DNA of 64,000 nucleotides. Source: Armatimonadota bacterium. Its GTDB lineage: Bacteria > Armatimonadota > SYMT01. A program made the position numbers and the translations under genes. Below are positions 1 through 64,000 of this stretch, one piece after another. The stretch spans positions 160,001 through 224,000 of the forward strand of contig JAWLHY010000001.1 of assembly GCA_041690135.1 (NCBI GenBank). The letters run 5' to 3'. Within the stretch, counting starts at the first letter, position 1. Every line of letters starts with the position of its first letter. Under the pieces are notes generated by a model, which saw only the letters and a list, made by a program, of their open reading frames with translations, was not told the DNA's origin and did not search any database.

Positions 1-32
1 CTCTTGTCGGCGGATGGGGAGGTACGTGAGCG

Positions 33-695
33 ATGAGCGAAGGAAAGGCGACGAGGGAGAAGCCGGAATACCACGTGCTGAGCAGCCGGACCGACATCCC
101 GGAGCCGGTGTTCTGGCCCGCGCAGACGGCCCGCAAAGCGGGTGATCCGGCCTGGTCGGAAGCCTGCTCGTTCTGCGGGAAGTTCGATGAAGCCGCCTAT
201 CTGGATGCCGGTTGTTCGCTCTTGATGGAGCCCGGCACTGTGCGCTCGGAATTCGGCTACTCCAAAGTCTCCCAGCTCATCGTGAACTCGCGGGTGCTCC
301 ACGTGCTGCGGCAAGTGCCGGGCGCTTGCTTCCGGGAGTATGCCGTGGGTCCCGCCCCGGAGCCTACGCACTGGGTGCTGTACCCGGAGCAGGTGATCGA
401 GCCACCCGATCCGGTGCCGCGGAAGAAGAAAGGGGCCTACCGGTATCCCGATAACACGGCCTTCCTGTCCCACGGAGACAAATGCTCCACCTGCGGCCGG
501 TATCGCGAGGTAACGTTCGGCCACGAGTGGCTGCCCATCCCCACCGGCACCGTACTGGCCGCGGTCGTGATCGAAGGGCCGGCGGGGCCCCAGCGCCACC
601 GGTGGGTGGGGGGACCGGGCGTGGTGGCGGCGCTGAAAGAGGCGCGCATTCCCAAACTGTTCCTGGAGCCGCTGGAGAACCGCTGGCGGGGATGA
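33..695 (+). CDS. Hypothetical protein with two CxxCG motifs (double-CXXCG family-like, possible immunity protein)
   Basis: 220-aa ORF with upstream GGAGG; motifs CSFCG and CSTCG. Confidence 0.6.
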   Translation: MSEGKATREKPEYHVLSSRTDIPEPVFWPAQTARKAGDPAWSEACSFCGKFDEAAYLDAGCSLLMEPGTVRSEFGYSKVSQLIVNSRVLHVLRQVPGACFREYAVGPAPEPTHWVLYPEQVIEPPDPVPRKKKGAYRYPDNTAFLSHGDKCSTCGRYREVTFGHEWLPIPTGTVLAAVVIEGPAGPQRHRWVGGPGVVAALKEARIPKLFLEPLENRWRG

Positions 696-702
696 TCCAG
701 GC

Positions 703-801
703 TTCGTTTACACCACCGAAGAAACGGTACTTCAACTCCACAGCCAGGCGCCAGGGGGCATCACCTACGTGAATCCCGCCGACGATCCACGGAAGCGCTG
801 A
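703..801 (+). pseudogene. Orphan 3' fragment of a cupin-like gene
   Basis: Frame starting at 691 reads ...FVYTTEETVLQLHSQAPGGITYVNPADDPRKR-stop, resembling the typical C-terminus of small cupin proteins; no start codon or N-terminal part. Confidence 0.45.
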
Positions 802-842
802 TCCTCCATGTGTCGTGAGAACCGTGCGACACGCTCCGAAGG

Positions 843-881
843 GGCTATCGGGAAGCAGCGAGCAGCCTCCCGATAGCCTTT
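843..881 (+). terminator. Hairpin, possible intrinsic terminator
   Basis: GGCTATCGGGA (843-853) / TCCCGATAGCC (868-878) followed by TTT. Confidence 0.45.
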
Positions 882-1235
882 ACCTCCCCCCTCTGTCCCC
901 GCGACAATCCCCCGCCTTCATAGCATTCTGCTGAAGCACGAAGGAACAGGCCCCCTCTCGTTCGAACAATGTTGCGGCGGACGACTGGTAGCTCGCATCT
1001 CAAACCTGCCGGCTTGAGGTCGTAAGTACCCCAACCAACAGGAAATACCCGAAGAAGACTTCGGAATGAAATTTCCCGGCCGGCGCGGCGTACTACGGTT
1101 TGAGTTTCCGTCCACCCGCCCCTGTGGAGGTGATAGTGTCCGACCCATCGGAGCGGATTGCGGCTTCGCAGAACGATCGGCGCGCACTCCGTTTTCCATG
1201 TCCGGCGCTCTTTCTCGCCCCGAGCCTTCCGAATC

Positions 1236-3200
1236 ATGGCTGAACCCCTCAACCCCGGACGACCGGTACCGATTCCGCAGCCCCCTTATCGCCGGCTGCG
1301 GGTGTATGCGCTGGACCCGAGCCTGGAAACGCGGCTCGAGACGGCGGTCATCAACCAGACGACCGTGAAGGTTCCCTGGGAACCCGGGCGGCCGATGGGC
1401 GACTGCGCCCCGGGATCGCCCGCCCGCCCGGAACCGGTGACGGCCGGGGAGTACCTGGAGCCGGGTCCGGTAGGCGAGTATGTGGAAGTGGTGGATTTCG
1501 ATCCGGCCAGCCGCTGTTTCTACGACCCGGTCGACCTCAGCGATCCGAACCTCCTGGCGCAGGACGGCCTGGAGCCTTCCGAGGGGAACCCCCAGTTCCA
1601 CCAGCAGATGGTGTATGCGGTATCGATGCTCACCATCCGGCACTTCGAGCGAGCGCTGGGACGGCCCGCGCTCTGGTCGCCGCGGCTCATTCGCAATGAA
1701 GACGGGCGAGTGGTGGACGACGCATTTGTCCGCCGCCTGCGGATCTATCCGCACGCCCTGCGGGAGGCGAACGCCTTCTACAGCCCGGAGAAGAAGGCGC
1801 TGCTCTTCGGTTACTTCCCCGCGGGCGCCACCAACCCCGGAGCGCACTTCCCCGGCGGCATGGTGTTCACCTGCCTCTCGCACGACATCATCGCGCACGA
1901 GACCACGCACGCCCTGCTGGACGGGATGCACCGGCGCTTCATCGAGCCGACCAACCCGGACGTGCTGGCGTTCCACGAGGCCTTTGCGGATCTCGTGGCG
2001 ATGCTCCAGCACTTCACCTTCCCGGAGGTGATCCGGCACCAGATTGCGAAGACGCGCGGGGCGCTGGACCGTCAGAACCTGCTGGGCGAGCTCGCGCAGC
2101 AGTTCGGGGCGGCCACCGGCCGGCACGGGGCGCTGCGGAGCGCGATCGGGGAGTTCGACGCCAACCACGAATGGCATCCGAAACAGCCGGACGCTTCGGA
2201 GTTGCAGCGGGTGTTCGAGCCGCATGCGCGCGGCGCTATCCTGGTCGCGGCCGTGTTCGACGCCTTCCTCTCCATCTACAAGTCGCGGGTGGCGGATCTC
2301 CTCCGGATCGCCACCAACGGCTCGGGAGTGCTTCCGGATGGGGAGATCCATCCGGACCTGGTAAATCGCCTCGCCCAGGAGGCCACGCGCGCCGCCCAGC
2401 ACGTGCTGAACATGTGCATCCGGGCTCTGGATTACCTACCCCCGGTGGATGTCACCTTCGGCGAGTACCTGCGCGCGCTGGTCACCGCGGACTACGACCT
2501 GGTGCGGGACGACGACCGTGGCTACCGGATCGCCCTGATCGAGGCGTTCCGGCGGCGCGGCATCTATCCCCGCGAAGTCCGGACCCTCTCGGAGGACAGT
2601 CTTCGCTGGCGGTGTCCCTCCGTGGAAGAAAGCCGGGCCGGTCGCTTCTCGGAGCTGAAGGGGATCCTGGATGGGTTCTCCGCCCGGCTGGAGGACCGCG
2701 AGGAGATCTACCGCCGGATGGGCCAGCGTTGTGCCCGGGTTCACGGCTGGCTGCGGGACCGGCGCGAGGACCCCGCGCTGGCCATGTTGGGGCTGGACCC
2801 GGACCCCCGGCTCAAGGTGGAGGTCCACGCCATCCGTCCCGCCCGACGGGTGGGGCCGGACGGCGACCTGCTCCGCGACGTGGTGCTGATCCTCACCCAG
2901 CGCCGCCCGGAGTTCTTCAACGCGGCGTCCCGCGCCCGCGGCGGGCTGTATTCCGATCCGCCCCGCGACTTCTGGTTCCGCGGGGGTTGCACCCTGGTGC
3001 TGGACGAGCAGACCTTCGACGTGCGGTATTGCATCGTGAAGAACATTAACAGCGAATCGCGGCTGCGGCGACAGCGGGCGTTTCTCACCGGTCGCACGGA
3101 TGCCTCTCTGCGCGCCACCTATTTCGGCGGCTTGAGTGACGGCGACGTGCGGGAGCCGTTCTCGCTCCTCCACCGGTCCCACGAGGAGTGCGAACCATGA
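1236..3200 (+). CDS. Gluzincin (thermolysin/M4-like) zinc metallopeptidase, no signal peptide
   Basis: NAFY, HDIIAHETTH (HExxH), AFHEAFAD (third Zn ligand) and EPHARG motifs; ATG at 1236 in frame with the 1158 ORF. Confidence 0.85.
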   Translation: MAEPLNPGRPVPIPQPPYRRLRVYALDPSLETRLETAVINQTTVKVPWEPGRPMGDCAPGSPARPEPVTAGEYLEPGPVGEYVEVVDFDPASRCFYDPVDLSDPNLLAQDGLEPSEGNPQFHQQMVYAVSMLTIRHFERALGRPALWSPRLIRNEDGRVVDDAFVRRLRIYPHALREANAFYSPEKKALLFGYFPAGATNPGAHFPGGMVFTCLSHDIIAHETTHALLDGMHRRFIEPTNPDVLAFHEAFADLVAMLQHFTFPEVIRHQIAKTRGALDRQNLLGELAQQFGAATGRHGALRSAIGEFDANHEWHPKQPDASELQRVFEPHARGAILVAAVFDAFLSIYKSRVADLLRIATNGSGVLPDGEIHPDLVNRLAQEATRAAQHVLNMCIRALDYLPPVDVTFGEYLRALVTADYDLVRDDDRGYRIALIEAFRRRGIYPREVRTLSEDSLRWRCPSVEESRAGRFSELKGILDGFSARLEDREEIYRRMGQRCARVHGWLRDRREDPALAMLGLDPDPRLKVEVHAIRPARRVGPDGDLLRDVVLILTQRRPEFFNAASRARGGLYSDPPRDFWFRGGCTLVLDEQTFDVRYCIVKNINSESRLRRQRAFLTGRTDASLRATYFGGLSDGDVREPFSLLHRSHEECEP

Positions 3201-4795
3201 GCCAGCCGCAGCCTACCCCACTCACGCGCGTCACGGTCCGCATGTACCGGCAGGGCCTGGGAGATTGCTTCTTCCTGATCTTCGAGGGAGAGGACGGCAC
3301 GCGCCGCACGATGCTTATCGACTGCGGCGTGCTGAAGAACAGCCCGGACGAGCGCCAGCGGATGCGGGAGGTGATCGAGCACCTGCGGGACGAGACCGGC
3401 GGCAAGATCGACGTGCTGGTGGCGACCCACGAGCATTGGGACCACCTGAGCGGCTTCATTCACGCCGAGGACCTGCTATCCGAGTTGAAGGCCGGGGAAG
3501 TGTGGCTGGCCTGGACGGAGAACCCCTCGCACCCGCTGGGCCAGGCCCTCCGGGCGCGGCGGGCGCAGGCTCTGCGGGCGGTCCAGGCCGCGCTGACCCG
3601 CATGCACCTCTCTCTGGACCCGCGGGTGAACGAGACGGCGGAGCGGATTTCCGCCGTGATGGAGTTTTTCGGGCTGGAGACCTCCACGAGCACGAGCGAG
3701 CTGGGCGCGGCGCCGGGCGGAGGGGACGGAGCCTCCGGCCCGCTGCTGGGCGCCAGCCCCGGTACCGCGAAAGGCCTGGAGCTGGTCACGAAGTGCGGGC
3801 CGGTGCGCTACTGCACTCCCGGCGAGATCCTGCACCTGCCGGGGCTGGGCGGGGTGCGGATCTTCGTGCTCGGCCCGCCCGTGGACGAGAAGCTGATCAA
3901 GAAGAGCGACCCCACGAAAAAGGGCCAGGAGGTGTACGAGAAGGGGTTCGCGATGGACCTCAACGCCTCCCTGCTGCACGCCGCGGAGAGCTCCGCCGGC
4001 CGCGGCATCGACCCGGAGCTGGAAGAGCTGAGCTTCCCGTTCGACCGGGTCCGGCAGAAGTCGCCGGAAGCCGCGCGGGCCGACACGTGGTTCCGGCGGC
4101 ACTACTTCGGTGCTCTCCACGCGGATGACCTAACGGCCGGCATCCCCTCCCGCGAGCAGATGGACTGGCGCCGGATCGACGACGACTGGACCGAGGCCGC
4201 CTCTCAGCTCGCGCTGCAGCTGGACAGCGACACCAATAACACCAGCCTGGTCCTCGCTATCGAGTTGGTTGACAGCGGCAAGGTGCTGCTCTTCCCCGGC
4301 GACGCCCAGGTGGGGAACTGGCTCTCGTGGGAGACGCTGAAGTGGGGAGCGCGGGAGCTGGGAAACGGCGCGACCGAGCTGCGGGCGCACGATCTGCTGC
4401 GGCGGACGGTGTTCTACAAGGTCGGGCACCACGCCAGCCACAACGCCACGCTGCGCGCGAAGGGGCTAGAGCTGATGGAGAGCCCCGAGCTGGTGGCGAT
4501 GATCCCGGTGGACGAGGAGGTGGCCCACCGGCCCAAGGGCTCGCTCCGGAACGGCTGGGACATGCCGTTCCCGCCGCTGCTGGAGCGGCTGATGGAGAAG
4601 ACGCGGGGGCGCGTGATCCGCGCCGACCGCGACCTGCCCGCGGAGGCTCCGTCCCACTCCGGCCTCACGGCGGCAGAATGGGCCGCCTTTCGGGAAGCGG
4701 TGGAAGACGCGCAGGATACTTTCAAGACCCGGGACGGCGAGGCATCCGACCGCCGTCTCTACGTGCAGTACACCCTCTCCGTTAAGGCGGAGTAG
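3197..4795 (+). CDS. Metallo-beta-lactamase-fold hydrolase (ComEC/Rec2-like nuclease-type motifs)
   Basis: GLGDC, LIDCG, THEHWDHLSG, NNTSLV, LFPGDAQ, KVGHHAS motifs; ATGA overlap with the upstream stop. Confidence 0.85.
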   Translation: MSQPQPTPLTRVTVRMYRQGLGDCFFLIFEGEDGTRRTMLIDCGVLKNSPDERQRMREVIEHLRDETGGKIDVLVATHEHWDHLSGFIHAEDLLSELKAGEVWLAWTENPSHPLGQALRARRAQALRAVQAALTRMHLSLDPRVNETAERISAVMEFFGLETSTSTSELGAAPGGGDGASGPLLGASPGTAKGLELVTKCGPVRYCTPGEILHLPGLGGVRIFVLGPPVDEKLIKKSDPTKKGQEVYEKGFAMDLNASLLHAAESSAGRGIDPELEELSFPFDRVRQKSPEAARADTWFRRHYFGALHADDLTAGIPSREQMDWRRIDDDWTEAASQLALQLDSDTNNTSLVLAIELVDSGKVLLFPGDAQVGNWLSWETLKWGARELGNGATELRAHDLLRRTVFYKVGHHASHNATLRAKGLELMESPELVAMIPVDEEVAHRPKGSLRNGWDMPFPPLLERLMEKTRGRVIRADRDLPAEAPSHSGLTAAEWAAFREAVEDAQDTFKTRDGEASDRRLYVQYTLSVKAE

Positions 4796-4887
4796 GCGTG
4801 CGGATGCCGGGCCGGGGAATAGCTCCCGGTGCCGGCACGGAATCCGGTTCAGGCCCGACGACGGGCCTTCGTGCGAGGAGGTGGTCC

Positions 4888-7842
4888 GTGGCTTTCACGC
4901 AGATGACGATCGAGCAGTTCGAGGCGCTGGTCAAGAACTACAACTGGAAGCGGAAGATCAACGCGGTGCACATGCACCACACCTGGCGCCCTAACCACGC
5001 GCAGTATCGGGGGCACGCGACCATCCAGGCGATGTGGCGCTTCCACACCCAGGTGAACGGTTGGAGCGACATCGCCCAGCACATCACCATCGCGCCCGAC
5101 GGGACGATCTGGACCGGCCGCGCCTGGAACACGCCCCCCGCAAGCGCCGCCGGGCACAACGGCAACAGCTCCGCCGGCCCGTTCATGTTCGAGATCATCG
5201 GGGATTTCGATACGGGAAAGGACCCGTTCAGGGGTCCCCAGCGCGAGACCGTGCTGCGGGTGATCGTGGCGCTGCAGAAGCGGTTCGGGCTCGCCCCGGA
5301 GACGCTCCGGTTCCACAACCAGATGTCCCCCAAGTCCTGCCCGGGCACGGCCATCAACTACCAGGCGTTCCTGAACGAGGTTCGGGATCTGCACGCGGCT
5401 CCGGCCGCGCGGGCCGCTGATGGGGGAGAAGAGGGCGGTCCGGATTGGGAGCTGATCGCCGCCGTCTCGAACGAGCGGTCGTTCGCGGACCCGGCGGACG
5501 CGGAGCCCCAGGAACACGGCACGGAAGAGTTCTTCTACGAGGCGGAAAGCCGTGGCCGGAGCGGCATGGACGTAGCGGCGCGGGGCGGTGGGGACATCGA
5601 CCTCACCGAGACCGTCCTGGACTTCCTCCGCCCCCACGTCATCAACCTGAACCAGGGGCAGTTCTCCGATGGCGGCAAGTTCCAGAGCGACGGGGGACAG
5701 GTCCGCGCGATCTTCGAGCAGCATTTGACCCAGGCGGTGGAAGACGCGGAGCGGGAAGGCAAGCTGCCGCTGCGCATCGTGTTCTACGCGCACGGGGGGC
5801 TCGTCTCCGAGTCCAACGCCCTCCGGATGGCATTCACCCACATCCAGTGGTGGAAGGCCAACCGGGAGCTCAACCGCCAGGGCGGCGGCAAGAACTACAG
5901 CGTCTACCCGCTCTACTTCGTGTGGGAGACCGGCTTCTTCGAGACGCTGGGCCAGCTCCTCTCCCGGATCCGGCTCCGCGGCCGGCGCGCCGTGCGGGAC
6001 GTGTTCGACTTTACCACGGACCCCGTGATCGAGATGGCGTCGCGGACGCTCCAGGGGCCGACGATCTGGGGCGGCATGAAGTTCAGCGCGGACCTGGCCT
6101 CCCGTCCCGAGGGCGGCGCCCGGGTCGTGGCGGAGATGCTCGCGGAGTTCTGCAGCCGGGACGAAATCCGCGGCAAGGTGGAGCTGCACGCGGTCGGCCA
6201 CAGCGCCGGCTCTATCTTCCACGCCCACTTCATCCCGGCGGTCCAGAAGGTCCTGGAGGACAAGCCCGAAACCGGCCTCACGGGCTTCAAAGAGGTCCAC
6301 TTCCTGGCGCCGGCGATCCGGGTAGACCAGTTCGAAAACCTGCTCGGCAACCGGATCGGCAACGGGCAGGCGATCGAGCGGCTGACCATGTACACCATGC
6401 GTCGCGACGTGGAGCGGGCCGACCACTGCGCGCAGGTCTACCGCAAGTCCCTCCTGTACCTCATCTACCACGCCCTGGAGCGGGACCCCCGCACCCCCAT
6501 CCTGGGGCTGGAGGAGTCGCTCTGGAAAGACCCGGATCTGCGTCGCCTCTTCGGCCTGACGGGCGGTGGGAGCCCGGGGGAGGTCATCTGGTCCCCATCG
6601 CCGTCGGAAGAGGGGCGCTCCGCCAGCCGGTCCCGCACGCACGGCGGCTTCGACAACGACGCCCCCACCATGAACAGCATCCTGCGGCGAGTGTGCGGGC
6701 TCGACGATAACGACCCGATCCACTCCTTCCCGGAGAAGCGCGAGCGGTCGCTCAACGAGTGGGAAGGCCAGGTGGACTGGCCGGAAGAGCTGGCCTTCAT
6801 GAGCGAGGCCCCCGGCGACCGGGACGGGGGGCAGGAAGGGGGTCCGGGCATCGGCCCCTTCCGCGGTGAAGCCGGCGCCCGCTCCGTGACCGGCACGCGC
6901 CGCGCGCTGTGCGTGGGGATCGACGAGTACCCCACCGCCCCGCTGGGGGGCTGCGTGGCCGACGCCCGGCTCTGGAGGGAGACGCTCGCCCGGCACCGTT
7001 TCGCGGAGATCCAGACCCTCTTCAACGGCGAGGCCACCCGCGGCGCGATCCTGGACCGGCTCCGGGCGCTGATCGCCGCCAGCCGGGCGGGCGACGTGGT
7101 GGTGTTCCAGTTCGCCGGGCACGGCACGCAGGCCCGCGACATGACGGGAGATGAGGCGGACGGCGACACGCCCGGCCTCGACGAAGCGATCTGTCCACAC
7201 GACTTCGGCGACGGCCGGCTCCTGATCGATGACGACCTGGCCGAGGTGTTCCGCTCGGCCCCGGCCGGCGTGGGCATCACCTGCTTCATCGACTGCTGCC
7301 ACTCCGGCACCATCACGCGGTTCGCCGTGGGCGGCCCCACGGGAGCCGCCTCCGGAGAGAAAGCGCGGTACCTGAAGCTCACGCCCGAACAGATGGCCGC
7401 CCACGTGCGGTTCCGCCGCGGGCTCGGCCGGTCGCGAGCCACCACCCACCGCGGCCCCCAGGAAATGCGCGAAGTGGTGTTCTCCGCCTGCAGGTCCGAC
7501 GAGGTCGCCCTGGAAAGCAACGGAAACGGCCACTTCACGGTCCGCGCCACCCGCGTGCTGCAGATGGGCGCCGACGGGATCACCAACCAGGAGTTCTACC
7601 GCCGCGTGCTGGAAGCGTTCGGTCCCGCCCCGCGGCAGCATCCGGTCCTGGACTGCTCGCCGGCCTCCCAGGAGTTCCTCCTGCTGGCCCCGGTAGCCGG
7701 CGGCACCCCGGCGTCCCCGGCGTCTCCCTCGAGTACGCCCTCGACCGCCGGATCTCCGCCCCGCGCCGACGGCGCATCCGGTGATCTGGAAGCCCTCTCC
7801 CGCGCCCTCCGCGCCGCCGCGGACGCCCTTCAGCGCCCGTAG
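4888..7842 (+). CDS. Fusion of PGRP/Amidase_2 N-acetylmuramoyl-L-alanine amidase, alpha/beta hydrolase and caspase-like C14 peptidase
   Basis: GAGGAGGT RBS then GTG at 4888; amidase HMHHT, WSDIAQH, FHNQ...KSCPG; hydrolase FYAHGG, GHSAG, THGGFDND; caspase ALCVGID, FAGHG, IDCCHSG, SACRSDE. Confidence 0.85.
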   Translation: MAFTQMTIEQFEALVKNYNWKRKINAVHMHHTWRPNHAQYRGHATIQAMWRFHTQVNGWSDIAQHITIAPDGTIWTGRAWNTPPASAAGHNGNSSAGPFMFEIIGDFDTGKDPFRGPQRETVLRVIVALQKRFGLAPETLRFHNQMSPKSCPGTAINYQAFLNEVRDLHAAPAARAADGGEEGGPDWELIAAVSNERSFADPADAEPQEHGTEEFFYEAESRGRSGMDVAARGGGDIDLTETVLDFLRPHVINLNQGQFSDGGKFQSDGGQVRAIFEQHLTQAVEDAEREGKLPLRIVFYAHGGLVSESNALRMAFTHIQWWKANRELNRQGGGKNYSVYPLYFVWETGFFETLGQLLSRIRLRGRRAVRDVFDFTTDPVIEMASRTLQGPTIWGGMKFSADLASRPEGGARVVAEMLAEFCSRDEIRGKVELHAVGHSAGSIFHAHFIPAVQKVLEDKPETGLTGFKEVHFLAPAIRVDQFENLLGNRIGNGQAIERLTMYTMRRDVERADHCAQVYRKSLLYLIYHALERDPRTPILGLEESLWKDPDLRRLFGLTGGGSPGEVIWSPSPSEEGRSASRSRTHGGFDNDAPTMNSILRRVCGLDDNDPIHSFPEKRERSLNEWEGQVDWPEELAFMSEAPGDRDGGQEGGPGIGPFRGEAGARSVTGTRRALCVGIDEYPTAPLGGCVADARLWRETLARHRFAEIQTLFNGEATRGAILDRLRALIAASRAGDVVVFQFAGHGTQARDMTGDEADGDTPGLDEAICPHDFGDGRLLIDDDLAEVFRSAPAGVGITCFIDCCHSGTITRFAVGGPTGAASGEKARYLKLTPEQMAAHVRFRRGLGRSRATTHRGPQEMREVVFSACRSDEVALESNGNGHFTVRATRVLQMGADGITNQEFYRRVLEAFGPAPRQHPVLDCSPASQEFLLLAPVAGGTPASPASPSSTPSTAGSPPRADGASGDLEALSRALRAAADALQRP

Positions 7843-7867
7843 CGCACTCCCGGCAATCACGCAGCGC

Positions 7868-7907
7868 ACAGGCAAGGCCCGCGCCACCCGGCACGGGCCT
7901 TGCCTGT
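7868..7907 (+). terminator. Hairpin after the protease operon
   Basis: ACAGGCAAGGCCCG ... CGGGCCTTGCCTGT inverted repeat just after the stop at 7842. Confidence 0.5.
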
Positions 7908-8033
7908 TGGCCCCTCTCCTCTGTGGCCGCCGGGGTGCGCATCCGTGTTGCGTCGCGGTAGAACAGTTCCTCCGAAAGGCCCACGGGAGGCAGTGGTCAC
8001 CTTCGCCGACGGACATCCGGCGAAAGCGCACTC

Positions 8034-8063
8034 TTGACGCCCGTTCGGTCCGCTGTCTATAAT
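8034..8063 (+). promoter_or_regulatory. Sigma70-type promoter of the tRNA-Ala locus
   Basis: TTGACG (8034-8039), 18-bp spacer, TATAAT (8058-8063). Confidence 0.75.
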
Positions 8064-8101
8064 GTGGCGTCGCTGGGGACCACCCCCAGTAGCCCCACCC
8101 G

Positions 8102-8128
8102 AGGGCCTGTGGCTCAGTTGGGAGAGCG
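8102..8128 (+). repeat. Exact copy of the tRNA-Ala 5' end (acceptor 5' strand plus D arm)
   Basis: AGGGCCTGTGGCTCAGTTGGGAGAGCG identical at 8102-8128 and 8179-8205. Confidence 0.9.
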
Positions 8129-8179
8129 TCCATCCGGAAGTTCCGGGGATCGCCAGCTATCACCATGACAACCAGATAA

Positions 8180-8252
8180 GGGCCTGTGGCTCAGTTGGGA
8201 GAGCGCCGCGTTCGCATCGCGGAGGTCAGGGGTTCGAATCCCCTCAGGTCCA
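8180..8252 (+). tRNA. tRNA-Ala (anticodon CGC), CCA not encoded
   Basis: Acceptor GGGCCTG/CAGGTCC with G3-U70 pair, anticodon arm CCGCG-TTCGCAT-CGCGG, T loop GGTTCGAATCC. Confidence 0.95.
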
Positions 8253-10241
8253 TCATTGTAAGACCCGCACCGTCAGGTGCGGGTCTTTTTGCATTGTCGG
8301 GGCCGCGGTGTACCGGTTGCATAACCTTTGGGGTTGTGGAGGGATGCCTCCTACCCCTACGTCTGGCTGGTTCGAGGGACGAAGGGGCTTGCCCAGCAGC
8401 GACTTCCATATCGGGATCTGCTCCAGCGTTAACAAGCCCAAGGCCTCCTTCTCCAGTTCCTGGCGGGCCTGGAGCATCCTCTGGCGGAGGGCGCCGGGGT
8501 TGCCGGTCGCCATCGCCTGGCTCTGGAACGCCTCCATCTGCTGTTGCAGCCGTCGCATGATCTCCTGGAATTGCTGTCGCTGCTCCGGCGTCAGGCCCAG
8601 GGCCGTGCCCACGCGCGGATCGCCCAGCGCGAAAGCCCCCTGCTGCTGCAGCTCGATCTCCCACAGCCGGCCCTGCTGCGCCGGGGTCAACAGTTGCTGC
8701 AGAACATTCCGCAGCCTCCGATCCGCGGTGGGACGGTACTCCTGGATCCTTGCGCCGGGATCGGGCCGTGGTCCGCCCTGGAACAGGTCCCGCAGCTCGC
8801 CACGGATCTCGGCCAGGGTGGGGCGCAGGCGCTCTCTCTGAACGGGCGTAAGCCGCAGGTCCGATTGGACTGCCGGCAGATCGATCAGGAACGCGGTACC
8901 CAGAAGCTCGTGCAGCGGCGGCAGACCTCCGGGATCGGCGGCGGTGGAGGTGAGGCCGGCGTAGGGCCTTCCGAGGAAGCCGTAGCGGACCTCCGTGTTC
9001 ACATTCAGGTTGCGGCCCGCCGGCAATCGTGCCACCAGGGGCTCCCCGCCGTTCCCACCGGAGGTCCAGCGCAGGACCTCTTTCCCCTGGGCCGCCAGTG
9101 CGAGGTGCTGGATGCGAGCCCCCTCGAACTTAAGGAAACCTTCCCACTTCAGGCGAATGGTGTGGTGGAAGACGGCGCCGTCCGGTCGGGGGGCCGGCAC
9201 CGCGGCCACATCCGAAACGCCGTCCACCCGGTAAAGGTCGGGTGTCCCCGGCGTCCGCGTGGCCCACAGCTCGTAGCACTGCGTCTTTCCGTCAGCTTCC
9301 GTGGCGCCCGCCAGCGGCTGCACGTCGAGCTCTCCCAGGTAGGCGCGGGAGACGCACTGTCGCGCGAAAGCATCGGGGAGCCGCACGCGCTGTTCCCCGG
9401 CGCCCCGCAGCGTTTCGGCCACCCGCACCTGCAGCTCGGTCGTCACCTCGAAGCGGTCCTGTGCGTAGTCTTCCTGGTTGACCGGGTTGGCCACAAGGGA
9501 TCCCCGGGCGTCCACGGCCCTCCCGAACACCTGGACGTCCAGCGTTCCCGCGGGGAGCCGGCGCTCCGCGGGGCAGGGGGTGCCCTCGTGGTCCTGGGGG
9601 AGCGGCCGGATCGCTGGTGCAGCGGGGAGGTCTCCCACGGAGACCGTGGGATAGCGTTGGAACCGGCGGGTCGCGAAGGGGGCACTGCCGTCTGGGTGCG
9701 CGCGGAACCATCGCCGGGTCTCGTCGAGGAACGCCTGGACCTTTGCCTCGTTCTCGAACGTCAGGCTCCAGGCCAGCACCTGCCCGTCCCCGTTGAGGAC
9801 CGCCAGCCCCTGGGGCGCAGGAGCGGAGCGGCCGGCGGCGGCGAGCACTCGCCCCTCGGGATCGGAAGGCGGCCGGTGCAGGCGGACGGCGCCGACCGAG
9901 ACGGGAATGAACTCCGCGTTGACGCGGCGGATCACGGTGGGATCGCTGAACACCGCCTCACGGACGGCGCCCGCGAACACTCAACAGCGTTCCTCCTGGG
10001 GGTCCGCATTGATGAAGGCCCACAGCAGCACCGGCTTCTGCTGCTCGCGGGCCTCACGCAGTCCCTGCAGCAGGCACTTCCGCCAGGCGATCGCCCGCCA
10101 CGTGAGCTTCGGCGGACTTAGCGCCTCGATCTCCGCGGTGAGTGAGGCGAGCGTCTTCTCCGGCGCAGTGGGTCCGGCCAGCGGCGCTCCCAGCCCAACC
10201 CCGGCCACCGCAATCAGTCCGATCCAACCCAGGGCGCGCAT
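8253..10241 (-). CDS. Predicted selenoprotein: secreted SelN-like thioredoxin-fold protein (C-U motif) with C-terminal LTxxQ (Spy/CpxP-like) repeats
   Basis: ORFs 9981-10241 and 8253-9980 are contiguous in one frame across a single TGA (9981-9983): KPVLLWAFINADPQEERC-U-VFAGAVREAVFSDP; SECIS-like hairpin follows; N-terminal signal peptide. Confidence 0.75.
8260..8290 (+). terminator. Intrinsic terminator after the tRNA
   Basis: AAGACCCGCAC-CGTCAG-GTGCGGGTCTT followed by a T run. Confidence 0.8.
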
Positions 10242-10262
10242 AACCCCTCCTTGAGTTTCCCG

Positions 10263-11231
10263 TCAGCCCATCGGTCCGTGGAGGACGACCGGCTCCTCCG
10301 CCGGACCGGCCGGCGGACGCGGTACCAGGATCTCCTCCAGTTCCCGCCGGGCGGAGGCGATCCCTCCGGCTTCCGCGGCGACCTGGCGGGCTGCGGAGGC
10401 CAGGGTGGCAAAGGCATGGGGTTCGGCCGAACGCAACTGCAGGGCCACCAGGCCTTCCCGCAAGGCGTGCATCTGTGCTTCCAGCTCGTTCCGCAGCGCC
10501 TCGTTCCGCTGCGCCATCAGGGCCGATTGCTCGTGGGCTTCCACCCGGTATAGAATGGCGCGCGCCCGCCGCTCGATCGACTCCGCCGTGACCCGGTCGG
10601 GTTGGCGGCCCGCCTCCTCCAGGAGCGCGGCCGCCTCGCAGCGCAGGGCCGGCGTGTCCAGCGCCCGGTGCTCCAGGGGGGGAAGGGTGCTCAGCGTCTC
10701 GGCCAGGGCCCGCAGCGCCTCCCGCAGGTTCTCTTCCGCCTCCACCGGGACCGGCATCCGCACCGCATCCCTTACCAGCTCCAGGTACTGCCGGTGCATC
10801 GGGTCCTGCACCTTTTCCAGCAGGCGGTTGACTTCATCTTCACCCAGCGGTCGGTTGACGACCCGCCGGAACAGCGCGCGTGCTCCCAGGCCGCCCAGGG
10901 TCAACGCGGGAAACGGTGCTCCCAGGAGCAGGGCCGGCAGGATCGTGTCCGGGTCTATCCCGGCGCTTTTGCTCAGGAGGCCGCCGACCATCAGGGTCGC
11001 TGCCCAGACCGTTACGCCTATCCCGCTGCCGAGGGCGATGAGCGTGGTCGCTCCGGCGGGCACCACGCTGGCGGCCTCCTTCTCCGAGAGACAGGTGCCG
11101 CGGCCCACCCAGCGCTCCAGCCAGCCCAGGCGGGGTGGGGGAGGATCGGCCCCCAGCCGGGCGGAGTTATCGCGCGCCTGCACCAGGCGCACCTCCCAGA
11201 ACAGCCCCAGGTCGCGTGGAAGCAGCTTCAT
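10263..11231 (-). CDS. Hypothetical membrane protein, two TM helices and a C-terminal coiled coil
   Basis: 322-aa ORF with hydrophobic segments and an Ala/Glu/Arg-rich helical tail. Confidence 0.65.
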   Translation of the reverse strand: MKLLPRDLGLFWEVRLVQARDNSARLGADPPPPRLGWLERWVGRGTCLSEKEAASVVPAGATTLIALGSGIGVTVWAATLMVGGLLSKSAGIDPDTILPALLLGAPFPALTLGGLGARALFRRVVNRPLGEDEVNRLLEKVQDPMHRQYLELVRDAVRMPVPVEAEENLREALRALAETLSTLPPLEHRALDTPALRCEAAALLEEAGRQPDRVTAESIERRARAILYRVEAHEQSALMAQRNEALRNELEAQMHALREGLVALQLRSAEPHAFATLASAARQVAAEAGGIASARRELEEILVPRPPAGPAEEPVVLHGPMG

Positions 11232-12040
11232 AACGCTCGGTTCCCACCGCGGGGGTCATCCGCGACGGACCTCCTGACATTCAGAACGCGAAAGTACCCC
11301 AGGAGTTTCGCCGCGCTCCCCCGGTCAGGTGCCAGCTTCTGCCCCTGGATAACCGCAGCCGATCTTAAGACGGTGCCGCGAAAGGTAGCACAGGGGCGTG
11401 TCCCCGTCGGTCACGGCGCGAACAAACTGCCAACCGCACCCACCCCCGATCACGGCCCGGCCCCGTCCTACCTCCCGCACTCGCGGCCCTGGCTAACCGA
11501 ATCCAACCCCAAAAACGGTGCCGCCTCTTTGCGATGCTGGCTTCCCGTCCCGCCGCCGATCACCGTGCCTCCGCTGCGCTGCGGCACTCCAAAAGCCTTA
11601 CTTTTCCTCTTCGCGTTCTTGGCGCACCCCGAGGGGGTGTAAATCTTGGCGGTTCAAGTCGGTTCGCAAGCACTGAAGATCCGGCGAAGGCTATATCCCG
11701 ATCCCTATCCGTATCAGGATCACGGTTGGCTGACGGGTGCGTGGGCAATCTCTGGGGAAGGGACAGCGACCGTTCCCCTACGCCCCACATATCGCATTCG
11801 GAGGTGTGGAACACCGTGCGGGACTCACAGCCAGGGTGCGCTTCTCCTATGCAACGGAGAAATGCCGAGCGCCCAGACCGTAGGAACGATTACACGCTTG
11901 AAGTAGGTCATCCGCACCAATACAGGGCAGGCACGGCCCTAGCTCCGCCGGATGTACGGCACACCCGTGCAGTTCGAGGTCCCAGTACCCGCCTGCAAAT
12001 CCCAGTCAATCCCACGTAATTCCTGCGGAGAGCTCGCTTC

Positions 12041-12286
12041 TCACAGCTCACGCCTCACGCGCTCGCAGGTGCTGCTGCCACACCCATCCAGCCTCTGCCC
12101 AGACCTCACGCATCACGCATCACTTTCGTGACCGAGGCAGGCATCTTGCATTCCACCGCGCCCATCGCACGTGTCCACCCCTTACGCATCACGCATTACG
12201 CCCCACGTCCGAGGCGTAATCCCTGCCCCCGCAGCCGCCTCGCACGTAAGCCTCACGTTTCACGCATCACGGATCACGCATCACGT
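12041..12286. repeat. Degenerate 7-bp tandem repeats (TCACGCA-like) in a ~1-kb non-coding region
   Basis: Runs such as CTCACGCATCACGCATCAC and TTTCACGCATCACGGATCACGCATCACG. Confidence 0.8.
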
Positions 12287-12346
12287 CCCGCCCCTGGGGT
12301 AAAATAGGTTGTAATGGGATCCACCGATTCTGGGGAGAGGCAGCCG

Positions 12347-13216
12347 ATGAACCTGACGGCACTGGACCACGCCGACAGCCTGGCACAGGCGAAGATGCAC
12401 TATGCCCGCTGGGGTCACCAGGGGCCGCGGGTGCTGTTCGTGCATCCCATCGGGTTCGACCACACCACCTGGGACCGCGTGGTGCCGCATTTCCAGAAGC
12501 AATATCAGATGGCGGCCGTGGACCTGCCCGGGCACGGTAAGAGTGACAAGCCGTCGGCGGTTGACTATGGGGTACGCTCGCTCGGCGCGCGGCTGGTGCG
12601 GCTCCTGGACGAGCTGGAGTGGGAAGATGCCATCCTGGTGGGCAACAGCATCGGGGGCGGGGTCTCCCTGGCGGCCGCGCTCCAGGCCCCGGAGCGGGTG
12701 CGGGGTCTGGCCCTGTTCAACACGGTTGCCTACCGTCGCGGTCTGCCGCCGGTGGGGCGCCTCGCGTTCATGCCGATGGTCCCCCTGGTGAGCTGTTATG
12801 CGCCGCCGGTGTTCCGGCGGGTGGGGCTCGACTTCGCGCGCCACGGATGGGGGAAGGTGTCGCAAGACCGGTGCGATCAGGCCGGTCGCTACCTGCGGGA
12901 GCCGGAGGGGCGGACCGCCTTTTTCCGGACCCTCCGCCAGCTTTACGGTCCCGACCTCGAGGTTCTGGCGCCGCATTACCGCGAGATCCACTGTCCCACG
13001 TTGGTGGCCCACGGCGTCACCGATCCGCTGATCCGGCTCTGGCACGCGGAGCAGTTGGCCTCCGATATCCCCACGGCGGAGCTGGTGCGGCTCCCGCAGT
13101 GCGGTCACTTCCCACAGGAAGAGCGCCCGCGCGAGGTGACCGAGCTGTTAGCGCCGTTCCTGGAGCGCGTCAGCACTGGGCAATCCGGGCGATCGCTCTC
13201 GCCCGCTGCGCCATAG
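12347..13216 (+). CDS. Alpha/beta hydrolase
   Basis: DLPGHG, GNSIGG nucleophile elbow, C-terminal GHFPQEE. Confidence 0.9.
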   Translation: MNLTALDHADSLAQAKMHYARWGHQGPRVLFVHPIGFDHTTWDRVVPHFQKQYQMAAVDLPGHGKSDKPSAVDYGVRSLGARLVRLLDELEWEDAILVGNSIGGGVSLAAALQAPERVRGLALFNTVAYRRGLPPVGRLAFMPMVPLVSCYAPPVFRRVGLDFARHGWGKVSQDRCDQAGRYLREPEGRTAFFRTLRQLYGPDLEVLAPHYREIHCPTLVAHGVTDPLIRLWHAEQLASDIPTAELVRLPQCGHFPQEERPREVTELLAPFLERVSTGQSGRSLSPAAP

Positions 13217-13328
13217 CACAGTGAACCGCCCCCTCCTTCCAGGGGAGAATACGGTTAGATCCGGTGGCGACGCCACCCCGGTGTGGGGTAACGGCAGGCG
13301 CCCGGAGCAGAGCCGAAGGAGGGGACGG

Positions 13329-13973
13329 ATGGCCAACGTGTTGACCGTGGTGTGGTTCGTGATCGCCTACGTGCTGGCGCAAACGAGCCTGATGTTCTGG
13401 GCCGCCATGATGTTTCCGGCCCGGGTGGAGCGCGCGCGGGAGCGGGTCGAGAACCGTCCCGCAAAGTGCTTCTTTAGCGGCCTTCTGGTGTGGGGGCTCC
13501 ACTTCCTGGTGGCCATGGCCTTCATCAAAGAAGGCAATCCGGGGCCGCTGCAGCTCTTCGGCTGGATCACCCTCGCTCCGATGCTGGCGGGCTCGGTCCT
13601 GGGCGGCGGCGCCTTCGCGGAGATCGTCGCGGAGCGGATTCGGCAGCGCTCCGGCAGCACCGCCGTCGTTCCCACCCTGCTCGGCGGCGCGCTGGCCACC
13701 ACCCTGGGCGGCCTGATGCCGGTCATCGGCTGGTTCGTCTTCTTCCCGCTGGTGAGCTTCATCGCCGTCGGCGCCGGCTACCCGGCCCTGTTCCGCCCGC
13801 GCCAGCCGAAGAAGGCCGCCGTCCAGGACGCTCGCCTGGAGGAGTTCGCGCCGGTGGCATCCGCCGGTGCGCCCACGGTGCCCGCCGGTCTCACCGTCTC
13901 CACGGCTTCCGGTCCGGCCGCCTACGAGGGCTCCGAGTTCACGGCTCCCGGATCGTTTTCCTCTCACGCATAA
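13329..13973 (+). CDS. Hypothetical multi-pass membrane protein
   Basis: AGGAGG RBS before ATG 13329; about five hydrophobic helices. Confidence 0.7.
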   Translation: MANVLTVVWFVIAYVLAQTSLMFWAAMMFPARVERARERVENRPAKCFFSGLLVWGLHFLVAMAFIKEGNPGPLQLFGWITLAPMLAGSVLGGGAFAEIVAERIRQRSGSTAVVPTLLGGALATTLGGLMPVIGWFVFFPLVSFIAVGAGYPALFRPRQPKKAAVQDARLEEFAPVASAGAPTVPAGLTVSTASGPAAYEGSEFTAPGSFSSHA

Positions 13974-13994
13974 ACCAACGGACTAGCACGGACG

Positions 13995-15509
13995 ATGCGA
14001 CTGAACCGAAGTGAGTTCCTCACGTTAACGGCGGGCACGGCCGGGGCGCTGGCGCTCTCGGGCTGCACGGAGATCACCCGCCGGGCCTCTGCCCCCGGGC
14101 TGCCCGAACGGCTGGGGGAAGCGGAAGCCGCGGAGCACTCCCACGAGTGGCGCCTGCTGAACCGGATGAGCTTTGGACCGCGGCCCGGCGACCTGGAGCG
14201 AGTGCGAGAGATGGGCGCGGATGCCTATATTGAGGAGCAGCTCGCCCCGGAGCGGATCGAGGAGAGCCGGGCGGCGTGGATGCGCCTGCTGCCCCTGGAC
14301 ACGTTGGAGATGGACGCGGCCGACGCCCAGGACTGGGAGATGGCGAACTACCCGGAGGTGGGGAAGGGCCAGGCGGCCGTGGAGCTCCAGCAGGCGTGCG
14401 TGCTCCGGTCCGTCTACAGCACACGCCAGCTCCAGGAGGTGATGGTCGAGTTCTGGACCGATCACTTCAACGTCAGTCAGCTCAAGGCGGAGTGCTCATG
14501 GCTGAAGACGGTGGATGACCGCCTCCTCCGCAAGCACGCCCTGGGCAAGTTCCGGGACCTGGTAAACGCTTCCGCGCACAGCCCGGCGATGCTCTTCTAC
14601 CTGGACAACGACAAGAACGAGAAGCGAGATCCGAAGACCGGATCCGGCGCCAACGAGAACTACGCCCGCGAGCTGCTGGAGCTCCACACCCTGGGGGTGG
14701 ACGGGGACTACTCCTTAAAGGACATCCAGGAGGTGGCGCGCTGCTTTACGGGCTGGACCTACAAGAAGGGCTTCACGTTCTGGCCCGGCGACTTCGTGTT
14801 CGACGCGAAGAAGCACGACGATGGGCCGAAAAGGGTCCTCGGGGTGCCGATCCCGCCGGGCCAGGGTGTTAAGGACGGCGAGCAGGTGATCGATATCGTC
14901 TGCGAGCACCCCAGCACCGCGCGGTTCGTCGCCCGCAAGCTCTGCCGCCGGTTCGTGGCGGACCAGGCTCCAGAGGCGCTGGTGGCTCGCCTGGCCGGTG
15001 TCTTCACGAAGACGGACGGGGATATCCGGCAGGTCCTCTCCGTGCTGTTCCGGAGCGAGGAGTTCCGTCACGCGGGGAACCGGAAGCTGAAGCGGCCCTT
15101 TGATTTTGCCGTGTCGGCCCTCCGTGGTGTGAATGCGGATACCACCGGCGCGGGGGTGCTGCCGTACCTGGAGCGGATGGGGCAGCTTCCCTATAAGTGG
15201 ACAATGCCGGACGGCTATCCGGAGCGGGTGGATGCCTGGACGCCCAGCCTGCTGAGCCGCTGGAACTTCGCGCTGGACCTGGTCACCGACAAGATCCCCG
15301 GCACCCGCGTGAACGCGCCGGCGCTGGCGAAGGCCACCGGAGAGAAGGAACCGCTGGAGGTCTACCGCGCGCTGTCCCGGTCGCTCCTGGGCCAGGCCCT
15401 GCCGCCGGACCGCCTCCGCAGCCTGGTTGATCTGTCGCAGAAGGGCGGCAGAGAGGTCCGCCAGTGCCTGGCCCTCCTCCTCGCCACTCCCGCTTTCCAA
15501 TGGAGGTAG
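13995..15509 (+). CDS. DUF1800 family protein, Tat/lipoprotein-like N-terminus
   Basis: LNRMSFGPRPGD, FWTDHFNV, NENYARELLELHTLG motifs; paired with DUF1501. Confidence 0.9.
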   Translation: MRLNRSEFLTLTAGTAGALALSGCTEITRRASAPGLPERLGEAEAAEHSHEWRLLNRMSFGPRPGDLERVREMGADAYIEEQLAPERIEESRAAWMRLLPLDTLEMDAADAQDWEMANYPEVGKGQAAVELQQACVLRSVYSTRQLQEVMVEFWTDHFNVSQLKAECSWLKTVDDRLLRKHALGKFRDLVNASAHSPAMLFYLDNDKNEKRDPKTGSGANENYARELLELHTLGVDGDYSLKDIQEVARCFTGWTYKKGFTFWPGDFVFDAKKHDDGPKRVLGVPIPPGQGVKDGEQVIDIVCEHPSTARFVARKLCRRFVADQAPEALVARLAGVFTKTDGDIRQVLSVLFRSEEFRHAGNRKLKRPFDFAVSALRGVNADTTGAGVLPYLERMGQLPYKWTMPDGYPERVDAWTPSLLSRWNFALDLVTDKIPGTRVNAPALAKATGEKEPLEVYRALSRSLLGQALPPDRLRSLVDLSQKGGREVRQCLALLLATPAFQWR

Positions 15510-15514
15510 TAACT

Positions 15515-16741
15515 ATGCCCCAGCCATCCAGTCAACCTCGGATCTCCCGGCGCGACCTGCTGCGGGGGAAGGGCAAGACCTCGAAGCTGGTGTTCCGGCC
15601 GGAAACCGGGCCGGGCGGCGACGTGCTGATCGCCATCTTCCTCCGGGGCGCGATGGACGGGCTCCACACGGTGCCGCCGCTCGGGGATGATCATTATGCC
15701 AGGCAGCGGCCCACGCTGGCGATCCCGGAGCCGGGCAAGGCGAAGGCCGCGCTGGACCTGGACGGTTACTTCGGTCTCCACCCGGACCTCGACCCCCTGC
15801 TGGAATTGTGGCAGGAGCGTCGCCTGGCGGTGGTCCACGCCATCGGCAGTCCGGATACCACGCTCTCGCACTTCGAGGCGATGCAGACGATGGAGCGCGG
15901 CGTTTCGGACGGCAACACCACCGCCAGCGGCTGGCTCAGCCGGCACCTGGCGAGCCTCGCGGTGGAGAACACCTCTCCGGTCCGGGCGCTCGCTTTCGGC
16001 GACGTGCTGCCGAAGTCACTCCAGGGTAGCCTCAGCGCCACCGCGGTCCGCTCGCTCAAAGAGTTCCGCCTCGGAATCCCCAAGGATTGGGATGCCGGCT
16101 TCCGAGGTCTCCTGACCTCCCTCTACGAAGAGGGGCAGGACCCCGCCTCTCGCGCCGGCCGCAACATCCTGGAACTCCTCGAAAGCCTGGAGAAGCTCGA
16201 CCCGGACACCTATCAGCCGGAGCGAAGCGCGAAGTACCCGGAGACGGAGTTTGGGCGCGGATTGCGGCAGGTGGCCCAGTTCGTGAAGGCGGACGTGGGC
16301 CTGGAAGTGGCCTCCGTCGATCTTGGCGGATGGGATGCCCACGTGGCGCAGGTCGCCCTGATGACGGGCCTGATGACGCAGCTTTCCCAGGGCCTCCACG
16401 CGCTCTACACCGACCTGGGCGACCGCATGCGCCGGGTCACGGTGCTCGCCATGACCGAGTTCGGGCGCCGCGTCCACGAGAACAGTGGCCTGGGCACGGA
16501 CCACGGCCGCGCCAGCGCCATGTTCGTGCTGGGGGGCGGCGTACGCGGCGGTAAGGTCTATGGACGCTGGCCCGGCGTCGCTCCGGCGCAGCTCGATAAG
16601 GACGGCAACCTCCGCGTCACCACCGACTACCGCGACATCCTCTCCGAGGTGGTCACCAAACGCCTGCGCAACCCGCACGCGGACCGCGTCTTCCCCGATT
16701 ACACCCCCCGGCCGCTTTCCCTCTTCGAGCCGGTTACCTAA
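15515..16741 (+). CDS. DUF1501 family protein
   Basis: IFLRGAMDGL, SHFEA, GGWDAH, TEFGRR, GTDHG motifs. Confidence 0.9.
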   Translation: MPQPSSQPRISRRDLLRGKGKTSKLVFRPETGPGGDVLIAIFLRGAMDGLHTVPPLGDDHYARQRPTLAIPEPGKAKAALDLDGYFGLHPDLDPLLELWQERRLAVVHAIGSPDTTLSHFEAMQTMERGVSDGNTTASGWLSRHLASLAVENTSPVRALAFGDVLPKSLQGSLSATAVRSLKEFRLGIPKDWDAGFRGLLTSLYEEGQDPASRAGRNILELLESLEKLDPDTYQPERSAKYPETEFGRGLRQVAQFVKADVGLEVASVDLGGWDAHVAQVALMTGLMTQLSQGLHALYTDLGDRMRRVTVLAMTEFGRRVHENSGLGTDHGRASAMFVLGGGVRGGKVYGRWPGVAPAQLDKDGNLRVTTDYRDILSEVVTKRLRNPHADRVFPDYTPRPLSLFEPVT

Positions 16742-16838
16742 CGTATGATTGGTGGCTCGTGAACTCGGGTGAATGGGTGAAAGAGAGAGCGGGAGAATGG
16801 GAGTGCGGCAAAGGGAAGCGGAGAGATAGTTCCTAAAG

Positions 16839-18176
16839 TTACTGACGGGCGGGTGGGGAGAGAAGGTGCTTCGGGGCAGCCAGGAACTCCACGACGCGGG
16901 TCTTCTGCAATGCGAACGTGGCAGTGAGGGTTCTTGCACCTCCTCGAATCCTCATGGCGTAGTCGTAGGAGGCCCAGCCGTTGTTGGTGCGCCACCAGGA
17001 TGTCCAATCGGGCTCGTGAACTACAGGGCGTCCCCGGTCGTCAACCATCTTCACCAGGGTGAGGTGATAACCCGGCTCTCCTGTATCGAGGCGAGCATTG
17101 AGGGTGGTCGGGGTTCCGCGTGCGAAACCGCGAAGGGAGACTTCGATTTTCCCGATCTTCGTGCTGCGATTGATGTCGATTATCTGCCCCCAATCAGGAG
17201 CCGGGATGTTTTCGACGGTCCAGAGCTCCTCCGGGCGGAAAGGGGAATCGGGCGTGCGGGCCAGCTCCACTTCCACTTTCCACGCCGGCTCGCAGAAGGG
17301 TAACATCCCCGGAGCCCAGAGGCGACTCTTGTTAGCGTGAGACGATGTCCTCCCCATCCCCTGGCGTTCGTAGCGGTTGCCGGTAGCGTCTGCATACGTC
17401 ACGTCGATAGGTGTCCAACGCGTGGCACCCTTGCCTAGGAAGCGGCTTGCCACCTGGATGAAGGCGCTACTTCCAAATACCCGACCCATCTGGGTGGCCC
17501 GCGTGGGATCCCTCGAATCACCGCCATTGGTGAACTGCTGGAGCGTGCACTCCAGGTCGCCATCCCGTACGGATACGGGCAGCGGCTGCGTCTTCCAATC
17601 GGGATGTGGCCCGGGGTCCGGGTTAGGGAGCCGGAATTCTGCCACGGGCTTGCGGTTGGCTTCCCGGTTGGGACCGTACATGCGTAAGCCTACCCAGGTC
17701 CCACGACGGGGAAAGGTCCGCAAAGCAAACGATACCACCTGGGTTCGGCCACCCGTATGGTACGTAGCGAGCTCGGCGGCCGGGCGCTCACACCCGTGCT
17801 CATCGAAGATCGTCCAGTCGGCCATATCGCCCAACACGTGCTGAAAGGCAGAAGTGCCGGGTGCCGCGCCTCGGCGAACCGTCCAAACCACTGGCACGCT
17901 CGGGTCCGGCCGGACTTCCTTCTCGAAAGCGCCCAAGCCAGTCCAATACCCCAATGGCCGTGGTAGCAGTGAGGCCAAAAGCCCCGCAAGCTTTCCACCG
18001 GGGACGAAGCGGTGCTGGGGGCCGTAGGTAATGGCCTCCAGGCTGAGGGTGGAGCCGTCGGGGAGGCGGCGCACCTGGAGGGGCTGGCTCGGGCGGTTGG
18101 CGAAGACCAGCAGCGTGATCAGCCCGGCCAGGAGCAGCCAGAGCCCGGGACGGAAGCTTCGTTTGCGGCGCGACAC
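16839..18176 (-). CDS. Hypothetical membrane-anchored or secreted protein
   Basis: 445-aa ORF with basic N-terminus and TM helix; no recognised catalytic motif. Confidence 0.65.
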   Translation of the reverse strand: MSRRKRSFRPGLWLLLAGLITLLVFANRPSQPLQVRRLPDGSTLSLEAITYGPQHRFVPGGKLAGLLASLLPRPLGYWTGLGAFEKEVRPDPSVPVVWTVRRGAAPGTSAFQHVLGDMADWTIFDEHGCERPAAELATYHTGGRTQVVSFALRTFPRRGTWVGLRMYGPNREANRKPVAEFRLPNPDPGPHPDWKTQPLPVSVRDGDLECTLQQFTNGGDSRDPTRATQMGRVFGSSAFIQVASRFLGKGATRWTPIDVTYADATGNRYERQGMGRTSSHANKSRLWAPGMLPFCEPAWKVEVELARTPDSPFRPEELWTVENIPAPDWGQIIDINRSTKIGKIEVSLRGFARGTPTTLNARLDTGEPGYHLTLVKMVDDRGRPVVHEPDWTSWWRTNNGWASYDYAMRIRGGARTLTATFALQKTRVVEFLAAPKHLLSPPARQ

Positions 18177-18283
18177 ACTTGCCTATACGCCACCGGTATC
18201 TCCAGTCCCTGCGTGCGGCGGTCTATCGGGTTAGACAGTCTGAGGAGACTGTGCTAAGCGATCGAACCAGCATCTTAACGCGA

Positions 18284-18312
18284 AAGGGAGCAGCCGCGTT
18301 GGCTGCTCCCTT
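18284..18312. terminator. Hairpin terminator downstream of tpx
   Basis: AAGGGAGCAGCC-GCGTT-GGCTGCTCCCTT. Confidence 0.65.
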
Positions 18313-18350
18313 CTCAATCTGCGCCATCTGTGGACTCGATGGCCCGACGA

Positions 18351-18869
18351 CTAAATCGCGGCGCGGGCGGCTTCCAGGATGGCGTCGTAGTTCGGCTCCT
18401 GGGCAACTTCGGGCACGTACTCGCTGTAGACGACCACGCCCTGCTTATCGACCACGAAGGCGGCGCGGGCGTAGATGCCGAGGCCCTCGATCTCCACGCC
18501 GTACTTCTTGCCGAAGTCGCGGTCGCGGAAGTCGGAGAGGGTCTGGATGTTGGTCGCACCCTCGGCGCCGCACCAGCGGGCCTGCGCGAACGGCGTGTCG
18601 ATGCTGACGACCAGCACGACCACCTCATCGCCGAGTTCCGCCGCGTGATCGTTGAACTTCTTGGTCTCCAGGGAGCAGACGGGGGTGTCCAGGGACGGGA
18701 CGGAAAGGATGACCCGGACCTTGCCGTTGGTGTCGGAAAGGGAGGTGGGGGTTACCAGGTTCTTGAGCGCGGTGAATTCGGGGGCATCCTCATTCGCCTC
18801 GATCGCGGGACCGAGGAGCGTAATCGGATTGCCTTTCATGGTCACGGCGCCTTCGCGTCGTTCTGCCAT
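18351..18869 (-). CDS. tpx: Thiol peroxidase (Tpx, atypical 2-Cys peroxiredoxin)
   Basis: SVPSLDTPVC, DTPFAQARWCGAEG, EPNYDA motifs. Confidence 0.95.
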   Translation of the reverse strand: MAERREGAVTMKGNPITLLGPAIEANEDAPEFTALKNLVTPTSLSDTNGKVRVILSVPSLDTPVCSLETKKFNDHAAELGDEVVVLVVSIDTPFAQARWCGAEGATNIQTLSDFRDRDFGKKYGVEIEGLGIYARAAFVVDKQGVVVYSEYVPEVAQEPNYDAILEAARAAI

Positions 18870-19035
18870 CGCAGTCTCCTTCAAGCTGTCGAACAGCCGG
18901 GGATGATCTTCGGGAAGCGGTGGGTGTCAGTGCGGTCAGCGGGCTGGCACCCCCATGTTATATCATCCGGACCTGCGGGGGTTCGCGGCGAGACGCGCGC
19001 ATTTCCGAACCGCCCCAGACCCCGGATCCCATCAC

Positions 19036-20019
19036 TCAGGCGCGGGAGCGGCGATGGAAACCGGCGTCGAGCAAGAGGGCGCCGATGAGCAAGAACGCGA
19101 CCACGATGCCGTGGAACTGCTGCGGGAGACCGAACTTGTAGCCCTCCAGCAGCAGGCCGTTCTGGAGCAACACCAGCGTAACATAGCCTAGCGCCGTCCC
19201 CAGGATGCTCCCCACTCCGCCGGCCACGCTGGTGCCGCCGAGCACGACGATGGTGATCGCCATGAGTTCGTACTCCGCCCCGATGTCGGCGCGGACGCTG
19301 TCGTTGCGCGCGGCGTAGAGGAGGGCCGCAAAACCCGCGAGCAGGCCGCTGAGCGCATAAACCCGCAGCTTGAGCAGGGTGACGGGCACGCCGGATAGGC
19401 GCGAGGCGGCTTCGTTCGCTCCCACCGCGTATACGGCCCGCCCACCATCCGTGCGGGACAGGTAGAGGCCGGTGCCCACGAAGAGCAGGAGCGTGATGGC
19501 GAAGGGGACCGGAAGGCCGAGGATGTCGTCGCGGCTCCAGCTAAGGATGAGCGGGGGGAAGCCTCCTACGCTGTTGCTGCCGCCGACCGCGAAGGCCGCG
19601 CCCCGGTAAACGGAGAGCGTCGCCAGCGTGACGATCAAGGCCGGTACCCGTCCCAGGGAAACCAGTAACCCGTTCAGGGCACCGCAGCAGGCGCCCACGG
19701 CCAGCACCGTCAGGATGGTGAGTGGGGCGGACTGGGTGCGGCTCCACACCAGGCCTAATGTTACGCCGGACAGCGCCACGACGGAGCCCACGGAGAGATC
19801 AATGCCCCCGGTAAGGATGACGAGGGTCATGCCGGTCGCCAGGATGGCCAGCGGCGCCTGATCCCGCAGGACGTTGCGGAAGTTCTCCGGGCTGCGGAAG
19901 GCGGGGGAGATCGTCCAGAAAATGCCGATCACCAGCAGCAGCAAGGCGAGGAGCCCCAACTCCCGGAAGACCCGGGGGCGAGGGCGGGGTTTTTCTGCGG
20001 CGAGGGCGGGAGCAGTCAT
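19036..20019 (-). CDS. Sugar ABC transporter permease (RbsC family), orphan
   Basis: GMTLVILTGGIDLSVGS, GRAVYAVGANEAASRLSG, VLGGTSVAGG motifs. Confidence 0.9.
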   Translation of the reverse strand: MTAPALAAEKPRPRPRVFRELGLLALLLLVIGIFWTISPAFRSPENFRNVLRDQAPLAILATGMTLVILTGGIDLSVGSVVALSGVTLGLVWSRTQSAPLTILTVLAVGACCGALNGLLVSLGRVPALIVTLATLSVYRGAAFAVGGSNSVGGFPPLILSWSRDDILGLPVPFAITLLLFVGTGLYLSRTDGGRAVYAVGANEAASRLSGVPVTLLKLRVYALSGLLAGFAALLYAARNDSVRADIGAEYELMAITIVVLGGTSVAGGVGSILGTALGYVTLVLLQNGLLLEGYKFGLPQQFHGIVVAFLLIGALLLDAGFHRRSRA

Positions 20020-20249
20020 GTACGGATAAGGATTGCGATAAGGATAATGATGTGGGTCGCGATCTGTGAAGCCGCCCCCCAATTACGAGGGTTTCGGCAT
20101 TCCCTAGTCTTCCGGAAGCGGGACGGGAGTTCCTCCCGGAATGCCTGAAGGTGAGGGACGGTGGGGGAGAACCACGGCAGGCAGTAGCCGGCCCTGGTCC
20201 AAGAACTCCAGACACGCAATACACCATACGCATCCACGAAGAAGCATGG

Positions 20250-20276
20250 AAAACGGCCTGCCCGGGGGCAGGCCGT
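20250..20276 (-). terminator. Intrinsic terminator of the CxxU gene
   Basis: ACGGCCTGCCC-GG-GGGCAGGCCGT hairpin followed by TTTT on the minus strand. Confidence 0.65.
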
Positions 20277-20316
20277 GGAAGTTTCGGGACCAGGCGGCCC
20301 CGGCAACTCCGGACGA

Positions 20317-20853
20317 TTACTTGCCAAGCATCGCTTCCGTGGCTTTGGCCACGTCCTCGAATGACTTGTCGTTGACGTCCACGAAGTTTCCGTGCACCTT
20401 GCGGCGATTGTACACGATGACCGTGTTCTTCGCTTCGGGGTTGATCTTCCACCGAGCGAAATCACCGGCGCTGGTGCCCTGCGGCAAGAAGGTCATCGGA
20501 ATGGTGATCTTCTTCTCCGAGGCGAGCTTATCCAGGGGCTCCTTCATTTCGGGACCACCCTGGAAGACCACGAAGGTCTTGAGTTCCGGATTGCTCTGGT
20601 TCAGCTTCTGGATGTTGGCAACCAAACTGGCCGCCTTACCCGGCTCCTCCTTGATGAAAGCAACGAGGACCGGATTACCACCGTACGCTCAAACGTAGCA
20701 GAGCTGCGACCCCTTCTTGGGACCGGAAACGTCCACGACCTGGAAGGCGAGACCTGCGTTCTCGCCCTTCTGGAGACCAGACTGCACAGCGGCGAAAGCA
20801 GAGGTCGCCAGCAGGCCAAGCGCGGCAACGCCTAACGCGAGCTTCTTCAGCAT
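20317..20853 (-). CDS. Predicted selenoprotein: secreted thioredoxin/AhpC-fold protein with CxxU (CYVU)
   Basis: GGAGGTG RBS, ATG 20853, signal peptide MLKKLALG...SAFA, then VSGPKKGSQLCYV-TGA(20689-20691)-AYGGNPVLVAF continuing in frame into ORF 20317-20625. Confidence 0.8.
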
Positions 20854-21153
20854 CTTTTTATTTCACCTCCTTTCCGGGTTCGGCAGGGCGCCGGGATGAT
20901 GGGAAATCAGGAAGTGCGGATTGCGTCCTTCCGCTTAACTTACGAAATCGTGGGGATAGTCGTCACCGGCAGTGTCGCACTACCGAAAGCTTTCTACCAT
21001 ATTCCATGACGCAGATGGGGTATAGAAGTCAGCAAAAAGTTACGATGCTGGATATCGTATCGCTCTATGCCCCGAGTTACGGAAAAGGCGCCCCAGAGGG
21101 ACGCCTTTCCGCAGACCTTCCAGCTAGCGCAGTTCCACGCAGAGTGTGCGGGA

Positions 21154-22446
21154 CTACAGCAGTTCCTTGACCGTCTGGCCGTTCTCCGCAATGCGGATCG
21201 GGCGCCCCGTGGGGGTGTGGTAGATCTTGCCCGGATCGATACCCAGACCTTCGAACAGGGTGAAAGAGAGGTCCTGCGGACGGATCGGCCGATCCGCGGG
21301 CTCTTCGCCCTTGGGGTTGGAGGAGCCGATTGCGCGACCGCCCTTGATGCCGCCACCCGCCATCACCACGGAGAAGACGCGAGACCAGTGGTCGCGGCCG
21401 CCGGTCATGTTGACCTTCGGGGTCCGGCCGAAGTCGCCCATACAGATCACCATCGTCTCGTCCAGCAGCCCCCGGTCGCTGAGGTCCGTGAGAAGGGCGC
21501 TGAGGCCGCGGTCGAGCTGCGGGAGCAGGCCGTTGCGGAGGGCGTTGAAGATGCCGCCGTGGTTGTCCCAGCCGCCGCGGCTGACGGTGACGAACCGCAC
21601 GCCGGATTCCACCAGGCGCCGGGCGAGCAGGAGGCCCTGGCCCAGGCTGTTCCGTCCGTAGCTCTCGCGCAGCTTCTGGTCTTCCGAGGCGATATCGAAC
21701 GCCTTGCGGGTGTCCGCGGAGGTAACCAGGTCGAACGCCTTGTTATAGAAGTTGTCCAGGCCGGTCACCGGGTCGTTGGACTTGCCGGTGCGGACCATCG
21801 TATCGGCGGCGGAGAGGAACTCGCGGCGGCGGGCCAGGCGGTCGTTGCTCACGTTGTCGGGCAGGATGATGTCGCGCACCCGGTAGTTCGGGTTGCCGGG
21901 ATCCCCCGCCGAGAAGGGGCTGCCGTCGGAGCCGAGATAGCCGGTGCCGGCCTCGCCGATGGGTCCGGGCACGGCGACGTAAGGCGGCATGTTCTTCTGC
22001 CAGCCCATTTCGGCGGCGACCATCGAGCCGAAGCCCGGGTACTCGAAACCGGCGATCCGCGGGTAGCCGGTCAGCATGTAGGTGGTGCCGATGGCGTGGT
22101 CCGGAATCGGGTGCGTCATCGAGCGGAGGATGCTGAACTTGTCGCCCACGGTCGCCATCTTGGGCAGGTGCTCGCTGATCTGGAAGTCCGCGCCCTTACA
22201 GGGGATGGCGCTGAATTCGCCGCGGTAGTCCTGCGGCGCTTCCGGCTTCGGATCCCAGGTATCGATGTGGCTGGGGCCGCCCCCCAGCCAGAGCACGATG
22301 ACGGACTTGGCGCGGGCGGCCTTGGGAGCCGCGGCCACCGCCTGCATCTCGAGCACGTCCGGCAGCGTCAGCCCCAGACCCCCGAGGACACCGATCTTCA
22401 GAAAGTTGCGTCGGGTGACGCCATCGCAGTTAGTATAGGTCTTCAC
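21154..22446 (-). CDS. DUF1501 family protein with Tat-like N-terminus
   Basis: TRRNFL, WLGGGPSHIDTWDPKP, GWDNH, DFGRTP, GRDHW. Confidence 0.9.
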   Translation of the reverse strand: MKTYTNCDGVTRRNFLKIGVLGGLGLTLPDVLEMQAVAAAPKAARAKSVIVLWLGGGPSHIDTWDPKPEAPQDYRGEFSAIPCKGADFQISEHLPKMATVGDKFSILRSMTHPIPDHAIGTTYMLTGYPRIAGFEYPGFGSMVAAEMGWQKNMPPYVAVPGPIGEAGTGYLGSDGSPFSAGDPGNPNYRVRDIILPDNVSNDRLARRREFLSAADTMVRTGKSNDPVTGLDNFYNKAFDLVTSADTRKAFDIASEDQKLRESYGRNSLGQGLLLARRLVESGVRFVTVSRGGWDNHGGIFNALRNGLLPQLDRGLSALLTDLSDRGLLDETMVICMGDFGRTPKVNMTGGRDHWSRVFSVVMAGGGIKGGRAIGSSNPKGEEPADRPIRPQDLSFTLFEGLGIDPGKIYHTPTGRPIRIAENGQTVKELL

Positions 22447-22519
22447 GGTATGCGCTCCTTTGTAGCGAGTGTGGGCCCTCGGGGGGCAGTCTCCTCGCCG
22501 ATAGGGTTCAAGTCGTTGG

Positions 22520-25048
22520 CTAGTGGTTCAGCAGGAACTCTTTCATGTTCAGAAGGCCCCACATCAGGTCTTCTGCTCCCTCTTTCGGGTTCGGCGCCTT
22601 GCTGAACAACTTGAGCGCGGCGGCCATTTCCTTTTCGGTGGGCTTGCGCGCCAGGGCCGCAAGGTAGAGCTCTTCGGTGATCTGGTCCGGCGTTTTCTTC
22701 GCGTTGAGCAACTGCATCACGCGGCCGTTCGGGCTGCCGAGCTTCTGGTTGACCGTGGGGCCGTTGATCAGGTTCAACACCATGGTCACGTTAGAATCCT
22801 CGGTGCGCTCGCACTCGCAGGTGAGGTCCCGCTTGGCGCGCCCGAAGAGGTCCAGGAAGCCGTTGTTCAGCCGGTTGTCCGGCACCGCGACCGCGCGCTC
22901 GTAGGGGCCGAAGAAGTCGCGGACTCCCGTGGCCGAGCAGATCGCGTCCAGGAGCACCTCGGCATACATCCGCCGCGGCCAGGCCCGCGAGTTGTAGAAG
23001 CGGTCGTTAACGTTCCACTGGTTGTGGACCGAAGTCGTCTGGTAGGTGCGCGAGTTCAGGATATCGCGCATCACGCCCTTCAGGTCGAACTTGTAGGCCA
23101 CGACCTTCTCCGCCATCGCATCCAGCAGCTTCTGGTTGGAAGCCGGGTTGGTGAGGCGGAAGTCATCCACCGGCTGGACGATGCCGCGCCCGAGGAAGTT
23201 GTTCCAGAGGCGGTTGGCGATGGACCGCTTGAACCACGGATTGCTGGGAGAGGTGATCCATTGCGCCAGCTTCTCACGACGGTCTTCATCCGGCCCGAAG
23301 GTGGGGAAGTCGCCCGCGGGGAACTTGGGTTCCACCACAGCACTGGTGCGCGGGTGCTTCACGTCGCCGTCCACGGCTGCGTAGAAGATCCGCTCGTCCT
23401 CATCGACGCCCCGCTTGAACTTGGTCTTGCCGAAGAACGCGGCGAGGCCGTAGTAGTCCATCTGCGACCAGGCTTCGAAGGGGTGGTTGTGGCACCGGGC
23501 GCAGTCCATCCGGATACCCAGGAAGACCTGCGAGGTGTTGCTGCCGAGCTGGAGCGCGTCGTAGTCGCGGATGTTGTACCAGTTCGCCGGTCCGTAGCGG
23601 TAGGCGCTGCCGGTGGCCGTGATCAGCTCGCGGGCGAACTGGTCGTACGGCTTGTTCTTGGCGATGCTGTCCTTGATCCAGCGGTAGAAGACCTGGTTGC
23701 CTTTGCCCTTCTTCACGTCCGAGTCGTTGCTCAGGAGGTCGGACCACTTGAGCGCCCAGTACTGGACGAACTCAGGGCGGTTGAGGAGGCTATCCACCAG
23801 CTTGGCCCGCTTGTTCGGGTCTTTGCTGTCCAGGAACGCGCGCACTTCTTCCGGGGTGGGGATCAGGCCGCAGGTATCGATGTACGCCCGCCGGATGAAC
23901 TCGCTGTCGCTCGCCGGCCCGGAGGGCGGGACGCGGACTTCCCGCAGCTTCTCCAGCACCGCGTCGTCGATGTAGTTGACCGGCTTGAAGTTGTCGTAGG
24001 TGCTGGCCGGAACCGGATCGCGCGGGACCTTCAGACTCACAACGCCCACGCCGCCCAGGTAGCGGACCATGATGATGGTCTCGCCCTTGCCGGTGGAGGT
24101 GATAATCCCGTCATCGTCCACTTCGGCCACGGCGTCGTCGTTCGTGTTGTACCGGGCGTACTGGGTTACGTCCTGCGAAGTGCCGTCATCGCGATGCGCG
24201 ATCACGATCACCTGCTGCTCCTGGTCGGGCTGGTCGATCGTCCACTCGTTCGGGAAGATCTCGATCCGGGCGAGCCGAGGATCGAATTCGGGCTGCTTCG
24301 GCGCGCCCGCCTTCACCCATGCCAGCATCCGGTTGTAGTAATCGCTGCCTTCCTTGAACCGCATGCCCCCGCCGTGCGGGACCTTCATCGTCGGCTTCTG
24401 GAGGAGAGAACTGCCGGTGGGGCTGTTGAGATTGAGGCGCGCGCCCTTCTTCTCCTTGACGATCTGATCGTAATCGTAGTCCGGCTCGTAGCCATAGAGG
24501 GAAAGCCGGAACCCGCCGCGCCCGGAGGGGGATCCGTGGCAGCCGCCGGAATTGCAGCCGGCTTTCGTGAGCACCGGTACGATTTCGTTGGCGAAGCTCC
24601 ACTCGGAGGGATCGGACGCGTTCTGCACCGTCACGCTCATGGTGGTCGTCTTGCCGCCGACTGCGGCGGAGACGGTCGCCGCGCCGTTGCTGACGGCCAC
24701 GATCTTTCCGTTTTCAATGCGCACCCCACCGGTGCCGGTCTTGGTGACCTTGGCGGAAGGGGTGAGGTCCTTCATGGACCCGTTGGCGTAATAGCCGAGA
24801 ACGAGATACCGCTGGGCCGAGCCCTTGCCGGAAAGGGTGAATTTGGGCGGTACGATCTCTACTCGCGCCAACTGCGCGCCGGCTGGCGCTGCCGGCTTTG
24901 CGGCGGGCTTGGCCGCGGATTTTCGGGCCGCAGGTTTTCGGGCCGCGGGCTTCTTCTTGGCCGGCGCGGCATCGGCCGGCGTGCCCGCGGTCGCACCCAG
25001 GCCGACACACAGGCAGGCGGCGAGGGCGCTGAACTTGCTTTTACTCAT
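22520..25048 (-). CDS. Secreted DUF1549/DUF1553 protein with Ig-like domains and CxxCH motifs
   Basis: GCNSGGCHG, FIRRAYID, CARCHNHP, NRLWNNFLGRGIV, CECER. Confidence 0.9.
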   Translation of the reverse strand: MSKSKFSALAACLCVGLGATAGTPADAAPAKKKPAARKPAARKSAAKPAAKPAAPAGAQLARVEIVPPKFTLSGKGSAQRYLVLGYYANGSMKDLTPSAKVTKTGTGGVRIENGKIVAVSNGAATVSAAVGGKTTTMSVTVQNASDPSEWSFANEIVPVLTKAGCNSGGCHGSPSGRGGFRLSLYGYEPDYDYDQIVKEKKGARLNLNSPTGSSLLQKPTMKVPHGGGMRFKEGSDYYNRMLAWVKAGAPKQPEFDPRLARIEIFPNEWTIDQPDQEQQVIVIAHRDDGTSQDVTQYARYNTNDDAVAEVDDDGIITSTGKGETIIMVRYLGGVGVVSLKVPRDPVPASTYDNFKPVNYIDDAVLEKLREVRVPPSGPASDSEFIRRAYIDTCGLIPTPEEVRAFLDSKDPNKRAKLVDSLLNRPEFVQYWALKWSDLLSNDSDVKKGKGNQVFYRWIKDSIAKNKPYDQFARELITATGSAYRYGPANWYNIRDYDALQLGSNTSQVFLGIRMDCARCHNHPFEAWSQMDYYGLAAFFGKTKFKRGVDEDERIFYAAVDGDVKHPRTSAVVEPKFPAGDFPTFGPDEDRREKLAQWITSPSNPWFKRSIANRLWNNFLGRGIVQPVDDFRLTNPASNQKLLDAMAEKVVAYKFDLKGVMRDILNSRTYQTTSVHNQWNVNDRFYNSRAWPRRMYAEVLLDAICSATGVRDFFGPYERAVAVPDNRLNNGFLDLFGRAKRDLTCECERTEDSNVTMVLNLINGPTVNQKLGSPNGRVMQLLNAKKTPDQITEELYLAALARKPTEKEMAAALKLFSKAPNPKEGAEDLMWGLLNMKEFLLNH

Positions 25049-25084
25049 ACCGGATCCTCCACGGGAAGGCATCGGGATTACACT

Positions 25085-26860
25085 CTACTTGGGTGAAACG
25101 GTGACCCAGAACGGGTGCTCGGCGGTGAACGGTTTGCTGTCGGCGGTGCCCTCCAACTTGAGGATGCAGTTGAGGTAATTGCCGGGAGGCGCCGTCTCCG
25201 GAGCCTTGATCTTCAGGCTGATCCGGTTCTGGCCGTTCTTCACCACCGGGTCGGCGATGATCTTCGGCGGCATCGTGGACGGCATGTTGCCCATCCGCGG
25301 GGGCTTGATGACCTGGTCGATGTCGAGCCCCTTGATGTTGGGCGGAAGGCTGAGGATCACCTTGACGTCGCCGCTCTGGCCCTCGCGCCGGTTGAGCATC
25401 AGGTCGAACTCGGTCTCACCGCCCTGCTCGACCGCCACCGAGTCGACGTTGACGTTGACGGGAGCCCCCAACCGGTTGATGCCTTCCTGCTGGAGCTGCG
25501 CGGAGAAGCTTTGCTTGCGCGGTCGGATCGTCAGACGGTAGTAGAACTGGGGCCCAAAGCCGGTGCGGGTCTGGTTCCGGACGATGACCGCATATTCCTC
25601 GGAGGCGGGAAGCGTGACTTCCAGTCGAGAGTCCATCCCCACCGCATCGTCGTTCGTGCCGATCACCTTGCCGCTGCGGGTGACGACGCTGATGAACGGG
25701 TCGACGGGGCTGCCGAGGCGAGCCGCCTCCACCTCGAAGATCATCGACTGGCGGGCCTGGCCTTGGAAGCGGAAGCCGTCCACATCATCCAGGGTGTCGA
25801 ACATGCCGCTGCAGGTGACGGGCGCAATAACGGAAGTGGCGCTGGTGGCCTTATCGTTCGGCTCTTTTTCCGGCGTCTCCGGAATAGCGCCTGCGACGAC
25901 GGGCACCGCATTGCTGATGCCGTCGGCGGTGGTGATGCGGAACTCGTCGACACCGGGCTGCGAGGGGAGGCGAATGCCCCGGCGCATCGTCGTGGCGCCC
26001 TTACCGTCCAGGTTGTAACCGTACACCGTGGTGGAGAGCGCGCCGCCCGCCTGCCCGCCCGGAGGGAAGATGGCGGTGATGGTAGGGCGCTTGCCGATGG
26101 TGAGACGGTAGTGGAAGTCGCCGCGGCCCCGGTACTGGCTATCCCGGATTCCTACGGTGTAGGTGCCGTCCTTCGGGAAGGTGTAGGCCAGGAACGCATC
26201 GACGCGGGAACTGTCGTCGTCGTAGGCGAGCTCTTGCCCGGTCTGATCCATCAAGACAATGAATGAATCAAGGTAAACGATTCCTTCCTGGTCGTTCTGG
26301 CCGGGAGCGAACCGCTTGAACCCTTCTACATCGAAGACGAGCGTTTCGCCGGCCTTGGCCTCGAAGGAGTAGCAGTCCCGGTCGTTACCGCCCTGTACGA
26401 CGCCCGCCAGGGTGATGGGCAGGGTGACCTTCTGGGACCGGCTGACGTCGTTATTCGGCTCTTTCTCCGGATGCTGGGCGTACTGGGAAACGTAGAAGTA
26501 GTCCGGCGTCGTGACCCCCCGAGAGGAAAGCGCGCGAATCTCGTGGAGACCGGCCGGTGCATCCGCCGGGATGGTGATCTTGGCCTTGACCTGGCCATCG
26601 TTGGCGCTCAGCACCTGGGCCTTGAGGCCCTTGGACTGCATCGGAATCAGGTTGGGATATGCGGAGTACCGGCACATCAACTCCTTGGTGCCTTCCATCC
26701 CCTGTCCGCTAAGGGTGACTTCCACGGTCGCGCCCCGCTGTCCCGACGGGGGGACGATACCGGTAATGCTGGGCGCATCGGGAATCCGCCCCTGTGCCAG
26801 GGCGGGGCTCGCAAGCAGCATGCAAAGGGCAGTGAGTGTGCCTGACCGTTTGTAGAACAT
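25085..26860 (-). CDS. Secreted PPC (pre-peptidase C-terminal) domain protein
   Basis: Repeated EKEPNN/EKEPND...DxDxY/F modules; signal peptide; first gene of a PPC-DUF1549/1553-DUF1501 cluster. Confidence 0.85.
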   Translation of the reverse strand: MFYKRSGTLTALCMLLASPALAQGRIPDAPSITGIVPPSGQRGATVEVTLSGQGMEGTKELMCRYSAYPNLIPMQSKGLKAQVLSANDGQVKAKITIPADAPAGLHEIRALSSRGVTTPDYFYVSQYAQHPEKEPNNDVSRSQKVTLPITLAGVVQGGNDRDCYSFEAKAGETLVFDVEGFKRFAPGQNDQEGIVYLDSFIVLMDQTGQELAYDDDSSRVDAFLAYTFPKDGTYTVGIRDSQYRGRGDFHYRLTIGKRPTITAIFPPGGQAGGALSTTVYGYNLDGKGATTMRRGIRLPSQPGVDEFRITTADGISNAVPVVAGAIPETPEKEPNDKATSATSVIAPVTCSGMFDTLDDVDGFRFQGQARQSMIFEVEAARLGSPVDPFISVVTRSGKVIGTNDDAVGMDSRLEVTLPASEEYAVIVRNQTRTGFGPQFYYRLTIRPRKQSFSAQLQQEGINRLGAPVNVNVDSVAVEQGGETEFDLMLNRREGQSGDVKVILSLPPNIKGLDIDQVIKPPRMGNMPSTMPPKIIADPVVKNGQNRISLKIKAPETAPPGNYLNCILKLEGTADSKPFTAEHPFWVTVSPK

Positions 26861-27098
26861 CAAACCTACTATCTCCGGTCGCGAGGACGGAGTTCCACAC
26901 GCGTGTCGGGTCGTTGTTTGAGGTGGGCTTTGCCGTCCCCATCTCGGGCGTTCGCTCGCCGGGCAGAAGTGCCGGCGACGCGTGCGCTGGACAACAATAG
27001 CTATCGCTTTAGACTGGCCTGGACGCCCGGTGTTTCGTCTATTTTGGGTTCTCTTTGCGATGTGAGAGGTTTCGCAACATTCTCACGCTCGTTCTAAC

Positions 27099-27117
27099 GT
27101 AGGTTAGCCTAACCCCC
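27099..27117. promoter_or_regulatory. Palindrome resembling a DtxR/IdeR box
   Basis: GTAGGTTAGCCTAACCCCC matches 15/19 positions of TTAGGTTAGCCTAACCTAA; core GGTTAG-C-CTAACC. Confidence 0.35.
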
Positions 27118-27230
27118 TTTCGGCGCTTCTCCGTCACCCGAGAACGGTGCAGGCCGTCCGGGCGTATGCTCGGCCTTTAGACGAACCTTAGGGGCGTTTT
27201 GTTGCAACTATACGCCGGCCGGCTGCGCTA

Positions 27231-28520
27231 CTACTCGTGCAAACCACGCAATGCGTAATAGCCGCGACCGGTAGGATGGAACGGCTCGCCTGCGTGGAGG
27301 GTGGCCAGTACCTCGGCCGTACCGGGTAGCTGCTCGTCGGGAACAATTTCCGCGAGGCGGCGCACCAGTTGAACGGCGGTAAGGGGGGCGCCGTCCAGCC
27401 GTAAACAACAAGCCAGGCGTTCCTGCAGGGAAGAGGGGACATCCTCTTCCCACTCTCGAAGCCCGAAGCGGGAGCCATCGAGGGTATGGAGGCGCGGGTG
27501 AACCCGCATGCAAGCGGCCAGTAGCGCCGTCTCATCTTCCGCGTTGGGTATGCAGCTGCGGCAGTAGGCCCTGGCTTGCGCGGGCGACAACCAGCGTTGT
27601 TGATTCCGGATGGCCCGGAGCACGCTCTGGAGGGCGAGACGGGCCGTATCGCCCTTCCACGGATGGGCGCACCAGAGGCCAGGCTCGACACCGGCGAAAT
27701 CCGCGGTGACGGCGAGGGCGATTCGGAGGACGACGGTGCCTTCAGCCTCGCCTCCGGGATGATAGGCCAGCAATAAGGGCAGCAGTTCCTCTTCCCGGAG
27801 GAGGCCTCCGTGCCGGCGGAACTGGTGAACCAGGAACTCCGTCAACGGCCGGCGGCGCCGGGCTTCCGCATCGTGCGAAAGTCGGGTCAAAGTGGCGTTG
27901 AGAATCTGGCGCACCCGTTCACGCGTCAGGCCGGACTCACGCCCCAACTCGGCCAGGGTGGGCGGGTTCAGCGTGGAAGGGGAGAAACGCCTTTCCAGGA
28001 GCCGCCGGTCGCGGTCGGGCACAGCGGCAAATAGCTCCGCGGCTACCTGCTCGAGGTTGCATCCGCGGGCGGAATGGCCGTTTTCGCTTACCGTCCCCGA
28101 CGCCGGGCGAACCGACGCGGGTGATCCCGGCGGACGGGAGCGGATCACCAGCTCGATGAACTCGTCCAGGAGCTGGCCGAGCGGCCGGGGCTGTGGGGGA
28201 CCGTTCCAGGCGGCGAGGTAGGGAGCCGGATCCCCTGCACCCGGAGCGGCGTCCGCGCGGACCGCGGGCAAGCGCAGGTGATCCAGCACGAACCGGGCAA
28301 GACACAGCCGCACCTCGAGCAGGCAGCCCTGGCCGAATCCGTGAAGAGCGGCGATCTCGCTCTCCGGCCGCTCCAGCAGAACCCGGATGCTCTCCACCCG
28401 GCGCAAGCAGCGTGCGGGACGCGTGGAGAGCCCCAGCCGCTCCAGAGGCTGGTCGAGCGTCTCCGGGGAGAGGCGCCCGACCCAGGATTCCTTTCCGGTT
28501 CGCGTGACGGGAGGCTTCAA
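27231..28520 (-). CDS. Protein with RNA polymerase alpha-CTD-like domain, sigma70 region 4 HTH and C-terminal winged HTH
   Basis: LERLGLSTRPARCL...HGFGQGCLLEV; PTLAELGRESGLTRERVRQI; C-terminal GRGYYAL. Confidence 0.7.
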   Translation of the reverse strand: MKPPVTRTGKESWVGRLSPETLDQPLERLGLSTRPARCLRRVESIRVLLERPESEIAALHGFGQGCLLEVRLCLARFVLDHLRLPAVRADAAPGAGDPAPYLAAWNGPPQPRPLGQLLDEFIELVIRSRPPGSPASVRPASGTVSENGHSARGCNLEQVAAELFAAVPDRDRRLLERRFSPSTLNPPTLAELGRESGLTRERVRQILNATLTRLSHDAEARRRRPLTEFLVHQFRRHGGLLREEELLPLLLAYHPGGEAEGTVVLRIALAVTADFAGVEPGLWCAHPWKGDTARLALQSVLRAIRNQQRWLSPAQARAYCRSCIPNAEDETALLAACMRVHPRLHTLDGSRFGLREWEEDVPSSLQERLACCLRLDGAPLTAVQLVRRLAEIVPDEQLPGTAEVLATLHAGEPFHPTGRGYYALRGLHE

Positions 28521-28584
28521 AGTGGGGAAGGATCGGGAAGGGCTGGAAAGAGGTGGGTCGACGCTCCCTATTTGGCCCTCCGGT

Positions 28585-28788
28585 CTAGCGTTTCCTGCCG
28601 TAGTCTCCGTCGCCGAGCTGCCCCGAAGGGGGTGTCGCTCCCGGGTCCTGCTGCGACTCGAGCTGGCGGATGGCGTACGCGACCAGCTCCGCGACGACCT
28701 CCTGCGGCGTGCGCCGGACCTGGGCCGACATCCGCATCAGGGGTTCGTAGATTTCGTCGTCCAGTTCGATAGTGATAAGGCGAGGCAT
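28585..28788 (-). CDS. Small putative ribbon-helix-helix/CopG-like protein
   Basis: MPRLITIELDDEIYEPL...RRTPQEVVAELV; AAGGAG RBS. Confidence 0.55.
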   Translation of the reverse strand: MPRLITIELDDEIYEPLMRMSAQVRRTPQEVVAELVAYAIRQLESQQDPGATPPSGQLGDGDYGRKR

Positions 28789-29216
28789 TGTGGCTCCTTG
28801 CGTCGCGGATCAACACTGGTAAGGGTAAAGATAATGAAAACAACGATTAGGGACTGAGGCGGGCTATGGAAGATTAGGAAGGGGATGGGCTTTTGGTCTA
28901 TCTCCGGGCAACTGGATGCCGTGGCAGGAGGCTAACTTTGGTTCGAGGGTCTGCGTATCCAATTTTGGATGGCAAGGGCTGCGTCGGCGGGGACCCCGGC
29001 GGGTAAAATTCTGGGTGCGCGTCGATGATCACGAGAAGGATGGAGCAGCGTGCGAGGGGTGTGTGAATTCACTGGAGCCCGCACCGGTGGCCGGGGCGGT
29101 CGCGGTTCGGGACACACGAAGGCGGTAGCCCGCCTTCGCGCCTGTTTCCGCAGCTTCCACCGAAGCCCGGTTCGGCCCGTGGGGGCGGCTTCCCTCCCGG
29201 AAGTCGCGCACTCCTG

Positions 29217-29966
29217 ATGGTTATCGATTACTCGATCGAGCTGCCGTGCGAACCGAAGCGTCACTTTGGGAGCGACGGATTGCTCACGCGCCTCCAGAAT
29301 CTGGATACGACGCGCGCCGGTGCGGGGCAGGCTGAACAGGCGGCACTGGCCGCGGCGGTGGCCGTGGAAGCGGGCTACGAGCTTCGTCCCCTGGCGTTCC
29401 ATTGCAAGAAGTGCCCGGCCAACGCTATCCGCAAGCCATTCGGCTGCTACGGCTCCGTGGTCTTCCCGCTGACGGTGGAGGGGGAAGAGTGGCTGATGAA
29501 CCTCTTGCCGCAATCCCTGGATCCGCAGGAAGCCGCCGCACCGCACGTCGCGCGCCAGATGGGCCACGTCCGGGAGTTGTTGGACCTGCTGGGAGAACTG
29601 GGGATCCCCGAGAAGCTGCTCCGCGAGCGGCGCACCGTGGACACCTGGTTCGATCGCACCCGTCCCGCCGGCCGCACTTACGGGTCGCTCTTCCGGCGGG
29701 TGCGGCTGACGATGGACCATTTCGCCCATCTCCTCTTCTTTCACGAGGAGGTGACGCCCCGCGTGGCCGAGGCGATTTGCCGCGCCCTGGGCGTGTGGGC
29801 GGATGGATCCGATGAGGCAAACGGCATTCCCGCCGTCTACTTTACCCAGGCGCCCGAGCGCAACGAGGACCCTTCGATCACGGACCTCAAGCTCTTTCTC
29901 CACGCGTTGATGATCGGGTGCAGCCTGAATGTCCCGGTCCGGACGCGGCGGGTCGAGACGGAATGA
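29217..29966 (+). CDS. Hypothetical protein with CxxC...C motif
   Basis: 249-aa ORF, HCKKCPAN...FGCYG; stop overlaps the next start. Confidence 0.65.
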   Translation: MVIDYSIELPCEPKRHFGSDGLLTRLQNLDTTRAGAGQAEQAALAAAVAVEAGYELRPLAFHCKKCPANAIRKPFGCYGSVVFPLTVEGEEWLMNLLPQSLDPQEAAAPHVARQMGHVRELLDLLGELGIPEKLLRERRTVDTWFDRTRPAGRTYGSLFRRVRLTMDHFAHLLFFHEEVTPRVAEAICRALGVWADGSDEANGIPAVYFTQAPERNEDPSITDLKLFLHALMIGCSLNVPVRTRRVETE

Positions 29967-30544
29967 CTCCTTCTTCGCCCGATAGCGCTCTCGAAGAGGT
30001 GGTGCTGGACGAAGGGGAGTTGCGGCTCCGTTCTCCCCGTATCGAGGAAGCGCCGTTGTATGCACGCTGGTGGGCGGATCCCGAGGTCCAGTTCGGTTTC
30101 TGTTCCGAGGCGCGCACCGCCGAGGAGATCGCCGCCGCCTTCCCGGAACTGGAGGCCGAGGCGCGAGACATCGGTCATTGGATCGATTTCGTGCTGGAGG
30201 TGAACGGGAAGCCGGCGGGGTATCTCTGGTTCAGCCACTGGGACCTGGATGCCCGCCGGATCGAGTTGAACCTCCTGCTGGCCCCCCGCTTCCGCGGCCG
30301 GGGATTGGCTCGCCGTGCCATCCGCCTGCTTCTTCGCTGGGCTTTTCCGCGAATGGACCTGGAGCGGGTCGACCTGGTGCCCCGTGACGACCACCTGCCC
30401 GCCATCAACTGCTACCGGGGGGCCGGGGCGCGCATGGGGGGAATCCGGGACGAGGTGGTGACCTGGCAGGGCGAGAGCGTGTGCTTCCGGGAGATGTATT
30501 TCTTGCGGGAGGATTTCGTGGTGCCAGGTTCCGGTGGCGCTTGA
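29963..30544 (+). CDS. GNAT (RimJ/RimL-like) acetyltransferase
   Basis: PRFRGRGLARRA acetyl-CoA motif; ATGA overlap. Confidence 0.85.
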   Translation: MTPSSPDSALEEVVLDEGELRLRSPRIEEAPLYARWWADPEVQFGFCSEARTAEEIAAAFPELEAEARDIGHWIDFVLEVNGKPAGYLWFSHWDLDARRIELNLLLAPRFRGRGLARRAIRLLLRWAFPRMDLERVDLVPRDDHLPAINCYRGAGARMGGIRDEVVTWQGESVCFREMYFLREDFVVPGSGGA

Positions 30545-30590
30545 ACGCGAAGGACGCGAAGGTCGCAAAGGACGCGAAGATCGCAAAGGA
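30545..30590. repeat. 9-bp tandem repeat (ACGCGAAGG-like) between convergent genes
   Basis: ACGCGAAGG ACGCGAAGG TCGCAAAGG ACGCGAAGA TCGCAAAGG. Confidence 0.8.
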
Positions 30591-30612
30591 AAGAGAAGAG
30601 AGAGGCAACCGG

Positions 30613-31275
30613 TCATCCGAAGTGCAAGAGGATGGCCCGGACGAGATTTTCCGCGGGTTGGGCGCCAGTGAGAATCCGCCCGCGGTTGAGGATGAAGGCG
30701 GGGACTCCGTCCAGTTCCAGGAAACGAGCCTCTTGCTCCTGCTCGCGAATGTCCGCCAAGCCCTCTTCGGTGTTGAGGAAATGCCGGACCTCATCGGGAG
30801 GTAATCCTGCGGCGGAGGCGAGAGTTGCCAGCACCTCCGGGTCGCCGATATCCCGGCCGTCGGTGAAGTAAGCGTGGAAGAGGTTCTCCACCAGGGCATC
30901 CGCCAGGCCTTCCTGCTGGGCGAGGGCCACCAGGCGATGAGCGTCCAGCGTGTTGGGAGTCCATTCCATGCGGTCGAATGCGAATTCCAGGCCGTCTTCC
31001 CGTCCCACTTCCCGCACGCGGGCATCCAGGGCCTGGGAGCGTTCCCAGCTTCCGAACTTAGCGGTGCGGTAGGCCCTCCGCGAAACACCCTCTCTCGGCA
31101 TTTCCGGGTTCAACTCAAAGGGGCGCCAGACGATCTCCAGGTTCACCTCACCCCGAAGCTGGTGCCGGGTCGCCTCCAGGCGGCGCTTGCCGATATAGCA
31201 CCACGGGCAGATGAGGTCAATGAAGACTTCGACGGTTACTACGGGTTGGTCGTATTCCGAGCTCAGGTAAGTCAT
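30613..31275 (-). CDS. DsbA family (FrnE-like) dithiol-disulfide oxidoreductase
   Basis: DLICPWCYIGKRRL, PFELNP, GVPAF, GAQP. Confidence 0.9.
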   Translation of the reverse strand: MTYLSSEYDQPVVTVEVFIDLICPWCYIGKRRLEATRHQLRGEVNLEIVWRPFELNPEMPREGVSRRAYRTAKFGSWERSQALDARVREVGREDGLEFAFDRMEWTPNTLDAHRLVALAQQEGLADALVENLFHAYFTDGRDIGDPEVLATLASAAGLPPDEVRHFLNTEEGLADIREQEQEARFLELDGVPAFILNRGRILTGAQPAENLVRAILLHFG

Positions 31276-31363
31276 GGGGCCCCCGCTGGTATATACACTT
31301 TTGGGAGCGGCAGTGCACGCCAGTTCCCAATCCCCGGCCTGTGCTTCACGGATGAGGATGATG

Positions 31364-32068
31364 ATGGAAAAGATCGTAAGGGCCAGCCTGCTGGCCTTCC
31401 CTCTGGTGGGCCTGCTGCCTGCGCCGGCCTATGCCCAGACGGCCTCCGGCTGACCATTATGACCCGCCAGCGGTTATTCCGCGCAAGGCGGGAACTCCAT
31501 CGGTACGGTGGGGGCCACAGTTCAAAAAGGACACCTGTTCTTCTCAACCATGCACTCCGAAGGTCTCGCGGGTGAGACCGAGACGTTCGTGCGCTACGGG
31601 GTGAGCCGCCGCCTGGAGATGGGCTTCGGCTACCTGTGGAAGCAGGGAATCGTTCGTCCCCTGGCGAGCTACCTGTTTGTCACCGAGGAGAAGAGCCGGC
31701 CCGCACTGACGGGCGGGCTGATGTACGACTCCCTCGGTGGCGGGAGGCAGGGGGTATTCGTCAGCGCTTCCAAGGGTTTTCGCAAGACACCGTTGGGCGT
31801 TCCACTGAGCCTCTACCTGGGAGGCACGCAGATCTCGGGGGAGGATCATCCGCGCTTGATCGCGGGCCTGAGCGTCCCCGTGAACCGCTGGTTGACCGCG
31901 TCGGTCCAGTACGATGGGAAGCACCCGCACCTGGGCCTGACCGCGAAGGTGGGCAGCATCCGCGGCTCCGATCTTCGGGTGGGAGTCGTGGCGGCGGAAG
32001 GGGACAAGATCGGTCCCATCATCGCCGTGGGCCTTCCACTCGGCCCCCGTGAGCGCAAGGGTCACTAA
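31364..32068 (+). CDS. Predicted double-selenocysteine (UxxU) secreted, probably outer-membrane beta-barrel protein
   Basis: GAGG RBS, signal peptide ending AYA, then QTASG-TGA(31451)-P-L-TGA(31460)-PASGYSAQ... in frame with ORF 31508-32068, which has alternating beta-strand patterns. Confidence 0.65.
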
Positions 32069-32372
32069 TCGTGTGGGGGAGAACCTTAACAGCACCGGGA
32101 CCAGAGCGGGTACGGATCACCAGTGCCCGCCACCGGCCCTCCCACGGGTTAAATCCCTGGGCCGGCTGAACGAACTCCGCACCCACACCCACTCCGTGGG
32201 GACCCGGGCGTAAACCTTATTGGGCCGGCGCGGTCTCCCCGCGCCGGCCCATCGTTTAGGGTGGGCAACTCCGTCGATCCGGATTCCGGGCATTTTTTGC
32301 CCGACGAGGGCGAATGCGAAAGGCAACTCCCGCAAGTCGGGGCTGGAGTAAAATAACCGGAGGGAGTGAACC

Positions 32373-33860
32373 ATGAGCGATCGCCAGCGAAGCGTTGTCC
32401 GGGCGCCGGATTTTCCGGTGGGGTTGGAGTGGCTGAATGTGGACCGGCCTCTGTCCCTGAAGGACCTGCGGGGAAAGCTGGTCATCCTGGATTTCTGGAC
32501 ATTCTGCTGCATCAACTGCCAACACGTGCTGCCCCAGCTCCGGCAACTGGAGGAGCGGTTTCCGGAAGAGCTGGTGGTGATCGGGGTTCACTGCGGCAAG
32601 TTCCACGCGGAGGCGGAAACGTACAACGTTCGGCAGGCGGTGATGCGTCACGACGTCCGGCATCCGGTGGTGAACGACCCGAAGTACCTGCTGTGGCGAG
32701 CCTACACGGTCCGCGCCTGGCCGACGATCGTGCTGATCGATCCAGAGGGGCGGGTGCTGGGCTCGATGTCCGGAGAGTTCGACGCCAACGCGATCGGCAG
32801 CCTGCTGGAGCAGATCATCGCGGACTGCGACAAGAAGGGCCTGCTCAACCGGTCGCCGCTGGAGTTGACGCTGGAGCGGCGGAAGCTGATCGAGACCACA
32901 CTGCGGTACCCAGGGAAGGTGCTGGCGGATCCCGCCGGGCGCCGCTTGTTCGTGACGGATACGGACCACCACCGGATTGTCGTGTTCGGCCTGGACAACG
33001 GCCGGGTGCGCCACGTTTTCGGTAGTGGTGAACCGGGTCTTACCGACGGAACGGCGGCCCGGGCGCGCTTCCACTCGCCCCAGGGAATGGCGCTGAGGGG
33101 CGACTCCCTCTATGTCGCGGATACGGAGAACCACGCCATCCGGCGCCTTTCCCTGGACGGCCGGACGGTGCAGACGGTCGCCGGAACGGGAGAGCAGTCG
33201 ACTCCTCTGCCGGAAGCCGGCCCGGCCCGCGCGACCCGCCTCAACTCGCCCTGGGACCTGGAGTGGGTTGGGGATACCCTGTACGTCGCAATGGCGGGCA
33301 GTCACCAGGTCTGGGCCTATCATCCCCAGGGAGGCGTGATCTCCCACGTGGCGGGGGATGGTCGCGAAGCCCTCAAAGACGGTCCCCGGCTCAATGCACG
33401 CCTGGCGCAACCTAGCGGGCTGGCATGGGACGGCGAGCGGCTCTGGATCGCGGACAGTGAGACGAGCAGTCTGCGGACCGTGGGACTGGAAGAGGGGGGA
33501 GAGGTCCGGACCTGGATTGGGCAGGGGCTGTTCGAGTTCGGGGATGTGGACGGGGATCGCGCCACGGCGCGCCTTCAGCACGTGCTGGACGTGGCGGCGG
33601 GGAACGGCCGGATCTACGTCGCGGACGCCTACAACAACCGCCTCAAGGTGCTGGACCCGCGCACGGGACAGATCCGCACCCTTTCCGGCAGCGGAGAACC
33701 GGGCTTCGAGGACGGTTTCGCCGGCGAAGCGTGCTTCTGGGAGCCGGGGGGCATCAGTTTTGCGGGGGACCGGCTGTACGTGGCGGACACCAACAATCAC
33801 GTGATTCGGAGCGTGGAACTGCCGTCAGGACGGGTGGAGACCCTGGACTTGCGTGATTAG
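32373..33860 (+). CDS. Thioredoxin-like plus NHL-repeat beta-propeller protein (NHLRC2/SOQ1-like)
   Basis: LDFWTFCCINC, AWPT, repeated LYVADTENHAIR-type NHL motifs. Confidence 0.9.
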   Translation: MSDRQRSVVRAPDFPVGLEWLNVDRPLSLKDLRGKLVILDFWTFCCINCQHVLPQLRQLEERFPEELVVIGVHCGKFHAEAETYNVRQAVMRHDVRHPVVNDPKYLLWRAYTVRAWPTIVLIDPEGRVLGSMSGEFDANAIGSLLEQIIADCDKKGLLNRSPLELTLERRKLIETTLRYPGKVLADPAGRRLFVTDTDHHRIVVFGLDNGRVRHVFGSGEPGLTDGTAARARFHSPQGMALRGDSLYVADTENHAIRRLSLDGRTVQTVAGTGEQSTPLPEAGPARATRLNSPWDLEWVGDTLYVAMAGSHQVWAYHPQGGVISHVAGDGREALKDGPRLNARLAQPSGLAWDGERLWIADSETSSLRTVGLEEGGEVRTWIGQGLFEFGDVDGDRATARLQHVLDVAAGNGRIYVADAYNNRLKVLDPRTGQIRTLSGSGEPGFEDGFAGEACFWEPGGISFAGDRLYVADTNNHVIRSVELPSGRVETLDLRD

Positions 33861-34066
33861 GATTGGGACTACGATAAGGATAAGGAAGTCTGGGTAAGGG
33901 CGGGTGCCCTGACCAAGCGGTTGCCACAGCCGGGTAATTACAACTCCCCTGACCAGGGGGCTTGCCGCGTCGGGTAACGAGCTGCGGAGGCAGGGTTGCT
34001 GCTCTTCGGCGTTGCGGCGGTGTGGGTTTGTGGAGTCGGCTGAGGTCTACCCCTCCTCGCAATGAC
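33853..34066. repeat. Composite REP-like element, copy A
   Basis: GGATTA/GGATAA hexamers, CCCTGACCA motifs, ends CCTCCTCGCAATGAC; 33991-34066 matches 35101-35176 at 66/76. Confidence 0.75.
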
Positions 34067-34144
34067 CGCCGTAATTGCCTCCGTCGTACCTGTCTCCATC
34101 GTAAATGCTTTCATTTCTTGATTGAGGATCGGGCATTCTTGTCC

Positions 34145-34951
34145 ATGAAGCTCTTCGTGCTCCTAACGGTAGTTTTCGGCCTGATTGCGGGAGAGGGGAA
34201 GGCCGCTCCATCTGTTAGGCTCGCGAAGTTCTTTGCCGGCCACGAGGGCGCGTTGGTGCTGTATGACGTGCAGCGGAAGAGCTACGAGCGCTATCGCCCG
34301 GAGCAGGGCCGGCGGCGGTTTCGACCGCAGTCCACGCGGAAGATCGTGGAGGGGTTGATCGGCCTGGAGACGGGCGCCATCCCGGATGTCGACCATCGCT
34401 TTCCGTGGGACGGAACGCGGCATTTCTTCGAGGCTCACAACCGCGACCATTCACTCCGCACCGCGCTGGCCGCTTCCACCAACTGGTACTTCGAGCGGGT
34501 GCACGCGAAGGTGGGGAAGCCGGAACTCGCCCGACGGCTGCGGCAACTCCGCTACGGTAACGCCACACTGGGGGACCGTCCAGCTCTCTATGGCGAGGAC
34601 GAACTGCGCATCTCCGCGGAAGAGCAGGTGGAGTTTCTCCTCCGCCTTTACCAGCTTCATCTGCCGCTAAGCCGTCGCTCTATGGATGTAATGCGCGAAG
34701 TGATGCATTACAAGACCACGGAGAAGGGGATACTGCGGGGCAAGACCGGGACCGGCGGCCATACGAAAGATGGGAAGCCGCGGCGGCCGGATTCGGAGAT
34801 GGTGGCTACCCTGGGCTGGTACGTGGGGTGGGTGGAGCGCGGGGAGAGGGCGTGGATCTTTGCGGCGAACATCACCGGCGGTGAGAACCCCACGGGGGTG
34901 AAGGCGCGCGAGATCGTTGAAGCGATTCTGCGGAGCAAGGGACTGCTCTAA
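34145..34951 (+). CDS. Class D beta-lactamase-like / penicillin-binding transpeptidase-fold protein
   Basis: Signal peptide; PQSTRK (SxxK), STN, YGN, LRISAEEQ, KTG, GWYVGWVE. Confidence 0.85.
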   Translation: MKLFVLLTVVFGLIAGEGKAAPSVRLAKFFAGHEGALVLYDVQRKSYERYRPEQGRRRFRPQSTRKIVEGLIGLETGAIPDVDHRFPWDGTRHFFEAHNRDHSLRTALAASTNWYFERVHAKVGKPELARRLRQLRYGNATLGDRPALYGEDELRISAEEQVEFLLRLYQLHLPLSRRSMDVMREVMHYKTTEKGILRGKTGTGGHTKDGKPRRPDSEMVATLGWYVGWVERGERAWIFAANITGGENPTGVKAREIVEAILRSKGLL

Positions 34952-35176
34952 AGGATTAGGACATGGATTACGATTAGGATTAGGAAGCTGGGTACGGGAT
35001 GGGTTCTCTGATCAAGAGGCCGTGTTGGATTAGGACTTCGACAAAGATAAGGATTGCGGCCACAGCTTTGGCTCCCTGACCAGGAGGTTGCCAATAGGTT
35101 CAGGGTGCCTGCGCTTCGGCATTTCGGCGGTGCGGGTCTGTGGAGACGGTTAAGGTCTACCCCTCCTCGCAATGAC
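34952..35176. repeat. Composite REP-like element, copy B
   Basis: Same hexamer tract, CCCTGACCA and CCTCCTCGCAATGAC end as copy A. Confidence 0.75.
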
Positions 35177-35264
35177 GACCGTTTGCAGTTTGGGCAGAGG
35201 TTCTGCGGTTTGTCAGGTGTCCGCCCTTAGCGTCGCCGTGTAAGCTCAATGGTCTACTTGGGTT

Positions 35265-35291
35265 CCAGCCCGTCACGCCGTGACGGGCTGG
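35265..35291. terminator. Hairpin downstream of the DUF1080 gene
   Basis: CCAGCCCGTCAC-GCC-GTGACGGGCTGG. Confidence 0.45.
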
Positions 35292-35302
35292 GGGGTTGAC
35301 GA

Positions 35303-36010
35303 TCAGCTCTTCGGAGTGATCTTGATGTTGCGGTAGGTGACCGGGCCGTGGTCGCCCTGGAACATCAGGGGGCCGGTGGGGGCTTCCTTGCCGGTAACAC
35401 CGGAGGGCGTGGGGCCCTTCATCTCCACGTTCTCGTGGATCACCTGGCCGTTGAGGGTGATCTTGTTGAACTTCGCGTTGCCGACCTTCTTGTCCCCTTC
35501 GAAGCGCGGGGCCTGGTAGTCGATCACGAACTTTTGCCATTCGCCGGGGGCCTTGGCGGCGTTGGTTTTGGGGGCGGCGGCGCCGTAAAGGCCGCCGATG
35601 TCGCCAGGGCCGACCTGGGGCTTGCCGTAGCTGTCTAGGACCTGGACCTCGTACTCGCCCATGACGTAGATGCCGGAGTTGGAGCCCTTGGGAACCATTA
35701 GCTCCAACTCGATCACGGCGTCGCCCCACTTCTCTTCGGTGTAGATATCGACACCGCCCCCCTGGCTGTTCACGAGCTCCGCACCGGCGCCGGTGACCCT
35801 TTCGACCTTGAGCTGGGCGGGATTGGCGGCGTCGAGGGTGGCCTTGCCGACTACCCACTTACTCCGGCCGGGATCGCCCTTGAATTTCCAGCCCTGGAGG
35901 CTGGTTCCGGTGAACGGTTGGGCGGCTTTGCCCTGGGCCGTCGCCTGGTTAACGGCGGCCAGTCCGAAAGTAAGCCCGGCCAGTCCGAGCAGTATCTGCG
36001 AGCTTCGCAT
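35303..36010 (-). CDS. DUF1080 (3-keto-disaccharide hydrolase) family secreted protein
   Basis: GSNSGIY, YEVQVLDS, GEWQ, FQGDHGPVTYRNI. Confidence 0.9.
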   Translation of the reverse strand: MRSSQILLGLAGLTFGLAAVNQATAQGKAAQPFTGTSLQGWKFKGDPGRSKWVVGKATLDAANPAQLKVERVTGAGAELVNSQGGGVDIYTEEKWGDAVIELELMVPKGSNSGIYVMGEYEVQVLDSYGKPQVGPGDIGGLYGAAAPKTNAAKAPGEWQKFVIDYQAPRFEGDKKVGNAKFNKITLNGQVIHENVEMKGPTPSGVTGKEAPTGPLMFQGDHGPVTYRNIKITPKS

Positions 36011-36032
36011 CGGTGGGTCCTTTCCTGTAGAT

Positions 36033-36392
36033 TCAAGCACGGCGAGAAAGATCGGCGCGGATCCGTTCGTAGGCGGCGTTGAGACGGACCATGGTCTCGG
36101 CAGCCTCGCGGGAGCGGCCTGGGTCGTCGGCGAAACGGTCGGGGTGATGCTCGCGCACCAGCCGGAGCCAACAGGAGCGCACGCGCGGAAGGTCCGCTCC
36201 GAGGGGCGCGCCGAGAAGGCGGTAATCGGCTTCGAGGGGATGCGGAGTCCCATAGGCCGCGGGCACCTTCATGCGGCGGGCCGGACCGGGGCGGTCGGCC
36301 CGAAAGGCGGATCCCTGGCTCCAGCCCAGGGTCTCCAAGATCTGCCGCCGGGCCAGCCGCCACAGCCGGGTTAGCAAGGGATCGGCCTTCAT
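36033..36392 (-). CDS. Small C-terminal J-domain protein
   Basis: YRLLG...LVREHHPDRF...LNAAYERI (HPD motif); TGATG overlap with the upstream gene. Confidence 0.8.
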   Translation of the reverse strand: MKADPLLTRLWRLARRQILETLGWSQGSAFRADRPGPARRMKVPAAYGTPHPLEADYRLLGAPLGADLPRVRSCWLRLVREHHPDRFADDPGRSREAAETMVRLNAAYERIRADLSRRA

Positions 36393-37192
36393 CACGAACT
36401 CCGGAGGGTCAGCGTCTCGGTAAGGCTCGTTTCCAAAGCTTCCACGCCCCGCGACAGCCGATTGAGCTCCTCGTATACGGGATCGGTCGCGGGCTGCTCC
36501 GCGGCGACCTCGCCCGCCTGCATCCGGACCACGCGGCTGAGCAGGTTGTCGAACGTGCAGCGGACCGCGGCCAACTGCCCGTCGATGCGGGCGACGGCGT
36601 CCTCCAGCCGGACGTAGTTCTCCAGCTCCTGCTGCTTCTGAGCGAGGGCCTGTTCGTAGAGCTGCCGGGTGACCGGGTCGTGGGTCTGTTCCAGGCGGGT
36701 CTGCAGCTGACATGCCTGGCGCTGGACTTCGGGGCTGCGGATGCTGCTCAGAAACGTCTGCAACTGGCGGCGCTTTTCGGCCAGCGAGAGGCAGTGCTCC
36801 AGCAGGCTCGTGACTTCCGCGCGGGTACCCGGCATCAGGGAGGGACCCGCATCATAGTAGCCGAGGAGGCGCTCCTGGGACTCGACGATGCCCGCGAGCA
36901 GGGTGGAAGTCTCGGAATCGAGGGCGCCCGTCAACGCTTCCAGGCGACGGATCAACTCCCGCCAGCGGGCCTGGAGCAGCTCTTCCTGACTGGTCGCCGC
37001 GAGGGCCGGGTTGCGGACGCGGGTCCACACCCAGGCCAACTCCGCGGAGAGCGCGGCGAGGCCGGCGGGCCAGGCGTCGGGGGTAGGGGTGAGCAGGAGC
37101 GCCGTGGTGCCGAGAAACAGGGAGAGCGGAGAGGTCACCGCGCGGATGATGACCCTCTTGAGCAGTTGTTCGCGGTTGGACCCCTCTGGCAT
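36392..37192 (-). CDS. Membrane-anchored coiled-coil protein, PspA-associated
   Basis: Two N-terminal hydrophobic helices then a long coiled coil. Confidence 0.7.
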   Translation of the reverse strand: MPEGSNREQLLKRVIIRAVTSPLSLFLGTTALLLTPTPDAWPAGLAALSAELAWVWTRVRNPALAATSQEELLQARWRELIRRLEALTGALDSETSTLLAGIVESQERLLGYYDAGPSLMPGTRAEVTSLLEHCLSLAEKRRQLQTFLSSIRSPEVQRQACQLQTRLEQTHDPVTRQLYEQALAQKQQELENYVRLEDAVARIDGQLAAVRCTFDNLLSRVVRMQAGEVAAEQPATDPVYEELNRLSRGVEALETSLTETLTLRSS

Positions 37193-37304
37193 CCGGATCA
37201 CCAACCAAACAGGGGGAGTGAGAGAGCCGGACGCTACGATCGTCCCGTTTCTCTCACTCCCCCTACCTCATGGGAATGGCGACTTTCGATCGCCGTTCCG
37301 GAAA

Positions 37305-38102
37305 CTAAACTTCCAGGTTGCGCACCGGCGGCTCATCCGAGCCCGGACCCGTGCGCACCGTCTGCTGCTGGGCGGAATTGTCGCGCGCGATATCCGCTTT
37401 GAGCCTGGCCAACGGATCTTCCGTCTGCACCGGGGCCATTCCCATTTGCGCCTTCAACGCCGCCAGTTGGGTATCGGCCTGTTCGGCGGCTACCGCGTTC
37501 TCCAGTTTAGCCATCCGCTGCGAGATGTTCCCTTCGGCCAGCTCCATGCGGGCGTCGGCCTTGGCCTTCAGCTCGTTGATGCGGCTCTCCGCGCGGGTGA
37601 ACGCCTGATCGTGGCTCTCCATCGAGATGCCGGTGAGCGCCTTGTTGAGCTGCTCCTGGATCTTCGCCTGCTTCCAGCCGGCCACCAGCGCCAGCCGCTT
37701 CGCGGCCTGCTGGCGGACATGGGCCTCCATCCGCTTGATGTTCTCTTTAACCGCCTCGGCAGCCTGTTCGGCCTGCTCCAGCTGCGCCTTCAGCCCCTCG
37801 ATGTTCTGGTCGTAGGTAGACTTCTCGATCAGGAGCTGCCGGGCCAGGTCTTCGTCGCCGCCCCGCAGCGCGGTGCGCGCCTTGGCCTCCAGCGCGGCCG
37901 ATTGGTTGAGCTGGTCCTGCAAAACGCCGCGAAGCTGGTTGCGCGCGGCGATCGCCTGGACGGCGCTCTCCTTCGCCTTCTCTAACTCCCGGCGCATCGA
38001 TTCCTGCGCTTCCGCGAGAATGACCTCCGGATCCTCAGCCTTCTCGACCCCGATGAGTAGCCACCCTTTGATTAACCGCCAGATCCTGCCGAAGATTCCC
38101 AT
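37305..38102 (-). CDS. pspA: PspA/IM30 (Vipp1, bacterial ESCRT-III) family protein
   Basis: MGIFGRIWRLIKG amphipathic helix, EDPEVIL, ALRGGDEDLARQLL, QLAALKAQMG. Confidence 0.85.
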   Translation of the reverse strand: MGIFGRIWRLIKGWLLIGVEKAEDPEVILAEAQESMRRELEKAKESAVQAIAARNQLRGVLQDQLNQSAALEAKARTALRGGDEDLARQLLIEKSTYDQNIEGLKAQLEQAEQAAEAVKENIKRMEAHVRQQAAKRLALVAGWKQAKIQEQLNKALTGISMESHDQAFTRAESRINELKAKADARMELAEGNISQRMAKLENAVAAEQADTQLAALKAQMGMAPVQTEDPLARLKADIARDNSAQQQTVRTGPGSDEPPVRNLEV

Positions 38103-38390
38103 CTCTAGCTCCTGTGCCCTCGGGGCTGTGGCCGCTCCTACGATCCGTGCCCACAGACAGCAGTATAGACCGCTATCCCTCCCAGTAAACCGCTGAGACC
38201 GACTGTGCACAATTATACCACGCAGGGTTGCCCCGCGCAAACGCGGCCGGTAGTATAACAGAGAGACGAAACAAGTGGTTACGGTCCGAGCACCCGAGGT
38301 GTCAGCCGCCGATCTTCTGGGTAAATTGTGGCAACGGGACGCGCAACCTGACGTCAGCGTGGAACGTTTTGAAACGGAAGGAGCGGGCGC

Positions 38391-38780
38391 GTGGAGATAA
38401 CTGGGTGGGCACTCGGCGGGTTGGCCGTGATCGTTCTGGTGAATACCCTGTTCATCGTCGGCCTGGCCGTCGCGCTCTTCATGTTAAATAAGAAGCTCGA
38501 TGAGGCACTGGACAAGGCCGCTCCGCTGCTCCAAAAGGCCACGGAGACGTTGAACCAGGTGGAAGAGACCACCTCACGGCTGCAGGTACAGGTGGACCAG
38601 GTACTGGATAAGACCACGCGCCTGGTCGATCAAGTAAGCGAGCGAGTGGACACCACCACGGCCATCGCGGAAGAGGCGGTGACCGAGCCGCTGATCGGCG
38701 CGGCGAGCATCATGGCGGGGATCAACCGCGGCCTGCGTGTCTATACCGAGCGTACGAGCGAGAAAGGAAACGGACGATAA
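38391..38780 (+). CDS. DUF948/YoxC-like membrane-anchored coiled-coil protein
   Basis: N-terminal TM helix plus heptad repeats; TAATG overlap with the YtxH gene. Confidence 0.7.
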   Translation: MEITGWALGGLAVIVLVNTLFIVGLAVALFMLNKKLDEALDKAAPLLQKATETLNQVEETTSRLQVQVDQVLDKTTRLVDQVSERVDTTTAIAEEAVTEPLIGAASIMAGINRGLRVYTERTSEKGNGR

Positions 38781-39259
38781 TGGCGGAAACTCGTGACTTT
38801 CTAATCGGCGTGCTGGTCGGCAGCGCGATCGGCGCCGCAGCGGCCCTGCTGTATGCGCCGGCACCGGGTACCGAGACCCGGCAGATGATCAAGGACAAGG
38901 CCGGAGAGGCGAAAGAGAAGTCCGTCCACCTGGCCGAACAGGCGAAGGAGAAGACGGCGCAGATCTCCGAGCAGGCCAAGATGAAGGCCGGTGAGTTGAA
39001 GGGTACCACGCAGAGCCGCATCGGCGAGATCAAGGGTACGGCACAGAGCCGGATCGACGAGATCACGTCCCAGGCGCAGAGCATGGTGGACCGTGGCCGG
39101 CAGTTGGTGGAGCACCAGAAGGGTGCCGTGGTCGGCGCCGTGGAAGCGGGTCGCCAGGCCTACCGCGAGAAGCAGTCCGAACTGCAGCAGGAAGTGGCCG
39201 AGGATACGACCACCCAGCCGGTGAGCACCAGCACCAGCGCCACGATTACGCCCGCGTAG
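38780..39259 (+). CDS. YtxH domain protein
   Basis: FLIGVLVGSAIGAAAALLYAPAPGTETR. Confidence 0.9.
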   Translation: MAETRDFLIGVLVGSAIGAAAALLYAPAPGTETRQMIKDKAGEAKEKSVHLAEQAKEKTAQISEQAKMKAGELKGTTQSRIGEIKGTAQSRIDEITSQAQSMVDRGRQLVEHQKGAVVGAVEAGRQAYREKQSELQQEVAEDTTTQPVSTSTSATITPA

Positions 39260-39501
39260 TTGTTTCGGGGTGGGCCGCCCTGTTCCTGTGGGGATGGGGG
39301 AAGGGAAGAAAGGGAGAATGGGAGGGCCCTGGAACCCAGGGCTACCTCGTTTTCCCCAGCCCTTCGGGACAATGAAGAATGGGGGAATGGGAGAACCCTA
39401 TATCCGGGGTGATCTCGTTCCCCTTTTGTCTGTTTGGGAAGGGGATAACCTTCTTGTCCGGCAAGCCGCCCCTCGGCGTATAATCTGCCGGGGGTATCCA
39501 T

Positions 39502-40134
39502 ATGCGGTTTGAAGGATTTACGGAACAGGATTTCGATCTCTTCTCGATTGCGGACTTTGCGGGTCGTATGGCGGAGATTCGGGCGACACTGCGACCGAAG
39601 CTGGTCGCCCTGGGGGATGACCTGACGGGGGCGATCGAAGAGGAGCTCGGAGCGCCGACTTTCCCCCATGTGGCCCAGCACATGCGCCGCCGGGTGAACC
39701 CACCGGCGGAGACCTGGGTCGCCTTCGGCCGGGATAAGAAGGGGTATAAGCGCTGGACACATTACCGGGTCGCCGTGAGCGGGTCCGGCGTGCGGGTGAC
39801 GGTGTTCGTCGAAGACGACGCGGACGATAAAGCCCCTTTCGGCACCTGCCTGGCGGATTCCGCCGATGGGCTGTTGAAGGCGCTGGGTCCCCAGGCGCCG
39901 GTTCAGTGGTACACCTTTGGGACCGCGGGAATGCCCCATTCGCAGGTCACCGCGGAGGTCCTCCGCGCGCAAGGGTCGGCTCTCCAGCGGCTCAAGACGC
40001 TGAAGTTCCAGGCGGGGGTGCCGTTGACCCGCGCGGAAGCTCTGAAGATGGCCCCGGAAGCATTCGAGACCTGGGCAATGGAGCAGGTGAGGGTGCTGAA
40101 GCCGCTTTACCTGGCGGGTACCGGCCAGGAATAG
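39502..40134 (+). CDS. DUF1054 (YktB) family protein
   Basis: FEGFTEQDFDLF, HVAQHMRRRVNPPAETWVAF, KGYK. Confidence 0.85.
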   Translation: MRFEGFTEQDFDLFSIADFAGRMAEIRATLRPKLVALGDDLTGAIEEELGAPTFPHVAQHMRRRVNPPAETWVAFGRDKKGYKRWTHYRVAVSGSGVRVTVFVEDDADDKAPFGTCLADSADGLLKALGPQAPVQWYTFGTAGMPHSQVTAEVLRAQGSALQRLKTLKFQAGVPLTRAEALKMAPEAFETWAMEQVRVLKPLYLAGTGQE

Positions 40135-40161
40135 TAGTAGGCCTTCGCCACCCCTTACGGT

Positions 40162-40514
40162 GTCATTGCGAGACCGGCTGAGCCGCTCTTTGACAGCGAG
40201 AGAAGTCTTTGTCGTACGCCAGCCGCAGCTAGGAAGCCGCCGCAATGCCGGTCGTGGCAATCCCCATGGTGAGCGGTCCGAGCACTTGGACACGGGTCTT
40301 TCTGTCCTGAATATGGTGGTTGGCTCTGGATGTCCGGAGGCATGGGTCGGCTGCGGCTTGGCAGGACGCTGCTGCTTTCGGGTAAGGACGGGTGCCCTGA
40401 CCAGGGGGCCTGCCGCGTCGGGTCACAGGTTGCAAATACGGGACGGCTGTGCTCCGGCTTCGTGGCGGTGTGGATCTGTGAAGTTGGTTGAGTTTTACCC
40501 CTCCTCGCAGTGAC
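40162..40514. repeat. Composite palindromic element, copy C, with both arms
   Basis: GTCATTGCGAG (40162-40172) and CTCGCAGTGAC (40504-40514) inverted ends; internal CCCTGACCAGGGGGC shared with copy A. Confidence 0.7.
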
Positions 40515-40547
40515 GGCCGTTTGGTTTCGAAACAACCAGGCCCCAGC

Positions 40548-42899
40548 TCATCTATAAGGAACCGTCAGGCGGTGAGGGAGTTTCTCCGGGTTGCCGGCGC
40601 GGTCGGTGGAGGCGGCGGTGAGGGTGCCTTCTTTGGGGGCGGCGAGTTCGATTTCCCAGTCCACGACGCCCGCGGCGGAGGCGAGGATCCGGGCGGGTTG
40701 GCCGTTGACCTGGACCTTCGCAATTTCGCCGTTGTCGTGGGCGACCCCGGTGACGCGCAGCCGGTCCCCGCTGCCGATCCGGCAGACGGCGGTGATCATG
40801 GTGGCGGGGGGGAGGTCGTCCACCGGTTCGAGGAGCGTGGGGAAGGGGACCGGATCGACGGCGGCCGCGACCACATCCCGACCGGTGAACTTGGGCACCG
40901 CAGCGTAGGTGCCGTCCTGCGCCAGGGCGGGGAAACGGCTGCTGACCACGCGGTAGGTTTTGCCCGGCTCGGGGAAGTCGTGGAAGTAGTAGGCGATGCC
41001 GTGCTCCAGCCGCGAGTTGCGGGGGCCGCCGCCAAGATCGACCACCTGGGACTGCGAGGGGCTGTTGATCACCCGCACGCCGCGGAAGTGTCCCGCCTGG
41101 CCTTCGCGGGGGGAGGTGCACGCCATCTGGATCAGGGGGTCGCGGCCGACGCGGCAGTTGGCGATGGTGAGGCCGTCGTAGGTGAAGGAGCCGTACTGGA
41201 CGCTGTCGTCGTCGTGTCCGCGGTTCACCGGCTCCGCGCCGACGCGCTCCAGGTGGATGTTGCGGTAGACGTGGGCGTCGTAGTCCGGGTGGTAGACGCC
41301 GTAGACCGCGCCCTCCACGCGCAAGCCGTCCATCAGGAAGAACTGCAGGTTGGGGCGCAGGCTGTAGTGCGTGGACCAAGCCCGCAGGTTGCGGGCGATG
41401 AATGGATGGTTGCGGTCGCCGCGGACGGCCGGGTTCACGTCGTCGCCGAAGTTGAAGCTGTAGAGCCCTTCGGTGTGCGATTCGTTGGCCTCGAAGCGGT
41501 AGAAGGGGAGCGTCCGCACGTCGCGCCGGGCTTCGCTGCCGTCGGGGTTCCGTAGCAGCAGCTCCGGGTTGAAGTTGCTGCGCCTGGCGATCTCGAAACG
41601 GTAACCGTACTCGTCGTTTTCGCAGGCGACGTTGCGGGTGAGGCTGTTCCGACCGTTGGCCCACCAGAACCCCGCGCCGTCGTTCGGGTCGAACGGCAGG
41701 ACCTGCTTCGGCAATCGTTTCGCGCCGTAGGCCTGCACGGCGAGGTTGCGGTCGAGCAGGTTGTACTGCTCGGTCGCGTCTTCCAGGAAGTAGCCGTGGC
41801 CGACAGACTGGTAGCCGACGCAGTCACGGACCAGCAGATAGTCCGTGCCGTGGATGGTGATCCAGCGGTTGGCGGAGTCCCAGATACTGGCGCCGATGAC
41901 GCCTCTCCCGCGCATGGTGTCCCGCACCTGGTGGAAGTGGAGCGAGTACTTGCCGAGCACGCCTTCCTTGCCCAGGTGCCGGAACTCGGCGTAGGAGATG
42001 CCGCCGGTACTGTTAAGGTGGTACATCGTGTGGCCGCGGATGCCGCCGCGGTCCGCGGATTCGACGACGATGTTCCGCGATAGGTTGGCGACCTCGCTGC
42101 GGGTTTCACCCGTGCCCCAGTGCTCGAACTCCAGGGGACGGTCGAGGGTGAGCTGCGTGCCCTCCAACTCCCGGATGATCCGCTCTTCCGTCTGCCCGCT
42201 GGGACCGCCGCCCGGCTTGCGGTAGGTGGCGGAGTGTCGCTGCCGCGAGCCGGTGAGGATGACCCGGTCACCCACTCTCCAGCCGGAGACGGGCTGCGCC
42301 AGGGTGACGACGGACGCACCCGGTTGGGTGCTTGCCCCCAGCTTGACCCAGGTCCGGTCCATCGGGGCGCCGTGGGCGTCCCAACGTCCGCCGCAGTTGA
42401 TGATCGCGGGAAGTGCGTCCCGGTCGGTTCCCGGGAAGTGGGTGAGACGGATTTGCGTGGTGATCCCCGCCGGGATCGGCTCCTGCGGCGTGCCGATCTC
42501 CAGGGCCGGGCGCGGTCCGGCCGGAGTGCCCCCTGCAGGAGCCGAGTGAGCGTCACAGTTGAAGCCGTCCTCCGTGGCCTCATCGCCGGCCTGGATCTTG
42601 ATCAGGCCGACGTCGAGGCGGGTGGACTTCCGGCGAGAGAAGGAGAGCGTCCCCGCTACGTGGATCATCCGGATCGCCTGGTCGGACTCGACGTCATAAA
42701 CGACCGAGTGCCCGGCTCGGACCTGCACCATGTCGCCCGCGCGGGGCAGGCGCTGTTCGGCCCAGGTCGCCGGGTCGGACCACGCGCCGGACTTTGCCGA
42801 CCGGACCGTGAACGCGACGGTCCGGCCCTCGGCGGTGCCGGCTGCCGCGCCGGTCAGTACCACGGCGGCGGTGAGTAGGAGCGGGTAGAGGGGACGCAT
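40548..42899 (-). CDS. Secreted G8-domain plus parallel beta-helix protein
   Basis: SGAWSDPATW, EVANLSRNIVV, GKYSLHFH, NRWITIHGT, GHGYFLED. Confidence 0.85.
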   Translation of the reverse strand: MRPLYPLLLTAAVVLTGAAAGTAEGRTVAFTVRSAKSGAWSDPATWAEQRLPRAGDMVQVRAGHSVVYDVESDQAIRMIHVAGTLSFSRRKSTRLDVGLIKIQAGDEATEDGFNCDAHSAPAGGTPAGPRPALEIGTPQEPIPAGITTQIRLTHFPGTDRDALPAIINCGGRWDAHGAPMDRTWVKLGASTQPGASVVTLAQPVSGWRVGDRVILTGSRQRHSATYRKPGGGPSGQTEERIIRELEGTQLTLDRPLEFEHWGTGETRSEVANLSRNIVVESADRGGIRGHTMYHLNSTGGISYAEFRHLGKEGVLGKYSLHFHQVRDTMRGRGVIGASIWDSANRWITIHGTDYLLVRDCVGYQSVGHGYFLEDATEQYNLLDRNLAVQAYGAKRLPKQVLPFDPNDGAGFWWANGRNSLTRNVACENDEYGYRFEIARRSNFNPELLLRNPDGSEARRDVRTLPFYRFEANESHTEGLYSFNFGDDVNPAVRGDRNHPFIARNLRAWSTHYSLRPNLQFFLMDGLRVEGAVYGVYHPDYDAHVYRNIHLERVGAEPVNRGHDDDSVQYGSFTYDGLTIANCRVGRDPLIQMACTSPREGQAGHFRGVRVINSPSQSQVVDLGGGPRNSRLEHGIAYYFHDFPEPGKTYRVVSSRFPALAQDGTYAAVPKFTGRDVVAAAVDPVPFPTLLEPVDDLPPATMITAVCRIGSGDRLRVTGVAHDNGEIAKVQVNGQPARILASAAGVVDWEIELAAPKEGTLTAASTDRAGNPEKLPHRLTVPYR

Positions 42900-42909
42900 C
42901 TTGGTTCTT

Positions 42910-44436
42910 TTAGTCAGGCTCGGAGGCGCCGTAGCCGGCGCGGATGCCGAAGCCGGGGCGCTGCTGGGCTCGCTGGGCGCGGGCGTGGGCTTCCGCCTCG
43001 GCATACTTTCTCCGGTTCGCCGTGACGCCCTCCACCGCCTGCAGGAAGTAATCGGTGAGCGAGCGCAGCGGCTGCTTCTGAACCCGGTCGTAGGCGTAGA
43101 GGTTCTTCCCGTCCTCCACCAGACGCTTGAGGTCGGCTCCGGTGAACCCGTTGGTCGCCGCCACCAGAGGCTGCAGATCCGGCTGGTCGAGCTCCGCGGG
43201 GAGGCCGGCGAGGTGCTGGCGCAGGATCTCCTCGCGGGCTGCCTCGTCAGGTAGCCGCATCTCCAGCCAGAGCTCGATGCGGCCGGAGCGGAGGAGGGCC
43301 GGCGGTATGTTGGCCACGTCCATGGCAGTCAGCATCACGCAGACCCGCTGGTTGCTTTCGCTCTCCAGGCCGTCGAGCATCGTCAGCAGGTACCGGTAGA
43401 GGCCCAACTCCTCGCCGGACTCGAAGATCACGTCGCTGTCGTCGATGAAGATGACGGAGGGGGCGTTCTCCTTCGCCGCCTGGAAGATCTGGTGGACTCT
43501 CCCGTAAAAAGATTGGGTCCCCGAGATGACGGTCCCGTCCACCAGGAAGAACTTGCCGCGCAGGCGGTGGGCGAGGGCCCGGCCGACGGTGGTCTTGCCG
43601 GTTCCGGGAGGTCCCGCGAGCAGCACGCCGCGCTTGGCTTTGAGGCCCAACTGCATCGCCAGCTCGTCCTGTTCCAGTGGAACCACGATGTTGGCCTCGA
43701 GGCTCCGGATGACTTCCTCGCAGCCCTTGAGATCCTGGAGGGCGACCTGCTGCACCTCCTCCAGATCGACGTTGCTGTTCAATCCCTGGGAGCGGAGGTA
43801 CTCGATGAAGCGCTCCGTATCCAGCTCGGGTTCCTGGCGCAGCCAGCGACAGGCGCCGGCGAGCTGGTGCCCGTCCAGGTGCGACGCGAAGCGGAAGATC
43901 CGGGGGTACTCCAGGCGATCCGCCACCTCCGCGTCGAGCATCCGGTGGCAGAGAAAGTCGTAGTCTTCCGCTTCGAAGTCGTCGATGCAGGCGCCGTACC
44001 CGCGCTGTTGGAAGGCGTCCGGCAGGCCGTAGTCCGCCCCCACGACGAGGCGTTTACCCGTCTCAACCACGTAGGCGGCGATCGTCATGGCCGGGGCCTC
44101 CAGCAACCCGCTCCGGGGATAACCGCCGGAACATCCGGAGACCACGCGGATGATCAGGTGCAGGTCGTCGAGAATCACCGTATCGTGCTCTCGCAGCGCA
44201 TCCATCACCATCCGCTCGAACGTCTCCTCAATCGCGAGTGGATGCCGGGACTGGAGACGGTCGATGAAGTCGCGCATGTTCAGGAACGTACCGCCCTGCT
44301 GGCGATGCAACTCCCGGAGCAGGGTGGTCTTTCCCAGGCCGTCGCCACCCCAGAGGTGGACGATGTTGCCGACGGAGAGGCTGCGCAGCACGGTCTGGTA
44401 GGCTCGCTGCTGCGCGGGTGAGAATTGTGCTTCCAT
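42910..44436 (-). CDS. AAA+ ATPase with two P-loop domains
   Basis: GGDGLGKT and GPPGTGKT Walker A; IFIDDSD; PALLRSGRIE. Confidence 0.85.
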   Translation of the reverse strand: MEAQFSPAQQRAYQTVLRSLSVGNIVHLWGGDGLGKTTLLRELHRQQGGTFLNMRDFIDRLQSRHPLAIEETFERMVMDALREHDTVILDDLHLIIRVVSGCSGGYPRSGLLEAPAMTIAAYVVETGKRLVVGADYGLPDAFQQRGYGACIDDFEAEDYDFLCHRMLDAEVADRLEYPRIFRFASHLDGHQLAGACRWLRQEPELDTERFIEYLRSQGLNSNVDLEEVQQVALQDLKGCEEVIRSLEANIVVPLEQDELAMQLGLKAKRGVLLAGPPGTGKTTVGRALAHRLRGKFFLVDGTVISGTQSFYGRVHQIFQAAKENAPSVIFIDDSDVIFESGEELGLYRYLLTMLDGLESESNQRVCVMLTAMDVANIPPALLRSGRIELWLEMRLPDEAAREEILRQHLAGLPAELDQPDLQPLVAATNGFTGADLKRLVEDGKNLYAYDRVQKQPLRSLTDYFLQAVEGVTANRRKYAEAEAHARAQRAQQRPGFGIRAGYGASEPD

Positions 44437-44460
44437 AGGAAGGCGGGGCGCCGTGGCCCC

Positions 44461-44589
44461 GGCGGTGTGCGGCGCGTGTGGGGCCGCACGGGTCAGGTCA
44501 TCCCGGCAGGGGGTCCTTGCCGGGATGACGGGCTGTCGCGAGGAGTGTACCCGAAAAGGGTAGGGGCGTCCACTAATTAAGGCCGGGGC
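44461..44589. repeat. Left 129-bp direct repeat bounding the low-GC island
   Basis: Matches 49367-49396 plus 49561-49659 with 4 mismatches; contains GTCATCCCGGCA...TGCCGGGATGAC and TACCC-GAAAA-GGGTA hairpins. Confidence 0.9.
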
Positions 44590-44599
44590 GGACGCCGAC

Positions 44600-44850
44600 T
44601 CACCGCAGATTGCATTCACTGTTGTTGATGGCCTCATGATCGGAAACTCCCGCCTGATGCTGGAAGAGGACCAAGCGGATCATCATGGATGGCGACACGC
44701 TCGGGTGGCCATCAGTCCCACAGTCCAGGACGGCGACGGTGCCAACGGGGGAAACGTCCGGCTTCGCCGCCGCCAGCTGGGCATGCAAAGAATGGCAGGG
44801 TGTCTTGATGCACAAACATCGCGCTGCGGCTCCCGCTCCAGGAGCCGCGG
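44600..44850 (-). pseudogene. Degenerate IS1182/IS5-like transposase N-terminal fragment
   Basis: DGHPSVSPSMMIRLVLFQHQAGVSDHEAINNSECNLR resembles the GRPSxxP...LLQ...SDRE...DLR DUF772-type motif; truncated. Confidence 0.45.
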
Positions 44851-45580
44851 TGGGGCGGGCTAATGGCAGCGCGGTTTACTGGCGATGAGCATGTCGGGCA
44901 GTCCCCCACGTACTGAAAAGGCGAAGCGGGAGCGGGCTGAAAGTACCCGGGCACGTGATGGTCAGGCCTGAGCCATCGGCTTCGGAAGAGGCACGCTATC
45001 AGGGAACCTGTCGGCCCCGACATTCACTCCACTCGCCCGGAAGACCACAACCCGGTAGCCCCAACTCGAACTAACTACGACCGCGTGGCACGCGCTCTCG
45101 GTCAGCGACGGCGCCCATGCGCTATGCACATACCGGCTTGCGTTCGAGCGCTTGTGGTATGCGCTGGAGCGCCGGGACCATGGAGACGTGGAATGGTGGT
45201 ATGGCTCATCCATTAGACCAACCCGGTTGGAGGCGAGCTGCGGAACTCGGGAAAACCTTCAGAATGAAGAAGGTAAGTGCAGCGGTCAAGATGAAACATA
45301 TCCAACATCAGCCAAACAGCCTAGGTACCGGCTGTCAAGATGCCAAGCGGCTTGCAATCTGACCTAATTGGAGTACATCCTAACATGCTCCCTAAGGGAT
45401 GTGTGGGAGAAACTGAGCAGTTTCAAAAACCGTGGCGGGTGCGGTTGCCCGTCGCCCGCCACGGAATGGAATTCCGCGGCTACTGCAGAGTGAAACCCCT
45501 GCGGGGTTGACACGGCACCATACCGGTCCAAATCTGCGCAGTTACTCCCCCCTACCCCTTAGTGTCGTGACATTACTCAT

Positions 45581-48500
45581 ATGACCAACATGCGCGTTTT
45601 CAACTGGCTCCACCTTACTGACCTGCACTACGGGCTGACGGAACAAGTGCATCTCTGGCCCAACGTCAGAACATCCCTTTTTGAGGATCTTGGCCGCATT
45701 CACGACACAGCAGGGCCATGGCATGCGGTCCTGTTCACAGGAGATCTTGTCCAAAGCGGCGATGAAAAGGAGTTCAACGCACTCACTGACGAGGTTTTCG
45801 GCCCACTTTGGGAAAGACTCTCGGTCTTGGGTTCCCCATCTCCAACTTTGCTGACTGTCCCGGGCAATCACGACTTGTCCCGCCCCAAGGGGAAACATCC
45901 ATCTGCTGCATTACGCCAACTGCTAAGGCCCCAAGGCTTGCTGGAAGTCTCGGGTGAATTCTGGGATGAGCCTGATTCGGAATACCGGCAAGTCATAGAC
46001 GAAGCATTCAAAAACTATCAATCTTGGTTACGCGCCGCTCACTATAGGAATGGCGTCCAAATAGCCGAGGGACTTCTCCCAGGTGATTTTGCCGCTTCCA
46101 TCGAACTCGCTTATCCCACCACCAATCTGAAGATAGGAATAGCTGGTGTAAATACCACATTTCTTCAATTAATTGCCGGAGACTTTGAGAAAAAGCTTGC
46201 GTGGCACGTCAAACAACTTCACCAAGCATGTGGAGAAGATATATCGAGATGGGCCCATAGCCATGATGCTTGTATTCTGTTAACCCACCAGGGGCCGTCA
46301 TGGCTCGATGAGCAGTCGCGAGAAGACACATACCCCGAGATAAATCCAGCTGGACGATTCGCCGTTCATCTTTTTGGGCATATGCACGATACAGCAGTCC
46401 GTTCGGCAATTGTGGGAGGAGGGGAGTCGATCCGGCTGTGGCAAACCCGATCCCTCTTTGGGCTGGAGAAGTATGGGGAGCCTCCCACATTTGATCGGCA
46501 ACATGGCTATAGCGCAGGACGTCTCCAATTCGACGAACAATCGGCGACAATTCGCCTATGGCCCAGGCGGGCATTTAAGGATGCTAATGGTTGGAGATTC
46601 GGGCGTGATGACGAGAAATGTATACTACGAGAATTCGACGGGGGCACAGAGCCAGACTCGGTTGTTCGGAAAAACAGTGTGGCCACTGCAGGGAAAACAT
46701 TCTCTGGCAGTTACCCTGATGCTGCGATGGCCAGAACGCCATCTCCACCTGCAAAGCCTCACCCGGTAGTACCAACGATCTCAAAGTGGTCGTGGCCCTA
46801 TCAAGAGCCAAAGTTCAGACCTTATTGTGAGGCGGTTTGTAAGGCGCACAGCCATATTCGATTCGTAGAAATACCGCATCTGAAGGATGTATCCGATGTG
46901 GAGATGGACAGCCTTTATGTGGAACCGCATCTGTGCGTAGAAGAATTGGACCCCGACCTACCGACGTTCCGTTGGCCGTTAACGCTGGACGTGCTATCCG
47001 TGTTGCGTGGACATCGTCATGTAGTGCTTTTAGGAGACCCAGGATCAGGAAAGTCCACTCTTGTGAGTTGTATCGCTTGGCAGTTGTGTCGGCCGACGCC
47101 TAGCCCCACTAATGCATTGGCTAAGCAGTTCGCTGGGTGTATTCCAATCCCGATGATCCTTCGAGAACTCCGGCTCAAGGCAGATATAACCTGGGAAGGC
47201 CTACTTGACGCATTCTTGGAACATCGTATCGGTAGGCTACTCGGTGATCGGCAGACCATTCAAGAACTACTCAATAGCGGGCGGGCTGTGGTGCTCCTGG
47301 ATGGATTGGATGAAGTAGGAAATCTGGCCATTCGCAGGCGCTTGAAAGATGCTGTTCACGAGGGGCTAGCCGCCAGTCCAAACAGTATTTGGCTACTAAC
47401 ATCGCGGGTGGTAGGGTATGATGCAGTTCCGTTCCACTATAGAGTGGAAGAGGCCCCTCGAAGTACTGCTATCCGAACTACGGATGGGAAGACTGTATCA
47501 AGCCGCAACGAGATTCAGGTCACTGTGGCTGAGCGATTTTTTCTAGCGCCCTTCAACGACGATCAGATTGGAGAGTTCTCGTTAAAATGGTACACGCAAC
47601 ATGAGCGTGAACAAGAGGTAATTGCGCTGAATGCAGAAGGCTTTGTTAATGCAATCCGAGAAAACTCTGGCACGCAGCGGCTGGCAAGAATTCCGTATTT
47701 ACTTACATTGATGGCTCTTATTCATCATAAGAATGCCCGTCTGCCCCATGGTCGCACCGAACTTTATGAAAGGATTGCTACAGCATATCTTGAGTCTATT
47801 GATGTACGACGACATCTAGATCAATTACCGTACTCATTGTCCCAGAAGAAGCGTTGGCTAGCATATGTAGCCTATCAGATGCAACTTAGGCGGTCTAAAG
47901 GTGCAAATCGGACCGAGCAGAGCCAAATACTTGCTAGTAATCAAGAGGTCGAGCGCTGGATCAAGGATGCAATGACAGAGTCCATTGAAGGTTCTGCAGA
48001 TGAAGCAAAAGTACTTCTGGACTATTTCGCAAAGCGGAGTGGGCTTCTTCTCCCGCGGGGTGAGGGGAAGTTTGCATTCATGCACCTATCGCTCCAAGAA
48101 TATTTTGCGGCTTGTTTCATGGAAGCGCGACTGACAGCATCCCGCTTTGCTTCTGATAGGCGCAAACACAATCCATCGGACAAGCAGTTGCGAGCGTGGG
48201 CAAATGATGAAGGGTGGCGCGAAGCGTTTGTACTTCTTTTTGAACTCTTGTCAGAGAAGTCTATTTCTGAAACTGAGGCGTTCCTGAAACATCTATTTGA
48301 GGGGCGACTGCCATCTGATACAGGTGGGCAAGAGTTCACAGCCGCTGGATTGTTAGCGGAGCTTGCTACAGATCCGTTTGTATCCTTCACTGCGGAGACT
48401 CGTCGGAAATGTAGGCAAGACGCTTGGAGATGGATGTTTAAGCAAGGCGAGCGAAGTCATTACAGCAGAAACAACGTGACCCGAGCATTTGTGCGGGAGG

Positions 48501-64000: not shown

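Follow-up and report, generated by a model that had tools for sequence, protein, structure and literature searches.

The window, by which we mean the whole stretch of 64,000 nt that was analysed (contig JAWLHY010000001.1 of an Armatimonadota bacterium), contains three consecutive genes in the order metalloprotease partner, MBL-fold hydrolase and a third gene that codes for an amidase, an alpha/beta-hydrolase and a caspase domain and is referred to below as the tri-enzyme gene (Table 1). The partner and MBL genes overlap by 13 nt, and the three genes are best explained as one operon. The sole terminator-like site that a consensus scan found on the + strand past the operon is a hairpin, at which the convergent ORF 8253-9980 has its 3′ end too. 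The flanks of the operon hold planctomycete-type DUF1501/DUF1800/PSCyt2 genes, not defence genes.

Table 1. Genes, domains and signals of the operon (window positions)
Feature	Position	Strand	Basis or remark
Thermolysin/fungalysin-fold zinc metallopeptidase-like protein (partner), 654 aa	1236..3200	+	AF2 model, fold comparison
MBL-fold hydrolase, 535 aa	3188..4795	+	Pfam Lactamase_B; HEHWDH motif
Shine-Dalgarno GAGGAGG	4875..4881	+	6 nt before GTG of tri-enzyme gene; sequence reading
Amidase / alpha-beta-hydrolase / caspase gene (tri-enzyme gene)	4888..7842	+	984 aa plus stop
Amidase_2 / PGRP-type domain	4948..5346	+	Pfam, structural relatives, residue counts
Linker 1, acidic, variable, with conserved DPADAEP (5488-5508)	5347..5592	+	Homologue alignment
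Lipase-like alpha/beta-hydrolase domain	5593..6807	+	AlphaFold model, structure comparison, residue counts
Linker 2, variable, Pro-rich in most homologues	6808..6897	+	Homologue alignment
Peptidase_C14 domain, metacaspase/orthocaspase-like	6898..7668	+	Pfam, structural relatives, residue counts
Low-complexity P/S/A tail with short helix-like motif (7786-7839)	7669..7839	+	Homologue alignment
GC-rich hairpin, 12 bp, with T tail	8260..8287		Consensus scan only

The tri-enzyme gene is a genuine bacterial gene for one protein with three domains. Its reading frame is open from 4798 to 7842, and the GTG at 4888 is the real start: it is preceded by a Shine-Dalgarno sequence, the database's own call for the protein (P0003) has 984 aa and the homologue P0004 begins with MAFTQMT. 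GC3 of the gene is 0.91; an antisense ORF at 4849-8166 (1105 aa) was rejected as a gene and represents a high-GC shadow. A homologue search returned 1040 matches in many phyla, the best 120 of which are 920-1011 aa long with a coverage of 91-100%, and residue conservation was counted over these 120. Furthermore, 43 genomic loci of the caspase-fusion family were fetched, which originate from more than 12 phyla. An earlier reading of this DNA from its letters (the sequence-only reading) had proposed, with the same start, a single polypeptide of PGRP-type amidase, serine hydrolase and caspase at 4888-7842, and ORF, Pfam and AlphaFold model agree on this architecture, with both Amidase_2 and Peptidase_C14 above their Pfam cut-offs. 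Its worry that the fusion could be an assembly chimera is refuted by more than 1000 full-length homologues in many phyla; the 1040 matches and the 43 loci rule out a chance fusion as well. Of the 120 homologues checked, 116-120 retain the catalytic residues, the Tyr position of the amidase being the one exception. At the C-terminal end of the protein the helix-like motif recurs in most homologues of the alignment.

The amidase domain scores 49.5 bits against Pfam Amidase_2 (PF01510; cut-off 26, E 7.1e-13) and has T7 lysozyme and insect PGRPs as its best solved relatives. The His/His/Cys zinc ligands described in the sequence-only reading are indeed kept: aligned to H17, H122 and C130 of T7 lysozyme, they lie in VHMHHTW (aa 27-33, 4966-4986), at H143 (FH, 5311-5328) and at C151 (KSC, 5332-5346). 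H143 and C151 are present in 120/120 homologues, the N-terminal H28, H30 and H31 in 118/120, and Lys149, the equivalent of Lys128 in T7 lysozyme, in 116/120. Gln64 (in 5074-5091) aligns to the catalytic Tyr46 of T7 lysozyme and is Gln in 119/120 homologues. According to PMC4573324, amidase activity depends on this Tyr in T7 lysozyme, in the Ts2631 endolysin and in active PGRPs, among which it is conserved. The domain has the family fold and the zinc site, and its predicted catalytic competence is uncertain with Gln in place of Tyr. The exchange had been overlooked in the sequence-only reading, as had the thermolysin-like partner and the MBL gene of the same operon.

Searches of Pfam, NCBIfam and PADLOC at E-values up to 1 assigned the middle domain to none of their families; the sole family lead is DUF900, to which 27% of the members of a neighbouring Atlas cluster belong. 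The AlphaFold model of the domain (pLDDT 89.1) has an alpha/beta-hydrolase fold, and structure comparison (VIA) gave Z 12.8 to PGAP1 and Z 10-12 to lipases, phospholipases and esterases including Lpx1, PLA1, PlaB and Tle4. T6SS lipases are among its fold neighbours, namely 4o5p_A (top Foldseek match, which we take to be Tle1), 6sjl_E (Tle1) and 4r1d_A (Tle4). The GHSAG motif that had been noticed before lies at aa 437-441 (6196-6210), with Ser439 in 120/120 homologues. An HGG oxyanion motif (aa 302-304, in 5788-5802) is kept across homologues, the acid D512 in ERADHC (6412-6429) is kept in 119/120 and His585 (in 6637-6654) in 120/120. With nucleophile elbow, oxyanion motif, acid and His in place, the modelled domain is predicted to be an alpha/beta-hydrolase of the lipase/esterase type. 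It contains an Arg-rich loop at 5959-6000, modelled at low confidence (pLDDT 52-65), which holds 3-6 R/K in 26/26 homologues and the dipeptide RG in only 8/26. The linkers on both sides had been described as acidic with Arg sites. Both quoted strings are present and linker 1 is acidic in 26/26 homologues (11-20 D/E each), but linker 2 is mostly not acidic and ends in a basic GTRR where the caspase domain begins. The Arg sites are not conserved in position, since the linkers are variable and linker 2 is devoid of R/K in 6/26 homologues.

The C-terminal domain reaches 80.6 bits with Pfam Peptidase_C14 (cut-off 21.4), and GSU0716 and metacaspases are its best solved relatives. As claimed earlier it keeps HG and DCCH: His745 in AGHGT (7114-7128) and Cys804 in DCCHSG (7291-7308) are found in 120/120 homologues, and the acidic motifs IDDD (7225-7239) and DEA are invariant among homologues. 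The model for EACC1-associated caspases (NCBIfam NF047832) gave 33 bits and its cut-off of 140 was not reached. From its nearest relatives, and from LcCaspase, which cleaves a separate LcHydrolase after Arg73 and Arg117 into fragments that kill E. coli (Evans et al. 2025, 10.1101/2025.11.14.688446), we predict Arg/Lys specificity for the domain. In the same genome, a VMAP/MoxR conflict locus codes for a giant, TIR-containing protein in which this caspase domain recurs in inactivated form.

The partner protein of the window yielded no match in Pfam (E up to 0.01), in NCBIfam or among PDB sequences and no meaningful PADLOC model (best E 0.027), and its homologues match Pfam Peptidase_M4 below threshold only. 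Its AF2 model (pLDDT 75.9, pTM 0.85) gave, for aa 13-456, Z 23.1-23.4 to M36 fungalysins and 18.5-20.4 to M4 (279-325 aligned residues), with the next-best family at Z 9.9 or less; Foldseek was also run. The motifs HETTH (1896-1910) and HEAFAD (1974-1991) are present, H221, E222, H225, H247 and E248 are invariant in 22/22 homologues and D252 is nearly so. Judged by the two-lobed fold of the model and the HExxH ... HEAFAD signature, the partner is a thermolysin-like gluzincin and a predicted peptidase. In the literature searched we found no description of it as the metalloprotease partner of the caspase fusion.

The MBL protein exceeds the cut-off of Pfam Lactamase_B (29.4 versus 22.7 bits) and carries HEHWDH at 3428-3445 and a low-complexity insert at 3680-3775. 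In PADLOC it resembles LmuA-type MBL (4e-12), DRT-MBL (3e-07) and Avs1a (0.003) proteins; the curated NCBIfam cut-offs were not reached (NF041809 Avs1a, 29.1 versus 420 bits; NF058524 6A-MBL, 30.6 versus 220). TM segments and signal peptides are absent from the tri-enzyme, partner and MBL proteins (max KD19 1.16-1.43, the value of the partner being 1.43), and a recognisable sensor domain was found in none of these three.

Over 44 loci, of which 43 were fetched and one is that of the window, conservation is limited to two gene families, namely the caspase fusion and, in 34/44, the M4-like partner; the flanking genes differ at every locus. Where 1.5 kb or more follows the caspase gene, the partner is the next gene in 27/35 loci and is missing in the other eight; gaps or overlaps between the two genes often amount to a few bases. 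The domain make-up varies over the 43 loci: 27 code for amidase-hydrolase-caspase, 10 for hydrolase-caspase, four for amidase-caspase and two for the caspase alone, one of the latter (L040) being cut by the contig start. Amidase or hydrolase is missing or replaced in 15/43 loci and hydrolase and caspase are both kept in 37/43; the caspase is the sole constant domain. A Pfam scan of eight variant proteins placed DUF7379 ahead of hydrolase and caspase, towards the N-terminus, in two of them; in L039, a relative with the caspase only, SH3_3 and N-acetylmuramidase domains precede the caspase.

Loci anchored on the partner show a second pairing. In 14/15 of them the partner is followed by an MBL gene, no homologue of which turned up at the 43 caspase-anchored loci; the window unites both pairs in one operon. 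Further companions are an S8 subtilase that forms one protein with the partner (L063, L065, L078), a patatin phospholipase (L060) and a calcineurin-like phosphoesterase (L083, L086), and a STAND-type AAA_16/NPHP3_N NTPase is joined to one partner homologue as a fusion. In these gene contexts the partner is a hub for destructive enzymes (MBL, S8 subtilase, patatin and calcineurin-like phosphoesterase). The distribution of partner and tri-enzyme gene is patchy, as for accessory genes: the partner was found in 15/301 genomes of the window's phylum and in 6/401 genomes of a Pseudomonadota sample, the tri-enzyme gene in 1/5 genomes of the same family, and phyla are intermixed in the partner tree.

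With a probability of about one half, we consider the operon to be a protease-gated cell-death or anti-phage module, probably of the abortive-infection type, composed of soluble cytoplasmic hydrolases. The cleavage events that we infer for it, with their order, substrates and trigger and with a role in phage defence, would be as follows. The tri-enzyme protein would serve as an effector polyprotein whose constant part is the metacaspase-like domain. The caspase would most likely cut behind Arg residues, either in the flexible, Arg-rich loop of the hydrolase to which it is fused or in the linkers or in both, by which the latent lipase-like hydrolase could become a membrane-damaging enzyme and the T7-lysozyme/PGRP-type amidase could be freed to act on peptidoglycan or its precursors; as an effector the amidase would be directed at the wall, and it would not be a sensor of the IMD kind. 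The thermolysin/fungalysin-fold protein, as the constant second protease, probably provides an initiating or licensing step. In the window two arms may be under its control, one being the caspase polyprotein and the other the MBL-fold hydrolase, a latent nuclease by analogy. The constrained catalytic residues, the conservation of just two families, the modular swaps, the hub position of the partner and the patchy spread count for the module, as do the published LcCaspase/LcHydrolase mechanism, the Arg-rich loop in 26/26 homologues, the absence of TM segments and signal peptides, the likeness of the MBL protein to defence-type enzymes and the dead caspase copy in the VMAP/MoxR conflict locus of the same genome. 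The non-defence flanks, the lack of a meaningful PADLOC match for the partner, the lack of a sensor domain, the loci without partner and the low frequency of the R-G motif of LcHydrolase in the candidate loop count against it. So does the amidase, whose predicted effector activity is uncertain with Gln for Tyr and which, from the cytoplasm, can reach the wall only after the membrane is breached, and so does the fact that the metalloprotease might equally restrain the caspase.

Such a restraining role is the best placed of the alternatives, although unlikely. The metalloprotease would then be a brake that, much as in toxin-antitoxin pairs, degrades the caspase polyprotein (and the MBL protein) and so keeps it low or inactive; inhibition or titration of the protease, e.g. 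by a phage product, would bring about death. The tight and often translationally coupled pairing would suit a brake, and so would a single partner family that guards various destructive enzymes in systems with no recognisable sensor. However, in those protease-effector modules that have been studied the effector is switched on by its protease, and the partner is absent from 8/35 caspase-fusion loci, a loss that no cell would survive if the partner were an antidote it could not do without.

Next in rank, and likewise improbable, is sensing as in the insect IMD pathway, where PGRP-LC/LE signals to the Dredd caspase through separate proteins joined by adaptor domains. The PGRP-type domain, either non-catalytic or slow, would serve as the receptor of muropeptides in the cytoplasm (anhydro-muropeptides or UDP-MurNAc-peptide that accumulate under wall attack), and binding would activate the caspase on other targets. 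Muropeptides do occur in the cytoplasm (AmpD/AmpR recycling), where the tri-enzyme protein, with no TM segment or signal, would meet them; no other sensor domain is visible, and the Tyr to Gln exchange at a retained zinc site leaves some room for a binding role. The operon shares with IMD a PGRP-type domain and a caspase-fold protease, but on one chain and with no adaptors, and its PGRP part resembles a swappable enzyme. Non-catalytic PGRPs typically lose the zinc Cys, whereas Cys151 and Lys149 are kept here. Moreover, the amidase is absent at 10/43 loci that keep hydrolase-caspase and partner, and L039 has another wall enzyme in its place; swappable effectors fit these losses and this swap better than a receptor does. 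The sequence-only reading had offered muropeptide sensing side by side with the self-cleaving release of a membrane-damaging hydrolase and an endolysin-like amidase. The latter comes close to the best-supported reading, and for the LcCaspase/LcHydrolase pair experiments have demonstrated Arg-specific cleavage of a latent hydrolase; the former is less likely because the amidase is dispensable, is replaced by SH3 and muramidase in L039 and keeps its zinc site.

We regard it as very unlikely that the tri-enzyme protein is an exported antibacterial toxin, polymorphic-toxin-like or of T6SS type, whose amidase and lipase hit the envelope of a rival and whose caspase acts as the releasing peptidase. 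The combination of amidase and lipase is typical of anti-bacterial toolkits, T6SS lipases are among the hydrolase's fold neighbours, and caspase-like domains are described as releasing peptidases of polymorphic toxins (PMC3482391). However, they are located upstream of the toxin there (PMC3482391), whereas the caspase is C-terminal here; the protein lacks a signal peptide and TM segments, and a trafficking domain could not be recognised in it; the two families common to the 44 loci include no secretion-system or small immunity gene, and the gene downstream codes for a 650-aa protease, not for an immunity protein. A housekeeping or developmental autolysin, i.e. a wall-remodelling or recycling complex with no conflict role, is the least probable reading: Asplund-Samuelsson et al. 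2012 argued by analogy that fusions of Amidase_2 with a metacaspase are linked to autolysis and to lysis in development (PMC3501461), but sporadic spread, mixed phyla in the partner tree, cytoplasmic location and the association with MBL, subtilase, patatin and STAND modules all speak against it.

The single components resemble known enzymes. The amidase shares fold family, His/His/Cys zinc ligands and the Lys128 equivalent with T7 lysozyme and catalytic PGRPs; unlike these it has Gln at the Tyr46 position and lies within a cytoplasmic multidomain protein. Over ~440 residues the modelled partner has the two-lobed fold and the gluzincin signature of thermolysin (M4) and fungalysin (M36), but it has neither signal peptide nor propeptide, does not reach any Pfam M4 threshold, shares an identity of 10-16% with them and carries an extra C-terminal region of ~200 aa. 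The Amidase_2 plus Peptidase_C14 metacaspases of Asplund-Samuelsson et al. belong to the same family as the tri-enzyme protein: the Polaromonas naphthalenivorans protein in that paper is P0094, a full-length homologue with 50% identity. The fusion was thus already listed in 2012; the paper's account of four sequences goes no further than a list and speculation on autolysis, in which neither the middle domain is recognised as a hydrolase nor the partner gene appears (PMC3501461).

At the level of the operon, an MBL gene beside a protease gene is reminiscent of protease-gated MBL pro-nucleases such as the trypsin-MBL modules of Hachiman/AVAST, where the gene of the MBL-fold hydrolase invariably has a protease gene beside it (10.1101/2025.11.14.688446, 10.1101/2025.09.03.673762, PMC12799240). 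MBL-fold zymogens beside trypsin-, caspase- or S8-type proteases are described as giving rise to dsDNA nucleases, and MBL clades associated with caspase and S8 are listed too (10.1101/2025.11.14.688446). The window's MBL protein shares HxHxDH and the adjoining protease with the Avs1a/HamM/6A-MBL type; it stays below the curated cut-offs and is a putative nuclease. Its constant neighbour is a metalloprotease of the thermolysin fold, and this class does not figure in the main text of Evans et al.; the S8 subtilase, where found, is fused to the thermolysin-fold partner. In that main text, metalloprotease, thermolysin and amidase each have no occurrence.

Kaur, Burroughs, Iyer and Aravind (2020) describe a conflict-system caspase domain that is always accompanied by an alpha/beta-hydrolase and predict that the two act jointly as effectors in vWA-MoxR/VMAP ternary systems (PMC7159879). 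Caspase and alpha/beta-hydrolase are paired in the tri-enzyme protein as well, and the window's genome has a VMAP/MoxR locus. Unlike in these systems, no NTPase, vWA or VMAP gene adjoins the operon, and no amidase belongs to them in the text of the paper, where neither amidase nor thermolysin occurs. The LcCaspase/LcHydrolase system (10.1101/2025.11.14.688446) differs in that the tri-enzyme protein has hydrolase and caspase on one chain together with an amidase and with no fused sensor domain, and in that the constant neighbour of the caspase fusion is a thermolysin-like protease. Two conserved Arg-Gly sites flank the lid segment of LcHydrolase, whereas the tri-enzyme hydrolase has a single Arg-rich loop, and the two hydrolases are likened by description and context. 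LcHydrolase is presented as a latent death effector that is unlocked by cleavage after Arg. In both cases a caspase-like protease is associated with a lipase-like alpha/beta-hydrolase, and both associations are widespread and modular.

The + strand frame of the window is open over 4798–7842 (ORF scan), and we place the start of the tri-enzyme gene at GTG 4888 because the Shine-Dalgarno sequence GAGGAGG lies 6 nt upstream, the database record of the gene (P0003) has 984 aa, and an 86%-identical homologue (P0004) starts with MAFTQMT. A longer antisense ORF (4849–8166) was rejected as the true gene: it is the usual shadow of high-GC DNA, and both GC3 (0.91 in the fusion frame) and homology favor the + frame. 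The sequence-only reading had described one polypeptide joining amidase, serine hydrolase and caspase and had considered an assembly chimera. A protein search with the fusion yielded 1040 matches at E ≤0.001; the best 120 are 920–1011 aa long, cover 91–100% of the query at 48–100% identity and come from Armatimonadota, Nitrospira, Binatia, Tectimicrobiota, Polaromonas, Nitrosomonas and others. Both Pfam domains were flagged in 117 of these 120. As full-length homologues occur in many taxa, and 43 loci with relatives were found, the fusion is no assembly artefact and the three-domain polypeptide described earlier is borne out.

Pfam assigns the terminal domains to Amidase_2 (49.5 bits, cut-off 26) and Peptidase_C14 (80.6 bits, cut-off 21.4). 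Among solved structures, the former is nearest by sequence to T7 lysozyme and insect PGRPs, the latter to GSU0716 and metacaspases. The central 400 residues matched no Pfam, NCBIfam or PADLOC model, the generic 'caspase' model being the sole PADLOC match of the whole protein. We folded this region from an alignment of 33 sequences (pLDDT 89.1, pTM 0.90), and the model identifies it as an alpha/beta-hydrolase. Structural comparison with VIA-align gave Z 12.8 against PGAP1 (223 residues aligned, rmsd 3.7), Z 10–12 against Lpx1, hornet phospholipase A1, PlaB, Tle4, LP-PLA2 and many esterases, and 334 chains at Z ≥8. Foldseek returned 4o5p_A as top match, followed by lipases and dienelactone hydrolases. 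The order of motifs is canonical: HGG after strand 3, GHSAG after strand 5, the acid after strand 7 and the histidine after strand 8.

The predicted active sites are strongly conserved among the best 120 homologues: Ser439, His585, His745, Cys804, His143 and Cys151 are kept in all of them, Asp512 in 119, the N-terminal His28, His30 and His31 in 118 and Lys149 in 116. However, the position of T7 lysozyme Tyr46, overlooked in the sequence-only reading, is Gln in 119 of the 120. Every amidase-active PGRP is described as having this Tyr alongside the His/His/Cys site, and a related endolysin with Phe in place of Tyr as retaining 10% of its activity (PMC4573324). The N-terminal domain therefore has the fold and zinc site of an amidase, and its catalytic competence is putative. 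The linkers had been described as acidic with Arg sites. This holds for the acidity of linker 1 (26 of 26 aligned homologues); linker 2 is rich in Pro, and six of the 26 have no Arg/Lys there. Most of these homologues end in a motif similar to the C-terminal one of the window's protein, which is absent from about four. No signal peptide or transmembrane segment was found in the fusion or in the MBL protein. Coordinates are collected in the table.

Table. Genes and sequence features of the tri-enzyme locus and of the related caspase copy
Feature	Position	Strand	Remarks
Partner gene	1236-3200	+	654-aa thermolysin/fungalysin-fold metalloprotease-like protein
MBL gene	3188-4795	+	535 aa
32-residue low-complexity Ser/Thr/Gly/Ala/Pro insert	3680-3775		MBL protein, behind metal-binding motif
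Tri-enzyme gene	4888-7842	+	amidase, alpha/beta-hydrolase (model), caspase
C-terminal amphipathic helix-like motif LEALSRALRAAADALQRP	7786-7839	+	end of fusion, behind P/S/A-rich tail
Strong 12-bp hairpin	8260-8287		between operon and convergent ORF 8253-9980
Dead caspase domain	L048:10700-11500		same genome, part of 2771-aa protein

When ORFs of the 43 loci with fusion relatives (species genomes) were clustered with those of the window, only two gene families recurred: the caspase fusion itself and the homologue of the window's partner gene (34 of 44 loci). Among the 35 loci with at least 1.5 kb downstream, 27 have the latter immediately 3′ of the caspase gene. The architecture of the fusion varies: amidase-hydrolase-caspase was found in 27 of the 43 loci, hydrolase-caspase in 10 (two of these forms carry an N-terminal DUF7379 by Pfam), amidase-caspase in four and a match with the caspase alone in two, L039 and L040, the latter being interrupted by the contig start. 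At the former, a Litorilinea locus, the caspase relative (4860–8795, 48% identity) bears SH3_3 and N-acetylmuramidase (PF11860) domains at its N-terminus, replacing amidase and hydrolase, and no partner gene is nearby. Hence the caspase stays constant and the enzymes directed at wall and lipids can be exchanged, a behavior typical of effectors.

The partner received no family annotation from Pfam, NCBIfam or PDB sequence searches, and PADLOC gave one spurious match only (E 0.027). It carries HETTH ... HEAFAD, invariant in 22 of 22 sequences. Residues 13–456 of its structural model (pLDDT 75.9, pTM 0.85) superpose on whole mature M36 fungalysins with Z 23.1–23.4; M4 proteases (thermolysin, LasB, vibriolysin, ProA, aureolysin) gave Z 18.5–20.4, and the next protein family reached 9.9 at most. 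No signal peptide was found in the partner. The family is very large, with at least 8000 near-length homologues plus 2379 longer matches, and among the matches listed the closest named relative is labelled Armatimonadetes. From the fused or extended homologues we singled out P0311, P0203, P0172, P0251 and P0307: the first (2069 aa) combines the partner with a STAND-type AAA_16/NPHP3_N NTPase, and P0203 and P0172 are flagged with pYEATS. An N-terminal extension is present in 145 of 240 listed homologues. Partners of ~1200 aa were considered as partner-MBL fusions, which was rejected (0 of the 240 matched MBL). Their extension may represent a tandem second protease domain, judging from a weak, sub-threshold Peptidase_M4 match in two of six scanned forms (1123–1221 aa).

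The window differs from the 43 loci in its gene order: partner, MBL gene overlapping it by 13 nt, then fusion. A homologue of the MBL gene was found at none of the 43 caspase-anchored loci. Of 301 genomes from the window's phylum, 15 have the partner, as do 6 of 401 genomes in a Pseudomonadota sample. In 14 of 15 extended partner-anchored loci an MBL homologue follows it immediately, and no caspase, hydrolase or amidase lies near these pairs. Such cassettes carry further enzymes: an S8 subtilase is fused ahead of the partner at three loci (L063, L065, L078), and genes for a patatin-like phospholipase (L060:7524-8774) or a calcineurin-like phosphoesterase (L083:7489-8676, L086:6969-8033) lie directly upstream on the same strand. 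Across 36 partners, a quick maximum-likelihood tree unites the 21 caspase-linked ones in one clade (SH-aLRT 99) and places the window's partner within the MBL-linked ones (SH-aLRT 97). The tri-enzyme gene was found in one of five same-family genomes. Together, gene order, tree position and this distribution identify the window as a partner-MBL cassette that acquired the caspase polyprotein. The closest two metagenomic relatives of fusion (P0004 and P0006) and partner (P0125 and P0126) have matching longest contigs (8529 and 11593 bp), which suggests that the arrangement also exists there. As regards a phage-borne origin, IMG/VR yielded no relative of the partner with the patterns used and, for the fusion, distant caspase domains only (25–30% identity). 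Further downstream, 12314–26863 encodes an Abhydrolase_1 protein, DUF1800, two DUF1501, a PSCyt2/PSD1 protein, a redoxin and a permease, families usual in planctomycete-like genomes, and no defence genes.

How might these proteins act together? LcCaspase is reported to cleave a separate lipase-like alpha/beta-hydrolase after Arg73 and Arg117, yielding fragments that kill E. coli, and MBL-fold proteins adjoining trypsin-, caspase- or S8-type proteases are described as zymogens that turn into dsDNA nucleases (Evans et al. 2025, bioRxiv 10.1101/2025.11.14.688446). Conflict-system caspase domains, in turn, are described as always paired with an alpha/beta-hydrolase (Kaur et al. 2020, PMC7159879). 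By analogy with LcCaspase, the caspase domain would cleave or unlock its own fused hydrolase; the lipase-like enzyme would then harm the membrane, the cytoplasmic amidase would thereby reach the wall, and the thermolysin-fold protease would license both arms, caspase polyprotein and MBL. We give this protease-gated death-effector module, every step of which we infer, a probability of about 0.5. The Arg-rich, low-confidence loop at aa 358–371 of the hydrolase (3–6 R/K in 26 of 26 homologues) is a candidate cleavage site by the same analogy. A conserved R-G cleavage motif was not found in the hydrolase: RG occurs in the loop of only eight of the 26, so the loop is not the LcHydrolase motif. PDB sequence searches with the MBL protein gave marginal N-terminal MBL matches only; its low-complexity insert is a candidate flexible loop akin to those cut in MBL zymogens. 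In 11 of 21 caspase-linked partners (for example at L007:10876-, L017:11033- and L034:10983-) we also observed a short conserved motif roughly 10 residues behind the N-terminus, S/T-T-P-x-A-x-x-A-x-A-Q/E-S/T-R. Ending in Arg, it might serve as a plug or as a site for metacaspase cleavage, and it is absent from the window's MBL-type partner. A complex prediction for the caspase domain (aa 655–979) with the partner, run without controls, scored 0.00 against a mark of 0.32 and speaks neither for nor against their binding.

The sequence-only reading had offered two interpretations. Proteolytic release or unlocking of the hydrolase fits the LcCaspase analogy and lies close to the reading we favor. 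The other, an IMD-like pathway in which the PGRP-type domain senses and the caspase responds, is retained only as a rival, having as its sole points in favor the Tyr to Gln change and the absence of another sensor. The observation itself is confirmed, its interpretation partly supported. Neither export as an antibacterial toxin nor a housekeeping role is likely, because signals are absent, the flanks are variable and the spread is patchy.

A side observation concerns function. The same genome contains a second copy of the caspase domain, 63% identical, within a 2771-aa protein (G000:C5:398657-406972 = L048:4658-12973) that also has wHTH-Hsp90_Na-associated, TGS, HEAT and TIR domains and adjoins genes for VMAP-C, MoxR-like AAA and trypsin-EAD8, a Kaur-type ternary conflict locus. 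Its dyad is dead, with Arg in place of His and Ser in place of Cys. The first ~190 nt of this copy are ~96% identical in DNA to window 6892–7080, and the whole alignment shows 79% over 422 nt. Such a mosaic resembles the outcome of gene conversion or of selection for surfaces that match, and suggests that the polyprotein may also be recruited in trans by the VMAP/MoxR, TIR/NTPase-type conflict system. Combining everything, a cytoplasmic thermolysin-fold 'initiator' would govern two latent lethal arms, an MBL pro-nuclease and the caspase polyprotein, the latter performing inside-out lysis by a holin–endolysin logic without holin (the lipase opens the membrane, the fused amidase attacks the wall) and being wired in trans to the NTPase/TIR system, whose giant protein carries the dead copy. 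With its first 60 residues kept almost unchanged, this copy could associate with the active caspase in the manner of a pseudo-caspase regulator. We regard this joint scenario as a long shot.

Protease-gated death effectors have lately been proposed as a dominant anti-phage defence logic, and the cases studied to date involve trypsin-, caspase- or subtilisin-type proteases with recognisable sensors. Here an unannotated thermolysin-fold family is the constant neighbour of putative latent killers: MBL hydrolase, caspase-lipase-amidase polyprotein and patatin/subtilase add-ons. If true, the proposed mechanism would add a fourth protease class and a peptidoglycan-directed effector to protease-gated defence, provide a testable bacterial counterpart of two-step protease cascades and settle the role of the PGRP-type domain within the bacterial cell. 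Our literature search turned up no account of the thermolysin-fold partner, nor any of its pairing with caspase polyprotein or MBL, or of a peptidoglycan-directed domain in protease-gated modules; the Kaur 2020 source data and Evans 2025 supplements may list such architectures. Metalloprotease, thermolysin and amidase do not occur in the Evans main text, and nothing was found on DUF900 together with caspase. For Amidase_2 with Peptidase_C14 the search returned a single 2012 listing, in four genomes including Polaromonas naphthalenivorans, which does not analyse the middle domain or the neighbour (PMC3501461). The caspase/hydrolase logic is already public in the preprint by Evans et al. The locus is best read as one of the protease-gated death effectors, to which it brings a metalloprotease hub not described before and a wall-directed domain that is unusual. 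Among studied systems LcCaspase/LcHydrolase is closest; there the hydrolase is a separate protein, whereas in the window it is fused to the caspase.

Follow-up and report, generated by a model that had tools for sequence, protein, structure and literature searches.

A signal peptide followed by a frame with two UGA codons

On the forward strand of the window, by which the whole analysed stretch of 64,000 nucleotides is meant, an ATG at position 31364 opens a reading frame that contains two TGA codons and is closed by a TAA at 32066-32068 (Table 1). Read from this ATG, the frame encodes MEKIVRASLLAFPLVGLLPAPAYA, in which n, h and c regions and an AxA sequence are recognizable by eye, then QTASG, TGA (31451-31453), CCA TTA, TGA (31460-31462) and CCC, and after the second TGA it continues with PASGY and stays open up to the TAA. 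When TGA is translated as U, a protein of 234 residues is obtained that has no TGA beyond U30 and U33. The elements described in the earlier note on this DNA, namely a ribosome-binding site, the ATG, a clean signal peptide, the string QTASG-TGA-CCA-TTA-TGA-CCC and an uninterrupted frame behind it, were all found again in the sequence. The exact start codon is uncertain because further in-frame ATG codons are present at 31352, 31358 and 31361. A lipoprotein signal was considered and rejected, as the +1 residue is not Cys.

Translation with genetic table 11 splits the frame into an ORF of 59 amino acids (31274-31453) and an ORF of 186 amino acids that starts from GTG 31508 and has no signal peptide. 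Each of the 42 close homologues in the databases is a gene call that lacks the N-terminus and covers 68-81% of the read-through protein, and the called starts vary among them. Downstream of the stop codon, a perfect stem-loop was read from the sequence that is not listed by the terminator scan because it lacks a T-run; as a likely terminator it suggests a monocistronic gene. The scan itself returned a single weak terminator-like site at 32278-32290, and a promoter scan around the gene found none.

Table 1. Positions in the window of the gene and its predicted elements
Feature	Positions	Strand	Basis and remarks
SD-like GAGG	31354..31357	+	6 nt 5' of ATG 31364; read from sequence
Predicted selenoprotein precursor CDS, complete	31364..32068	+	234 aa, Sec30 and Sec33; backed by orthologues
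Predicted signal peptide, Sec-type, 24 aa, ending AYA before Q	31364..31435	+	AxA rule; cleavage site inferred
UGA 1, predicted Sec30, first residue of UxxU	31451..31453	+	kept in 10/10 orthologues; Cys in CxxU/CxxC relatives
UGA 2, predicted Sec33, last residue of UxxU	31460..31462	+	kept in 10/10 orthologues; Sec in CxxU subfamilies too
Hairpin H1, 6 bp, 5-nt loop	31477..31493	+	candidate spacer helix or part of a SECIS
Hairpin H2, 8 bp, loop G-U-N closed by G-C	31495..31513	+	candidate SelB-binding SECIS
Predicted 12-stranded beta-barrel domain, residues 57-225	31532..32038	+	AlphaFold pLDDT mostly >90; Foldseek
Public truncated gene call of 172 aa (P0002), start at M63	31550..32068	+	100% identity, 74% coverage
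Perfect GC-rich stem-loop, 12 bp, 3' of stop codon	32222..32250	+	read from sequence; likely terminator

Conservation of the motif and decoding of the UGA codons

The signal peptide with its AxA-Q junction and the motif U-P-[L/I]-U-P-A-S-G-[Y/F] are kept in 10 of 10 orthologous loci with readable DNA, five of which lie on named Armatimonadota MAG contigs and five on metagenome contigs. The same arrangement in all ten orthologues, together with the truncation of all 42 homologues, is beyond chance, and in this respect the data agree with the earlier note, in which two UGAs spaced like CxxC were called unlikely as random nonsense mutations and conserved signal peptides upstream of the annotated starts were named as a check. 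Among 39 remote hits, 12 are long enough to cover the N-terminus, and in 9 of these C-x-x-C occupies the exact columns. A scan of the phylum detected a family member in 198 of 401 genomes. The phylum loci that were fetched include six with UTGU and 13 with C-P-[L/M]-U, and, a single degenerate G..S clade apart, all 12 of the 12 copies without a stop have CxxC. Relatives with Cys in the UGA columns, for which the earlier note had proposed a search, thus do align there in both CxxU and CxxC form. The nearest stop-free clade (L015 and L044-L046, L015 being 38% identical to the window protein) has Gly and Ser/Thr at both positions and not Cys, which indicates that the motif can be lost. Of the residues that the earlier note had named as counter-evidence at this site, Trp was not seen, homologues having Cys instead, and residues other than Cys occur in this one clade. 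Sequence comparison supports [C/U]-x-x-[C/U] at the predicted mature N-terminus, in the form of UxxU, CxxU or CxxC, as the hallmark of the family. It is also supported that this family is large, unannotated and common in its phylum; its named relatives all belong to the Armatimonadota.

The genome was found to possess the selenocysteine machinery on which the proposal depends: selA (566.6 bits), selB (383.6 bits) and selD (369.6 bits), all above curated cut-offs, and a tRNA-Sec with anticodon tca that adjoins selA-selD at C1:1152265-1152363. The selD gene has one in-frame TGA of its own. In the phylum scan, in which selA was scored as present at E<=1e-60, 61 of the 63 genomes with TGA among the matches listed have selA, against a background of 215 of 401 genomes, and 9 of the 12 CxxC copies occur in genomes without a selA hit at the same threshold.

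Two conserved hairpins were detected in the RNA downstream of the UGA codons. H1 starts 14 nt past UGA 2, 93% of its cells are paired, and one pair changes from C-G to U-A (four versus four sequences). For H2, 97.5% of the cells are paired and double-sided compensatory changes occur in six of eight pairs; its score was matched by 0 of 500 shuffles and slid controls were only 38-52% paired. Counted to the H2 loop, the distance is about 44 nt from UGA 2 and about 53 nt from UGA 1. The typical distance of a bacterial SECIS is roughly 16-37 nt; H2 is thus farther from the UGAs than this range, whereas the spacing of H1 is typical but its loop lacks G-U. In other subfamilies, a hairpin with a G/U-containing loop follows the UGA at 12-19 nt; the hairpin has been lost in L044, L045 and L063, which are Cys or degenerate copies. 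Folded as a single sequence, the downstream RNA is unexceptional (z = -1.61; 15 of 200 shuffles fold equally well), and a search of 31300-31700 against Rfam gave no match, two chance lncRNA rows being the only output. With two UGAs 9 nt apart that would share downstream hairpins, the locus offers a test case for SECIS function in which the tolerance of spacing can be probed.

Pseudogene formation and two separate genes were considered and rejected as explanations of the interrupted frame. If the TGAs were true stops, the real gene would be the ORF of 172 to 186 amino acids from 31508 or 31550, and the upstream ORF with the signal peptide would be either a small gene of its own or what is left of a decayed one; exactly such a split is what table 11 yields and what the public gene calls all agree with. 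However, a barrel without a signal peptide would be unable to get to the outer membrane, all ten orthologues conserve, at the protein level, the in-frame stretch that separates the UGAs from the called start, the called starts are inconsistent between homologues, CxxC forms are continuous ORFs of the same architecture, and TGA forms follow selA, so that we consider true termination at these codons highly improbable. Equally improbable is a reading of the UGAs as Trp, Cys or Gly via near-cognate tRNAs or an altered code, which could appeal to UGA being the leakiest stop codon and to Gly and Ser at both positions in one clade, but which has against it Cys and not Trp at the site in homologues, a complete Sec machinery with a conserved hairpin, the near confinement of TGA forms to selA-positive genomes, and the use of TGA as the genuine stop of 16 of 39 high-GC3 ORFs in the window, a frequency that speaks against genome-wide reassignment and led us to reject it. 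Conservation, Cys counterparts, Sec machinery, downstream structured RNA and co-occurrence with selA instead uphold the earlier interpretation of both UGAs as selenocysteine codons.

Predicted fold, family membership and gene neighbourhood

AlphaFold modelled the read-through protein (P0001) as a 12-stranded beta-barrel (pLDDT 82.3, pTM 0.76), with low model confidence for the N-terminal arm (pLDDT 43-73). In a Foldseek comparison all six of six matches at E<=0.001 were porin structures, and the cited matches are all outer-membrane or designed transmembrane barrels, including a designed 12-strand barrel with a TMt of 0.59. An Omp85/BamA protein is encoded in the genome (PF01103, 133.6 bits, G000:C6:169966-170940). 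The C-terminal aromatic beta-signal is missing, as the target ends with GLPLGPRERKGH and the orthologues end with R, P or H; the UxxUPGEG paralogues end with F, an aromatic C-terminus typical of BAM substrates. In the earlier note, a non-thioredoxin protein and probably an outer-membrane barrel had been postulated. The confident barrel model, the position of UxxU in an unstructured arm and the lack of any thioredoxin-family hit in Pfam or NCBIfam fit the first part, and the exclusively outer-membrane character of the strong Foldseek matches together with the presence of Omp85/BamA fits the second. The model supports a compact, small porin-like outer-membrane barrel that would be preceded by some 30 residues forming a flexible arm.

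Searches with the read-through protein and two paralogues (P0045 and P0047) against Pfam and NCBIfam left the barrel domain without a match: Pfam gave 0 families at E<=1 for the read-through protein, and thus no porin family, and NCBIfam (20.0) gave 0 families at E<=1 for all three proteins. A sequence profile search of the PDB gave nothing meaningful, the best hit being a designed barrel with E=0.36. The table of a 2026 review (PMC13188914), with its 119 families, does not include the protein. The suggestion of an undescribed family therefore stands with respect to that table, NCBIfam 20.0 and the literature searched, and as far as could be seen in these sources the protein represents a new selenoprotein family that has so far been databased only as truncated hypothetical proteins.

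In 4 of 10 ortholog loci, the gene is immediately preceded on its own strand by one for a MerR-family regulator, which matches MerR, CueR, ZntR and CadR best in NCBIfam (E ~1e-25, all below cut-off) and is fused to Thioredoxin_3 in three of these four loci. In loci of the paralogue type, an exported YHS + TlpA-like thioredoxin is adjacent in 7 of 9 cases. For the paralogue in the genome of the window, a YHS domain was found (E=1.4e-7), and its neighbourhood encodes an SO_0444-like permease along with exported proteins rich in Cys. Within the 64-kb window, neither a MerR nor a YHS nor an exported TlpA gene was found beside the selenoprotein gene, and a metal role is therefore to be read from the context of orthologues and paralogues only. 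An orthologue of the MerR-Thioredoxin_3 protein is likewise not encoded beside the gene, and the two MerR-family matches of the genome lie on other contigs. The window gene is flanked by a DsbA-like and a Trx-NHL gene, neither of which has a signal peptide as judged by eye. For the downstream Trx-NHL gene, relatives exist in related loci for the thioredoxin-like part only; as these relatives accompany the paralogues as their YHS/TlpA partners, and not the orthologues of the window gene, no operon with the flanking genes is claimed.

Possible function and relation to known systems

We consider it very probable that a single gene, encoding an exported selenoprotein with an outer-membrane barrel, occupies this locus, an explanation that includes an arm with a putative metal or redox function. 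The ribosome would decode UGA 31451 and UGA 31460 as selenocysteine, aided by the downstream hairpins and by SelA, SelB, SelD and tRNA-Sec, and after cleavage of the signal peptide the mature protein would start with QTASG-U-P-L-U. Judging from motif and gene context, soft-metal binding or a redox function at the outer membrane is the likely role. The arm would lie on the periplasmic side, and its two selenols could bind a soft metal such as Cu(I), Hg(II) or Cd(II) with high affinity, or they could pair as a diselenide that switches with redox state; with such an arm the barrel could serve as an outer-membrane channel that handles metals or is gated by them. In the related loci, periplasmic TlpA-like/YHS proteins might keep the arm reduced and heavy-metal-type MerR regulators might switch the gene on.

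The same selenoprotein and barrel could also use the UxxU arm as a redox centre and not as a metal site, in which case diselenide/diselenol cycling with electrons from periplasmic TlpA-like reductases would allow the arm to reduce an outer-membrane substrate or to gate the pore by its redox state. Motifs of the CxxC, CxxU and UxxU type are classically associated with redox chemistry, TlpA-like thioredoxins recur as conserved partners of the paralogues, DsbA-like and Trx-like genes flank the window gene, Thioredoxin_3 is fused to or encoded beside the regulators in ortholog loci, and the selenoproteins in the table of the review are mostly redox proteins (PMC13188914). However, the motif is located in a flexible arm and not in a thioredoxin fold, the YHS proteins, heavy-metal-type MerR regulators, Cys-rich exported proteins and SO_0444-like permease all indicate metals, and the two redox genes flanking the window gene look cytoplasmic by eye. 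An exclusively redox-active arm is therefore rather unlikely in our opinion, and the two roles are compatible, as a TlpA-type reductase could maintain a metal site in the reduced state.

Returning to the metal-binding arm, we propose, tentatively, that the protein might be the first representative of a system for selenium-dependent metal handling at the outer membrane, composed of channel, UxxU arm, reductases, MerR regulators and SECIS. In such a system, which would be widespread in Armatimonadota, the diselenolate arm of a minimal 12-stranded channel would capture or gate a soft metal of the Cu(I)/Hg(II) type, exported YHS/TlpA-like reductases would service the arm, heavy-metal MerR regulators would exert control, and one unusual two-hairpin SECIS would serve the decoding of both UGAs across their distance of 9 nt.

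The selenoprotein would add a family to the class of small outer-membrane barrels and to a compartment where selenoproteins are rare, and it would extend the very few known UxxU motifs. Since neither the signal peptide nor the active motif is contained in any of the 42 close entries, a systematic annotation error runs through the database entries of this family and the selenoproteome of the phylum is undercounted in catalogues. With UxxU, CxxU, CxxC and lost-motif forms in one family, a natural comparison of selenium with sulfur is available at a site predicted to be a periplasm-exposed metal or redox site.

Predicted outer-membrane barrel selenoproteins are included in Table 1 of PMC13188914, among them a TonB-dependent receptor with an FCYXU motif (NF049945) and the GSU2204 / MtrB-PioB family barrel (NF041027), likewise a predicted selenoprotein. 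They resemble the window protein in being predicted selenoproteins, exported and outer-membrane beta-barrels, but they are large barrels with one Sec in other domains or motifs, whereas the window protein is small and 12-stranded with two Sec in its arm. UxxU proteins of other folds share with it two selenocysteines in CxxC-type spacing; they have HMA-like, zinc-ribbon-like or thioredoxin-like folds in contrast to a membrane barrel, and the HMA-like NF041115 sets a precedent for soft-metal binding at UxxU (PMC13188914). The NF041115 model did not match P0001, P0045 or P0047, and no sequence matches between the other UxxU families and the window protein were obtained with Pfam and NCBIfam. SelL has a thioredoxin fold, the SelL-related NCBIfam model gave no hit on P0001, and the likeness is one of motif analogy only. 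KdgM and NanC, whose substrates are acidic sugars, are 12-stranded and the best structural matches among those of similar size (4fqe, TMt 0.62; 4pr7, 0.59; 2wjr, 0.44), but their sequence identity is just 10-11% and the similarity is limited to the fold; they are not known to have an N-terminal arm with Cys or Sec. In copper outer-membrane proteins of the PcoB/CopB type, the barrel comes after a flexible periplasmic metal-binding N-terminal region, which is Met/His-rich and is not known to contain CxxC or UxxU, and in TlpA-Sco copper-site maturation a TlpA-type reductase holds a Cys-based copper site in the reduced state. Although no homology was detected, the window protein would follow the same architectural logic as these copper systems.

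Reading frame, relatives and host machinery

The gene at 31364-32068 (+) is genuine and encodes an exported double-selenocysteine protein with a porin-like barrel. Reading of the sequence gives a signal peptide of 24 residues ending in AYA, followed by QTASG, two in-frame TGAs (UGA 1 and UGA 2) and a frame that stays open from the second TGA through to the TAA at 32066-32068, just as described in the earlier note (signal peptide, QTASG-TGA-CCA-TTA-TGA-CCC and open frame). Translated with TGA as U, the frame yields 234 residues, of which 30 and 33 are Sec, with zero further internal stops; translation table 11 splits it into a 59-aa ORF that stops at the first TGA and one of 186 aa starting from GTG at 31508.

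A word-indexed search returned 42 homologues with 48-100% identity, each spanning just 68-81% of the read-through protein, among them the 172-aa call for the target gene itself (P0002). All but one have 163-190 aa; the outlier (P0014, 313 aa) likewise starts with MHSEGLAG and is extended at its C-terminus. Their source names are "hypothetical protein" or absent and, when 17 were aligned, the called starts were scattered at differing points beyond the motif. Such truncated calls with scattered starts are the pattern expected from a conserved in-frame stop. Orthologous DNA was obtained from five genome contigs with Armatimonadota MAG titles (Chthonomonadales, Armatimonas, Armatimonadaceae, Fimbriimonadales, Capsulimonadales), and five metagenome contigs. 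All ten encode, in frame, a signal peptide ending in AxA, the conserved feature for which the earlier note proposed to look, and after it Q-x-x-x-x-U-P-[L/I]-U-P-A-S-G-[Y/F]. One metagenome orthologue (L035) is frameshifted from L035:673, just beyond the UxxU motif, probably by a sequencing or assembly error.

The host genome is able to make selenoproteins: selA (566.6 bits), selB (383.6 bits) and selD (369.6 bits), the genes on which the earlier reading depended, are all present above curated NCBIfam cut-offs, and ARAGORN detected a tRNA-Sec (anticodon tca) at C1:1152265-1152363, right behind selA-selD. The selD gene itself contains one in-frame TGA and probably encodes a selenoprotein. Reassignment of TGA in the host was rejected because TGA terminates 16/39 long, high-GC3 ORFs of the window. 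Separately, 4 of 17 TlpA-like thioredoxin matches in the host contain an in-frame TGA and may be further selenoproteins of a Prx/TlpA-like kind.

Features and motif forms (G000, host genome; C, its contigs; L, fetched loci; positions without prefix refer to the window)
Feature	Location	Strand	Remarks
GAGG	31354-31357	+	read from sequence
In-frame ATGs (n=4)	31352, 31358, 31361, 31364	+	read from sequence
UGA 1	31451-31453	+	after QTASG codons; then CCA TTA
UGA 2	31460-31462	+	after CCA TTA; then CCC
Hairpin H1	31477-31493		6 pairs, 93% of cells paired; starts 14 nt after UGA 2
Hairpin H2	31495-31513		8 pairs, 97.5% of cells paired; loop G-U-N closed by G-C
DsbA-like gene	30613-31275	-	divergent flank
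Strong stem-loop	32222-32250		between target and downstream gene
Thioredoxin-like/NHL-repeat gene	32373-33860	+	495 aa, downstream of target
selA, selD, tRNA-Sec	G000:C1:1149453-1152363		one cluster
selB	G000:C8:51343-53220		separate contig from selA-selD
TGA-bearing TlpA-like matches	G000:C5:203601-203993, C6:281024-281383, C7:221206-221613, C19:84729-85118
Host paralogue	G000:C3 ~595300-596254		= L024:1021-1941; L066 ~7335-8255
MerR-Thioredoxin_3 fusions	L031:320-985, L033:212-940, L034:2134-2883
Small exported Cys-rich proteins, group 1	L028:1883-2314, L030:1773-2213, L033:1752-2204, L025:69-551		beside barrel genes
Group 2	L025:2864-3304, L030:5829-6314
Group 3	L028:2415-2864, L030:2349-2897
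U-P-[L/I]-U			target's orthologues; L036, L038-L040 share genomes with L026-L028, L030 and are counted once
U-[P/T]-[G/S]-U-P-G-E-G	L017, L018, L020, L021, L024, L025, L049-L054; second copies in L027, L030		paralogue subfamily
C-P-G-U	L016		single member of paralogue subfamily
C-P-[L/M]-U	13 loci
C-x-x-C	L063, L072-L082		12/12 stop-free copies outside one clade
G-P-L-[S/T]	L015, L044-L046		motif-lost clade

Motif series and downstream RNA

An exhaustive representative search yielded 39 matches, and the 12 long enough to span the N-terminus were aligned: nine have C-P/T-x-C at exactly both Sec columns, one is ambiguous and two are without Cys there. By profile scan the family is present in 198 of 401 same-phylum genomes, and Cys counterparts, for which the earlier note proposed to look, occur in both CxxC and CxxU form at the Sec columns. 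The motif-lost clade, made up of close homologues (genomes G031, G233, G192, G375), has Gly and Ser/Thr, not Cys, at both Sec positions, and its genomes retain selA and UxxU paralogues. Among the matches listed, about half of all, 63 genomes contain an in-frame-TGA match, a count in which a TGA scored as inside a match can be a terminal stop. Of these genomes 61 have selA (E<=1e-60) vs 215/401 overall, related genomes not being independent in these counts; the two selA-negative genomes are 92% and 98% complete. For nine of the 12 CxxC copies, the genome has no selA match at E<=1e-60. The selA counts tie the TGA forms of the family to the Sec machinery.

A conserved structured RNA element is present after the UGAs and is a candidate SECIS element. 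Alignment of 10 orthologues reveals two adjacent hairpins, H1 and H2; one H1 pair alternates between C-G and U-A (4 vs 4 sequences) and six of the H2 pairs show two-sided changes. The observed covariation of H1 plus H2 was reached by 0/500 shuffles, pairing falls to 40-54% when partners are slid, and the H2 counts are unchanged within an alternative fold. Selection seems to act on the RNA, given that the H2-encoded peptide is variable. Other subfamilies have a hairpin, its loops containing G/U, that begins 12-19 nt past the last UGA; the hairpin is absent from two degenerate copies (L044, L045) and one Cys copy (L063), and L015 retains a remnant of H2. The single-sequence fold of the downstream RNA is unremarkable (z = -1.61), Rfam gave no match for it, and the H2 loop is more distant from the UGAs than in typical bacterial SECIS elements.

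Gene context and possible role of the arm

On what would be an outer-membrane channel, the arm, the stretch before the barrel that holds the motif, might bind a soft metal or act as a redox-switchable diselenide. A metal role is tentatively put forward. In 4/10 orthologue loci (L029, L031, L033, L034) the gene immediately upstream, on the same strand, encodes a MerR-family regulator whose best NCBIfam matches are MerR, CueR, ZntR and CadR-PbrR, all under cut-off. Genes in the vicinity of the host paralogue (signal peptide, YHS domain with E=1.4e-7, U-P-S-U-P-G-E-G, barrel with Phe end) encode an outer-membrane-like protein, an exported protein rich in Cys and an SO_0444/ArsP_1-like permease. 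In several orthologue loci, too, Cys-rich exported proteins without a known family are close by. The small exported Cys-rich proteins beside the barrel genes form several families; they contain CC pairs and, in some, an ...RGPP...RAPP ending, and the three scanned (L028:1883-2314, L028:2415-2864, L025:2864-3304) had no Pfam match, the others being assigned to groups by BLAST only.

A primarily redox role for the arm is given a somewhat lower probability than the metal role. In three of the four MerR-bearing loci the regulator carries a C-terminal Thioredoxin_3/glutaredoxin-like fusion domain whose GCPLC motif contains the same CPLC tetrad as the barrel's arm, and in L026 a Thioredoxin_3 gene lies downstream. 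The paralogue subfamily (UxxUPGEG relatives) adjoins an exported YHS plus TlpA/ResA-like thioredoxin protein in 7/9 loci, and in L027 and L030 this pair sits beside the target's orthologue.

No operon with the target is claimed for the DsbA-like and thioredoxin-like/NHL flanks, neither of which has an obvious signal peptide. The latter encodes an N-terminal thioredoxin-like domain with a CINC motif and then NHL repeats, an architecture resembling that of NHLRC2-type proteins. Further along, 46001-50000 has a GC of 0.50-0.56 vs ~0.65 elsewhere in the window and may be foreign or RNA-gene DNA.

Known selenoproteins and predicted barrel fold

A 2026 review tabulates 119 prokaryotic selenoprotein families (PMC13188914); its Table 1 includes, as UxxU entries, a Prx-like oxidoreductase, an HMA-like metal-binding protein (NF041115) and an FmdB-family protein and, as outer-membrane barrels, a TonB-dependent receptor (FCYXU type) and the GSU2204/MtrB-PioB family. 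Not one of these entries matches the target, and NCBIfam 20.0 has zero models matching it. Full-text searches covering bacterial UxxU selenoproteins, Armatimonadota selenocysteine and signal-peptide outer-membrane beta-barrel selenoproteins retrieved no account of such a family, although supplements may hold candidates. The target represents a large selenoprotein family that is mis-annotated and, in line with the earlier note's suggestion, apparently undescribed.

An AlphaFold2 model from an 18-row alignment (mean pLDDT 82.3, pTM 0.76) has 12 strands across residues 57-225, mostly at pLDDT >90, with short loops between them; signal peptide and arm have low pLDDT (43-73). Foldseek against PDB gave six matches at E<=0.001, every one a Rhodopseudomonas blastica porin structure, and the best size-matched ones were KdgM (TMt 0.62), a designed 12-stranded transmembrane barrel (TMt 0.59) and NanC (TMt 0.44). 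Together with Omp85/BamA, which the host encodes, these results support the proposed outer-membrane barrel. Over all lines of evidence, the earlier note's interpretation is supported. Unlike classical outer-membrane proteins, the target's subfamily is without a C-terminal Phe, whereas the paralogue subfamily has this residue, as classical outer-membrane proteins do.
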